This document shows positions 1-64,000 of a stretch of DNA of 64,000 nt, one piece after another. Position 1 is the stretch's first letter, and every line of letters starts with the position of its first letter. The notes under the pieces are model-generated. The model saw only the letters and a list, made by a program, of their open reading frames with translations, had not been told where the DNA came from and ran no database searches. Where the stretch lies: positions 620,001-684,000 of the forward strand of contig CDRNST010000064.1 in the NCBI GenBank assembly GCA_977016875.1, in the 5' to 3' direction. The position numbers and the translations under genes are program-made. This stretch comes from Pavona decussata (lineage: Eukaryota).

Positions 1-1418
1 TCAAATGTTTTACAAAAAAAAAAACAATATATGCCCCTTTTGTGGAAAGCCCTTTAATTGTTTTGTTCTTTGAGATGTCCCTTCAGCATTTTTGTTGTTG
101 TTCTTTTAGTGTGGACTCAGCCAATGACTCCCAAGTCCTTGAAAAAGCCAAAGGAGAGTTGTTGCACTATGTTGTGGCCCTGAAGAGTGCCAGTGGTCAA
201 ATGCTGAGATAAAAGATAATGACATGATATGGCCCATCACTGATAGATAGATGCTCCTAGTAATGGGCTTCCGATGTTGTGTACCTTAAAGGACACCTTT
301 ACACTGAATACTACTCTAGAATTTAACATTTACTTTCGATATCGGTTGCATGCATGTGGCATGCCATACGTGCGTGAATACCAAAATGATAGGAGCAGCT
401 TGTGTGAATGAAAAAAAAAAGTCAATAATTGACATAATATATTAGTTATAGGACAGTTTATCCATGGTGTGCTCATAAATTTTATTCCTTTTGTTAATTA
501 GTGGTATTCAAAAGGCACTTCCTCTCCACCCACAGGACAGATCAGAAAAAGAAAGGTGGAAGTTACGTAGAACACAAACGAATATGTTGACAGCAGGGTA
601 GAAAAAGAGAGGTAAGATTTCGATTACAATACATGTTTTGTTGCACCATGAAGAAGCCACAAAATCTTTGAACCTTGGTTTATTCATATTATTGATGACT
701 TGTTTCCTCTCGTCTATCTCTACTGTATGTGTGGGTAGCAGGAACAAAACACAATCAAATAGTTATTGGGTTGCCAAATTCTCGGCTTTAGATATCAAGC
801 GGCTAAACTTACCTCATTTGACAGTTTCAATGACAGCACAGTCAGTTTCCACAATCTTGAAGAAGGAGGCATGTCAAACAGTATGTCTGTGCGCGAGAAG
901 GTGCCATCACACGACAACGCAATAGCGGAAAAACAAAAATGCCGCGCCAAGTTACTTATGTAAACTATGCTAACATAGTCCCTTTAACCCTCACAAACTA
1001 TAGTTCAGGTTATGGTTACCCCATTGGCACAAACTCGTCAGGTGCGATTCAAGTACCAACTAACTTTCGCTCAAAGGACAAACTCCTTCAGTATCTGAAA
1101 CGATACTTTGGTTGCTTAAGTGTGAGCAACATGCCCTGCTCGTTTTACAAGTGACCACAAGGCAGGGGTCTTAGCCTAATTTCATTCTCCTCCTACAGAA
1201 AATTGCGAGAGGCTACCGGTTATCATTCCAGACCCTACACACTTTCCTAACAATGCCTATGCAAATCCTCCAATCCCAAACACATCCTTAAAACAGCAAC
1301 TGAATCAACTACATCTCAATTCGCTAGAAGGATTTAATACAATGCATAGCCAAACTACACCAAACCAGTACTTGCCTTGTCCTTTTTAAGTGTAAATACC
1401 TCCTTGTCCTCTGCAAAT
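1..1418. repeat. Dispersed ~1.4-kb duplication, copy A (truncated by window start)
   Basis: Aligns by eye with 19698-21171, with scattered substitutions and small indels; ORFs 508-963 are paralogous to ORFs 20203-20856. Confidence 0.9.
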
Positions 1419-1613
1419 GCAGAATAATAGTGCAACGTTTTCTGGGGCTTTAAATTGACGTCATACACATCTCTCTGTTATTAACTAATTCCTTTCTGAT
1501 TCAACTGATTCGACTGATACGTGATGATTTAAGAGCGTTATTTTTTTGGATAACTTTTTTTGTGACACTATTGAATGCAATTTTCTGTTATAATCATTTT
1601 TAAAACTCACTAG

Positions 1614-3084
1614 GTTACATTGCTGAACGGAAAAGTTGTCAAGTACGAGTACCTCAAAGAAGGCAGTGTTGAAGGAAATGACTCGACTGATAATTCTGTG
1701 CTGGCCAAGGCTTTTCTAGTTTGCATGAGAACAGCTTCAGTGAACATTCAGATGAAGAGCCACTAGACAATACGCCTTCAGACAAAGAAGACAATGTAAG
1801 TATTTACTATTATTTTAATTGGTTTTGGCAGCTCTGTTGTGACTCTTATGGGTCCCTCACTAAAACTACGTGTTTCCCGTGGAATGGTTTACCAAGCGAA
1901 ACAAAATTAACTAGAGCCTGATCACAGTTTGTAAAAAAGTAACAATTAAAATGATGATATTACATGCATAAATTTACGATCAAAATTATAAATAAATATA
2001 CTGAATAAGAGTTTTTTCCCTCGGATAACTGTTCCAAAGTTTTGTGGCAGTTTATGTCGACGCATTTGTTGTTTTGAGCCTGAGAAAGGCCAAAATTTTA
2101 ACTAACATTTGAGATTGTTATAAAGGGGGTCTATAAACTAGCCGGAAAGTTACTCCCAAATTTGTCATCAGGACCATGTTTTGTGACATGATGTAATTAA
2201 TATTTGCAGTGATTTTTTTCAATAATATGTAATTATAACACATCATTTCTCTCATGTACCACATAGGACCTGTCAGACCTGTGGCCGATCAATAATGACT
2301 ACGAGTCCGAAATTGATGACGTATTGGAAAAGATGCAGTTTGAAGAGGCCTTAAAAGAACTCAGAAAATCAACAACAAATTTTGAAAAATCAACAGGAAA
2401 TTAAAGACTATCTGCCATAGAAGGGCTCTTAAACCAAAGGCTAGAAAAGCGGGCAAAGGGAGCTCTTCAGGCGCCAATTTTGTCATCCGCTGCTGTCAGT
2501 GACAAGACCCCTTTCGCCAGTTCCACGCCAGCCCAAGTTAGAGTGATTCCAAGGATTAGCCACTCTGTTTCTACACTCCAGTCAACGCAGCTATCCCATA
2601 CACCGGCTTCCTTAACATCCCCAGGCAACTCTACCTCCCTGAGCAGTGTGTCGCAAACCGAGAGTTCAAGCCCTCCACTTCCCTTAGTTATAGCTGGTGG
2701 AAACGCTATGTCAGTGAATTCAGAAGACAACGATACCACAGGAAATTCATCTTCCCTTGCAAACTACAATGCACCTATTCCTCACGAAGTGCTAAACATC
2801 GCCTCTGCAATTGTTGTAATTGCAAATCCTTTGTTTTCAAATTAATGGACAACTTGTTTAACAAAAAAGAATTGGCCACCTCGAGTTTGCAGGGGGCTGT
2901 TAGAAAGTATAGAGGGGCTACATGTAACTTAACTAAGAAAACTCTTTCTCCTTCCAGGATGAGAACCATATTTAAGGCTGCCAAACTGCGTTTCCCCATT
3001 GAGTTTTCAACCATATCGAACACGCCTGAATTTAAAGAGGCCATAAACATGAAATGCCGAAATACAGAGTTTAAGGACAGCTAG
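1614..3084 (+). pseudogene. Spliced, frameshifted BEN-domain gene (probably transposon cargo)
   Basis: Exon 1614-1795 (tag|...|gtaagt), acceptor at 2266, Ser-rich linker 2480-2845, then LMDNLFNKKELATSSL...LSPSRMRTIF...EAINMKCRN, a BEN-like pattern. Confidence 0.6.
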
Positions 3085-4479
3085 CTAAGTCCTCTCAGTT
3101 TAGTTTTATTGGCAGACCACTTGTGCTGGTTACGCAGCATTATTGTAGTTTACATTAGTTGCTTTAGCCGTTTTTAGCCTAGCTTTTTAGCATGTTTTAC
3201 TTTGTGATTTTGTATTTTTATAGTTTGATTTCTTTGCAACACCCCTAGCTCCGTGGTAGATGACGTGGGCATCAAGAAGATTAATATACATGAATTACTA
3301 CAAGAAGAATAGAAGTGGCGTTTTCAAACATCAAAAATTATTCTGGCAGTGATTATCAGCACAAGAGCAAACTTTGGTCGAGCCAAGATTTTGCCGGCCA
3401 TGACTTCACTCGTCCACTGATACAGCCAGCTATGCAGGAATCAGCACGACTACATTGACTTAATTCCTCGTACATGTACTTACCCTTGATTAAACTCAGT
3501 TCTAGCAGGAATGAAAAATTATAACGGAGCAAGGATAAAGATACATGTTATTTGCTTGAAAAATCAACTGTATCATTATTCTTTCATCTTTATCCACCAA
3601 TCTATGCTAAGAGGCGCAAAGGGGAAGAGCGGGAAGATGCGAGGCATTTGACGTTTGTGACGTACATTTTGTTTTCCAGTAAACACCCCTAATTCGAGGT
3701 ATTAAGCAAAGCCAATCATATTCCGGGTTTCGGGTTTTGGGTGATTTATTGGCTGTAAATTTGACAGTCAAAGCCCGAGGTTAGGGATGGAAAAACAGAT
3801 CAAATGCCCTGTGTATCCCCCCCTCCCCCAAATTTCAACTGGTAGTCGATTGTCTCTCCTTTACGTGTGACTTGTACTATGTAGGCATACTGACAAAACA
3901 AAACAAAACCAACAAGAACAAACTAGCCAGGTAATTGAGTAATCATTGGCCACGGTAAATATTATATATATATTTTTAAATACCGCCTGCAGATACAGAT
4001 AATCGGTACGTGCGGATGTTTACAAGACACACGAAAGTGCCTGCGTGTGTCTTGCTAAAATTGTATTGTTTTGATCACCTATCAAAGTAGTATATTTGCT
4101 CGATCGATAACAAAAGAATCACTTCGTGGTTTGTCTCGCTAGCTTGGCTACCTTGTAATTTCTCACGAAATTTTTGTCGTCCTACAAAGTCACACCCAAA
4201 ACTTGCAACAGTCATAAACACATATGTAAACAACACCATTTTCAATTTCTCGACCTCGAAAATGTACGGCGCTGGAACCAATGAGAAATGCAAATGATGT
4301 CACCATAGGATGTTGAATGGCACAAAAAATATTCTGTATTGGAACTACATGTCCACTGTTGAATCTCGAATCAAGACTTCTCATAGTTTTGGTCTGATAA
4401 CCACTTCCTTTAAACTCCTCGCCACAAGAATATTACATGTCGCTGTAGATTAGGATCAAATGACGCGGAGGTAGAGATT

Positions 4480-5065
4480 CAAGACATCGTTATTAGCCGT
4501 CAAGGAAAGAACTTACGTTGATTTAGCAATTCAACACTTTGTTTTAAGAAGAATGCGTAAGAGGCGTCTGCGTTTACGATTTCTTCATTCGCTCCAGATG
4601 CTTTATTTGTTTTATAGAGCCCGTCGTCTGCAAGTTGCTCGCCAGCCAAGACCTGCTAGGTTTTCCCTCTTCCCCAGAATTGGATACAAGAACTTTTAAA
4701 CAACAGAGCACTTGATCACTGGTGGAAGGAAAACTTCAGAGTGTCTTGGGCTACCTTTGAGTTTATCTGCCAGCTTGTAGAGCCGGAAATAATTTGTCAA
4801 ATAGAATGCGTGATGCTATTCCAGTCGACAGGTGAGTGGCTGCGAGTCCGTGGCGTTTAGCAACTGGCAAGTGCTACCGCTCATGCGGACTGATGATCGG
4901 ACTAGTAAAACCCACAGTGGTTAAGTACTGTCATGAATTTGTAGCGGAATTTTCCCTTCTCCAGGATGAATTAATTAACTTCACTTCCATGAGGGCGGGA
5001 ATAAACAAAAAAATTGAAGGTTTTGCCGAAAAGAGTAAGATTCCAAATGTAGTTGCGATCAATGA
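4480..5065 (+). mobile_element. PIF/Harbinger transposase N-terminal fragment (degenerate)
   Basis: WWKENFRVSWATFEFICQLV ... WRLATGKCYRSCGLMIGLVKPTVVKYCHEFV ... IPNVVAIN, typical HARBI1-like motifs with frameshifts. Confidence 0.75.
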
Positions 5066-5836
5066 TTATTATTTAATATCCCTTCTTGAGAATGTAAAAT
5101 GCCATTTACAAATTAAACAGAAGAGATTGGAGAAGGCAAAATCAGTGCAAGATTTCAGAATGTCTGATCAGTTGACCCTTGAAATCAGGAAACTGCTAAA
5201 AGAAAAAAGTGATCATGAGAGGCAGATTACTGCTATCTAAAGAAAAGAAGCAAAGTCCTTATGGTATCACAAAACAGTCTTCCAAAAAAGTGTTCATCTG
5301 GAAGCTACCACAAGTGCATCATCCCAAACTACAGCTCAAGTTGATTTAAACACTTGAACCTCCTCTGTCATCAAGCCACACATTAATACTGAGTGAATCA
5401 GCTGCGGATTCGGATTTTTAAGTGGCCCCTCCAGTTTTGATTTAAACATCTTGTTGATGTGTTTAATGAACAACAAAAAGAGTTGAGCATGCACCAAGCT
5501 TATGGTACTGACGTTCATTTGCCCAATTTTGAAGGGATGGCACTGACAGATTACATAGAGGTTACAAGTGTTGTTTGTGCACAAAGGCATCAACCGACTG
5601 GTATGTTGTGTTTCTGCGAAGGGTTAAAAAGTTGCTAGGTGTATTGAAAAGGAGGGATCAATGAAGTTTAAGGATCTAGAAGAGTTTATTCATCTCTACA
5701 TGTACGCCAAAAACGTTTACAAATGCCACTGGCAGCAGTTGCGGTAGGAAATCAAAAACAAGGGACCCGCAGGCTTGTTCTTGTATAGAAGCGGCAGTTT
5801 GTTAATTACAAGATTTTTCAGTCCCCTCAAAGTAAG

Positions 5837-6247
5837 TTGGTAGAGCCCCAGCAAGAATGCATGTCCAAAGAACAGATCAAAAAACTTCTTGGTCTTGCTG
5901 GGAGTGAAGCAGAAAGGGAACAGCTACGGTTCGCTGTTGTGAAAGGGTATGGAATGTCATCTGAAAAGGCATGCAGTGTTAATGGTTTCCATGACATGAG
6001 CAAAAGATCGGAGAAGGTATTAAATGCAGCTGAGAAAGGACAAGCTATCAAGGAATGCATGCTTAAGGTTGTCCAGTTGAAGGATAAAGCACCGCTTCAG
6101 GCGTTTGATGTTGACGACAGTGGAAGTGAAGGTAGTGAATCTGAAAGTGAGACTGACACTGATTCTGACGAGACCTCTGTTGCTGGAGCAAGTAATACCT
6201 TACATGACGAAGAGTCTACAAAATTCCCATCTTTTTCATTTCCATGA
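5837..6247 (+). pseudogene. Fragment of an uncharacterised, probably transposon-derived protein with an acidic tail
   Basis: 136-codon ORF with protein-like composition among degenerate coding fragments at 5070-7000; no domain recognised. Confidence 0.3.
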
Positions 6248-7463
6248 GAACACTGAGTATGTTTATTGACATGATTAAATTAAGCAAAAGATATGTCGAT
6301 GTTCTTTAAACTCAGCGAACAAACTATTAAAGATGGCATTATTATTTCTATAAGCAATGAAAGTTTATAATATGAAAGCACTGGAAACTTCAAATTTTCT
6401 CAAATTCCTTTGCATCATGTCATACATGCACACATGTAGCATTTCCTAAGATACATTGATAGACAGACAGGCACACAGATAGACAGACAGCCTTTGGTAT
6501 AAACAACTGACTATTTTAGCCTCCGGAAGACAAGAAAAATTTAGGTGTCTCTCTTAAGTGTCACAACCTTTCGTTTTACAGGCAGAGAGCAAGTGTCTGC
6601 TGGAGTTGTGCCACTTGACTCAGCAGCTGCAGGTACAAAGGGTTGTGAGAGTGCCTTGGCAGTTTACCTTCTTGCTACTGCAAACTGTGCCGAGAAAAGG
6701 TATGTTACAGTAGGGTTCCAAACAGATAAAAAGTGGACGAAACTGAGTAGCGCTTTTAAGCGAATTAATACCTTACAACTATCTTACTGTAAGTTTATTT
6801 CATTTACATGTACACTACATTATCAGCATGGAAGAACATTGTTGTTTTACCTGTCCCGATGGAATTATTTTTAATTATTTATTACTTTTTGTAGGAGTGA
6901 ATTGAAAATATTGATTGTCAGATTGAATGAAGAAAAGAGCATCCTCGAAGAGGAGGGTATCACTGTAGATGGCATACACTATAAAGTTTTATTTAAAGAT
7001 ACTCAAGGTCATCCGTGATCAGCGGTCAGCAGACAAGATGGCTGCCTTTTTCTTCGCTCTTGAAGAAATTGTAGTGAACTGCAGTTTAGTGTTCTGTAAC
7101 GTGTGATTTAACCTATTTGTGTTTTACTAAGATCACAAGGTATGGGAAGAAAATTATGCAAGTTATGTTACTGCCATCCAGTCAGATTTCTCTAAGCCAG
7201 TGAAATCTTTGAAACCTCAGCTGGATATATGTCCTCTTCAGTCTGAAAAGATGTCCACTCTCACTGAATTCTGGAAATGTCACTGATCTCCCATGTACAT
7301 CTGTCACTGAAGAGATGCCCACTCCCTCATTGGATCCTGGAAATGTCACTCCTCTTCTAGGTACATCTTTCAATATCATCTCTAACAACAGTACACCTTC
7401 AAATAGAGGTAGCCATATCCCAGGAACTCCAATAAGCTCTACTAGTACAGTGTCCATGCCAGG

Positions 7464-8129
7464 ATGTCTATCAGTGCTTCCTCTGTCTTCCATGCTGACC
7501 TTACTTCATCAGATCAATCTCAGATGACATACCACTTTGATGCATGGCTAACAAACCTTGCAGGACTGACGAGAAAGAACCTAAGCAACATTACTGTGTT
7601 TCCACCAGCTGCTGGACGTCCTTTCAGTAGTGGTATCACTGTGGAATTTGCAACATACATTGAAAGTGACCCCCTCTCAATGACCAAAAGACCTGCAGAA
7701 GGATTAGTAAATGAGGCTGAAGAAGCATTCAGAAGTGACCCGAATTCCCATCAGAGGCCTACAGGTGTTGTGATTGGAAATCTAGGAACATTTTCTAGGG
7801 ATGGGGTCTCAGTATTATGCAAATTCTGTGATATCTCATCACTTAGATCATCTATTCCTAGTGAAGACAGGTGGGTAACGGAAAATTATGATGGCCTTAG
7901 TGTTGATGAAATATCCTGTATTAAAGAGGTGCTGTGGAATCGGAGGACAAGCGAGTCAATCTTGAGACCTGGCCGGAAGTCCCTTGATGTTTCATCTTTC
8001 TCCACTCTTGTTGGCGAGAGGTACTTAGATAATTTTGTCACTAATGTCACCATATGGCACTACCTTCAAGATTGTCAAGTCCATTCAAATGCATTTTTAA
8101 TGACCCTTCTTGGGCCTTTTACGGGCTGA
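7464..8129 (+). pseudogene. Possible Ulp1/C48-peptidase-associated protein fragment
   Basis: 221-aa ORF ending LDVSSFSTLVGERYLDNFVTNVTIWHYL, resembling the start of Ulp1-like domains; no catalytic triad seen. Confidence 0.35.
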
Positions 8130-10469
8130 AAGCAACAGAGGAGCTTGGCTTTTTGAGGCTGCAACTCTGAGAGATAGAACATTCTTCTCCAGCTGCTTTC
8201 TAGGAAACAAAACATCAAGCAGTAGTGCGAGTATTTCAAACCATTTCCTTATTCAAGTTAACACATTTTCTGTTGTAGCTATGACAAAACATTGGGTATC
8301 AACACAACCTAATGGTCTATTTTACGCTGTTGCTCTGTGAGAATTTTGTTCTCCCGGTGTTTCAGAGGCAAGTACTGTAACTTAGAATAACAAGCAATTA
8401 TAAGACATATCTTGAACCTCAAGCCTCCAATACTAATTAATTAACCCACTAGTTTGGCCTTGTTGAAGCAACAGAGAAGTTTAGCCTCTGTTGCTCAGAG
8501 GGAAATAAAAACCATAACTATCACAATTTTTAACCTTTGAAATCTGTCAAGGAAATTTTATTTGCTCTGAACAGGTGATGGCTTTTATTTACTGTATTCT
8601 TTAACGTTTACAGATCTTTGCCTTATCACCACTAACAATTAGTACAATACCGAAGCTCCCAGAGAGGCTTAAGCCTTTCACAATCTAGGCTGTAACTTCA
8701 TTTCTGCAAAATGTATTACCAGGTTTTGACTTGAGGCAGGACACCACCTTAGATAGCTTTGTATTGTAGGATGGAACCATGGGAAAAAATTATCTAGTCA
8801 TTAATCACTAGAAATAAAAGGACGACTTCAACATTGAGGGCCATAAATATAACTATGATTCATGTTGTTAGCTGTAGGTAAGTGATAACTTTTATTTCCT
8901 GTTTTCTTGTTTGTAGAGCTTAGCCTGAGTAAATTACATGGTTTTTGTGCTGAAGCTGAAAATTGCACCATTGGGATGGAAATTAATTCCTCCAAAAATG
9001 TACAATGCTGGTTAAAAGTGTAGAAGTATGCATGCATATAGTAAATTTTCCACTTTTCACCAAAGCTTGACAACTGTCCTAAAGTCTTTTGACCTACATT
9101 ATAGTTTAATCGTTAGTATGGCTTGTGGCCTTCAGGCTGAGGATTCTTAGGCCATGTCGATTTAAAAGTTATATTGAAGCAACTGTACCTTTGGGAAATA
9201 AAATAATATCTTTGAAGCAACATGTGATTGGTAATTATTGCAACTCATACCTTGCCAATAAGGCTAATTATTGGCCATAAGCATCTATTTGGTAAAATTC
9301 TGACACATGGACTTGTTATATGTCAATAAGAACAAGAATTGTTAAGAAAACTTGTCAGTGACCGTTTCACTCTTAGAACTAATGGAGGCCTAATGTTTTA
9401 AACTCTGGATGAAATCTAGTGATCATAGAAACTAAAATGGTCCAAAGATAATTACAAAACTTGTATTTTCTTGAATTTTTTCCTGGCCACCAGAGGAAGT
9501 GAAAATGTTAACATATATTATGTCATGTCAATTTCTTTTTTCAAAATGGTAATAAAAATGATAAAAAGTACAGTGAATATTGCAAGTATAGGGCTGACAT
9601 TAACTCACAGTCATAAATAGGACTCCATATGAGTTTAAACTCCCTGGTTGCTCTTCCTTCTCCACTGCTACAAATTATCTCAGACTTTAGAGAGGCTTGC
9701 TGGTGCACTAGTTTCCTTTTTGCAGCTTCGAGGGCAGCACGACCAGAGAGCTGAGGGGCAGGGTCCTTCATTTCTTTGGAACCGCTAAATGCGTTGGACA
9801 GGCGCAGTTCCACAGTTTTTTGCTTGGAAAGAGCTCTTTACATGTCCCCCATAGCGTAAGTTTTGTAGCACATGCGCAAGGCCTTATCCTTCCAAAGTGG
9901 TGGTTTTAGGTGTCTGCACTTTTACTGAATTTAGGATACCACTCCCTAACCTCTTTAACAAGCGACAAAAGAATTCACGTTTGACGCCTGTAAAAATGAA
10001 GTGGCACCATTTCACTGAAAGAAAAAATAAACTAGATTAAAATTTGTTTTATCATCTCCACAAGAACATGTAAACCCAGTAATGTTTGGAGGTAGCTCTT
10101 GACTTTTGCTGATCAGTTTCACATTAAATTCCTGGTTAAGCTGAAGAAATAGGGTCAGGGTAAAATGTAGCAAGGGGGCATAGGGCGATACTAACAATAT
10201 ATGGCTCTGATAACCATAAGCTTTCTGCATTTTCACATACTTCTCTACCTCGCATAACAGGACATTTACTTGTGTGCAAAAGAGTCGTTCGCAAGGTGCG
10301 AGAGACGAGCGCAGGGAGGAGGGGGAAAATGCACATATAACTCATGATGAAGCATGCACTGATCAAAGTTGAGGAACTGAGGGGAAATCAACTTTCGATA
10401 CTAACCTGGAACGTAGGGATTGTGTGCGGAGTTTACACATTCCACAACTTCAGCCAGCCAGAACAAATA

Positions 10470-10655
10470 CTAGTCCCTGTTCTTTAGAAGTCGAGGTCTC
10501 ATTGTTGGGGCTTGCTTCTCACCAAATGACAACGTTATGTTTTCTGGCAACTTGTTTCCAGGGTGCTTTGTGCTGAGATGCGATTTTAATGCATTTCTTG
10601 TCTGAAAAGACTTTTCGCATTGCGGACATTGAGCAACGTAAACGTCAGCCATCAT
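10470..10655 (-). pseudogene. C2H2 zinc-finger-containing fragment
   Basis: CPQCEKSFQTRNALKSHLSTKH fits C-x2-C-x3-F-x5-L-x2-H-x4-H. Confidence 0.55.
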
Positions 10656-11253
10656 CTCACGCGAAATACTCAAACCAGTTGTGGGTGAGTCTCAAACCAA
10701 ACTGCCAAACAATGTGGTATTCTGTAAAGAAAGTTCTATTGTTCTCATGGTGACAAATTAAGCTTAAGGCTAGTAAAGTTGTAAGCCATGTTATGGGTTT
10801 TGACGCATTCAGTAAAGGCCCTGACTCACATGAAAATATATATTCTCTTAACTATCTGGCATTTCCGGAGGAAACCCGCGGTACATGAAACATTGCATTG
10901 GGGAGAACTACTATTTAATAGTGTGTATATCTTGGTTTTCACGCGACATCACTATAGGTGGTTTGCACTGCCGCCATGTTGATGGACAAAACAAAAGAAA
11001 CTTTGCATAAAAATGGAAGGTAACTTCCGGTGGAGAAAATCTTATTGTTCCTGTCCACCAACATTGCTAAAACTGTGGGCCCCAAACTTATGTTAAGCAC
11101 AAAATATGTAACACATTGCACACCTTTTCGCCTTTTCCTACATGTAAAGCCGCTAGTGTAGGTGTTGTTTTACGTAATGTAAAATTTATTTTAGTCTTAT
11201 CTAGGTGTATATACCGGTCTGACACGACAAAAGCTTTTTATCTCTACAGAGCT

Positions 11254-11298
11254 CCCCTGCTGATGTTCACCTATTCAATAGGTGGACATCAGTAGGGG
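11254..11298. repeat. 45-bp near-perfect palindrome (hairpin)
   Basis: cccctgctgatgttcacctatt-c-aataggtggacatcagtagggg: 22-bp arms with two mismatches. Confidence 0.85.
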
Positions 11299-12434
11299 TT
11301 GGCCATTTCAGACCTCTATGAATCTCGTCATGTTAATTATTTAAGTTTGTATACAGAAAGTATATACTGTTTTCTTTTGAAATGATAGTTTAGTGTTTTG
11401 AATACTTTTTGTATACCTTCTCGTCTGTTTATTCAAGTTTGTATACAAAAAGTATACTATTTTTCTGTTGAAGTGATAATTCAGTGTTTCGTCTACTTTT
11501 CTTCTGATCTGTTTATTTTGCCAGAATTGTGCCCACTTAGAGTAACTTTAAGTATTCAAAAAGTATACTTCAAGAAGTTGATAGACCATGATGACAAATA
11601 TACAAAAAGCATACTACTGGGGTATACTTGTATACTACTGGAGTTTACTTTCTGAACTCTGGGTAGAAGAAGTATGGAAGAAATTCCAAGAGATACAAAG
11701 TCTTTGTCAGTTGATGACCTAGCGTTTTTACTGGTTGATTTAACCGAGGGACAGGCTAGTGGGGAACAGGCTGAACTTCCACTTAGTCACGCATCTTCTA
11801 GTCGAATGTGTACACCTAATGAGAATACAGAAGGAAATGTTACTGATGAACGAAGGGTGGAGAGTGCGGAACCTATGACAGAACATATTGAGATGGGAAC
11901 GTGCAATGATCTGCTATTTCGTGATTGTCTTCGGGTGGTTGTTAATTTATCTAGCAGAGAGCTTACACAAGCTGAGATCTCCGTATTATCAAAAGGGTTA
12001 TCATTTTGTCCGACTCCAAGGAGGACTGATATCTTTGCCTTGAGGAAAGACATGTTTGACTATGTAAGACGTCTGCGCTTAAAAGAGTATTATTGTGGTG
12101 ATGAAGAGGTCGATGGGGACTTTTCAGAAACACCTGGGTTTTGAAAACAGTCTACTTGGTGCCCAAGGAGAAACAGAGATGTGGTATTAGAAACTTACAT
12201 GTGAGTATGCTTGAGAGTAAGATATTCTGACAAGATTTGAGAGTTCATTGTCAAAGAAATTTATCGAAGGAGGAACAGAAAGCATTTTGACAATTTGAGG
12301 GGATATACTGATATTGTTATAAAGCAGGCGGATAAGGGTTCTGTATGTTGGTGAAGCCACGAGGCAGCTGAATGATAAGGATGTCTATATTCCATTGAAC
12401 AAAGACCGAACAGAGGAAATGATTGAGATAATAA

Positions 12435-15400
12435 GAGCGGCTGCCTGTAAGAATCGAGAACTGCATTTCACCGACCACTTGGTCGAATTTCTGATATTTC
12501 GCCTGAAGATACCCTTGAATTAACTATTTTCGAAAATCATATTTTAAAGTTCCAAGGTATTTTATTTTTTGAAAAAATTGTGAGAGTTTGAAATGCGGCC
12601 TAGGTGCAGTCACGGGCCGATGAAAACCGCAAAAAATTTAGGTCAAAGGACGAAGCACCGTTCACGATGTAAAATAACCCAATGAACTTGAAACTTTACA
12701 CAAACCTAGACCAACCATCACACAAGAAAATTAATACAATAAACATTCCAAACTCGCTGGCTGCTTTCTAAAGCATGCAGATTTGTGTACGCTACTCAAA
12801 ATGGCCTCGAAACTAATGCCTATTTTCATTAAAATTAAAGTGTTTCTGGTATGTCATTTTCTCTAAATTAAATCTCATATCTCAAAAGACGAAGAAAAGA
12901 ACTTTTTTTGTTCCAAGTTTCAACCTCTGATTCAAACTCTTTCCCACTCAAGGAAGATCGAATATGCGTGCGATACTTGCGGCTCGCAATTCACGTCACG
13001 AACTATGAGATCAGAACCGATTCACAAACACTTGACATCTGGAGCCCATGAATGTTTCCAAACATCACATATTAGCCCCTAAAACTAATCAGATTGACTG
13101 AAGACAGCCATTCAATGTTTTTCGATCCCAGATTTCTTTCCTATTCTGCTCTAAAATAATACAGTTATTCCGGTCAATTGGCCTACGACACATGTGCAAC
13201 AAATTTGCATACCATTTCGATGTCGCAGGAAAAAGTAGTGCAAATCAAACTTTAAAGCTCTTTTATCTTCTTAAATGAAGCAGTCGATGAGTAAAATTGA
13301 GAAAAAAGGTGTGACTTTGTTCCTTCCGTGTTGTTTTGGGTGTTCGTTTTTAGCAGCGACGGCTCAATTCAATAAGCCAGTGTGACACTGAACAACTGTA
13401 ACCCGATATTCACTTTGTTGATGTGGGTAACGCACACATGATCCTGGCCAGGCACTTTGCGCGTTCAGGGCGCTTTCACAAAAGTACTGCTTGAGGGCCA
13501 AGCTATGACTACCCTGGTGATGATGACCTTGTCAAGCTTAAAGACCGTACAAGAGATTTGAGAGCCCACCTTTCCAGCTTTGTTTTTTTCCGCGAAAAAA
13601 CTCGACGTTAAAGCATTGACTTACAGTAATGCAGATCATGGAACGTCGATTTTTCGCAAAAAAAAATCTATCCATAACTACCATCCCTACAATTAAAAAT
13701 ATAAAATTTTTAACTTTGAGGGTATCAGAGTAGTGATTTCCCCACCGACCAACCCGACCTCCCCCACCCCCGTCCCCATCCCCCCTTGCGATAAGCGTCA
13801 ATTGTGGTTATTTTTTACTTTCCTAAACCGGTTTTCTCGTTGTTCCTGCCAGTTTCTTTCAATTTCCGAGAAGATAGGAATCTTGCCAGCCTTGGTCTGT
13901 CTGATGATGGCCACGAAAACTATCTTATTAGCGCAAGCGGGTGAGGGCCGTAACTACCTTATCACTAGCACGTGCGGGTGAGGGCCGTGTTTCGCCTATA
14001 CATTTTCCAGTTTCAGATTTCCTGTTATTATTTTTTTTCACGGAGTTGAAAAAAACTGGCAGGAGCAGCGAGAAAACGGTCATTAGGAAACTAAACAATA
14101 ACCACAGCATTATTGACGCTTATTGCTAGGGGGGAGGGGGAAGGTCGGGCTGATGGTCGGTGGGAAATTCACTACTATCCTCTCAAATATACAGATTTTA
14201 TATTTTCAATTGTGAGGAAGGTGGTTATGGGTGTTTTTTTTTCTTTTCACGAAAAAAAATCGACGTTCCAGGGTCTGTATAACTGTAAGTTAAAAAACGA
14301 AATGACACTGACACTTGAATTTTTTTTGCAAAAAAAAAAAACAACAACAACCAAAGCTGGGCTAGGGCGGCTCGCATCTCTTGTACAGTCTTTTAGCTTG
14401 ACAAGGTTTTCATCACCAGGGTAGTCGTAGCTTGGCCCACAAGCAGTAATTTTCACTATTTACAGTTTCTATAAGTGCCCTGTACGCGCAGGATTACATA
14501 CCAAAATGCCTGGCCGAGATCACGTGGGCGTTACCCACATCATCGAAGTGAATATCCAGTTACAGTTGTTCAGTGTCAGGCTAGCTTATTGAATTGAGCC
14601 GTCCCTGCTAAAAACGAACACTCAAAACAACAAGGAAGGAACAAAGTCACACGTTTTTCTCCATTTTACTGATCGGCTGCTTCATTTAAGAAGCTAAAGG
14701 AGCTGTAAAGTTTGATTTGCACTACTTTTTCTTGCGACATCGAAATGGTATGCAAATTTGTTGCGCAAGTTTCATATGCTAATTGACCGGAATAACTATA
14801 TTATTTTAGAGCAGAATAGGAAAGAAATCTGGGATCGAAAAACATTGAATGGCTGTCTTCAGTCAATATGATTAGTTTTAGGGCCTATTATGTGATGTTT
14901 GGAAACATCCACGGGCTCCAGATGTCAAGTGTTTGTGAATCGGTTCTGTTCTCATAATTCGTGACGTGAATTGCGAGCCACAAGTATCGCACGCATATTC
15001 GATCTTCCTTGAGTAGGAAAGAGTTTGAATCAGAGCTTGAAACTTGGAACAAATAAAGTTCTTTTCTTCGTCTTTCGAGATATGAGATTCAATTTAGAGA
15101 AAATGACATACCAGAAACACTTTAATTTTAATGAAAATAGGCATTAGTTTCGAGGCCATTTTGAGTAGCGTACACAAATCTGCATGCTTTAGAAAGCAGC
15201 CAGCGAGTTTGGAATGTTTATTGATTTAATTTTCTTGTGTGATGGTTGGTCTAGGTTTGTGTAAAGTTTCAACTTCATTGGGTTATTTTACACCGTGAAC
15301 GGTGCTTCGTCCTTTGACCTAAATTTTCACGGTTTTCATCGGCCCGTGGCCGCACCTAGGCCGCATTTCAAACTCTCACAATTTTTTCAAAAAATAAAAT

Positions 15401-15524
15401 ACCTTGGAACTTTAAAATATGATTTTCGAAAATAGTTAATTCAAGGGTATCTTCAGGCGAAATATCAGAAATTCGACCAAGTGGTCGGTGAAATGCAGTT
15501 CTCGATTCTTACAGGCAGCCACTC
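12435..15524. mobile_element. Non-autonomous foldback DNA transposon with ~1.4-kb TIRs, Sola3-type (GAG...CTC termini, TTAA target)
   Basis: 12435-~13872 is the reverse complement of ~14037-15524. Ends are GAGCGGCTGCCTGTAAG and CTTACAGGCAGCCACTC, flanked by ATAA and TTAA. No coding capacity. Confidence 0.85.
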
Positions 15525-15835
15525 TTAATGGAAGAATTCATATACTTCATGGTGATGGGTATATTAGTTATTCAACTCTGGAGTATTTATTGACTAACAG
15601 TGACGTGAGAGCTGGGCGTTTTCATCTTCTACGTAAAATCTTTAAAAAAAATTGCCCAGAACGGCCAGTTATATCTGGTTGTAACACACCCACAGAAAAA
15701 ATATCTCCTTTTGTGGATTATCATTTGAAACCTTTGGTGCCTCCCTCTTATGTCAAGGATACTAATGACTTTTTGAACAAACTTAAAGATATGGAGAAGT
15801 TTGTGGAAGGAACAATTCTGGTCACTCTTGAAGTA

Positions 15836-17179
15836 CAGTACCGCCTGAATCCATATGCACATTGGCACGCGTGAAAGCCAACGTGGTTCACGAGACGAAA
15901 CCTAGGGTGAATATTTCCCGCAGTCAAAAGGATGAGGCCCAAACACAATACTTTTGTTTTTCGTTGAATAGATTTTTTTCTCAAGTAAACCGCATGAAAC
16001 ATGAAACACCGCCTTGAAATGCAGCAGGTCTTTGGAATCGTCACATAGGAGACTAATCTTGGGACTGTTTTAGGTGCATGGATTTCCACCATTGCACAAT
16101 TCAACATACACAAACCGTCCATGCATTTTCTCTAGCCGTTTAAATTCAAGCGGATTTCCCTGAACAGATCCGGGAAACAGATCGAGCGCGCGATTTGCTT
16201 TCCTCCGATGAATGTTGCATGACTCACGTGACATGCGTTACCCGTAATATACATTAATGGTGACTTCAGTTTTGAAAAGTAAGCAACATCTTGTCGGCTA
16301 TTGCACGGTGCAAGCAATGTTGTAATTTGCTTCTAATCCATGCTTTTGTGTATTTACTTACCTAAGTGGCCGAAAATAATATTTTTGTGTGTACTTTTCT
16401 AGTATGAAGAGACGGACGTTTTTACTCGGAAATTCCGACACATAAAAATCGAAAATATGCAAATCATTCGCATTGAACCTTTTCAATTGCGGCAGGCCAT
16501 GCCGTCACAGCTGTGTTTGTTTGAAGTTTTGCGGACGATAAAGGAAATTAGTACGCCTGAATACTGCACAAACATTATTTGACACTAGCAAACAAAAACG
16601 TTTCATTCATTATACAAAAGAAGAAAAGTATTTGTGGAAAACAAACGAAAGCATTAGGCATGCAAATTGCAAACAAAATTAATCGAAGCGTGGCAACACT
16701 GACAACGCTTTGAATTCGTTCGCCATTTTCGATCAATTTGTTTGAAAAATTTCGAGTTCTGCACCGATACTTTGATAGCAGATTTACTGAGCGATAAATA
16801 ATAAGCTATACAAGAAAAGTTGAAGTTTAACTTCGAAGTCCTTTGTATTGACGTACGCTTTGATCTCGAGTGACAGTAGCTCAAGCAGCGAGCGATGCAT
16901 CGATGAGATCGCGAGGTGGCTGTGGTTTCCGTCAATATCTCTTGGGTAAATGCCACCTGATAACTAACAATGAAACACAAACAACGAGCAAACAAAGGCA
17001 ATTAAGAGCACAAACATGCGGCCATTGAAAAACGCGTTATTCCCTAGGTTTCGTTTCGGTTTCGTCTTGTGCTTCATTCGTTCCTCTCGAGGTGGACGTA
17101 AGGGCAAAACGCGTGCACTGCCCTTGAGTCCACCTCGTGAAACCCGCGGCTGATGTACATATGGATTCAGGCGGTGCTG
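15836..17179. mobile_element. Non-autonomous Tc1/mariner/pogo-type element with TA target-site duplication
   Basis: TIRs cagtaccgcctgaatccatatgcacat and atgtacatatggattcaggcggtgctg; TA at 15834-35 and 17180-81. Removing it rejoins RT motif A of the Penelope element. Confidence 0.85.
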
Positions 17180-19319
17180 TAGTTCGCTTTTATTGCAATA
17201 TCCCCATGATAAAGGTTTGGAAGCTATGCGAAAAATTCTGAATAAGAGAATTGACCAAGAGATCCCTACCGCTCATATTGTTGACTTGGTGGAATTGGTT
17301 CTCAAGAACAATAACTTTGAATTTGACGGTAAACATTTTTCACAAAAACCTGGTACAGCTATTGGTACCAGAATGGCACCTGCCTACGCTAATATGTTTA
17401 TGCACGACCTAGAATCGCAGCTACTGGATTTAGCTCCAGTAAAGCCCTATCTTTGGCTCAGGTACATTAATGGTTTTTTCATGATTTGCACAGCAGGAAG
17501 AAGGATCACCTCTGGAGTTCCTTCAGTGGATAAATCAGTTTCATGATACCATCAAGTTTACATGGGACTGGTCAAAACAGAGCATTCACTATCTTAATGT
17601 ACAGGTTATAAACAACAACGGTCTTATTGAAACTGATTTGCATACTAATTAAAAAAAGTCAACTGATAAGCATCAGTACTTGTTCCATAGTTCATGTCAT
17701 CCTAAGGGGGTTAAACAAAGTATCCCATATGCACAGGCTTTTAGGCTCAGACGCATTTGTTCTACTTCTACTCCGTTTGAACATAGGGCAGCTGATCTTA
17801 GTAAGTGTTTAGTTTATACAGGTTATCAAGAAAAAATTTTTCAGGACCAAATACATAAGGCTTGGGTAATAGACCGGGAGGAGCTACTTGCACCGAGGCC
17901 ACGAACAGATAACAAAAAATTACCGTTTGTGGTTACATATCATCCATGTCTACCTAATAAATAATATAATATACCTAATTTTAATTCTAGGAATGCTGTT
18001 TATTTAATTAGTTGCAAGGTTTGTGGTTTCCAGTATGTCAGCTCAACCACCACTAAGTTTAGGTTGAGGTTCAACAACCACAAGAGCCGTTTACGAGCCC
18101 ACTCTAAGATGTCTGCTGCCAATAAGGAGAGCGATGACCTTGTTTATAAGCACTTTTATGGTCATGGGCATCATAGACTGCAGAATGTTAGTATACGACT
18201 TATAGATAAGGTTAATGCAAAAGAAGATATGCAATGGGCATATTGGTCCTTCGAAAGCGGATGGGCTCGATGAGAGTGATTTCTTTTTTAGCCAAAATAG
18301 TGGGGAACGTATCCGAAATTAGATTTCTGTTTTTTTCTGTAAGGGTGCCCAAGTCTAGGCTCACCAATAATAGCAGGGAAGTTTCAATGGGAATTGTAAG
18401 CGATTGTGTTGAACTGACGGACAAGTTAGCTAACCTCGGCAAGGTTCTTTGACTGGCTAAGATCGGGTACATCTGAACCTTTTTTCCTTTTGCCTGGATT
18501 CTCACATACAATCATCAGATTCAGCAAATTGTGAGACTTCCTTTAGACGTCAACAATTGAAAGTTTCTACCTAGCAGTAGAGGATGATCCAAGAGTGAAT
18601 AAGCTCTTCTGCGAACCCTCTTTTCTTTTTTCTAACTTTCATTGTTGGCAGAAGGCTGCTATTGTAAAAAAAAATCACCCCAGCCGATTCCCTATCATTC
18701 AAAAGGCAAAGTCATGCAATATCTGTGAAGATTTTTTGTATTTGTGGAGAGTCCATCAATTGGCTTTCATCCCCAATATTGGGAGGATCAACACCAAAAT
18801 ACTACATAAACACACCGATTCTTTATAAAAAAAAATTAAAATTGATAACAATAACAACTATGATGATACCGACCACGTTATGATGATGATATTAATGAGT
18901 TTAGTTTAAGTTAATCATTACTGTGGCACACTGCTCATTTCTGTGTATTTTGTTAGAATGATCAATGGGTTTTCTCGTATGGATTGACAGAACAGTATTC
19001 AAGTTTCTGCTAAGCAACCAACATTGGTTCAGAAGGTGAAAAATCGTTTGACACAGTTTAGCCATATTCGGTCGCACGCAATTGCAAAATGTTATGTAGT
19101 TGTGTGATTGCATTTCCCTGGTGTTTATAATGAGGATTTTTATGGACAACTAAGCTATCACTAGTGTAATAGTTTGTATCAGAACCTTTTCTTTCCAACG
19201 TAGCCGTGGATGCCCATACTAGCTTTTGAGAGATCTGACTCTATACATACTGTTTAAACTTGCCAAGACATTTGCGTTTCAAGTGGGAAAATGTTATTGT
19301 TGTAGGAATTGTTCTCATA

Positions 19320-19430
19320 AGGAACTGAAGTCGTTAAATGAATTTTTAAATCCAGCTGTGGACGAAATGAAAGCTTTGTGGAAAGGTGTGCATTTGAAGT
19401 CATGCTTAAGTTCTATTTCACTGACGTTTC
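19320..19430 (+). mobile_element. CACTA/EnSpm transposase fragment
   Basis: KELKSLNEFLNPAVDEMKALWKGV resembles the Transposase_21 motif FL.P.VDEL..LW.GV. Confidence 0.5.
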
Positions 19431-19697
19431 GTATATCGCTTTATTTGACAAATTTTACTGTTTCCCAAACATTTCACTAAGTCTTTACATAATCACAGTG
19501 ATGGGAAACCTTTGTGAATTATAATCTATAAATAAATGACTTGTTTTGATAAAGAACATCGTTTCGTGAGTTTATTAGTTTTTTGTTTTTCTTTTATGGG
19601 CGCCATCTCGAATTTTTGGCTCCCTTTTTTTCAAGAATAAAATAACAAAACGACACTCTTCATGTATGTAAAGATTTAGTGAGATCCTGGAAAAAAC

Positions 19698-21171
19698 TCA
19701 AATGTTTTACAAAAAAACAATATATGCCCCTTTTGTGGAAAGCCCTTCAATTGTTTTGTTCTTTGAGACGTCCCTTCAGCATTTTTGTTGTTGTTCTTTT
19801 AGTGTGGATTCAGCCAATAACTCTCAAGTCCTTGAAAAAGTCAAAGGAGAGTTGTTGCACTATGTTGTGGCCCTGAAGAGTGCCAGTGGTCAAAAGCTGA
19901 GACAGAAGATAATAACATGATACAGCCCATCACTGATAAGTAGATGCTCCTAGTAATGGGCTTCCGATGTTGTGTACCTTAAATGACACCTTTACACCGA
20001 ATACTACTCTAGAATTTAACATTTACTTTTAATATTGGTTGCATACCTGTGGCATGCCATACGTGCGTGAATACCAAAATGATAGGAGCAGCTTGTGTGA
20101 ATGAAAAAAAAATCTCAATAATTGACATATTATATATGAGTCACAAGACAGTTTATCCATGGTGTGCTCATAAATTTTATTCCTTTTTTTAATTAGTGGC
20201 ATTCAAAAGGTACTTCCTCTCCACCCACGGGACAGATCAGAAAAAGAAAGGTGGAAGTTACGAAGAACACAAATGAATATGTTGCCAGCAGGGTAGAAAA
20301 AGAGAGGTAAGATTTCGATTACAATACATGTTTTGTTGCACCATGAAAAAGCCACAAAATCTTTGATCCTTGGTTTATTCATATTATTGATGACTTGTTT
20401 CCTCAGATAAAAAAACAACAACAACTCCTCATTATCTATCTCTACTATATGTGTGGGTAGCAGGAACAAAACACAATCAAATAGTTATTGGGTTGCCAAA
20501 TTCTCGGCTTTACATATCAAGCGGCTAAACTTACCTCATTTGACAGTTTCAACGACAGCACAGTCAGTTTCCACAATTTTGAAGGAGGCATGTCAAACCG
20601 TATGTCTGTGCGCGAGAACGTGCCATCACACGACAACGCAATGGCGGAAAAACAAAAATGCCGTGCCAAGTTACTTATGCAAATTAGTCTCAACTGGACT
20701 CTAATGCACGTGCCCCCAGCTAACATAGTCCCTTTAACCCTCACAAACTATGGTTCAGGTTATGGTTACCCCATTGGCACAAACTCACCAGGTGTGATTC
20801 AAGTACCAACTAACTTTCGCTCAGAGGACGAACTCCTTCAGTATTTGGTTGCTTAAGTGCGAGCAACATGCCCTGCTCGTTTTACAAATGACCACAAGGC
20901 AAGGGTGTTAGCCTAATTTCATTCTCCTCTTACAGAGAACTGCGAGAGGCTACTGGTTATCATTCCATACCCTACGTACTTTCCTAACAATGCCTATGCA
21001 AATCCTTCAATCCCAAACACACCCTTAAAACAGCAACTGAATCAACTACATCTCAATTCACTACAAGGATTTAATACAATGCATAGCCAAACTACACCAA
21101 ACCCGTACTTGCCTTGTTCTTTTCCAAGTGTGAATACCTCCCTGTCCTCTGCAATTCTGCCTTCTGCAAAT
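19698..21171. repeat. Dispersed duplication, copy B (longer; continues into low-complexity ORFs 21079-21652)
   Basis: Matches 1-1418; has extra segments at about 20404-20430 and 20682-20718. Confidence 0.9.
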
Positions 21172-22796
21172 AGCGACCAGCGTTCTACCTATGGCTCCTT
21201 AATATGTCCTACCTCTATTCAACAACAAAGTTCCAACACATTTTCCTTTGGTTCTTTTCTGCCTTGGCAGAATTCTTTTACATCACAAATTCCTACCGGA
21301 CTTGGTGCAGAAACCGACCCTCACAGTGCTCCCATCGACAACAACATGTGCCCTTCTGCAGGTCCACATTAAGGAATGCCATTGGTGACAACCACATTAA
21401 CAGGAACAATCACAACTCCTCCGCCATATATTGCAGAAAGTGTGGCATCAAGTATACCAGACAGCGTCAACATCAACAACAACAACAACGGCTGGATCAA
21501 ATAATAGCGAATTACCCACATTTACGGCTGCATTGTCTGCTTTGGAATTACTACTACGTAGGCGAACAGAGATGCAGTCTGAACACCATTCGCAGCTGAT
21601 GGTGGTTATGGCAAAACATCGAAGAATGATGGCAGAATTTACGGAACATTGACTGTCAAACAACATAAGTTATCAACATTGTCTTTTGATTTTCGCTCAC
21701 TGTTTGTTTCTGTACTTTTGTAACCTCTAATTTCTGTTGTTTGGGATGTACAAAAATTACGCTTTTGATTTTTGGTACGTGCCAGTATAATGGAAAATGG
21801 ATATTATTTGTCACTGTTTCCTTCTAGAATCCTTTTCTTGAGATGCCGGCCAGAGTACGAAAGTAGACTAAGAGAAAACAATTTGCAGAAGGTAATATGA
21901 TTTATTAATTAAAATGATAAGAGTAGTGTCTAAGCTTCGTTCATCTCACCAAACACTTGATGAGAGGCCCATTCCTCTCTAAGCCAATTTGTTCGTTCGC
22001 ATACTGTGATAGTCAGGCCTTAACTACGAGAATGTTTCACAAATAGTCCATGGGCCAAGTGGCTAAAAATCGCGGATCGTGACCACTCGGGGGTACGAGG
22101 GCCACCATTTATCAAATTAAAGCTTATCGTGTGTAGATTTCAAAAATATATAACAGAAATGTTGTAAGAGTAGCTTAAGGGAGTCACGTGACCTTGAATT
22201 TTGCATAAATCGATAATATACTAGAATGCAGTAATTCTGTAGATTCTGCATAAAATAAAGCAGGCATAAATAAGATATAATGTCTGTAAAGTATTTTGTC
22301 ACTTTTAGGATAAATAGTCACGTGACAGTGACGTCACTTCCTGTCGTGGTAAAAAATCTTTTAGGTGATTCTAAACTACAACATATGAAAAGCAGTAAAA
22401 GATAAAATAATTAGTTTAATGTTAGATGCATGCTTTACATGTATGCTTTAGACCTGGCACAAATGTACAAGGAAGCCATCTTGTTTTAGTGGTAAATACA
22501 GTCCTCAAAGATGTAAAACAAAAAAGGATTCAAGCATACCTCGTAAAATACAAAGAACTGAGCCTGATTGCATTGTACTGATGATGACACAAAATTAATC
22601 AGTACAAATTCTCTTGACTCATGGAAAACGCTGCAAAAAGCTGGTGAAATCCGAGATCACGAAGGCATTCTTAGTGTACAGGTTGCCGATGACTGAATCC
22701 TGAATGGAGTATTTTACCATCACAAAAGTTCAAGCACATTTACACATAAACCTGGCTTAGATCGAATTAAAAAGAGTAAGAATTATGAAAAAGAGG

Positions 22797-22828
22797 AGGT
22801 GAAGGTGGAGGTGGAGGTGGAGGTGGAG
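22797..22828. repeat. (GGTGGA)n microsatellite
   Basis: Direct tandem hexamer. Confidence 0.8.
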
Positions 22829-23964
22829 ATGAGTCATCCAGAGAGGAAATCATCTATAAGACAAGGTATGATGCATGTTTGGCTAAATAAAAAAAGAATA
22901 AAAGAACTTTAAACAAATAGATAATCATAAAGTAGTTGTGTATGGAAAAAAAAGTTTCAGTATTGCACAATTTTAGTTATAGTTGTATTTATATACATTA
23001 ATATCTTCTTGTATTCTACTATGAAAAGACAAATTCTTAGTAAAATTATCAAAACACGAGAGCGCGCTATAAAAGGGCTTGGGCTCCACCCACAAATTTC
23101 GAAATTGGGGAAAAAACAAAATGGCGGCCAATACGGAGAACAACGATAAATGTGCAAGGAGAGTTGTTTAGATTTATTCCACGAGAAATCATTGAAAAAT
23201 AACCTTTTGAAACAATGAATGTTATTTTTTGAAGTGAATATGTCCTGTTAAGGACAAAGAAGGCAATATTCCGATCACAAAACACGGCCCACGATAGTAC
23301 AATTCAAATCCAGCGCCATTTTGGTTACATTGTCATGTTGACTAAAGCCCCTACTGATCACTAGAAGGGCTTTTTTTTGCTCCTTTTTTGAGCCTACAGT
23401 GACCATCACCATTTGTTAGCAGTTTTGCACAAAATGCATGCGTAAATTCAAGTGCGTGGCAGTCAAAACATGGCGAAAAATCGAAACGGTAAACAACTTC
23501 GTCTTCAGTTTTCGTCGTTTGTTTCGCCATCTTGATCGACTTACCTTCAAAATGTTGGGCGTTTGTCCTCCAGAAAAGAAGACGAAAATAGAAAGAAACA
23601 AGCGGACCAACGCTCAACGAGATCCCGAGAAGAGAAATCCACAGTTCAACATAACTGTTGAGGTGAAGAAGACGAACAGCGCAAGGAAGACCTTCGCAGA
23701 CGATGGAACAACGCCAAATCTGCGATGAGGATTGACAGAACCACATCTTCGACGCAAAATGCAGATTTTCTGGAAGTCCTTCTTTCCTTGTTCGAAACGA
23801 TGCGGCCGTCAAAACTGTCATCTTCTGTAGCATCTACGATATCAAGGCCTATTCCACCGTCCACCGAGCCTGTTCAGCCTCCAGTATTGTAGTCGTCAAG
23901 ACCTGTTTGGCACATGGCTAAATCGGTAAAAAAAAAAATTGAGCAAAAAGGCCCAGGCAAAGCC

Positions 23965-24673
23965 ATGAGCTGCTCTCAAAACATGGATTCATGCCATCAT
24001 AACTCACCTCTGGTGGTGTGCAAAGACTTCACAAGGCAATGGTACTGAGTGTGTGGAATGATGGAAATCTATAGTTTATCACACGGCAAACATACACCAC
24101 TGGGAGGGTTGTCAGCATTTCCATCGGTGTGCCCACCCACCCATCCCACAAGAAACCGAGAGAAGGAAGCAGTGGCTAAAAGTTGGAAGCCCAGCCCATG
24201 ATGCTCTGAAGGAGGTTGCTTGGAACAAGTCTCTTTTAAAGGATATAGCGATGCTTCCAGAATTTATCCACACAGGCATCTTAAAGATGTATCAGGGTCT
24301 AATGACAAAGAAATACTGTCATAAGTTGCATCATTACTCTTACCATGGCATGAGAGCACGCACTCAACTTGCTATTCTTGACCACAATCATAATGTGGGA
24401 CGTACCCAAGCCATGACCAAAGAGGGTGTGGCAAAACACAAATTTGTCCATCCCAAGGGAAGTCCTGGCTGGGTTGCAAAGCCTCAGTACAAGGATAAGT
24501 CTTACCAGTTTTTGCATGATCTCATGGCTGATCTAGTTGCATTCAAGAGACGCCAAATTGAAGTGCCTCCCCTTCCCGCTAAGCCTGCTGCAGCAAACAT
24601 TACTCCTACAGCAAGGCCACCCAAAGAGAACTTGCTAGAGAGATATAGATCTCACTTTATACAAATAATGTAA
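23965..24673 (+). mobile_element. Kolobok-type transposase C-terminal fragment
   Basis: WIHAIITHLWWCAKTS...HTANIHHW...CAHPP...HTGILKMY...YSYHGMRARTQLAILDHNHNVGR matches Kolobok transposase motifs; contains stop codons. Confidence 0.75.
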
Positions 24674-24699
24674 CAAACTGAACAAAGTTTTTTTGCTCC

Positions 24700-24822
24700 T
24701 TTCATACAATTTACTGTATCCAGGATAAGTCCACTTCGGAATAACTTTCGTCAGGTGTACGAAATCTAGTGTAATTTCCATCTGCATCAGGATAGGCTTC
24801 TCGTATATGCCGTATATTGCAA
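24700..24822 (-). pseudogene. 3' end of Kolobok companion gene (KolX, P2X7 cytoplasmic-ballast-like), convergent with the transposase
   Basis: Minus strand reads IREAYPDADGNYTRF, matching the IR..(F/Y)P...G.Y.GF C-terminal motif. Confidence 0.6.
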
Positions 24823-24829
24823 AGATCAG

Positions 24830-25900
24830 TGAGTTAGGCGTGGAGAGTTTATCTGCGTTTCTGTTCCGGGTTTGGTTTGGTGCCTATCCCAGCCTCTCAC
24901 CGAACTGTAATTCGATTCCTGATCCCTTTGTCTACTTACTGCAAGTATTCCACGATAATTAATTACTTGTCTGCCATTTATGTACTTCATCGACACTTTG
25001 GCCACAATGTCACCTTTGAGGATCCTTTTGCGCTCAAACTAATCGTTCGCGGTCTTCGGCGCATTTTGGGTGATGCACAAGATCAAAAATTACCCATCAC
25101 TCCTGAAATCCTTTGGCGCATTCGTTCTGAGCTAATGGCCAACAGGGACTCTGGATTCTGGGCAGCGATGCTAATTGGTTTTTCCTCCTTTTTTCGCAAG
25201 TCTAACCTCCCCAAATCTGCCAAGGATTACGACCCTTCAAAAACCTTGTCATGCGAGGACATTCTCGTTCGCCCGTGGGGCTTAGTGATCTGTGTGCAGT
25301 GGTCCAAGACCATCCAGTTCAAACAACACAAGTTACTCATACCGGTTGTTCGCCTCCCGTCGAATCACCCGTTGTCTCCGGTGCAGGCCTATGAACGCCA
25401 TTTGCGATTATTTCCTGCACCACCCTCCTCGCCTGCCATTCTGCATTTTTTGTGCAGATCACGCCGCGCCAATCGCGCACTCGGTTTTCACCGCCAAATT
25501 ACGCCAATCCCTGAGTCACACAGGGCTCAAGGCCTCTAACTACTCTGGCCATAGTTTCCATCGTGGAGGAGCAACGTTCGCCTTCTGTTGTGGTGCGCCT
25601 ACTGAACTTATCAGTCTCTGGTCTTCAGACGCGGTGCTGCTGTACATCGCTCAGCCGTTGGAACGTCATTTGTCTGCGGCACATCTTATCACGAAGAACA
25701 TTATCTCATCCTCTACCTCATTCTTCCCTTTCCACTATATTTTCCTTTTCTTTCTTTTTTTCTCATTTTTAATTCTCTTTTTTTGTCTGGCGGTTTGGGC
25801 AGGCCACATCCAGGGGGGAACAGTTTCGATCTCGGCTCTTCTGCTCCCCTTTGATGCGGCTTTGCTTTTTTCCGGCAAACAATAAAGTTGAAATTTGTAT
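24830..25900 (+). mobile_element. DIRS/Ngaro tyrosine-recombinase gene, frameshifted
   Basis: STIINYLSAI, KLPITPEIL, FFRKSNL (catalytic R), WSKTIQF, YSGHSFHRGGAT (HxxR), WSSDAVLLY. Confidence 0.85.
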
Positions 25901-25994
25901 ATATATTATCTCTGTGCATTTCCTTGATTTACCTGCGTAGGATTATATTCCTGTCATGATGAGCCTCCAAAGCAAGAAAAGCCTACATGCTCCT

Positions 25995-26719
25995 GTGGTG
26001 CTGGATGAGCTGCACCTTCTGCTAAGGGTTTTAGATGTTTTGATCGAAAATTTGGTTCAGGATGCGTTAGACTGGGCCTGAAGGGAAAATTGGGATAAAA
26101 AATAAGGTCAACAAAAAATGAACCTCAAACAATTTGAAGGCAACAGTGAAATCATGTGGGGTCTCCTTTGACATCTGGGGGAAAACCAATGCAGATGGGA
26201 AAGGATCAGGAAAATATGATTTCAAACTCAATGACATTGTTCAGGCACACATTGTTGAAGTAATAAAACTATATGGGAAAATTTGGGGAAATGTATAGCA
26301 CTGTAACCTGCAAGAGCCCTACACAGAAATGATAAATGACTACTTCCAGAAAGCAAGAGAATGGGTGAACCTGTTTACATTACTACAAGAAAAAAAGGGT
26401 AGGCTACAAAAGGGCTAACATAACTCCATACATGCATGCTACAATCTACCACATTTCTACATTCCTGCACAATTATAAAACTATCGAGCTGTTCACAGGA
26501 CAAGGAGTTGAGAACATTAATGATGTAACTTGGGCTACCGTTCTCAGAAAATCTATTAAATGGGATGCTCCTGTCGACAATCTAAAGCTTGAGTCGAGGC
26601 AATGGACTCTTCGTGACAGTGAGTGTTCCAAGAGAACCTACACCAAACGGAAAAGTTCATATTGGGAACATGACCTCAGGGGAACCAAGAAAAGCAGAAC
26701 ACTAAGAGTAAAAATTTAA
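25995..26719 (+). mobile_element. Transib/Chapaev/RAG1-like DDE transposase fragments
   Basis: LDELHLLLRVLDVL and TPYMHATIYH...FTGQGVENIND motifs with many lesions. Confidence 0.5.
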
Positions 26720-29534
26720 AAAAAAAAAAATAAGACATGCACCATGTTACCAAGTGGCATATCTTGTATAGCGCCAATTTTATTATTATTATTATTATAT
26801 TATTATTAAAATATTATTGACATAATTATTACAATTGTTTATTGCTAAAAAATTTTGAGGTAATTACAATCTTGTAAAAGGTAGAATAGAAAATGAGATT
26901 TCTACCAAATTTAGATATATATTCGTATACTGGTATTCATATACAAAATTACCAAAATGGCTCAAAGCCATAATCAGATGATGTTTATTTATAGGCGATT
27001 ATTGTACAGTTACATCACATTGAGTAGATAAACTAATTTGCAGTGACACTGAATGCCTCTTTTTCACAATTTCACTCAGCTTTTCAACATAATACCTGGG
27101 TGAAGGTATTATTGCTTTTTCCTTAAAGACTGTATGGTTTTTGGGGCTTCTAGAAATAAATAAACGTTCCCTTATAGGAAAATCAACTTTCACTCCATCT
27201 GCTAGGTTATCTAAACGTTTGTCCCAGTCACTTGGGAATGTAGAATCTCAGAAAACTAATATCAAATTACAAATAAAAGCAAAATGAGAAAATAGATCTT
27301 AATCAATGAATTGAGGTTTTCCTCTGGCTTCCAATTGTTTCAAAGAGAGCCACATCCTTTCCACTCCACAAGATATTCCACCTAAATCTTAATTGAGATA
27401 GATTTTAGCGTTATGTCTTGTTTGCCGACATTTTGTAAACGTCATTAGTTATTCAAAAATCTGTAAAACTGTGCCTACAGTCGTAACTGCTGGCTGTCCT
27501 CGATTTCTACCCTTCTTCCAGATGCTGTCATCCTTGGATACCCACTGACCACCCAAGTGGTCATCGAAGCACCATGCACCATATGGTTCTGGTGTGACCT
27601 CGAAGCTACCTTGGAACTCCGAGAAGCAAACTGGGTCTATGGACAAAAAGCCTTTAATCCATGCAAGCAGGCCATGCTGACACGCTCCTACAGACTAGAG
27701 AAAAACGTAAACCCTAGTCTAGATTAAAGAAATGGCTTATAAGACTTGTCAAGGTAATACTGCTCCCTGAGATTGTTTTTATTATTATTAATCTTTTGTA
27801 AACAGCTGGCACTGGACTGACAGATTGTGTAGAGAAGAACACAGTACTTTTTGTGGGCATGCACTCGAGCAGTACCACAAATTGCTTTGTGGCCAAGAAA
27901 GAACAAGATTTGATACAGCATTTCATTCAGCTTTTCGTGCCAACCATAGGGATGTTGGTGGAGTTGGGGGTGCACAGATCCAAGGTACATGTACGGTGAT
28001 TGCATTCAACATGGAAGTGACAAAACTGGGGCATGGCGATGGATTGACAGAATCAGGTATAGATAGAGTCAAAGCACTGGAAAGAACTTGCTTCTTTTAT
28101 ATGCAAAAAACAAACACAATTCAAGAAAATGGACATTACATTTAAATTTCAATATAAAGAAGAAAAGGAAGAACAAGAGGAGGTCCTGCCCGGTCCCTGG
28201 TTGCTCTTTTCATGACCATAAATTGGGTAGGCATCTAAAGAGCATTCACGTAAACAAAGGGACGGTGTAGAGAAGGAGATCCCTGTGTGGGTGAAATAGG
28301 ATGACCTTCAAGAGAAGGAAGGTGGCAAGAGTGCTCGCCAGTGGTGGGTCTGCGGAAAACCCAGCTGTAAGGCAGTTGTTAACTGTCCGTCCCAACACTT
28401 ACGGTGTGGAAAACATGGCCTCAAGGACCCTGGAGACATCGCCCGTGCAAGGAAGAGGATGCGCCTTGCCAAGTTGAGCGAGTTTCCTTAAACGGCCAGG
28501 TCTCCAACAAGCACCAACGCCACCACCACCACCAGTGATGAGGATGAGAATTGTTTCTTGTCTGAAACACTCACAGGGAGGCACGTGTTTGACAGAATAC
28601 ATCACTAGGCCCTGTGGCGGGAATCTTAATTTATGATAATTTATTGCTACATTCTGGTGTCATTTTATCATGAGGGAAAAAAACAAATCTGCTATCTGGT
28701 AACATGGCCCCAGACTGAAAGGTCAAGAGTAGGTTGATGTCCTTGTTTTCTTATGAAGCACTTTTTGGAGCACTTAACCAGTTTCAATACTCTGGCTATG
28801 GAAAACGGCCTTTAATAAACAGTTTTAACTTAACCTTAGATCCTTTGTTCAATGAGTTTTTTTTTAAATACTCCGTAGCTGTTTGAATGACAGGAAAATA
28901 CAATTCTTGAAGAATTCAGTTGCATTCTTCATACCGTAAAAAAACCCCAGATCATTTTCGGTCAAATCTAGTCAATGACAAGGTTTTATCGTGTAGCTGG
29001 TTTTTGTTTGTAACCATTCGGCACAGACTGCGATGTATAGAGTAACCAAAACGGTAAAGGTCTGTAACAAAACCAGGAACACGATGCAAGTCGCTGACAC
29101 GACTGCATATACCACTGCTTGTTTGAGGGCGCAATCTATCAATATAATCCATTACTGATGGTAAATTTATCTCTTTTGTTCAGTTACGTGTTTCTGAAAA
29201 ACAAGTGCATTGTTTAATTATTCTGTATTAATCATCATTTAGCTATTTTCTTGAATCTTCTAGTTTCCTTACACACCTTAGTTAGTTTAATTATTCCCAG
29301 TTATTTCTTGTGGCCAAATCCTGTTGTGTAAGACTTACGCAAACGCCTAGTTCCTTTAGGTAAATCCTGTATTCGTGGGTTACAGACTCACACCCTTGCC
29401 TTTTATGGTTTCGATTTTGTGCCTTAAACTACGTGAATGTTACACTCAAATCTATTTTTCCTTGCGTCGACCCATACATATAATCATAAACTTCAGACAA
29501 CCAGAGAGCATTTGAGAGCAGCAAACCGCAAAAA

Positions 29535-31604
29535 ATGCAAAATCCAAGCTCATCTGAAACTACAAATCTTGTGGCTAAGTTCGTGCCGATAGCGCCACGT
29601 GATGAAAAACAGGCTCTTTTTCCACCTGGAAAAAAGTATGATACTCCAGATTTTGTCACCACTGTTTTCTCTACGAGAGAAAAGTTGTACGAGTTACAAG
29701 GGGATTCCCTTGAAGATGAACCCACCAAAGAGAAGGATATTCTCAAAAGATGGAAGGCAAGCAACAGCATCATTCACGGGAACGTGAATGTAAGTAACTT
29801 GTTTTTTGTGAAGGCAAATTCTTTTATGTCCATCGTGTTAGATTGCAACCATTGTTACATTAATCTTTGCCTTACTCAGAAGCAATAAACACAATGAAAA
29901 GAATTCATCTAAGCTAATCGATACAGTTAGCATTGAAATGGAGAAGATTGTTGTGGTGGGATGGCACGCGCAGAGCTTTTAGACTTCTCTCTTTCTTTTC
30001 ATAGGACCTGCATAAATATGAACATATGGCCCAACTTAGCAACCCCAATTTCAGCAAATTTACGGAAATTGAAATTAATAATGTAAGAATATGTTGTACT
30101 TAGTTTATGTCTAAGACTTCAGAGCTCGCCGTTTGCCTATAACTTTGTTACTTTTTGTTAAGTAATCTGCGCCAACAGGGCAGGGCTAGGAATTTTAGAA
30201 ACAGTGGACCGTAGTAGTTGTGGCGAGCATGTAACCTAATGTCAAAACCCTTAAAAGTGTGGGAGAAAGCAATAAAAATTTCGGAGAAATAAAAAAGTGT
30301 TAAATAGTGTTCTCTTTGCTCACATTACTGATCTCTTCGTGGAATCATATGGTTACTCTTCTGATGGTTACTTTATACTTGATATGATATGACAAATGAA
30401 CTTATGTTTAACAGAATTGAAGAGAGCAATATGAAAGGGAGAAAAGAAAAAACGAAGACTTGCAAAGAAACATAGATGAGGTTAGTGTTGAAGGTTGTTT
30501 AAATGGAAGAAAAGCAAAATCATAACCTGAGTATCTCTCTTGCATATCCCTCGCATATCCAGTTTCTGGCCAGTTTTGGTGAGACACTGTTCCAGTTCAT
30601 CAAAAGAAACTGAAAATCTTTCTTCAGTATGATCAAATTCGCACACAGCGCCGTTGTTTGAAACTCGCTCTCTTCGGCTTGTAAATGTACATGAAGTCTG
30701 TGAAAGCTGTTTTATCCGCTTTAATCAAGCAATGAGTGAAATAGTTTTTACAAATCCACCGCTGACCATTTACAACAGTTCAGAGCTAATAAATTGCGCA
30801 CTTAGTTTCCAAAAGTGAAGCTTCTACGTTCATTGAATTAATTCAACTTTGCCCCGCAACGTTGCAAAACACCGAAAGGTTTTCGTGCCCTTTTGATTGT
30901 GATTGACAAATGTTTCCTTTCCTTCACCTTTTTTTTTTGTTCAGATTCTTAATTGTGTGACGTAGGGTTTAACTATAATTGTACTTGGGCTTGCTGGATA
31001 TGAGCTGAAGGATCATTCATCAGTTGGTCATTGGTTATGTGTCATAACATATCCAGCGCGCCCTCGTTGAATAATTGCTACATATTGTTGTTTTACACCT
31101 CTGTGTGTTAGCTTCAGGCCAGTCTTCAGAACTCCAACAGGGAAAGGATAAAAGCACAACGGGAGCAAGATAACTTTAAATCGAAAACTCAGGAGGGAAA
31201 ATTTCGGTCATCTAACCTTTTTTTTTTCTTTTTGTTTTTGTTTTTTTTTGGTTTTTTTTTTTGGGGGGGGGGGGCATGGAAGGCAATTGACTGAAAACTA
31301 AAATTGTTTGTTTATTAACTTTGTTTTCTTAATTCCCAAAGCTCCTATGCAAAGTAAGAGAAATGGAGTTTCTTATCGACGACATCAATCCCGCAAGCAG
31401 AAGAAAGTCTCTAAACAATTGCAGGTTTGTTGTGTAAAAATAATTCACGTTATGTTTCCATCAATTTTCTCGAGAGAAAAACAGTTACCCTTTAAACTGT
31501 TCCCCCTTTTATACTTTCATGTTATCAGCAGGATGCAAGAAGAGCTCTCGTCCACAAAAGCCAACCTGGATCAAACACTTCTACTTGAAGTAAATGATGA
31601 GTTG
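29535..31604 (+). CDS. Putative multi-exon coiled-coil gene fragment
   Basis: Exon-like blocks ending in GT donors at about 29789 (gtaagt), 30480 (gttagt), 31423 and 31604 (gtaagt), encoding E/K/Q-rich peptides. Boundaries are approximate. Confidence 0.35.
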
Positions 31605-32499
31605 GTAAGTCCCAATTTTGTTCTGTCCTTCTCAAGTTTCAGGCAAATCCCGGAATATAGATGCAAACACCTAGCGTTTGTCGCCAATTCGCGGAACAAA
31701 GTATTTACTGGCATCCCTGAAACAGCCTCTATAAGAGGTCCCACCCCTCGTAACTGATATTCAGGTTTTCGCTGACTGATATAATTGTATGAATCAATTA
31801 CAGGAAATAGTGAGCAAGGGAATAGTGAGCAAGGGAAGTGGAAGCACAGTAAAGACTGAAAGTTCAAGACTACGGGTTGAGGTAACACATTGCTCGCAAT
31901 GGTCTATGCTTGGTTTCTTATTTGACTAGGACGATTTGTCTGTATAGAATAACAAGAATATGTCAATCAAGAATAGTTACACATTGCTTTTAGAAAGAGG
32001 TACCAATTATCAAGTACAATGTGAGAGATTTTTCCCTTCATTTGTCTCGTGACGAGTTCAAAAACTGTGGAGGGTGAAAATTGGACAACGATAGAATTAG
32101 CTGAAATTTGGAAAAACAGTAGACGTTGAAGACGAGTTTCAACATTATAGTACCCAGCTACATACCTTTTTTTTTTCGGAGTTAACATTATTAGGTTTTT
32201 CATTAGCGGGCCAAAAATGTGGACTTTTCAGCAAACAGGAGATTATCCCAGCTGACTGGAGTGATGGAAACCCTTATGAACTGTGCGTGGCCGGTCAGCT
32301 ATAATGTCGTCTTTTCCTTGTAAGAAGGTGTATGTATTTCTTTTGCCAGAAACACAGCACCATGAAAAATCAACTACTTCTGAAAACACCCTGTCCCTGT
32401 CCTCCTGTGTAACACGATGCACGTGTGTGCATAGCAAAAATGCATGCGAAATTAGTAGACAATCCATTGGTGTTGTTCGAGCTGGTGGTTTTCCTACTA

Positions 32500-32899
32500 A
32501 TTGCCTGATTTCATACCGTGGGGGTCTGGGTACGAGTCTGTGTATTATGGGTTATGGGACTCAACACCCACATAGCCGGAAAGAGCACATCGAACTTTAC
32601 AACATCCTCAAGTTTGGTGTCAATCAAGCTAATATTAGGCGAGATACAGCCATTCAAAAACTTAAAAATTTACTAAGAAATGTATGGAACGCCAGACGTG
32701 TGTCCGGCGTTCCATACATTTCTTAGTAAAATTTGGAGTTTTTTAATGGCTGTATCTTTCCTAATATTAGCTTGATTAACACCAAACTTGGAAATGTTGT
32801 AAAGTGCGGTGTGCTCTTTCCGGCTATGTGGGTGTTGAGTCCCATAACCCATAATACACAGACTCGTACCCAGACCCCCACAGTATGAAATCAGGCAAT
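32500..32899. mobile_element. 400-bp fully palindromic MITE
   Basis: attgcctgatttcatac... mirrors ...gtatgaaatcaggcaat, with the symmetry centre at about 32699. Confidence 0.85.
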
Positions 32900-32904
32900 G
32901 GTGC

Positions 32905-33290
32905 TGTCTTGTGAAGCCTCTTTAATGTTCTTCCTTAGCTGGTAGCCGTCGGAGACAGAAATCCTGACATTGAAGCAGCGCTGGAGTTTTATGAGAACGA
33001 CCTTCTTTCTCCTCATGTGGTTGATGTTGAGCTCCTGCGATGGAAGAGAAAGTGGTGCAGCACTGAGGATGCCGACCTTCCCACCAGTGCAGTTCAGACA
33101 CTTGCAGCATGCGATCGAGAGTTCTTTCCTAACATCCACACCTGATCCATATATTGTGCACGTTGCCGATAACGTCAGCTGAATGTGAGCGCTCATTCAG
33201 TACACTAAGAAGGTTAAAAACATACCTGAGGTCGACCATGTCAAGCGAGCAAGAGTCTGAGCTGGCGTTGATGAACATCAATTACCACGA
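32905..33290 (+). mobile_element. hAT transposase C-terminal dimerisation-domain fragment
   Basis: ELLRWKRKW...FFPNIH / LCTLPITSAECERSFSTLRRLKTYLRSTMS. Confidence 0.85.
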
Positions 33291-33529
33291 ACAGGTGTTC
33301 ATTACTGACCTGGAAGCGGAGGACAACAACAACAACTGGCTAACATTCCCCAGAATATCAGAAGTCGAAGCAGCATTTCCTCAGTGCAAGGAGGCACTAG
33401 TAAAAACACTTACGATTCACTGACTGACAGATTGTGTAGAGAAGAACACAGTACTTTTTGTGGGCATGCACTCGAGCAGTACAAATTGGTTTGTGGCCAA
33501 GAAGGACCAAGATTTAATACAATTTCTTC

Positions 33530-33980
33530 TTCAAGGACCTTCAACAGAAGGAAGGTGGCAAGAGTGAATGAACATGTCTGCGTAGAGACTGACAATACCC
33601 TGGCTATGGCTTTTATAAACAACGGCTCGTGTAAAAACTCTATCACTATGTCATGGCTGCGTGAGATTTTCTGGTTAAGCATTCGTTATAACTTTCACCT
33701 CCGGTCACGGCATTTACCAGGAAAACTTAATCAACACGCCAACCAATTGAGTCGATTACAGTTCCCAGATGACACTGACTAACTGACTTTTCTCCCTTCA
33801 CCAGGATATCTCCTACAGTTGGACAACCGCGCCAAGCTCATCTCCGCTGCTGCCTATGCTAGCTTCACACTAGCTACACGTCGTTCCCAGTGAAGAGTTT
33901 ATCTGCATTTCTGTTCCGGGTTTGGTTTGGTGCCTATCCCAGCCTCTCACCAAACTGTAATTCGATTCCTGATCCATTTC
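33530..33980 (+). mobile_element. DIRS/Ngaro RNase H end and start of tyrosine recombinase
   Basis: ETDNTLAMAFINNGS...LREIFWLS...HLPGKLNQHANQLSR; about 33895-33980 is near-identical to about 24845-24930. Confidence 0.8.
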
Positions 33981-34649
33981 ACTAAAAGAATTTAAGATGA
34001 AGTGAAGGAAAATTGTGCAGTAAGTTCTGTAAGTGTAGTCAAAAGTAAAATTACACTGAATTGTCATGAATTGATTGAAAAATTGAACCATCAATCATTT
34101 TATTGAAATTGTATGTGCACACATCGTCTTCAATAGAACTTCCTTGTATGTAAGCTTCAGTATGCTCTACAATTAGGAAACACTTAATGTAATTACTGCG
34201 AAATAACAAGACGATTTGACCTTCTGAAGAACAGGGCTTTGAGCAGCAGAAGGCTAGCTTTCCGACTCCACACTCAATAGAAAGAAACAGAGACGTTGAA
34301 AGACCAATTCAATGGGAAAACTGTGTGTGAAGTTCCAGGCAAGGAAAACTAGACACTGGTGTAAACTTTTTCGTTTCGAGATCGATACAATGGAGATACA
34401 GCAGTTTTGAAACATTAGATGGATGCTCAGAGCACGGTGCGAGTTGCACCACACCCATCTTGGCCACGTTCAGATGCAAGATCAGGTGAGGAACGATCTT
34501 TGACAATATAGTTGCGTGCAAAGCATTGTGGAAGTGCCCTGAAATCCTCCTTGATGCAACCTCAAAACATTTGAATAGCATACCTTATTTAAATTTTTTA
34601 CTTTCCCTCTTTTGCGACAGCGGTCTTTCATGGTCAACAAACGTATTGC

Positions 34650-36530
34650 TTCACTTTAATGGAGGAAGCATTTACAATGAGCTGGCGAAACCATAGCATG
34701 TTGGTTAGGTACATGGCTGGGCTTTCGTAGCAACAAATACCACAACTGAAAAGAAGAGCTTGGGTTTGGCCTCGACCACAGAACTGGTTTTGCCTCCTTA
34801 TAGCTAATTCAGCACTGTATTTTCTTTGGAAGGAACATTTTTGCGTCACTCACAAAACATTTGAATACTTATGTGACCTTGTAAGAGTAGATGTGCATGC
34901 AAGTGCCAATCGATGTAGAAGAAAGGGTTGGTTTAGCATTAGAGACCTTAAGATCGTGGTGTTTTGGCATTTCCCGCGAACCACGAACGTGAAGAAGTCA
35001 TGTGACCAGTACCTTGCTTTCAGGTTTGTGGTTTGAGGTTCACGTTTGTACAACAAGACCATGCTCTTACCGCAAGTTTTTTTGCACCCTAAAACATCAC
35101 AATCCCACGTTTGAGAGGAAATACAACTTTTTAGAACTATTTCGCTTATAAATTATCGAATTCCTTTTCATAGAAACGTAATTTTGAAGACGATTTCTCA
35201 GCTAAAATAGAAGTGAACGAACGAATGAATTGAAAGCAAACATGGCAACCGGCTATTTGCTGTTGTAACTATTTTGCCAGTCGGATTACTTTGTGGTTAA
35301 ACTACGATAAACAAAGTAAGACAAAAGCATATTTCTGATGATATGTGAATGCATACTTTGTTTGCTAGATGGCTCCGTTCAGATGGCCAACCATACAAAA
35401 TGATCTTGCCCTGGCTAAAGAAGTTGCTTCCAGAAAGCCACAACACATCAGGAATGGTATGAAATAGCGGTATTGCCACGTTCTTAATCTACTTTGGCCG
35501 GATAGCACAACAGTCATTGCTCTCGGTATTATAGTTGATTATAACTCCAAAGCCTTATCACAAGTGCTATTACCCGTGGATTTAGTCCCAAATATGGGCA
35601 GACGGCTAACGTGAAACCGCAAACCCCTAACCGCAAACCGCGTTCGCCGTAAGATGGCCAAACTTCCATTTTAAGGTCTCTATTGTGGAGAATTGAAACG
35701 GGCAACAATTACAAAAGCTGTGAGTTACAAGTCAAGTAACAAGTCATGGCGAAATGCACCTGAATTGAATTCAAACAAAGCCCCTCTTCGTAGGAAAGAT
35801 CAATTCATCAAATCATCGTTGACAAGGTAGGAAATTACAGAAAAAGATAACGAGTTTGAAGAGATGTATGCAATACCTCAACTTGTCAGAGACATAGATA
35901 GCTAATGCATACCGATAAATGCACCACCAAAATTTCATGAGGATTGCTTTCAACGTAAGCAGCATTATAGTGTGAACCTTCAAGCCATAGCTGATTCCAA
36001 TTTAAAATTCATCCTTGTTACTGTTGGTTATCCAGTTGGCAGCATACATGATGCCCGTGTTCTTAGACTAAGTGGACTGTACGATTTGGAAAAAGGCAAG
36101 CAAATTCTTGCTTGTCGGACAAGGGATATAAATGGAGTAGAACTCGGCCTTCTTCTCGCTGGAAACAGTGCACATCCCTTTAACAGGTGGCTTATGAAAT
36201 CTGTACTCAGACAGGGGACACAACTCGAGAACAAAACAATTAACAAAAAATTTAGCACCTACAGTACGATGGGTAGTCAAGCATGCATTTGGGATGTGGC
36301 GAATTGTAATGAAAAAAGAAAATGAGCAGAAACTGACAACCCTAACGAAAACTGTTGTTGCAGCATGTGTTTTGCATAACATTTGTATCGACAGAGGTGA
36401 CTTTTATGATGATGACTGTGACCATGATGATGATTCTGACAATGAAGACGGAGACAGACTTGTATTTGAAACCAGCAATCATGTTAGAGATGCTTTAAAA
36501 GACTTTGTGCTGGATAACTTGCAACACCAA
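34650..36530 (+). mobile_element. PIF/Harbinger transposase pseudogene interrupted by a MITE
   Basis: WVWPRPQNWF and TFEYLCDLVR; VEERVGLAL|WRIETGNNYKSC across the insertion; SVNLQAIAD, GSIHDARVL, VVAACVLHNICI. Confidence 0.8.
34941..35681. mobile_element. MITE with 3-bp TSD (ATT), Harbinger-type
   Basis: TIRs agagaccttaagat and attttaaggtctct; ATT at 34938-40 and 35682-84. Excision restores the transposase frame. Confidence 0.8.
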
Positions 36531-37114
36531 AGTTTCCAGGTGTTGGTTTTATTTCTTATTGATTGATATGTGTAGTACGAAATGTCACATAAAAAAGGTC
36601 AGTTGTGAGCTGATTTTTTTTACTGTTGAAATAGGGCAATCATTCCAAATGCCACAAGGATTCACGATGTCAGTAAGAGGGCTTTGTATGCAGCAAGGAC
36701 CTTACGAAAAATGAGAGGGCTATAGAAGCATATAGGAGAGCAACTGAGGGGACAACAATCTACAGAAATGTTGAGTAACAAGCAACTGTGTTTTTCCTCA
36801 ACTTGTACCTTTGCTATCAATGTTTCTAGCCTTGCAAACTGAATTCTCATATTCTAATATTCCTACTGGGGGTAAATGTAATTTAAGCAAGGTTAAACTC
36901 AAGACAGTGCTGGCCAGGGGTCTACTCCTTTACTTTAGGCAACGCGGTCCCAGGGTTTTGCAGGGCCTCAAGAAAATTAGTTGATGTCAACCATTTTGCT
37001 GGTGTTATGCTGGGTGTACAGTTGCAGAAAAAAGCTTTGCTTTGCCTTTGCATTGTTCTTCGTCGATTCTGTGCCCTTTGCTGTGTAGTTTGTCAAGTGT
37101 TTTATCGTTGTTCA

Positions 37115-38620
37115 GTATGTCTTCCCTCTCCAGGAACAACAGCATATAGTTTGCGTTTCAGGAATCTCTTCCTTTGGACATGTCTCTGCCGCAGTTGTTT
37201 ATTGCTCCAACAGCATCAAGCTCATCAACTCCCGGGCAGGCCGTGGCGACTTCGGGAGCTGCCATTTCCCCGTGCATGGTTGCCCTAATCATGCAGACCA
37301 TTTAAGCAGTTTTGGCAGCCGAAAAGGCGAAAGATTTGTCTCCTAGTGCGACACTCTGTTCATCTGCCCCACTCGTTGGTGCTGTTGGGGGCGTTCCCTA
37401 GTTCAGTGCTTGGGTGGTACACCATGTTCAGTGAGTTTACCTGGACCGTTACCTTCAAGTAGACCTTTCTCTTCTTCTGTTGTGCCTTCATTTATTTCTA
37501 CTTTTGCCACTCCCATGATGTCCGTTTCTTGGTCTGCCATGAGCGCAGCAAGTTCACTGTTAGGGGCATCTTGCGATGTCGCTGTGGCAGGCACAGTTCA
37601 ACCCTCACCAATGGTTGATCAACCCTTTATCATTGGGCCTGGTTTTTCCCCGGTTCCCACAACGTTGGTCTTGCAGATTTTGGCTGGGAAGTACATTGAT
37701 CTGAGTGAACTTCTCCCAGCCAATTTGGACCAAGGATCCCGAACCGTCGAGTCCCGAGTCGTGTATGAACATGCAGCTGTTCAACTTCCATGCTGCCGGT
37801 TCCTCCGTACGTTCTTCCACTCCCTTGCACCTGCTCAATTGGTAGCCCACGGGATCGTTTGGAAGTTTGGTTGTTTGTATTTCTTGAAATAGGGGTCGTT
37901 GCACCTCCCCTCTGTCCATTTACCACTACGTGCATCACTGCTCTTCCTACTCGGGATCATGTTAGCATATGGCTTGCTCAACTCCCTCCAAGGTTAATCA
38001 TGGAGATGGGAAGCGGCATCCGTCCACTCCTTCTGCTAGGGGGTCTTATTCAGGGAGCAAATGGCATCATTTGTAGTCCGCACATGCAACATTTGCCCCC
38101 CCCCCCCCCTCCCCCACAAGTTTTGATCAGAATTGGGCGTATTGATATACTTGTGACTTTGCCGAACTTTGCAAACTTGCCCTAGCTAATTTGTTATTGC
38201 AGGTAGTCTATTGTTTACTCCTGTTTCTGACTAGGTTCAGCTTGACGTTTGTTTGCTTAACTAGTGCTGTTGTTGTTTAGGGTTTTTTTCGTCAGATATA
38301 ACCCACCCCCTCCCCCTCCTTTTTCCTTGATGTCATTTTTGGATAACTCTACTAATAAAGTGTATTGGCCCAGGGTATTGTGTGTCTCAATTTTCTTTTC
38401 TTGGTTCTTCCATCCTTGCAGCCGGTATTGTTGGTGAACCCCCTGAAGGTGGCAGAATTTGCATGAGAATTGGCAGGGTACCCTGATCAAAGTGCTGTTT
38501 CCTGTCATTAATGGTCTTTGCCATGGCTTTCGGCTGTAGTTTCATCATAATTTAAGGCTTAAGTCAGCTAAAACAAAAGAAACCCTCTGTTAGGCAGCAC
38601 CCTTTGGTGATTGATACCAA
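37115..38620 (+). mobile_element. DIRS/Ngaro gag-like ORF and RT start, degenerate
   Basis: MVDQPFIIGPGFSPVP...ILAGKYIDLSELLPANL (gag-like), then a decayed RT N-terminus at about 38435-38560. Confidence 0.6.
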
Positions 38621-39302
38621 CAAGGTGCCGGAGGCTTCACAGTGAGTGTACATGTACACAGTAAATGTTATTGCCTTTAAGTAAATTGTATAAAGGTCGC
38701 AGATCCTTGTTTTATTGTTACTTAATGAAATTCTATTTTTATTCTCTTTAGCTCATCTGGCCACCTATTTTGAACGAACTGAGGATGAACTGGAGACCAG
38801 TTGGAAGAGAGAGCCAATGAATTTTACAACAGATGATTGTTGACAAATGTAGAAACTTGAACAAAAAAAAAGAAAAAGTGTTATTAAGTAATGGTCCGGC
38901 TAAGAGGTAAGCAGGCCCACGGCAAAAGTAATTAAAATGTGCGAACTATTAATTTTTAATTTTAATTAAATCGACGCATCTCATTGGCTAATATCATAAA
39001 AACTCGAAAGAAACAAAGAAAAAAGTGAAAAAAAACGCCTTTTTTGGAGCCCCTATTCCCCATACCCCTAGTTTCTCTCTCTCGGCCAAGTTCGGCCATT
39101 GTTCTATGCGCCAATCAAAAGATAGAGACCGAAATGTGCTGGGCCACGCGCGACGCCATATTGGACTGTCTTCATGAGATAATTTTCGTGGAGTTTCATC
39201 CGACCAATTCTTCAGTTTGTATTCATCAAATCTATATATCAGAGTTTATCAAAGTTTTATATCATAGTTACAACATTTTTATGGCATTTTATCGTCGGCC
39301 GA

Positions 39303-42300
39303 ATGCCCTTTAAGAAGATTTGTTGCTGCCCGCAACATGCGGAGTGGGGTCACGGAGACCCTAGCGTGAAACAGTTGTTCAACACAACTTACGCGGAAGA
39401 AAAATTATGTTGCAGAGGGAAGTGGAGCTCCTCTGGACATAAAGAACGGAAGAGAAAGATTTGTGTTTTCTGCCGAGAAAGAATTCGGCTTCAAAGAAGA
39501 TGCGAAGTACTCGAGGTGAGCTTCACTAGATTTCTTGAAATTTAGGTGTGAAAGGTTTTGCGTCATTTCCGTGCGAGTCCTGTGTATGCTCTGAATTATA
39601 TAAGTAGTAATTGAAATGGTTTTTCTTTAGCTACAATTGATGCACGAGAGGAAGATCCACAAATGTGCGACGATGACCCTGACCCACAAGTAGATCTTCA
39701 TCAAATAGAGACAGAAGACGATCTTGAATTGGCTGTAGACGGAACAAAGCCTCCTCAAGACAAAGCATGTCAATTCCCCGAATCAAACAATCGTCGCTTT
39801 AGCTACGAGTCTCTTCAAGAGTGGCGAAAACGTGAGTTGAGATCTGAAATCTTACACAAAATAAACAATCTTGTGGAAAGCTACACGTCTTTGGGTGAGG
39901 CTGGAACTCATGTTATAATGAGAGACATCATGCAATCGAAAAAATTCCAGAGTGAATACAAAGACTTGTTTTCAAAGCCTTCTGGAACTGGAAAGGATGA
40001 CAAATTTTTGAAATCATTAGCAAAGGATTACAAGGAATCCAAAGACCGCGAAAAAAGCAAGCTAGTTCGGGCTCAGAGAGCAAAAGTTTCCCAGAAATTG
40101 TTGATTGGCAGGAGCATGAAAGATAGCAAATTGGAACTGAATGGAGCAGAGGTACAAGGAAAGAAGAGTAGAACTGAGGTGGCAAAAGTTATTGGAAGAG
40201 TGAGTACATATGGGGATGAACGACGGAGGCTTCTTTCAATTGTGGCATGGGACTTCAGCCAATCAGTTTTGCAGTCATACTTTAGTTGCTCGAGGAGCAC
40301 CATTACAGCACCTAGAGTACATTCTATATTGTTTGGCAGGGGCGGTGTCCCTCAAGATGGACTCCATTTCACCAGGCAGGCTGTCAGTCCTGAGGTAATT
40401 CATGAATTTGAGGAATTCCTTCACCAGGATGATATCTCGCGGCCATCATCGTGCAGAAGTGTTCTTGTGGATGGGAAAGAAACTGGTGTTCGCTACTGGC
40501 AGTGTGATATAAAAGATGTGGTTCAACAATACCAGCTAAAGTTTCCAAATGGTGTCAAGAGAAGCTATATTTATGCTCACATTCCAAAGAACTTTAGATC
40601 AAACTCAATGCTTGCTGGACTCTGCAATCTTTGTGATGATTTGGCCATTCCAACTTTGACTTGCTCCTGTCTCTCCTTGATGACCTTAAGAACCAAGGCG
40701 TATTGGATACTTCACATCCCCAGCTTGTGAAAGACAGCAGAAACTATCAAAAGTTTCTTAAGATGAAATTTGGCAAGCAGGTACACTATGACAGTTTATC
40801 ATTACATAGCACGTTGTGGTTCCATTTTATCCGCGGTTTGAATTTTATGATTGTTTGTTTTGTTTATGAATGATGGCATGTTTGAAACAGAGGAAAATCA
40901 ATTTTAAACCAAGGATGAAATTGAACAACAACACATACATCATTGGACATTTAGAATGCACACCCAACTATTGCAAACATGAAACTGAATTGCTAAACAG
41001 AAATGTTTAGAATGAAATCCCATTCTTTTAGGGAACCTTTGTAGTTCAGTTGTTATACTTTGTAACTTATGTCTGATTTGCAATAATGATGTCCTTATTT
41101 TTGAGAGCTAGAAAAGAACTAGTCTGCTCTTGTCCTAATCTGTAGACCTTCTTGTACAATTAGCTGACAGTAAATAAGCTACATTTGTCTTCCTAGCTTC
41201 AGTGAAAGCTAGAAAGTTTCACAGTTTTACTTATCGGGATTACTTATTTGGATTTTAGGTTGAGAGGCATTCCCCTTGTGCTGAATTGTGCCTTGACTAT
41301 GCTCTTGGAGATTGTTTGGCTGAACACAAATACATTTCCTCAGAAATTGAAATGTTTCATGAGTTGAGGAAGCAAGTTAATGAAGCAGTTGAGAGGGTTG
41401 GTGATCAACAGAAGAAGGCCTCGCTTTCAAAGTCCTGGAACCAGATAGTATCAAATCATGAAGAGTATTTGGCTCATTTGATCCGCACCAAACACCAAGG
41501 TGGATACTATCAGTACATCCTTGACAACCTTTCACCCGGTGAAATTGTAGTCATAATTGACTACAAGATGAAGGTTGAGCTTGGAATGAGAACAAGGGAG
41601 AACCAGCGTGAATGGTATGGCAAAAGAGGGATCTCCCTTCATGGATTTTTTGTTATTGCTCAGGTAAATAAACTACATGTGTTGTGAACCATAATTTACT
41701 TTTGTCAGTTGGTTTACTACAGTATTTGTTTTTAAAATTTTAGAAGACTTGGATGTTGGTCTGTGGAGAAAATAGTAGATTTTATCAACTAATTTTTTTG
41801 ATTAATGTGTTGTAGGTGATATTTGTTCTCAGGATAAACCAGTAATCAACCTAGTTTGATCCAGTATTTCATTTTTGCCCAAAACCTAAGTATTCCTAAA
41901 TGTGACTAATTAAGGTTGGGAGCCAAAATATATTCTGGGTTAACCTGAGAGCTGATTTTTTTCTTCATTACAGATGGACATTATACATGAACTTTTCTCT
42001 ATGTCGTTACATTGTATCATTTCATGTGAGATCCAATCAGGAATAGGAATTTATTTTCCATTGTTGACGTTAGTGTAGGTAATAGAGCTACTCTATTTGG
42101 CATTTGTATGTTAAAGGAGTGATGTGATATTTTTTGTTTGTCAAAATCACTCTTTTGTGGTTGGGTTGACTGGAAGGCTTGTTTTAAAATACGTTAAACC
42201 ATTTCTTATATTCCTTTTAGGTGGAAGAGGGTCAGCGAAATATCGAAGTAATCGACTTGTGGTCAGAAGACACGAAACAGGATGCCTGGTTCACACAGAG

Positions 42301-42368
42301 TGCCCTGGATATTGGTTTCAGGTGGTTGGAGAGTGTTTATCCAGGATTTTCAGTCTACCTGTTTTCTG
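39303..42368 (+). pseudogene. Intron-containing DDE transposase, probably Sola3-like (continuation displaced by the Polinton insertion)
   Basis: Exons about 39303-39515, 39631-40780, 41259-41663 and 42221-42368 with GT-AG borders. Motifs IIDYKMK...RENQREWYGKRGISLHG and EDTKQDAWF...YLFS. Frameshift near 40640. Confidence 0.65.
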
Positions 42369-42481
42369 GTAAGTGAATAAAGGATAATTTCAAAAACCAA
42401 TGAAGGCTTGGGTATTTTCTATCCAGGTAAAGATTGGTCATTATTTGGGATCACCAGAAAGGAAAACTTAATGTATATCTT

Positions 42482-42656
42482 CAGGGGTTTCTATAAGAGC
42501 AGGCAACCGGTGAAATTTGCCATCTATATCAAGCAAATTGACCTAAATTCACCGCCTACTTTCACCGAAATTAATAAAATTAGAGTAAAATTTAACTTCC
42601 ATTAGCCGCCTACTTTGCAGTTTTTGCCGTCTGCTAAAAACGTATTGAAACCTCTG
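42482..42656. mobile_element. Small MITE with CAGGG-type (hAT-like) ends
   Basis: caggggtttctata ... tattgaaacctctg imperfect TIRs; TSD unclear (tatctt / tgtctt). Confidence 0.45.
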
Positions 42657-42698
42657 TGTCTTACAGGTCAGTAGTTAAGGGGGTAGATAGAGGTAACA

Positions 42699-42751
42699 AC
42701 CAATCAGGATCGAGTATTTCAAATTTGGACCAATCAGGATTGAGTATAAAA
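42699..42751 (+). promoter_or_regulatory. Two 19-bp direct repeats containing CCAAT boxes in the Polinton terminus, the second running into TATAAAA
   Basis: accaatcaggat(c/t)gagtat at 42699 and 42729, 30-bp period. Confidence 0.6.
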
Positions 42752-42885
42752 TCGAAAGTGTCATGGCCGCCAGCGAGGGGGGTTGGTCAACCCAAAAATC
42801 ATGCAACACCATGATTAGTCACAGAACAGTCTTTAATTTTCAATAATCCGAACAGTTTTACAAACAACAAAATGTTTTTTCAATG

Positions 42886-45800
42886 TCAATTGTGTTGTGA
42901 ACATGGTTCTCCATCAAAAAGATCGCACACACAGTCAAGATTCATGTCATCACTGTCACGGTCCGCATAGCCGTACGGATAGGACACGAAAGTGTTTGGG
43001 TTGACCACCCGTTTGTCAAACACCAATCCGTATTGTTTGGTTCTGGGGATGACCCGTAGCTCTTTGGTGGCAGCATTGCGTGTGAAAAAGTAGGGGTTGA
43101 CCACATCCACTTGTCTCCTTTCTGCTTGGGGTGATGTGATTTCATCAATGACATTTTGCTTTAATACGGGGTAATTAAGCTGACTTGCACCACGCACGTT
43201 TCCAAGTGTGAATCCACGCACTTTGCATTCGACTTTACCCTCGGCTGTGACGTAACCGTAGTTTTTGGGGCCGCCCGATGTGAAATCGACGATGTGATCT
43301 CCGTCGGATAACTCGTTGGTTAATTCACCCAAGTAATCCCCCACATCCAGTTTTGGTTCACAGGGAAGTTGACGGTAGATGACGGAATCTGTATCGAAGT
43401 AGAGGACTTGTTGTTGAAGAGTTTTGAGATAGGAATACAACTTCAATCTGGCGTGACATGTTGTGAAAGCTTCGATGAATATGTTTGTTTTGCCGTTTTC
43501 TACACACTCATCGTTTGGGGAATTGTAGACTAACTCTAAGCGTTCTTCACTGCAAATTCGAACTGAGGTGATTTCGCGTAGAGGGTCGAGAACAACCTGA
43601 TAAAGCTCGTCTGGTGCACTCACGGCAATGGTGGAGGCTTTGTTTAGATTTTCACCAAATTTACCCCAGAAGGAGTTGAGCATAAGCTTGGCGGTGGCTT
43701 TTTTTCCGGGGTTTTTTGCGATGCAGACAGGATCGAGGTTGATGCCTTCTTTTTGCGAGTAGTTAGCCACGTATTCTTCCTTTTTGGCGGGGGTGTCGAC
43801 CCAACCCGGATAGCCACTGGCTTCTGTTTTGATCTTTAACCAGGTGTTCACGTATTGCTTGAATAGACCCTCTTTTTGCTTTGAAGGGGGAAAATTCCAC
43901 ACTTCATGAATGGTTAGAATGACATACCCTTGTGTGACAGCTTCTTGTAACTCGGGCGTACACCACGTGCCAACGAGTTGTCTTTCTTCCACGCTATGTT
44001 TGCAAATGAAGGTCCTCTCTTGCATGGGTTTTTCCATTTCTGTTTCGACACAGGTGCGACAAAGCGGAAACGTGAGCTTTCCACCATGACGAAGGGGAAG
44101 AACGGGATGGAACAACCAACGTGGTGGAAGGATGGTGACTTTGGCCAACCCAAAGAATTGATTTATGTTGACATTTTCTAATCCTGTGGTGATGATGTCG
44201 GGATGCTTGACAGGATATGTTTTGTACTTGTTTACCCAGGGGTAAAGGGAAGTGACATCCTGATAATGGATTTTTTCTTGGTCATCGACATGATGATAAA
44301 GCTGGACGGCGTTGGTTCTTCCACCGAAAAAGGCATCACGGGGGCGAAGCGGGGAAACGAAATGTTGTGAAGCAAGAAACGTTTTGAGTGTCTCGTTGTT
44401 TTTGCATTCACGTTTCCAATCGCATTCCCACGCAGTGAAGAGATGAAATCCTGCTGCGCGGATTTTGTCAGCTTTGAGAAGGGTTGCACTGTAGGAATCC
44501 TGGAGGGATAATTCAGGCCTTTTGTTTGTGCAGAGGAACCGCTTGTCAGGGTAACAACGAGGACATCCGTGAAAGAAGCAACCGTTGTATTCGTAGACGG
44601 TGTTTGTTGACGAGTCGAATCCATCAACGAGATAACCGGCAACACGTACTTCCCCACCATTGAATGCGTGTCGTATACGGTCAGCTGTGGCCTCACCAGG
44701 TTGACTTAGTTGTTTGTTTTTCCATGTGAGCCACTGTCTTGCTTGAAAGGATTGATTTGACTGAGCACCTTGCCATCCTTGGGGAGGTTCGACAGCTATG
44801 GTGCGCGGTTCTAATCTCTTCTTTCGCCAATAACGATGACAGGCGGAAGCGATGGTGATACACTTTTCGAGGGGGTTGAAGTCGGCCTCCTGTCTGAACT
44901 GTTCGATGAAAGAACGACAACCGGCTTTGAGAAGTTTGACGTCTGATTCACAGTAGGATTTCATTTCGTTGACGAGGGTGAATTCATAATTGCTGGCGAC
45001 TTTGCTGGCATGCCACCGTAGAAAGTCTTCTTTCTTTTTTTAGGACATTCCGTCGGGATCGTAGTATCAAACGTCAGGCATAGCACCACTGTATGTCTGG
45101 TTTTCGTCAGTATTGAAGAGATGTGGGAAATAACCTTTGCAGAGTTCTGTGAGCCCGAATGTTGCGGGAAAGGAGGACAGCGGGAATGGAAGAAAGCAGA
45201 GTGAATCCTTGAACGTGATGCGGTCGCTGCGAAAGGACAACACTTTGGCGCCAATGGAAACCATGCCTGTGACTTCTCGATGATTTTCATAACAGTGTTG
45301 CAGCAGGAACATACCGTCGTACCCCTTTAGGTTATGGAAGAAGACGATCACATTTCTGTCATCAGCGTCAACATCTACAGCGAGATCTTCAAGCGATTCC
45401 ATGAAGCTGTCAGTGCAGTTTTCACCATAGATGACTTGACAATCGTCTGACTCGTCTGTCTCATACCAAATCAAGATGGGTGATTGTACTCCACCTACAT
45501 CAGTAATGGCTTCAAAATCAGCATACACCAACAACGGGGGTTCTCTTTCAACGACAACATACTCATCGGTTTGTTCGATGACAACACGACCTGCCACATC
45601 AGCTGGATACACTTTCTTGGTTTTGGGGAGATCATCGTCTTCATCGACTTGTTGTATGAAGCAAAGGTGTTTAGAGATTTCCACATGCTTTTCACAATTC
45701 TTGCATTTAGCCCACCCACATTTGTTCCGAGGACCTTTGGGTTTTCCATCACGTTTGTATTTGATCTGATAATTTTTGCAACAAGCTGGGCAGTATTGAC

Positions 45801-47001
45801 TGTAGTCGCATACACTCTTGGTGTTGATGGTTCCTTTGATGGAATGGTTGGCTAGACATTGTTGCCCGTAGAATTTGCGACAACATATTTGACACTCTGC
45901 GAGTGGTTTGGAACGAACACCAGTGGTACCATTTACGGCATCGGAAAAATCTGTACAGTTGCGATTGAAGCAACTTTGACACTGATCTTTATTGCAGCTG
46001 TGGTGTTGGATGTCTTCGCTGTTGTAACCTCTGTTACAGTTGTGGCAAAAATAGGACTTGTTGAGAAATCCACCAAAAGATGTGCATCCGTCAAAGTGTT
46101 CTCCGTCTTGAATGAGGAGAATGAGTTTGGTGGAATCAACGGGACCAGCGTAAACAATCATGTGAGGTCGACCCATTTTCAAGACTTTGATTTGGTAACC
46201 AGTTAAGACGGTCTGAAATTTGGCAATATCTTCTAAATTACACGCCCCTTCTGTAACACCTGCGAGAGTGTGGAGTTCTCTTGCTTTGAGTGCTTGAATT
46301 GAATGACCTCGACGGAGGGATTGGTAACTGGTCACAGGTGTCTCTCCGTTTTGTTCGTCTGCCCAGGCCTTCATGGTGACAATGGCACGCGCACAGCAAA
46401 GGGTGTCTTTGTTCTTGATTGATATACGACTTCGTTTGGTTATGCCACGTACGGCGGCTTTGACGGGACCATATTTGGTTTTACCACTACCAGCTGGTGG
46501 CATACGTATTGTGGTGACATCCATACTGAAGTTTCCGTCAGGGTCGAAGGATTGGTTAGAGTTGAGTTGTTTGGCTAATTGTTGAAGGTAGGTTCCAAAA
46601 CGAGGTGTGTTGTCTTCCACTTCTTGTGCGAAAAAATGTACGGATTGATGACAATGATTGTTTGAAGCTGAGAAGGCATTTGATTGAAGTGTGAAATGGA
46701 TTCGATCTTGAGGGTTGAGTGATTGATCCGAAAGGGTGTGTCTTAACGCGCGATGAATGGCATCAGCCAATTCCCCACCCAGATCATCTCCTTCGATAGG
46801 GGCTCGAAGTTGTTGTAGGTTTGCATTGAAGCGTGAACGTTGAACGATGTTTCTCCACCGTCGTGGTTGCTGAGCGGGTTGAAGGTTGAAATGAAAGAGG
46901 GCTTGTTCACCTCCACCGACTTGCACCACAGGATCCAAATCCACCTCATGACACCACTCATCATCGTCGGACCAGTCAATCATCGAATCTTCATTTGCCA
47001 T
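42886..47001 (-). pseudogene. Protein-primed family B DNA polymerase (pPolB) with two in-frame nonsense codons
   Basis: ExoI YADFE, ExoII HNLKGYDG, YQDVTSLYP, KLMLNSFWGKFG, YFDTDS; inserted Vsr-like nuclease motif VDGF...YEYNGCFFHGC. ORFs 45067-47067 and 42886-44964 are in the same frame, separated by TGA (45067-69) and TAA (45040-42). Confidence 0.95.
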
Positions 47002-47048
47002 CGTGAAGTTAGTGGATTGAGAAAGCGCGGTCCTTCTTTTATAGGGTC

Positions 47049-47135
47049 TGAGATCATGTGAGATCATGTGAGAGCATGTGAGATCAATGTGAGATCATGT
47101 GAAATCATGTGAGATCATGTGAGATCATGTGAGAT
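47049..47135. repeat. Tandem 10-bp repeat (TGAGATCATG) x ~8.5 in the divergent promoter region
   Basis: Directly visible; lies between the pPolB start and TATAAAA at 47190. Confidence 0.9.
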
Positions 47136-47329
47136 TGGAGGGTACCCATCCCCCAATGTGTACCCAGGTTTCTCTCGGTCAGGAGAGAGTATAAAAGGAA
47201 TTACGTTGTGTTATGTAGCGTGAAAATTGTTGAAGGGATGTTTTCAAAGGCAAAGAGGATTGGACGTGTCGTTACTCTGATTAGTCGTGTTGTGTATTTG
47301 TGGTGTCAAATTCATTTCTTGCCTTACAT

Positions 47330-47815
47330 ATGGCTTCCAATAGCGAGAGTGGCTTATCCAGTGGTCGGCCTCCTAAGCGGAGTAATGAAGATGCGTATTA
47401 CCGTCAGTCGTCATCGGGGTTACACAAGAATCGAAGGAAACGCAAGTATGCCATGATCGACAACGCACACCGCACGTTTAGGACAAAGGAACAATGGGTC
47501 AAATTTGATTTGAAGATGACATTGCTGCCTGAGTCACGACCAATGGTGTTGGCATCCAAAGAAAATCTGGAAAGATATGACATTAAGATGGCTTCATTGA
47601 AAGCAGGAGTGGAGAGCGACTGGGATAGATTACCTCAGGAACTTCAGGAAAGAATCTACGAACAATCTGTCATGCTGCACGCTCGAGAACAACACGAAGC
47701 AAAATGGAAATCCATTATGGCGGATGTAATGTCTTTTGGAGATTGCACTTGTTCCAATAATCCTGACTGCGATGGACACCACCCCAGGAATGTCTTGATC
47801 AATTGGAGATATAAG
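47330..47815 (+). CDS. Predicted constant exon of the spliced cassette gene (162 aa): NLS, F-box-like motif, Cys/His cluster
   Basis: TATAAAA at 47190; ATG at 47330; KNRRKRK; WDRLPQELQERIY; CTCSNNPDCDGHH; ends at phase-0 donor AAG|GTGAGA (47815/47816). Confidence 0.8.
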
Positions 47816-47877
47816 GTGAGATATAGAAAATAAGTGTTTTTAATTTTTGAACACCACTATTTTTTTTTTTTTGTTAG

Positions 47878-48177
47878 TGTGGTGTTCAAGCAATCACGGA
47901 AAAGGATGTACGATTGAGTTTACGATCGCTTGATGCTAAGGAAAGAGGATATTCTATTGTACGTACCGAAAGAGGTTTTAGGGAAGGGGAGCGTCGCGAG
48001 AGATTAATACGTTGTTGGCATCACGAGTGTGGTTTTATAGGGTGTCGGTATTTTATGAGTGGTTGGCCTTTGCTGGGTACCCACCATGTGTGTAGGATAT
48101 GTAGACGTCCTGTTAGTCATGAATTACTCTTAAGATATCTGTGTGAAATTAGTCTGCCGTGTGAAATTAGTCTTTGA
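47878..48177 (+). CDS. Alternative terminal exon 1 (99 aa, Cys/His-rich)
   Basis: T-run+gttag acceptor; open in phase 0 (CGVQAITEKDVRLSLRS...); no start ATG. Confidence 0.75.
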   Translation, partial: CGVQAITEKDVRLSLRSLDAKERGYSIVRTERGFREGERRERLIRCWHHECGFIGCRYFMSGWPLLGTHHVCRICRRPVSHELLLRYLCEISLPCEISL

Positions 48178-48189
48178 ATTTTGTTTTAG

Positions 48190-48612
48190 ATGAAAAATTT
48201 TAGTAGAATCGACGCTGACAGCCGTATTGACGTTTCAAGTGTGGGTGGTGTCTACAGATGGTACAGATTTAAAGAGAGGAGCATGAAAAGCATGGAGGAA
48301 ATTTCGCCATTTCGTGTTGATCAAAGAATTTATATCCTTAAGTTTTATGAAAGATTTGAATTGTTGGATGAATATGATAAAGTATGTAATTGTTGCTTTG
48401 CACACAAGCGAATGATTTTTGGAAGCGAACTTGTGTACTTTAACATACCCATTTTATGTTATAATACACACAAAAAGCCAAGAAGGTGTGATCCTATTTC
48501 ACGGGCACGCGTTTTCATGGGATACAAACAAGATTATTATAAGTCGTTTAGTCAAAAGAGGTTGGAAGACGGTTCCATTTCGAATGTGTCATTTAGAATT
48601 GTCAATCGTTGA
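48190..48612 (+). CDS. Alternative terminal exon 2 (140 aa)
   Basis: ttttgttttag| acceptor; paralogue of exons 3 and 4; CNCC motif. Confidence 0.8.
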   Translation: MKNFSRIDADSRIDVSSVGGVYRWYRFKERSMKSMEEISPFRVDQRIYILKFYERFELLDEYDKVCNCCFAHKRMIFGSELVYFNIPILCYNTHKKPRRCDPISRARVFMGYKQDYYKSFSQKRLEDGSISNVSFRIVNR

Positions 48613-48624
48613 TTTTTTTTTTAG

Positions 48625-49071
48625 TTGGAAACATTATCTGCAGCCAATGTTGACTGTCGTATCTCACCTGGAGCTGTTGGAGGATTAAAACGATCACACA
48701 GATACAATCTTTGGTGGCACCGTTTCTATTATTACGGCAATAGTAGTCTTGTTGTCAGAGAAAGAATGGTGCTCGTTCAAAATCGTGTATATAACGATAT
48801 TTGTGAATGTTGTAAGGAGGAAAAGAATTGGCTAGTGAGACAAAGACCCAACCCTAGACATAATTTGGAGGATAGAATGAAAACAAGAAGAAGCGATGAC
48901 GGCTATAAACATGGCGATTATATTAAGTATACTCATATATATTATTGTCAACCTTTTGTTAGAGGTTTTAGATATATAAAATGGCGCAATAAGTTAATTG
49001 CAGAGACCCGTAGTCAAAAATGTTTAGGAAATGGAAAGTTCGATTCGAAATCATTCAGATATATTAAATGA
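48625..49071 (+). CDS. Alternative terminal exon 3 (148 aa)
   Basis: T10-ag| acceptor; starts at TTG, and homology to exons 2 and 4 begins well before any ATG; CECC motif. Confidence 0.8.
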   Translation: METLSAANVDCRISPGAVGGLKRSHRYNLWWHRFYYYGNSSLVVRERMVLVQNRVYNDICECCKEEKNWLVRQRPNPRHNLEDRMKTRRSDDGYKHGDYIKYTHIYYCQPFVRGFRYIKWRNKLIAETRSQKCLGNGKFDSKSFRYIK

Positions 49072-49086
49072 TTTGTATTTTTGTAG

Positions 49087-49500
49087 ATGAATACCATGAA
49101 AAAGCTCGGTACAGATTGCCGTATTTCTGTTAAAAGTGTTGGAGGATTGCAACGTGGGGATCGTTATTTGGAGTGGATGGAAGCCTATTTGTATGATGGT
49201 TATTTGTTTCACAATCGCCTGGCTTATTTGTATAACGAAAGGCAAGCCTTGTATTCGGCGGCTTATCCGAAAAGATGTATTTGTTGTGATCTATCATACA
49301 CGGAATATGTACCTCAAATGTTTAAACATAACCTTTCCGACGAACTGTTTAATAAGTTTTATTTTCCACCGGCACACGCGTGTTATTGTAGACCGGGTAT
49401 TAGGGGAGTTATCATGAAGGGTAACCATATTCAGACATTGAGTCAAAAATGTTTGGGTAATGGGATGTTTGACACGGTGGCTTATCGTTATGTAAAATAA
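49087..49500 (+). CDS. Alternative terminal exon 4 (137 aa)
   Basis: tttttgtag| acceptor; CICC motif; paralogue of exons 2 and 3. Confidence 0.8.
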   Translation: MNTMKKLGTDCRISVKSVGGLQRGDRYLEWMEAYLYDGYLFHNRLAYLYNERQALYSAAYPKRCICCDLSYTEYVPQMFKHNLSDELFNKFYFPPAHACYCRPGIRGVIMKGNHIQTLSQKCLGNGMFDTVAYRYVK

Positions 49501-49512
49501 TTTTTTTTACAG

Positions 49513-49736
49513 TGTCATTGTCCATTTTTGAGTGGTGTAAAGTCAAGAACCTACCCAGGACCTATCCAACGTTTGACGACTAGAGGCTGTATTCGAATGC
49601 GATCCCACTTGAGTAGATATGTTAGAGCTTTACGTAAACGGATGTATGTGCATATATTAGATGAGGGTTGCGCGTGTTGTGTTTGAAATGGAGAATGATT
49701 GAGTGTCGTTTGCGAAATCCTATTTTGATTTTTTGA
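49513..49736 (+). CDS. Alternative terminal exon 5 (57 aa as is; a frameshift at ~49681 truncates a ~73-aa frame)
   Basis: ttttttttacag| acceptor; CHCPFLSG...CACCV*; the shifted frame LKWRMIECRLRNPILIF* ends at 49736. Confidence 0.65.
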
Positions 49737-49748
49737 TTTTTTTTGTAG

Positions 49749-50036
49749 ATGGATTGGTGGTATAGCAATGACGCGTCAGGTTTGAGAGTGATGGATCGTA
49801 AACTTTCAAAGATTGGGTGGTGGGGGCAACGAATGGGAGGAGTTTTTATGGAGATGTTTTGTGCTGGCTATGCTGCATCTGTTGAGCGAGAAAGAAAAAT
49901 GGAGGAAATATGGGATAATGAAATGGGACCTGTATGGTTTGACGCAGAGTGTGTTTGTTGCAACAGATCATTTTATGATTGTGCAATTTTAGACGTGGAT
50001 TTTGAATTTGGTACAATAAAATCTGAATATTATTGA
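49749..50036 (+). CDS. Alternative terminal exon 6 (95 aa)
   Basis: ttttttttgtag| acceptor; CVCC motif; paralogue of exon 7. Confidence 0.8.
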   Translation: MDWWYSNDASGLRVMDRKLSKIGWWGQRMGGVFMEMFCAGYAASVERERKMEEIWDNEMGPVWFDAECVCCNRSFYDCAILDVDFEFGTIKSEYY

Positions 50037-50049
50037 TTTTTTGTTTTAG

Positions 50050-50364
50050 ACTGATTTTTGGCGAGCTGATTATGATGGTCTGACGACATATTTGTTGGGT
50101 CCTTTTGATTCAAAGTTGAGCGGACTGGTGTACATTGGACGCTTACTTGGGGACGAGATAGTAGTGCGTTATCAAAGAGATGAATCGATTAGAGAGGTCA
50201 CGCGAGAGAGAATGTTTAAGATATGGAATGAAGATGTAATTGATTTGAGAGATGACTGGAATAGTGTGTTGTGTGAATGTTGTGGTAATTCGTATGTCAT
50301 GTGTGCACCAAAAAAAGATATGTTTAAAGTTTATACGTGGGTTAACGCTTTGCAATTTGTATAG
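50050..50364 (+). CDS. Alternative terminal exon 7 (104 aa)
   Basis: ttttttgttttag|ACT GAT TTT TGG in phase 0; TDFW aligns with MDWW of exon 6; CECC motif. Confidence 0.8.
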   Translation, partial: TDFWRADYDGLTTYLLGPFDSKLSGLVYIGRLLGDEIVVRYQRDESIREVTRERMFKIWNEDVIDLRDDWNSVLCECCGNSYVMCAPKKDMFKVYTWVNALQFV

Positions 50365-50649
50365 GCTGATTATACAACACAACCTTATGATGTTTGGATG
50401 GATAAATGGTATGACGAAAGACTTGCTCACAAGAGGATGCGTAAAGGAAGAAAGCTTGGTCGATCTCTGTTGAATGAATATCATCGTTTTATACCGTTTT
50501 ATGTGCCTTTTTTAGTTGAATACCAAATTAGTATACCAAAATACCAAGAACAAAACTTGAGAAGAAGGATGCGGGTCGAAATATATGTTTTTAAAGCTTT
50601 AGGTCGTGGAATAAGAGGACATTGTTTACCTGTTACTTATCCTTTTTAG
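50365..50649 (+). CDS. Alternative terminal exon 8 (94 aa)
   Basis: Acceptor is the TAG stop of exon 7; ADYTTQPYDVWMDKWY... open in phase 0. Confidence 0.7.
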   Translation, partial: ADYTTQPYDVWMDKWYDERLAHKRMRKGRKLGRSLLNEYHRFIPFYVPFLVEYQISIPKYQEQNLRRRMRVEIYVFKALGRGIRGHCLPVTYPF

Positions 50650-50883
50650 GTTATCGACACATATAACTGCCTGTCAGCGGTGTGGGATGATGGATGCAAC
50701 ACGATGAACGCTTATCATAAAATTTTGAGTAAAAGAATCATGGGTACCAATTACTGTCGGAAATTTCGTCCCAATGCAAATTTGTATTTTGAAATGCTCG
50801 TTATGTACGATAAGCTGGTTGAAGATTCTCCTCATAAGTGTTGTCATCATTATCCTAAACTACAAATTTATTATTGTAGGTAA
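50650..50883 (+). CDS. Alternative terminal exon 9 (77 aa)
   Basis: cctttttag| acceptor equals the stop of exon 8; VIDTYNCLSAVW... Confidence 0.75.
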   Translation, partial: VIDTYNCLSAVWDDGCNTMNAYHKILSKRIMGTNYCRKFRPNANLYFEMLVMYDKLVEDSPHKCCHHYPKLQIYYCR

Positions 50884-51059
50884 TAGAGACGGTTTGCTGT
50901 TTGCTGATTGTACCGACCTATTTGACTTGGAGTACCTTTGATAAAAAACTTAGTTTTAGAATCATGGATATGGAGCCTGAAATTACACGATACCCAAACT
51001 TTGATGATGAGATTATGAGGATGTATGAATTAGTCCTTAGAGAACAAACTCATTTTTAA
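50880..51059 (+). CDS. Alternative terminal exon 10 (59 aa; not in the ORF track)
   Basis: ttattgtag|; VIETVCCLLIVPTYLTWSTFDKKLSFRI...DDEIMRMYELVLREQTHF*; clear paralogue of exon 11. Confidence 0.8.
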   Translation, partial: VIETVCCLLIVPTYLTWSTFDKKLSFRIMDMEPEITRYPNFDDEIMRMYELVLREQTHF

Positions 51060-51066
51060 ATTGTAG

Positions 51067-51300
51067 GTGGAAGATGCTACTTGCTGTTTGTTGCTTGTAC
51101 CAACCTGTTTAAGTTGGAACTCTTTTGATAAAAAACTTAGTATTAGAATTGCGGGTGAAAAGCCTGAAAATATATGTACACCTCGCAACGTCTTTTTGGA
51201 TGATGAGTTTATGAGGATGTATAGGTTAGTGCTTAGGGAACAAGCACATATTTGTAATACACATAATTGTAATATTTGTAATTATGTATTTGATTTGTAG
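51067..51300 (+). CDS. Alternative terminal exon 11 (77 aa)
   Basis: attgtag|GTG; VEDATCCLLLVPTCLSWNSFDKKLSIRI...DDEFMRMYRLVLREQ. Confidence 0.8.
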   Translation: MEDATCCLLLVPTCLSWNSFDKKLSIRIAGEKPENICTPRNVFLDDEFMRMYRLVLREQAHICNTHNCNICNYVFDL

Positions 51301-51525
51301 ATTCTTGATTTAAAAAACATCCCCCTTACGTGGATTGAAGAGAGACATCCTCACCTGTCAGCGGGTAGAGTTATGGCCGCCAAACAGATCGGTTTTAAAT
51401 TGTGGAATTATTTGGTGCAATACGATGATGGGTTGTTACACACGGACCATTTGATGAGATATTTGCTTTTGAAAAAAGAAGTAGATGAATTATATTTTAA
51501 AAACTCTCTTGATTTTTGGATTTAG
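51301..51525 (+). CDS. Alternative terminal exon 12 (74 aa; not in the ORF track)
   Basis: Acceptor is the TAG stop of exon 11; ILDLKNIPLTW...KKEVDELYFKNSLDFWI*. Confidence 0.7.
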   Translation: MLDLKNIPLTWIEERHPHLSAGRVMAAKQIGFKLWNYLVQYDDGLLHTDHLMRYLLLKKEVDELYFKNSLDFWI

Positions 51526-51828
51526 ATTTACAAGATTGTGCGTTTGTGGTATTACTCTCCCATATCCGCAAGAGCCTCGCATTCCATTTACTGCGAATCC
51601 ACTCTCCGTCTCGTAGCAGTCGAAAGAATTATTGCTAGCAAGCAATTTATCAAGGAACATTTACTTTCTACATACTTGAATGAAATAGATAGGATGTACT
51701 GTTTATCTGTTCGCGAAGCCGTGTGGGATATGAAAAGATCATTTTGTAACGAAAGACCCCCTTGGTATGATTATGAGACAGACATGAATGAGCGTTTGTT
51801 TCATTTATTTTTATTAAATTCCTTATAG
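51526..51828 (+). CDS. Alternative terminal exon 13 (100 aa)
   Basis: Acceptor is the TAG stop of exon 12; IYKIVRLW...NEIDRMYCL. Confidence 0.7.
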   Translation: MYKIVRLWYYSPISARASHSIYCESTLRLVAVERIIASKQFIKEHLLSTYLNEIDRMYCLSVREAVWDMKRSFCNERPPWYDYETDMNERLFHLFLLNSL

Positions 51829-52176
51829 GTAGAAAGAATTCTAAAAGGACATATTACAATCAATCTTGCTGAATTGAGAAGAATGAAAGGAAAAAGACGT
51901 CTAGAATTAAAAAGGATGTGTAATAAACTCGATGAAGCTAGTATTCTTTTTTTAATCTGGTACAAAAAACGGTTTCATTATTATGTTGATTACAATATTG
52001 ATTACAATTATCATAGAGAAATAGATCTGATGTATCTTCTTGTAAAGAATCAAGCTATAAGACTAATGAGAAATGACGGTTGTAAAGTCTATTACAGATG
52101 GATAGATGAAAGTGTAGGACTATGTACTTTTCGATTACAACACATGTTTTTAGGTCCCTCTACGTCATTGCATTAA
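51829..52176 (+). CDS. Alternative terminal exon 14 (115 aa)
   Basis: ttccttatag| equals the stop of exon 13; VERILKG...REIDLMYLL; ATTAAA overlaps its stop (52172-77). Confidence 0.75.
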   Translation, partial: VERILKGHITINLAELRRMKGKRRLELKRMCNKLDEASILFLIWYKKRFHYYVDYNIDYNYHREIDLMYLLVKNQAIRLMRNDGCKVYYRWIDESVGLCTFRLQHMFLGPSTSLH

Positions 52177-52673
52177 AGTTTGAGTTTGAGCTTAGTGTTC
52201 ATGATGTGTTTGACCATCTTCTCTGTGAGGGTTTTCTTCCCGGGAAAGGCCTTGATAGAGTCAATCATCTTTCTATCGGCAACATGTTTGTCCTTGAGAG
52301 ATTTAGCTTGATTGTAGTCAACGTCGTGTTGTCTCGCCACTTCATCCAACCGGTTAATGCCGCGATCCCCTCGGGCCAATCTCTTTTCCAAATGAGTTCC
52401 AAGTCCCGTAAAATTATGGTAGGGGAGGTGAAATTCAATGCCTGTTTTTCCCAAAAGTTTTGGAATGTCAAATCCGCTTCCGTCTTGAAGTATGACTTTT
52501 TTGGCTTTACGGTTTTTTCCGACGCCGCGTCTGCTTTTTCGTTGAATCTTTTTCACTTTCTTTGAGTTCCTGCAAGAGGTGACGCCTCGTTTTTTTGCCC
52601 TCGTACCAGTCGTCCCACCCCGGTTCTGGTCTGAGCCTCCTGACGGCACGCGGGGTTTTCTTTTTCTGACCAT
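52173..52673 (-). CDS. Parvovirus VP1u-type phospholipase A2 domain protein with basic N-terminus
   Basis: HNFTGLGT (Ca-loop variant of YxGPG) ... INRLDEVARQHDVDY (catalytic HDxxY). Confidence 0.85.
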   Translation of the reverse strand: MVRKRKPRVPSGGSDQNRGGTTGTRAKKRGVTSCRNSKKVKKIQRKSRRGVGKNRKAKKVILQDGSGFDIPKLLGKTGIEFHLPYHNFTGLGTHLEKRLARGDRGINRLDEVARQHDVDYNQAKSLKDKHVADRKMIDSIKAFPGKKTLTEKMVKHIMNTKLKLKL

Positions 52674-53260
52674 CGTCTTCGTCAGAATCGGATGATTGCT
52701 GTCTGCCGACTTTAAAGTGTTTGGCTAAACCACTTTTGAATCCTGCTTTTAAGGCTTTTCCAAATCCACCTCTCGGTTCAGTCTTGGGACGGGTACCTCT
52801 CTGAAACCTATTTGGGGGTTTTGGAGTTGTCGGGGGGTGAGGTTTGATTGGACGTGGAATCGACGACGGGGGTCTTTTTAGAGCGGGTGTAGGTGTGGTG
52901 GGTAGTTTTCTCCTCGGTCCTCCTCCTCCTTGTCTAGCTTTGTCAATTTTTTTCTGCCAGTTTAAGTAGTGTTTTCAGGGAGTTTTCGATGGGTGAATTA
53001 AGCATGGCATCGTCATCTTCCTGCGGCAGTGGTGCTGAAGAGGCGTTTCCCGTACGTATGCGACGAGTCAGCTTTCTCACTTCTCTTGCTTTGGGTTTCG
53101 TCAACGCTAGGGCCGTCGAAGCTGATATCCTGGGATCCTTTAAAATCAGTTCTCTCTCAGCAGCAGTTTTTGCCGCTTTGTTGAGAAGGGTGCTTTCGGT
53201 AATTCTACCCTTGTATTTATCCACAAGATTTTGGTAATCCTTGGCAGGTACCATCATCAT
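52506..53260 (-). pseudogene. Polinton hypothetical protein, frameshifted twice
   Basis: ORF 52943-53260 continues in shifted frames (Pro-rich, then RGGFGKAL...PGWDDWYEG), overlapping the PLA2 ORF. Confidence 0.5.
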
Positions 53261-53586
53261 TTCTCATGCCATTTCTCTAAGAGTGTTTTGTAACACCTCT
53301 GCCAATAACGTGTAGTTTCCTCCGCTTCGAAGAGTTGTCGTTCGAGGCTCACTTTAAGGCGCGCACACCCCGAACAGTGTTTATCCCCCTCGCAGAGACG
53401 ACGCGTTTGACAGTCGGAACACACGATGCCTACTTTAAGAGTTTGATATTCCTTTCTCAAATCGTCATAGGCTTTTTCGTAATCTAACAACTGGTTTTCC
53501 AACTCGTCCCTGTGTTTGTTTGAGTCTTGAAGTAAGGAAACCACTTGTCTCAACGATTCTTCTTGATATGACATGCTTGAAAACAC
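53257..53586 (-). CDS. Polinton coiled-coil protein with two CxxC pairs
   Basis: Heptad-like helices flank CSDC...CSGC; abuts neighbouring ORFs. Confidence 0.6.
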   Translation of the reverse strand: MFSSMSYQEESLRQVVSLLQDSNKHRDELENQLLDYEKAYDDLRKEYQTLKVGIVCSDCQTRRLCEGDKHCSGCARLKVSLERQLFEAEETTRYWQRCYKTLLEKWHEK

Positions 53587-53879
53587 CCGTTCAGACCGGA
53601 CCAGAATCCAGCTCCCTTTTGATTCAAGAGCACCTTGCGCCTCTTTTTTACGGACAATCTACGCTGTCCCAACTGTCGCAAAGCGTTTTTATGTTTCTTC
53701 AAAGCTGCCACGGTGTCCAAAGGGACCGGTATGTGTTTTTTCAAAAGATTCAGCGAAAGCTCACTTAGGGCGTTGATTTGATCCGCCTTGGCGTGTTGAA
53801 GTTTTACTTCCCGCTTGTGACGGTTAGCTTCGCGAAGTACATCTTGTAAAAAAGCTTGGTGTCGTTTCAATGACTTCAT
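53550..53879 (-). CDS. Polinton small basic protein with C-terminal QKGAGF motif
   Basis: INALSELSLNLLK...SVKKRRKVLLNQKGAGFW resembles a recurrent Polinton/adintovirus accessory ORF. Confidence 0.7.
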   Translation of the reverse strand: MKSLKRHQAFLQDVLREANRHKREVKLQHAKADQINALSELSLNLLKKHIPVPLDTVAALKKHKNALRQLGQRRLSVKKRRKVLLNQKGAGFWSGLNGCFQACHIKKNR

Positions 53880-53898
53880 GTTTTAAAATGTTTCAATT

Positions 53899-54287
53899 CT
53901 AATCTTCCAAAGGTTTATGTTTTCTACGCCGAGGCTCGGTGTATCCGTGACAACCTTTCGTTCCACACACTTCAAAGATGGTAGTCTTGGCTTTGGGGAT
54001 GTGTTTCATCAAGCTTACAAAGGTGGTTCTTTTGTTGAGAGTTCGCGTCTTTTTACCCAGTAGCTTATACAGAGGTGTCTTACCCCACGGTAGTTTGAAA
54101 AAAATACTCCTTAACGTGGTTTTATTCGTTAAAGCCACAGAAGCCAAGGGATTGCCTTTGCTTTTTCTTGCTTTTCCCTTGCGTCCGTCTCTACATACCG
54201 TTTTTGACCATCGGTCAACTCCGCAGCACCTTGTAGTGGTTCTGTTTGTGGTTGAGCAATCATTGCGAACGTAACGCGTCGAGCCAT
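53899..54287 (-). CDS. Basic Cys-containing hypothetical protein (start likely frameshifted)
   Basis: K/R-rich ORF; the nearest well-placed ATG (54287) is out of frame. Confidence 0.4.
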
Positions 54288-54304
54288 GATAGTCAAATGA
54301 TGTT

Positions 54305-54544
54305 TTACCGTCTTGCACGCTTTCTTTTCTTGGGTTTGTCCATCTTACGTAGCAATTTTCGGGTCCCGTAACCTGCCCCAGCACTGGCAGCTCCGGCCAA
54401 TCCTGCTTTGGCTGCTGCCGTCAAAAACGGAACAGCGGCTGCCAAGAGAGGAATCGCCCCACCTCTTTGTCCATTTCTTTTATGCTTTCTTGTCCTACGT
54501 TTGGTAGAACGGTTCGTCTTACGAGTCTTCCGCTTGTAAGGCAT
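54305..54544 (-). CDS. Adenovirus pX/mu-like core protein precursor (79 aa)
   Basis: Arg/Lys-rich N-terminus, QRGG motif, then hydrophobic AIPLLAAAVPFLTAAAKAGLAGAAS. Confidence 0.7.
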   Translation of the reverse strand: MPYKRKTRKTNRSTKRRTRKHKRNGQRGGAIPLLAAAVPFLTAAAKAGLAGAASAGAGYGTRKLLRKMDKPKKRKRARR

Positions 54545-54575
54545 CGCGATAAAAAGAAAATGCCGGGGAGATGGT

Positions 54576-54857
54576 TTAACGTCTGAATTTAAACCTTTTT
54601 CCGATACCCAGATAGTCGTCCACGGGTTTATAGTTGTCTTTAAAACCTTTGAGAATTTGAGAAGCTCCCTTGGTGGCAAAGGTAAAAAATGAGGGTGCAG
54701 GACCTGACAGAAACATCGAAGCTCCTTCAGCTATTTTGTCCGTAATAGTGGGTTTTCATCTGTACAAAGCTCCACCTCTCTGCGACCTTCTTTTTTTACC
54801 CCGAGATCTTGTTTTATGTCTGGTCGTTTTTCTTTTGCAACCACCCTTGCAAGCCAT
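54576..54857 (-). pseudogene. Basic core-like protein with QRGG motif (one stop, one frameshift)
   Basis: MACKGGCKRKTTRHKTRSRGKKRRSQRGGALYR*KPTITDKIAEGASMFLSGPAPSF / TFATKGASQILKGFKDNY...RFKFRR*. Confidence 0.55.
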
Positions 54858-54858
54858 A

Positions 54859-55566
54859 TCACGACCGGTTACTGGTTGAAATGCGTGTGACGGAAGGTCT
54901 CCCCCCATCTTTAAAGGTAGTGGTAATGGTGTTTGTGGTAGTTACACCAGCCACATGACGACCTCTGGCTTCTTGCACGTGTCGTTCCGCTTCCAGAGCC
55001 AATTGACGTTGTATTTCATCTTGATTCATTCGACGCCCGAATGAGTGTCGACTTCCGTTGCTACGGTTGCTTTGGTTGCTACGGTTGCTTTGGTTGCTAC
55101 GGTTGCTACGGTTGCTACGGTTGCTGCTATCATCGCCATCACTGGACGGTGTCGAGGATCTGGGTTGTTTTCCTGCCGAAGCATTTTGTCTTTCCCTTGT
55201 CCTTGGGGAGACGTGAATGGGAGAAGGCAATCTTTTTCCCGCTGATGGGTTCGTGTATGGTCGTAATCTAGCAGTAGCCACCGAGAGCGGAGCTGTACCC
55301 ACACCTGTGGATGTCGAGGGTTGTGGGGGTCGAGTCGGTGTTGATCCCGTACCCACATTACTGGGTGTAGTTCTTCGACTTTGAAGTGATGAGGATCCAG
55401 CACCGACATTCAAAGGAATTGTAGGTTGAGGAGACGGGTTTGGTGGTGTGTTCAAAGGCAAATTAAAACCGATCTCCGAAAGCATATCATTAGTGTCATA
55501 ATCATCCAAATTAACTTCATCCATTGATGCGAGATGACTAAAGTCAAAATCATTGTTGCTGGCCAT
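54859..55566 (-). CDS. Ser/Pro/Arg-rich Polinton protein with (SNR/SNQ)n repeat
   Basis: 235-aa intact ORF; 9-bp tandem repeat at about 55056-55127. Confidence 0.7.
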   Translation of the reverse strand: MASNNDFDFSHLASMDEVNLDDYDTNDMLSEIGFNLPLNTPPNPSPQPTIPLNVGAGSSSLQSRRTTPSNVGTGSTPTRPPQPSTSTGVGTAPLSVATARLRPYTNPSAGKRLPSPIHVSPRTRERQNASAGKQPRSSTPSSDGDDSSNRSNRSNRSNQSNRSNQSNRSNGSRHSFGRRMNQDEIQRQLALEAERHVQEARGRHVAGVTTTNTITTTFKDGGRPSVTRISTSNRS

Positions 55567-56158
55567 GACGGGGGTGGAAGTACTTCAAAAAAAACTGACT
55601 CGCTCTGCTGCTGAGATTTCTACACAGAACCAAAGCTGTAATATCCAGAGAATGAATCAATTCCGTAAAGTGTGTTTCGTTATATTCCTTGACGATAGCC
55701 ATGACCTCTTCAAACGTACCCCAACCAGAATGGTTCCGCCAGGATGTTTCTGTCCTTCTACCACACTCGTCTACAATCTTCATCAAGGTTTCTCTGTCCA
55801 TGTAGTCGTGTATTTCGGACTTGAGTTTGTAGCGACACAATTCGATGAAGGTTCTAAACTGTGGGTCCGAAGGATGCTTCAAACAGTTTGACTTGGCAAT
55901 GTGGTCAGACAAACCTTCTAGGTACTCAAAATGATCTTGAACCTTTTTGAAGGGAAAATGCCCCCACACTTCACGAACCTCTCTCAGGTTGGAAGCAAAA
56001 TGAATACAAAAGTTCAAGTTTTCATACGCTATCCGCAGATAAAATGGTCGTGCCCCAGGATGTTTTTTCTTAAACTCCTCAAGACTTTCACAATCACCCA
56101 ACTCAGCTTTACAGAGTTCTCTGAAAATATGAAATCGTTCTTGTGACCTTGTTTCCAT
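55550..56158 (-). CDS. Polinton hypothetical protein
   Basis: Intact ~200-aa ORF packed between the ATPase and the next gene; no domain recognised. Confidence 0.65.
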   Translation of the reverse strand: METRSQERFHIFRELCKAELGDCESLEEFKKKHPGARPFYLRIAYENLNFCIHFASNLREVREVWGHFPFKKVQDHFEYLEGLSDHIAKSNCLKHPSDPQFRTFIELCRYKLKSEIHDYMDRETLMKIVDECGRRTETSWRNHSGWGTFEEVMAIVKEYNETHFTELIHSLDITALVLCRNLSSRASQFFLKYFHPRHGQQQ

Positions 56159-56162
56159 CGTC

Positions 56163-56820
56163 TTAGTCCACTTTGTACACACGAGTCGGTCCCTCACTCT
56201 TCAAGATGTAACTGACCAAACGATTCTCGTCGTTACTTTCTGGATGAAAGTCTATGACCAAATAACCAAAAGGTCTGGCCGTAGCTTGTTTAAAGGCATC
56301 CATCACGTTGTGGAGGTTGTCGGGAAAAGCTTGTTGAACGATATTGCGCATGGCCACTTTGTCGCGTGGGTTTTTGAAGGCTATGATGTAATGAGCGTTT
56401 CTCGATATAGTTTTTTGATATTTGCCAGGGGGAAATAAATCCTGACACATATATATTACCGTAATGTTTCTATGATGCGAATGACGTGTGAAAATTTCAA
56501 CCACGGTCTTGTTGTCGCTAGCTTCGGCCATTAAATCATCCATCACCAATAAGCCTCCTTTAGGAAACCAGACATCCAAATCAGATTCCTCAGGAACTCC
56601 CTCATGGAACTTTACTCCTTTCTTTTTCATGTCATCAAATCTTTTTTGCCACGACCCGTAACAATAATGAATCGCGCGGGGTTTTTCAGTGAACAAATCC
56701 AGATTTAGTGTCACCAATTGTTGAACCAACACCGTTTTACCCGATCCGTTTTACCCGATCCGATGGACCGGCCATCAAGATATTGCAGGGTGAATGAAAG
56801 CGAAAACCACTGTTTGCCAT
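56163..56820 (-). pseudogene. A32/FtsK-like DNA packaging ATPase, Walker A disrupted by a short duplication
   Basis: MANSGFRFHSPCNILMAGPS[GSGKT]VLVQ; Walker B LLVMDD; HSHHRNITVIYMCQDLF; ccgttttacccgat repeated at 56732-56759. Confidence 0.9.
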
Positions 56821-56977
56821 GACTTTCAACGCAAAAATGAGAACGAGTCTTCATTATTCAACGTTTTTATTTTCTATTTGGCATGCAAATTACTACATTG
56901 TTTTTCAAAAATGTAACTAGTACCATTACATACAAAGTTGTAGCGATTTGCCACACAAAAAGTCCACGAAAATGTAG

Positions 56978-57583
56978 TTAATGGATGAGGTGTCTCACTC
57001 CTCCTCTCGAACGTGCTGTGCCTTGAATGATCTTGACCGGTTCGCCATCTACCATGTCTTTCAACAGGGATTCTTTTTGCCATCTGCGTTCTTTACCGAT
57101 GAGATCACGAACAAAACGTCCCACTTTTTTATCATTCATTACATAGTTGGTCTTAAAAAAAATTTTCTCAAATTGAGACATTTTCTCTCCTTGAGATTTT
57201 GCTACCAAAAACATCAGCGCGTAGCCACCACAACTCTGATCGTAGATAGACTGAACACACCGTCCATTTCGTGTCACATATTTGAACTGTTTCAACCATT
57301 TGATGAGAGGAGCTGTCGTCTCGTACAACTCCAAATCCAAGGCAAAGCTATCAAAGATTTCACAGGTGTTTCCATCGATCCACACTCCCAACCAATGTCT
57401 CCCTCCCATGGATGCTGGATCCGTGTTCACAATCATCCCTCGAGGATGACTAACCTTGTCTGGTGGTGGAAGGGAATCGCAGGGTAAAGCTCCTTCATAA
57501 AAGGAAGCCAGTGTGGGGTGATGTAGAGCTAGTTGGTCCAATTGATCAGTATTGAGAATGACTTTTTCCATCTTCTTAACCAC
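56978..57583 (-). CDS. Adenain-like (C5) cysteine maturation protease
   Basis: IVNTD...GRHW (His), FDSF (Asp), VQ...SCGGY (Gln, Cys); intact. Confidence 0.9.
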   Translation of the reverse strand: MVKKMEKVILNTDQLDQLALHHPTLASFYEGALPCDSLPPPDKVSHPRGMIVNTDPASMGGRHWLGVWIDGNTCEIFDSFALDLELYETTAPLIKWLKQFKYVTRNGRCVQSIYDQSCGGYALMFLVAKSQGEKMSQFEKIFFKTNYVMNDKKVGRFVRDLIGKERRWQKESLLKDMVDGEPVKIIQGTARSRGGVRHLIH

Positions 57584-58271
57584 GGTTTCGAGCAGCGTCA
57601 GCCAGTCCTGGTGTGTCGTACACGTTGTAGTACACAGTTCTGTTTGAGTCTATCTCCAACAAGCCTTCGTACTCTGAGTAGACAATGACTGTTATGTTTT
57701 CTCCTGGGTTGGCTCCAAAATTAAGCACCAATCTCAGCTCTCCTGACAGCTTGGGGTTCAGCATCGAACTGTGCAAAGATCCGTTTGCTGTGTTATCAAA
57801 TGCAAATAGGGTGCAGTTCTTTCCTTGACCCCATTCATGTGGCAGCAGCATGTTTCCTTTGCCTTTACTAAAGCAGCCTGTAGCTTCCAGAAATCTAAAG
57901 TACCCCAGAATATCCTTGTCGGTTCCGTCATGTTTAAAGTGCCCATATCGGAAAATTTTTTATTTTTTTATCTGAATCTAAACATCACCCTAAGAACTTC
58001 AGTGAAAAAATTTTTCGATTTGCATGAAACGCGAATTTTTTATGAATTTTACAAATCTTTAAAATCCTATTTTATTGCGGTCCACCCGCCCCGCTGATGA
58101 GAATGCCGACAGGCTCACAATAGGGCCACGTGACATGGTCTGTGACGTACATTCAGGAACTCTCGAGTCTATGCACTCACTTGACCTTCAGTAAAGTACA
58201 TTCGCGGCAGAAAGAAAATCGTCAGATTCACCGGTAGGAAGGAAAAACTTAGCTCCAAATAAGTATATTCC

Positions 58272-58790
58272 ATGGCAGAAAACTTATCTGACACGGAAAG
58301 TGAGCAAACCGCTGAAGAAAGCAGCTAGGACGAATTTGAAAGCGTCGAAGTCGAGGCGATAGATGGCGTCCACGAGACAAGTAATACGTGTGAAGATGAT
58401 GATACACTCGAACCGTACGCGGACGAGCCGATAGCAGACGAAGAATGGCTAAAAAGATATCGCAAGGAACAAGAGGAGAAGCGACGACTCGAGGAAGATT
58501 TAACGAAACGCTTGGAGAATAGAGTGCGTGTTAGTGGATGGTAAAGTTCTCACCTTGCATTTTGCATACGCGCTCTTCATTATCATCTGTCAAAACTATG
58601 GCCAAGTACTCACAAACATTCGAAGGAATTATTTTCCATGTAGATGTACTTGTGGTAACTGTAGCCGTGATCTGCTAGCAAATATCAGCGAGTGCTACTG
58701 CTGCAAGGAACTCGAAGGCAATTGGGAAGCGCTGACTAGCGACATTGTTCTTGCGGAACTACAGGAAGGACACGTGTTGAACTGTGATAA
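58272..58790 (+). pseudogene. KolX / P2X7-ballast-like Cys-rich protein, 5' part
   Basis: Acidic N-terminus, EPYADEP, intron at about 58541-58643, CTCGNC...ECYCCKE; internal stop. Confidence 0.75.
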
Positions 58791-58796
58791 TAATAG

Positions 58797-59460
58797 CTTG
58801 TCTCGTTCTCTGAAATTTCGGCCGTAAATTTAATTGTAGGATGGAAGTTGTTAGCTTGTCCAATGAACAGGTTAATTTCCTTTTTGTCACTGTCCCACAG
58901 TTTACAAAATCCATTGTATCTTTTAGGCGCATACGTCTTGCGAAATGTTCGAAGTCTAACAAGAGTTGGCGTCTAATGTAATTCGTGTCTGTCACCGGTG
59001 TCGGGACAAATTTGAGCCCTTTAGAAATAACGCTAACAGGCTGTCGCTAAGTTGTTTGTTTGAAAAATTCTTCATGAATTTCTCGTGTTTTTCTCTTTGT
59101 ATCTCAATCCAATTTTTGCCCATTTTTTTTCTACGCTCTTTGCGCTTGTTATTTGTTTTGTGCCCTTTTTTATTTTGAACCCCCGTTGTGGTGGTTAGGT
59201 TTTCAGAGATAAAGCTGTTATACTTTTCAACATTTTTATTGTTTGCAGAATTCTGCAACACATGTGTGTGCAATATTTGTTTGAGCTCGTTGAATTCTTG
59301 CTGCAGTTTATCTACCTTATCTACATCGTGGTTTACAATGTTTTCTGTGTCCGCCGAGTGCGACCGTTCTCGCATCGATCTATTTACATCAGTGGTAGCA
59401 TTTGTGCTAGTATTTTTTGAGAGCTTGGTCTCAACGAAACTTCGCGGATCTCACGATCTA
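58797..59460 (-). mobile_element. Internally deleted Penelope-like fragment inside the Kolobok
   Basis: NFSNKQLSD...KG, DFEHFARRMRLK, DTMDFVN and FHPTIKFTAEISE pieces fused together. Confidence 0.7.
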
Positions 59461-59601
59461 TGAGAATATATACCAAAACAATTACGCTATATTTTATAAA
59501 ACTTGCGACTGAGTTAACAGTGAGGTCAAACTATAAACCTCAGAAGGTTACAACGCTTAGAATGTCATAAGCGGGTGTGAATATTCAGCATCGAAAGCTT
59601 A

Positions 59602-59964
59602 CCATTCGCTTTTCCCTGCTCCTCTTCGAAGGTGTCTCTCGGTCTTCGTCTTCCTTTCGCTTAGCTGTTTTAAAGGATAAGCACAAACGCGATGTCATCC
59701 TACTTCAGTTCACGTTTTAAGTTTAAACCTGACTTCATCAGCCTTGTGAAATCCTCGTCATTGAAGTGCATCGAGCACAAGGACGAGGTCTTTCCAGGCG
59801 CGCGTCCACATCTTCCTCCGCTCCAGCATAAAATCGATCCATTTCCTTCGCCTCCTCAGTCTTTGCGGGCATGTAGTGCCAAAAAAAGGAATCCTGTGCA
59901 TGCTTATTCCATTTGCTTCGTCTTTGATGTTTCCACATCTCGCTGCAACACATCTTTCCTGCAT
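59602..59964 (-). pseudogene. THAP domain exon of the Kolobok transposase
   Basis: MQERCVAARCGN...SMHRIP...RRKWIDF...CSMHF (C2CH), frameshifted, ending at a GTAAG donor. Confidence 0.75.
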
Positions 59965-61296
59965 TTTCGAGAAACGTGCAGAAATACCGCGACTTGTTTT
60001 CAGTGAGATCCAGAGAAAGGCTGAAGTCACGTGTTCCTGAATCTACGTCACAGCTCTTGTTAAACCGAGAGGAGACTAATGCGAATGGTGGGCCAAAATG
60101 GCGGCAAATTTGAACGTCTTATAAAATTCATAAAAAATTCGCGTTTTATGCAAATCGAAAAATTTTTTCACTGAAGTTCTTAGGGTGATGTTTAGATTCA
60201 GATAAGAAAATAAAAAATTTTCTGATATGGGCACTTTAAGCTCCAACAACTGGGTAAGGATAGGCTTCTCCTCTCACAAACTGCTGTATGTTTGCCAGGT
60301 TAAACTTTTGGAAGGCAAACGGATGCTTGGTATAATCTCCATTGAACGCAGCTGATTCCACCATACCAACAATCAACACATTAGGAATTCTTCCATTGCC
60401 TGGATCGTTGATTTCAAAATGACGCACATCTGCTCTCAAGTTGTATGTTCTCACTTCACCTCTAACTGTGGGGTAAGACACCACACTCTTTGTCTGCTTC
60501 ACAGCCAACTCTCTCTCGATCGAGGGGTTCAAGGTGACCACACACAACACAAACTTCACTTTGATATCATCCAAGGTCAGTCTAACCGTTTCAGTACCAT
60601 GATACCTCACCATCCAAAAGTTTGGATTGTTGAAGAAAATCTGGATTTGAATGGGTACTTGGGGGACCATTAACTTAGAAAGGTTGAAGATCTCATTGTG
60701 TGGTTTGAATCTAAAGGGTCTTGTCTTTCCCACCAATTGACTCGATTCCCTTCTAGCTCCCTTCAGCCATGCTTTGGTCTCATTACTCAAGGCAGAGTAG
60801 TCAGCATGAGGTGTCCTATGATTCATTTGATCGGCTGTCAAAGCGTTTGGGGGGTTCAATCCATTGTACCACCCCTCTGGTGCCAAAATGTCTTCCCCAT
60901 CTGTTCTGTCAAAATTGCACACCTTTTCGATGAAGGCTTCATAAGAATAGGTGTCTATTTGAGGGCTAATGAGTGTATCTCCAAGACGGATGTTCATCTG
61001 TTTGATCATGGAGTGAGCCAAATTGGTGGTCGGAAATATGGTCGTTGTGTTCGATCCTGTCAGATCGGTTCCATCTGCTTTCTTAGGAGTAAAATCCACT
61101 TCCAGAAAACTCCGACTCAAATCACAATACCCCGATTGAGGTTCGATGCGAAGGTCGACGGGTGTGATACCCGTTGTAAAAGGTGAAACGGGTATATAGC
61201 GTCTGTTGAGAATGCTAGTGTCTGTGGCAGGTACTGAAAACAAGTTCAGTTTGGGGTTCACCACACTGGCCGAACCCGGTATGGGTGTTGCAGCAC

Positions 61297-61533
61297 TCAT
61301 CTTCTTCGTTTGCGTGTCCGCCTGCGTCGAGATCTGTGACGAACTGATGCTTTACGCTTGACACCTCCTCCCTTTTGAACCCTTCTCTTGAGATACTTGA
61401 CAAGATTTGGATCGAGTGGGTCGGGTGCGCCATAATATATCGAGCCGCCTTTTTGGGGTCTTTTCGGTCGTCTGTAATACACGCGTGGTGTACTAACCAA
61501 AAATGTCGTTGATTTTCCGTCTCGACTTCGCAT
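61297..61533 (-). CDS. Small Arg/Lys-rich core-like protein with two QKGG motifs
   Basis: RRPKRPQKGGS...VQKGGGVKRK...RRRRTRKRRR; the start codon is uncertain. Confidence 0.6.
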   Translation of the reverse strand: MRSRDGKSTTFLVSTPRVYYRRPKRPQKGGSIYYGAPDPLDPNLVKYLKRRVQKGGGVKRKASVRHRSRRRRTRKRRR

Positions 61534-61801
61534 GAATGTTGTCCAAAATTCCTGTGGCTTTACGTTTAAGAACTCTTTTGGCTCCTCTCAAAGCACCTTG
61601 TTCCGCTCCGCGCTTAGCTCCTGAAATGCTAGGCAACCCCCATCGTCCTCCTTTTTTAAATCCTTTGATCGCCCCTCTTTTAGCTTCTTTCAGGGCCTCT
61701 TTTTTCATTTCCGTAGCAAAATCGTACAAAAACCTCGACAACCCGCTACCGGACTGAATCACCACCGGTGTGTGGTAACGTGTCAATCCGCTTCCGTACA
61801 T
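61493..61801 (-). CDS. Polinton core/cement-like protein with QSGSG motif
   Basis: MYGSGLTRYHTPVVIQSGSGLSRFL...; basic amphipathic repeats (AKRGA). Confidence 0.65.
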   Translation of the reverse strand: MYGSGLTRYHTPVVIQSGSGLSRFLYDFATEMKKEALKEAKRGAIKGFKKGGRWGLPSISGAKRGAEQGALRGAKRVLKRKATGILDNIHAKSRRKINDIFG

Positions 61802-61846
61802 GGTTTCCAACAAATAATACTCCACACAACAAGTCGTCAAATTTTA

Positions 61847-62902
61847 TCAACCACCAGCTCGTCGTATGGCAACTGTAGCGATCGTTTTTCCCTGTGGTAA
61901 TGTAGCAATTTTACCATCCAGATCAGCAATTTCAACCTCTATGATTTCCACTTCCATAGAACTCATGGGAATCCACTGATAATGAAGCGGTTCGACCAAT
62001 TGGCGATGATCATACTCGTCGTGCTTTAAAAACACTTCTCTCAAAAGTTGAGCCTTTTGACTTCCCATGAAGGTTGATTGAGCCAAGCTACAGTACACGT
62101 GCAACGATCTGGATTTGGTAGTGGTGTTTTTCAAAAAAGCAGCGTTCTGACCTGAAAAGTGCCAGTTACATGTGCGAGAAAAGACCACTCGGGGTCTTCT
62201 AGGTCCTATGGGGTACGCGTGATTGTTCAAACCCCAGTATGATCGATTACCAGAATGTATTTCAGTTATTCTTGACTCGTGGTATTGTCTTCCACCTGTT
62301 GCCGTTTGAAGCTGTGTGCGAGGTGAGGCACCGGTCAAATAGTAATCACCCCTTGCATTCATTTCGAGCAGCCCCATCTTCAAACAAAACTCGAGGTCGA
62401 GTTCAAAACTAACCCCCACATTATTGTGGTCTTGATCATTAAAATCCACCTCCACGGTACCTTGTGCTACATCAACTTTAATCTCAAAGGAACGGTCCAC
62501 ATAAGTTCTTACTTCCTTTCTATTCCATTGTGTTGTTTGTACTTGCAACATATGTTCGATTTCGGTGGCTATTTTTTCTGAAATTCGACGCCACAACTCC
62601 ATCCCGGTCGTGATGGGAGGACCTCCAAAAATTTCGTGTGCCACCAATTCTTTTGAAAGTGACGATTGGTTACCATCCACATCCTCCACTCGGATGGAGA
62701 ATTTCACCAAAACATCATATTGGGTCACACCAAAACTCTCCATACCGAAATGTTGATTGGGAACGGACAAGGAGATCAAGGCTGCCTCCCATTCTTCTCC
62801 CTTGGGTAAATTGATTCTATCCTCCAAACGCACTTTAAAAGACGTATTGGTGTTGTTGGGAAATTCCAGAGTGGGATCACTTATGACCAGAATGCGGGAC
62901 AT
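61847..62902 (-). CDS. Minor capsid (penton-like, single jelly-roll) protein
   Basis: SDPTLEFPNNTNTSFKVRL...WEAALISLS at the N-terminus; LHVYCSL...MGSQKAQLLREV...EPLHYQWIP...IEVEIAD at the C-terminus. Confidence 0.85.
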   Translation of the reverse strand: MSRILVISDPTLEFPNNTNTSFKVRLEDRINLPKGEEWEAALISLSVPNQHFGMESFGVTQYDVLVKFSIRVEDVDGNQSSLSKELVAHEIFGGPPITTGMELWRRISEKIATEIEHMLQVQTTQWNRKEVRTYVDRSFEIKVDVAQGTVEVDFNDQDHNNVGVSFELDLEFCLKMGLLEMNARGDYYLTGASPRTQLQTATGGRQYHESRITEIHSGNRSYWGLNNHAYPIGPRRPRVVFSRTCNWHFSGQNAAFLKNTTTKSRSLHVYCSLAQSTFMGSQKAQLLREVFLKHDEYDHRQLVEPLHYQWIPMSSMEVEIIEVEIADLDGKIATLPQGKTIATVAIRRAGG

Positions 62903-63968
62903 GGTGTAATCGTATGACGTCTTTCTTTGACACCCAACTGTCGTACTTGGTGGGCCACCCCTTCCAACGGACGAGTACTCTGTTTCCTTGTCTTTTCACT
63001 ATCTTTTCGATGCGAAACACGTCGTCGTCCTTGGCATCCACCTTTTGAAGATCTTCGTTGTAAAACGTTCCTTTTATCGGAGTTCCATCCCATTCCACAA
63101 TCTTGTACGTGTTGATGGGACCGCGTCTCGCCTCAGACACCAAAAACACCTCCTCGGTCCATCCAGGCAAGTAACTCTTCTTGAATGTTCGAAACTTCTT
63201 GTTCAATCTCACACGGTCGCCTTTTCGAAAACGTGTCTTCGCTGGTTTCTTAGCCACGTCGCTACCATACAACGTGTTCCATACCTTGGGGGTGTTTTCC
63301 AAAGTGACGTCTTTAGGTGCCATACCGATGCTTCTATGATACGAAGCATTGTATCCCCGTACGAGTTGAGTAAGGACATCCAAAAACGAAAGGGTGTTGT
63401 AGACCGTAAAATATCTATAAAGTCTATCCTTAAATGTGCGGTTGAAGCGTTCCACGACGCTGGCCTTGGTATCTCCCGAAGTCGAAAAATGATGAATGCC
63501 CTTCTTCCTCAACATGTTTTGAAAATGACTGTTGTAAAACTCCTTTCCATCATCCGTTTGAAGTGTTTTCGGTTTTCTTCGACCAGCTACCAATCTTGAA
63601 AAAGCTGTCGTCACGGAAAGTCCTGTTTTCGACTTAAGGGGTAACACCCACGCAAATTTGCTGAACACGTCGATCACACATAACAAGTACTTTACACCGC
63701 GATTCCATTTTGCAATGTTTTGTACCTCGATTAAATCTGCTGCCCATTGTTCGTTGGGTCCATGTACCATAACACGTGAGGTGGGAAAACGTCTGCGAAC
63801 GGGTTTATGGAGAGAATACCCCAGATCGCGCTTCAATACGGCTTTCACTCTTTTCACAGACACCCCTTGAGCTTTAGCAAATCGTTCGGCACCGCCCAAA
63901 CTACCGGGTTGTGTCGGATCCCTATATCTCCTCAACAATTCGCCATTGGTGATTCTTTTTTTCTTCAT
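62877..63968 (-). CDS. Retroviral-type (rve) integrase with C-terminal chromo-like domain
   Basis: WAADL, QTDDGKEF, VVERFNRT (DDE); FRIEKIVK...VLVRWKGWPTKYDSWV; intact 363 aa. Confidence 0.95.
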   Translation of the reverse strand: MKKKRITNGELLRRYRDPTQPGSLGGAERFAKAQGVSVKRVKAVLKRDLGYSLHKPVRRRFPTSRVMVHGPNEQWAADLIEVQNIAKWNRGVKYLLCVIDVFSKFAWVLPLKSKTGLSVTTAFSRLVAGRRKPKTLQTDDGKEFYNSHFQNMLRKKGIHHFSTSGDTKASVVERFNRTFKDRLYRYFTVYNTLSFLDVLTQLVRGYNASYHRSIGMAPKDVTLENTPKVWNTLYGSDVAKKPAKTRFRKGDRVRLNKKFRTFKKSYLPGWTEEVFLVSEARRGPINTYKIVEWDGTPIKGTFYNEDLQKVDAKDDDVFRIEKIVKRQGNRVLVRWKGWPTKYDSWVSKKDVIRLHHVPHSGHK

Positions 63969-64000
63969 TGTAAAAACTTAGCCAATTTGAGGAGAGCCAC

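Follow-up and report, generated by a model that had tools for sequence, protein, structure and literature searches.

Positions 47330-52176 of the window, the 64-kb stretch of DNA analysed here, fairly probably form a single spliced transcription unit that belongs to the accessory-gene region of an adintovirus/Polinton-like element. In the proposed unit, the 162 codons of a constant 5' exon would end in a phase-0 donor. The host spliceosome would link this donor to any one of at most 14 alternative 3' splice sites, and every such site would open a terminal coding exon (cassettes C1 to C14) with a stop of its own. In the array's compact half, the stop TAG of one exon would also be the acceptor of the following exon, and the mRNAs probably terminate at a common poly(A) signal overlapping the final stop. 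The products would have a common head, with an NLS-like stretch, a weak F-box/PRANC-like helix and a Cys/His half-site, and differing, mostly Cys-rich tails of 57-148 residues that would have originated by tandem exon duplication. If spliced as proposed, one 4.8-kb unit could thus yield up to 14 proteins with the same head and different tails. At a guess, these would be early or host-manipulating adaptor proteins. We infer the splicing, the use of all 14 sites, the promoter, the poly(A) sites and any function from the sequence of the unit and its relatives, which partly supports the overall interpretation given in a first-pass annotation of this DNA.

The element and the control signals around the unit

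The unit is housed in an element with an adintovirus/Polinton-like gene set, recognised by Pfam matches to pPolB, adenain, a PLA2-like domain and an rve-chromo integrase (Table 1), so that the earlier assignment to Polintons stands. It is divergent from PolB, and its position is the site upstream of PolB at which adintoviruses carry accessory ("Oncoid") genes (PMC8502044). The PLA2-like gene is convergent with the array and opens a minus-strand virion/accessory module. PolB is a single frame of 1394 codons, free of frameshifts, which is interrupted in this copy by two in-frame stops; their surroundings contained no intron-like signals. Given these stops, the element copy at this locus may be inactive.

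The PolB start and exon 1 are separated by a divergent control region that contains the 10-bp tandem repeat. An out-of-frame ATG is found between the candidate TATA box and the exon-1 ATG, which counts against our main reading. Besides the candidate common poly(A) signal, AATAAA/ATTAAA matches occur at 49063 (8 nt before the C3 end), 50015 (21 nt before the C6 end) and 51813 (15 nt before the C13 end).

Table 1. Coordinates in the window of the proposed unit, its candidate signals and the neighbouring genes.
Feature	Position	Strand	Basis or description
PolB, protein-primed family-B DNA polymerase gene	42886..47067	-	Pfam DNA_pol_B_2 on both ORF pieces
10-bp tandem repeat, 8.6 copies	47049..47135		Tandem Repeats Finder, score 151
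Candidate TATA box	47190..47195	+	140 nt 5' of exon-1 ATG; pattern match
Putative constant exon 1	47330..47815	+	486 nt, 162 codons; ORF + donor AAG/GTGAGA between codons
Predicted shortest intron	47816..47877	+	62 nt; donor GTGAGA, T13 tract, TAG; predicted from sequence
C1	47878..48177	+	99 codons, Cys/His-rich, start not ATG
C2	48190..48612	+	140 codons, ATG start, CxCC motif; paralogue of C3/C4
C3	48625..49071	+	148 codons, first Met = codon 48; C4/C2 homology from residue 1
C4	49087..49500	+	137 codons, ATG start, CxCC motif
C5	49513..49686	+	57 codons, sole CAG acceptor; ends just past its CxCC motif
C6	49749..50036	+	95 codons, ATG start, different frame; paralogue of C7
C7	50050..50364	+	104 codons; stop TAG = C8 acceptor
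C8	50365..50649	+	94 codons; stop TAG = C9 acceptor
C9	50650..50883	+	77 codons; 4-nt overlap with C10 acceptor
C10	50880..51059	+	59 codons; 57% identity to C11 from residue 1
C11	51067..51300	+	77 codons; stop TAG = C12 acceptor
C12	51301..51525	+	74 codons; stop TAG = C13 acceptor
C13	51526..51828	+	100 codons; stop TAG = C14 acceptor
C14	51829..52176	+	115 codons, final cassette
ATTAAA, candidate common poly(A) signal	52172..52177	+	overlaps last stop codon; pattern search
Phospholipase A2-like domain gene	52173..52673	-	Pfam Phospholip_A2_4, E=1.9e-7
Adenain-type cysteine protease	56978..57583	-	Pfam Peptidase_C5, E=9.7e-6
Retrovirus-type integrase + C-terminal chromodomain	62877..63968	-	Pfam rve E=3.1e-14, Chromo E=2.7e-5

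Exon 1 and its donor

Every coordinate reported earlier for the exon-1 ATG (47330), the donor between codons (47815/47816) and the 14 cassette starts proved correct. The donor is in phase 0, six codons ahead of the ORF stop (chance ~1e-3), and retention of the predicted intron 1 would add 5 codons before a stop. On the plus strand, AG/GTRAG occurs 9 times per 64 kb, and the match at 47816 is the only one within 47.0-52.3 kb. There are only two GTRAG matches inside the array, and none of the 14 cassettes has a donor at its end.

The exon-1 protein contains a basic stretch resembling an NLS and a W..LP.E(L/I) helix, and its conserved C-terminal end reads SFG-C-x-C...C..HH..NWRYK. Thirteen protein clusters of its family were compared, 12 of which are relatives at 32-48% identity. 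In all 13, the homology ends exactly at ...NWRYK: identity is 58% over the last 35 residues and 15% past the boundary. The residue after the boundary K is Val (a GTN codon) in 13/13 clusters, and the next is Arg or Ser in 9/13. A phase-0 donor that has been conserved leaves just such a pattern, from which we infer donor conservation across the 13 clusters. The family tails beyond the boundary (4-75 residues) are unconserved and often Phe-rich, and as such fit a T-rich intron that is read through. However, all family proteins in the databases are unspliced read-throughs, which counts against our main reading, and a fusion of exon 1 to a cassette was not found among 5.8 billion or 1.84 billion database proteins. 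Six of the family clusters are Logan read assemblies, whose origin may be DNA or RNA.

Three family members gave sub-threshold PRANC matches over the W..LP.E(L/I) helix, the best at E=0.0022 and 18.7 bits against a Pfam cut-off of 25.8 bits, and exon 1 of the window itself did not match PRANC. This PRANC/F-box-like motif is a weak hint at function.

Acceptors, cassettes and alternative readings

A YAG directly precedes all 14 cassettes, and in 13 of them it is an in-frame TAG (P ~5e-7 given a 27% TAG share), which means that the stop bounding the frame doubles as the acceptor AG. At least 7 T are present in the 12 nt before the YAG at 12/14 boundaries, versus 6.9% of TAGs elsewhere (P ~1e-12); the count drops to 6-7 T per 12 nt at the later, weaker acceptors. 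The first-pass annotation had described a T-rich tract plus YAG before each cassette; the YAG is indeed universal, whereas the tract is found at 12 boundaries. The AG-free stretch before the acceptor measures at least 17 nt in 14/14 and at least 20 nt in 13/14 cases (baseline 26%, P ~3e-7). Of 18 other ORFs in the element, four have an upstream TAG and two a T-rich tract.

As first described, the cassettes are open in phase 0 from their first base for 57-148 codons, and this despite 35-37% GC DNA. Behind the 80 decoy YAG sites in the array, the frame stays open for a median of 6.5 codons and reaches 57 at 1.25% of the sites. Single-frame runs of 57 or more codons without a stop cover 90% of the 4.3 kb, against a maximum of 25% over 500 shuffles. 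From C1 to C14, the distances from each stop to the following start are 12, 12, 15, 12, 62, 13, 0, 0, -4, 7, 0, 0 and 0 nt. One reading frame is common to 12 of the cassettes, which the splice model does not demand; neither this nor the in-frame TAG at 13 acceptors had been recorded before.

Three findings favour a start upstream of the cassettes: the missing initial ATG in 11/14, the reach of paralogue homology and the selection on codons ahead of the first Met. Paralogue homology begins at the acceptor, as had been claimed: alignments of C2/C3/C4 and of C9/C10/C11 start at residue 1, and that of C6/C7 at residue 2. Between C10 and C11, dN/dS is 0.38 overall and ~0.29 for the 28 codons that precede the first Met. 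This codon comparison shows purifying selection on codons ahead of the first Met. Five cassette ORFs were accessible to look-up (C2, C4, C6, C8 and C13), and these recur on several further contigs within the same assemblies. Among the sister copies, one sub-lineage has a sense codon in place of the stop and AG at the C12/C13 boundary, which makes C12 and C13 a single ORF and means that cassette number varies.

It is unlikely that only exon 1 and C1 are spliced, across a constitutive 62-nt intron and into one 261-residue protein, with C2-14 left unjoined as relics of ATG-start genes behind a leader acceptor or as ORFs self-expressed via internal or near-cognate starts. One acceptor is all that the conserved donor requires, use of the nearest would produce an intron of typical short length, and the missing fusion proteins would be expected. 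The first codons also lean this way: ATG opens 3/14 cassettes, as annotated before, and near-cognate codons open 4 (P ~0.01; combined 7/14, P ~0.009), a hint that the cassettes had start codons of their own in the past or have them still. Moreover, the acceptors of adomavirus late mRNAs lie just upstream of the ATG of each ORF (bioRxiv 10.1101/341131). Against this stand the full acceptor signature and AG-exclusion zone at 13 more boundaries, the openness of every cassette ORF at this GC content, and the conservation of pre-Met sequence between paralogues with dN/dS <1. Use of internal Mets would drop 11 to 59 conserved residues.

The same proteins could also be made by trans-splicing, with the cassettes transcribed from internal promoters of their own. 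We regard this as quite improbable, although mod(mdg4) and lola offer a precedent with a similar architecture, in which common 5' exons are followed by 20 to more than 30 alternative 3' exons (PMC6237743), and although a pattern search located TATAAA matches within C3. All cassettes are on one strand with mostly 0-15 nt spacers that leave no space for promoters, a single TATA/ATTAAA pair flanks the unit, and cis-splicing is simpler. Still less probable is a polycistron resolved by spliced-leader trans-splicing, with exon 1 as the first cistron and the AUG supplied by the leader, as documented in flatworms, where the leader ends in AUG (PMC9851317). Such a leader would account for ORFs that have no ATG of their own and whose phase-0 frame is open directly from the acceptor. 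However, it leaves the family-wide conserved exon-1 donor unexplained, requires one particular host phylum and is at odds with the missing poly(A) signals between most cassettes; the window had no Rfam matches to SL RNA or other families, which is uninformative here. A decayed long gene (a former ORF of ~1,400 codons with nonsense mutations) or a set of chance ORFs is very improbable: the common frame of 12 cassettes, the two PolB stops and the boundary read through in one sister sub-lineage would suit it, but the boundaries combine TAG (13/14), T-tracts and AG-free zones (P 1e-6 to 1e-12) and are the starts of paralogue units, five bounded ORFs recur on several contigs, and shuffles never approached the observed coding density.

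Comparison with known systems

The alternatively spliced array that we favour had been likened to protocadherin/UGT1 loci, in which splicing also combines variable and constant exons. In protocadherin and UGT1A loci, the common exons are at the 3' end, and the many variable first exons that join them have a promoter and a donor each. As this polarity is opposite to that of the array, lola/mod(mdg4) and viral early regions fit better. A possible functional analogy is with poxvirus ankyrin/PRANC (F-box-like) adaptors, which combine a constant cullin-ligase-recruiting motif with varied target-binding parts. Their diversity, however, comes from separate genes rather than splicing, and ankyrin repeats were not found in the array.

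Polyomavirus T antigens and cytomegalovirus IE1/IE2 use one promoter and a common 5' exon with alternative 3' partners. Like the proposed array, these tumour-virus early and herpesvirus major immediate-early units give proteins with the same N-terminus and different C-termini, but they make 2-5 shared-head isoforms versus the 14 proposed here. In adenovirus and adomavirus late units, by contrast, the leader is non-coding and each ORF has its own ATG. We know of no description in any of these early or late viral units of a stop codon that serves as the next acceptor. A search of the array for a DnaJ domain and an LxCxE motif found neither.

Adintovirus Oncoids resemble the array in genomic position and as small proteins rich in Cys motifs, and the element has an adintovirus-type gene set. 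The defining features of Oncoids are short linear motifs, namely LxCxE and paired CxxC (PMC8502044), whereas the array lacks LxCxE and has single CxCC motifs in six cassettes. The same paper does not mention splicing.

The cellular genes lola and mod(mdg4) have 20 and at least 31 alternative 3' exons, respectively, together with common 5' exons (PMC6237743). Like the proposed unit, they pair common N-terminal coding exon(s) with one of many tandem 3' terminal exons, and their variable exons are paralogous, Cys-rich and derived from tandem duplication. They encode a common BTB domain and variable C2H2 or FLYWCH fingers, and none of these Pfam domains was found in the array. Their joining is largely in trans, from separate promoters and in some cases from the opposite strand, whereas the array is a 4.8-kb viral-type unit whose exons all lie on a single strand, 0-15 nt apart except for the 62 nt ahead of C6. 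Its closest analogues are lola/mod(mdg4) and DNA tumour virus early regions.

Gene content and state of the element

Judged by its genes, the right third of the window is an adintovirus/Polinton-like element. This agrees with the first-pass annotation, which had called it a Polinton, as Pfam identified a family-B DNA polymerase (PolB), an rve integrase and an adenain-type protease. Searches of the remaining minus-strand ORFs by sequence methods gave no Pfam or PDB sequence match to double or single jelly-roll capsid proteins or to a packaging ATPase. The window contains no N. The element extends past its right end, and no matching arm of terminal inverted repeats was found inside it. At least eight contigs of the same ENA assemblies carry copies of the element.

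In the window's copy, PolB occupies a single 1394-codon frame that is interrupted by two in-frame stops and contains no frameshift. We searched for a PolB intron as a sign of splicing elsewhere in the element, and donor and acceptor signals were absent around the stops. An intron was thus rejected as the cause of the interruption, which consists of two stops without intron-like signals. This suggests that the copy is probably non-autonomous.

Features of the element, with the evidence for each
Feature	Coordinates	Strand	Evidence
Protein-primed family-B DNA polymerase PolB	42886-47067	-	Pfam DNA_pol_B_2, E=5e-25 and 1.2e-9 on two pieces
Control region	between PolB and exon 1	divergent	10-bp tandem repeat; TATAAA at 47190
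Spliced-array unit, predicted	47330-52176	+	plus-strand array
PLA2-like domain protein	52173-52673	-	convergent minus-strand module
Adenain-type protease	56978-57583	-	Peptidase_C5, E=9.7e-6, 25.8 bits (cut-off 21.3)
rve-chromo integrase	62877-63968	-	rve, E=3.1e-14; chromodomain

The tandem repeat of the control region (47049-47135, 8.6 copies, 92% matches) spans the PolB start codon together with the divergent stretch on the exon 1 side, and its units may serve as binding sites for a regulator. Between the TATA candidate and the exon 1 ATG there is an out-of-frame upstream ORF, with its own ATG, that overlaps the start of exon 1 (~47208-47456, plus strand). This ORF may modulate translation, or transcription may start downstream of it.

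The minus-strand virion module (52.2-64 kb) contains a pair of inverted repeats with 132-nt arms that are 94% complementary. The ~2-kb segment that they enclose is probably a nested insertion, namely a small transposon. At 54859-56732 in the same module, three ORFs in different frames follow one another with overlaps and may represent one gene or three. In the flank we observed nested inverted repeats at 12432-15527 (arms up to 674 nt at 95%), a hairpin-like 198-nt pair with a spacer of 4 nt at 32500-32899, and a plus-strand ORF at 11674-12144 that is identical on two contigs (ENA assemblies ERZ25073751 and ERZ25073805, which look like long-read assemblies of metagenome style) and is assigned DUF8422 in precomputed Pfam annotation. 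Pfam searches with 14 flank ORFs outside the element (1-42 kb) gave no match, and Rfam and tRNA scans of the window were empty.

The exon 1 boundary across its family

Exon 1, the constant 162-codon ORF at 47330-47815, had been proposed to end at a strong phase-0 donor. The motif AG/GTRAG occurs nine times on the plus strand of the 64 kb, and only one of these sites falls within 47.0-52.3 kb. This site, at 47816, lies between codons, six codons ahead of the stop of the ORF, and no other strong donor occurs within 5 kb. The family of exon 1 homologues was collected by an exhaustive HMMER search that started from exon 1, and by a subsequent profile search. This family comprises 13 protein clusters, including the element's own cluster (P0001) and 12 relatives with 32-48% identity to exon 1, which derive mostly from long ENA contigs and in some cases from short Logan contigs. 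A 1137-residue match (P0014) was dropped from the relatives because it is a low-complexity tandem repeat.

All clusters of the family share the pattern W..LP.E(L/I)...MSFG.C.C.....C..HHPRNVL(I/V)NWRYK, and their homology ends at the K of NWRYK: the last 35 residues are 58% identical, compared with 15% for the next ten. The first residue past this K is Val, encoded by a GTN codon, in 13 out of 13 clusters, and the second is Arg or Ser in nine of them. The tails beyond the boundary, 4-75 residues in length, are unconserved and often Phe/Cys/Val-rich, as expected of translated T-rich introns. Taken together, the GTN codon, the break in homology and the composition of the tails suggest that ORF callers have read through a conserved exon-intron boundary. 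The proposed donor is thereby found to be conserved throughout the family, and of all the evidence for exon 1 being a 5' exon, we regard the conserved boundary as the strongest single piece.

In one branch of the family, the relatives P0013, P0018, P0019 and P0017 have ORFs that run 50-77 residues beyond the conserved boundary. The tails of P0013 and P0017 (75 and 50 residues, respectively) are weakly similar to each other, with a large gap in the alignment. We treated these tails as read-through; possibly they represent an intron-less fusion of head and tail.

Candidate acceptors, cassettes and their probable duplication

Exon 1 is followed by 14 acceptor-bounded ORFs (cassettes C1-C14) that were proposed to be alternative terminal exons. 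On recheck, every coordinate reported for exon 1 and the cassettes was correct, and the cassettes were indeed open in phase 0 directly after a (T/C)AG, which provides multiple candidate in-phase acceptors. As the acceptor is an in-frame TAG in 13 of the 14 cassettes, being open from the first base here means being a stop-to-stop ORF that starts exactly at the acceptor. The stop of the preceding cassette overlaps the next acceptor in six cases: in five the two are the identical TAG, and at C9/C10 there is a 4-nt overlap.

The splice-type signals of the array exceed what is expected by chance. TAG is the bounding triplet in 13 of 14 cases versus a share of 27% (P about 5e-7), T-rich tracts are found at 12 of 14 boundaries versus a baseline of 6.9% (P about 1e-12), and in all 14 cases 17 nt or more without an AG precede the acceptor (P about 3e-7 at a 20-nt threshold). 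Within one frame, runs of 57 or more codons without a stop cover 90% of the 4.3 kb, versus at most 25% in 500 shuffles, and the remaining 80 YAG sites of the array have a median of 6.5 open codons. Eighteen other ORFs of the element served as an internal control; an upstream TAG was present in four and a T-rich tract in two of these. All signal scans used short generic patterns (GTRAG, YAG, AATAAA/ATTAAA, TATAAA, LxCxE and CxxC). The region 48000-52000 also differs from the rest of the element in its strong plus-strand G-over-C skew (0.23-0.30) and its low GC content (35-37%).

An initial ATG is absent from 11 of the 14 cassettes, as had been noted, and the first Met of these lies 11 to 59 residues inside. 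The cassettes form four paralogue groups (C2/C3/C4, C6/C7, C9/C10/C11 and C13/C14). The first three groups align from residue 1 or 2, in keeping with the noted start of paralogue homology at the acceptor; C13/C14 align over their C-terminal halves only. C10/C11 are the youngest pair, with a dN/dS of 0.38 overall and ~0.29 in the 28 codons before the first Met of both, and this small sample with a clear direction suggests that the stretch is maintained as protein. No cassette has a donor at its end, so that the cassettes can only be terminal exons; GTRAG is found twice inside the array. An ATTAAA that begins at 52172, 4 nt before the end of C14, overlaps the last stop, and further poly(A)-type hexamers begin at 49063 (8 nt before the end of C3), 50015 (21 nt before that of C6) and 51813 (15 nt before that of C13). 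These positions hint at a shared 3' end and possible 3'-coterminal mRNA sub-families like those of adenovirus late regions.

One reading frame is common to 12 of the 14 cassettes, and spacers are a multiple of three in four out of four cases. As neither property is required by the splice model, we take both to be traces of tandem duplication in frame. At the C12/C13 boundary, one sub-lineage of sister copies has a sense codon, which makes a single ORF of the two cassettes. This means that cassette number varies among sister elements, and it indicates that the loss of a cassette boundary would fuse exons rather than break them. A word-based search, which can miss distant kin, identified no relatives of C2-C4 beyond the same assemblies. 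Profile-profile comparison between the cassette groups gave motif-level matches only (CxCC, D.KLS and E..RMY.L), with probabilities below 5%.

Together, these observations favour the splice array as the best explanation, and we consider it somewhat probable. The broader proposal that also admits a trans-spliced version is likely. The original interpretation is supported in part: its conserved donor and phase-0 acceptors stood at the sequence level. No protein joining exon 1 to a cassette was present among the database proteins searched, in length windows that would admit most fusions. The spliced model was searched exon by exon rather than as a joined sequence. The database entries of this protein family are all either unspliced read-throughs or fragments with an internal start, and the Logan-derived relatives are unspliced, should any of them come from RNA runs.

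A spliced-leader polycistron would also account for phase-0 ORFs that lack an ATG, as the AUG could come from the leader, which is the case for the flatworm spliced leader (PMC9851317). However, it leaves the conserved donor of exon 1 unexplained. The ATG near the acceptor that is used as a criterion for spliced-leader operons is found in three of 14 cassettes, and the window has no Rfam match. The first codon is ATG in three and near-cognate in four of the 14 cassettes (P about 0.01), and the cassettes may derive from former small genes whose start directly followed a leader acceptor, as in adomavirus late genes (10.1101/341131). A variant code with TAG as a sense codon was rejected, since the boundaries include all three stop codons, and TAA, TGA and TAG likewise terminate the element's other genes.

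Possible function and comparison with known systems

Exon 1 contains a basic NLS-like stretch. Matches to PRANC, a poxvirus F-box-like domain, cover the helix of the exon 1 family in three of 13 members and are below the cut-off (best E=0.0022). The family profile had no matches among PDB sequences, and Pfam searches with exon 1 and the 14 cassettes gave nothing above threshold. An AlphaFold model of exon 1 based on 13 sequences had a pLDDT of 63, with only residues 80-135 confident and the Cys/His end modelled at low confidence, and no fold match to it was found in PDB or BFVD. The model of cassette 4 was unusable (pLDDT 41). CxCC occurs once in each of the six cassettes C2-C7, whose sequences, like those of exon 1 and the other cassettes, lack LxCxE.

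We tentatively hypothesize, while considering it improbable, that the array encodes a combinatorial adaptor in which the conserved head recruits a host machine and the choice of alternative 3' splice sites adds rapidly evolving, lineage-specific tails that bind targets. The host machine would possibly be a cullin-type ubiquitin ligase, recruited via the PRANC/F-box-like helix. Tandem duplication of exons would enlarge the library of tails, and single TAG triplets, each of which is both a stop and an acceptor, would remodel it as they are gained or lost. If this were true, the array would be a viral counterpart of lola and mod(mdg4) and, to our knowledge, the densest array of alternative terminal exons, with 14 exons in 4.3 kb.

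If the predicted junctions exist, a mobile virus-like element would use the host spliceosome to expand its accessory proteome ~14-fold from 4.8 kb, with a single triplet closing the protein of one exon and opening the next exon. Such an array would provide a natural setting in which to study how a single donor selects its acceptor from many, and would offer a view of exon-library diversification. It would also extend the logic of a shared head with different tails, known from the early regions of DNA tumour viruses, to Polintons and adintoviruses, for which splicing was not described in the papers searched. ORF-based annotation of such elements would miss the proteins of a spliced array entirely.

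Viral early regions, where proteins have a common N-terminal exon, are a close analogue of the array. The adintovirus 'Oncoid' genes are found upstream of PolB (PMC8502044), and the array matches them in position; however, the LxCxE motif that defines Oncoids, beside paired CxxC, is missing from the array. Splicing is not mentioned in the Oncoid paper (PMC8502044), and a comparable array was not described in the other Polinton and adintovirus papers searched. The nearest working analogues are lola, where five common exons precede 20 alternative ones at the 3' end, and mod(mdg4), where four precede at least 31 (PMC6237743). Like these genes, the array has one conserved donor and multiple predicted terminal coding exons. 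However, lola and mod(mdg4) have a BTB common domain and C2H2 or FLYWCH variable exons, none of which were identified by Pfam in exon 1 or the cassettes. Judged by its sequence, the array would work like lola and mod(mdg4) without being a homologue of either gene or of viral early regions.
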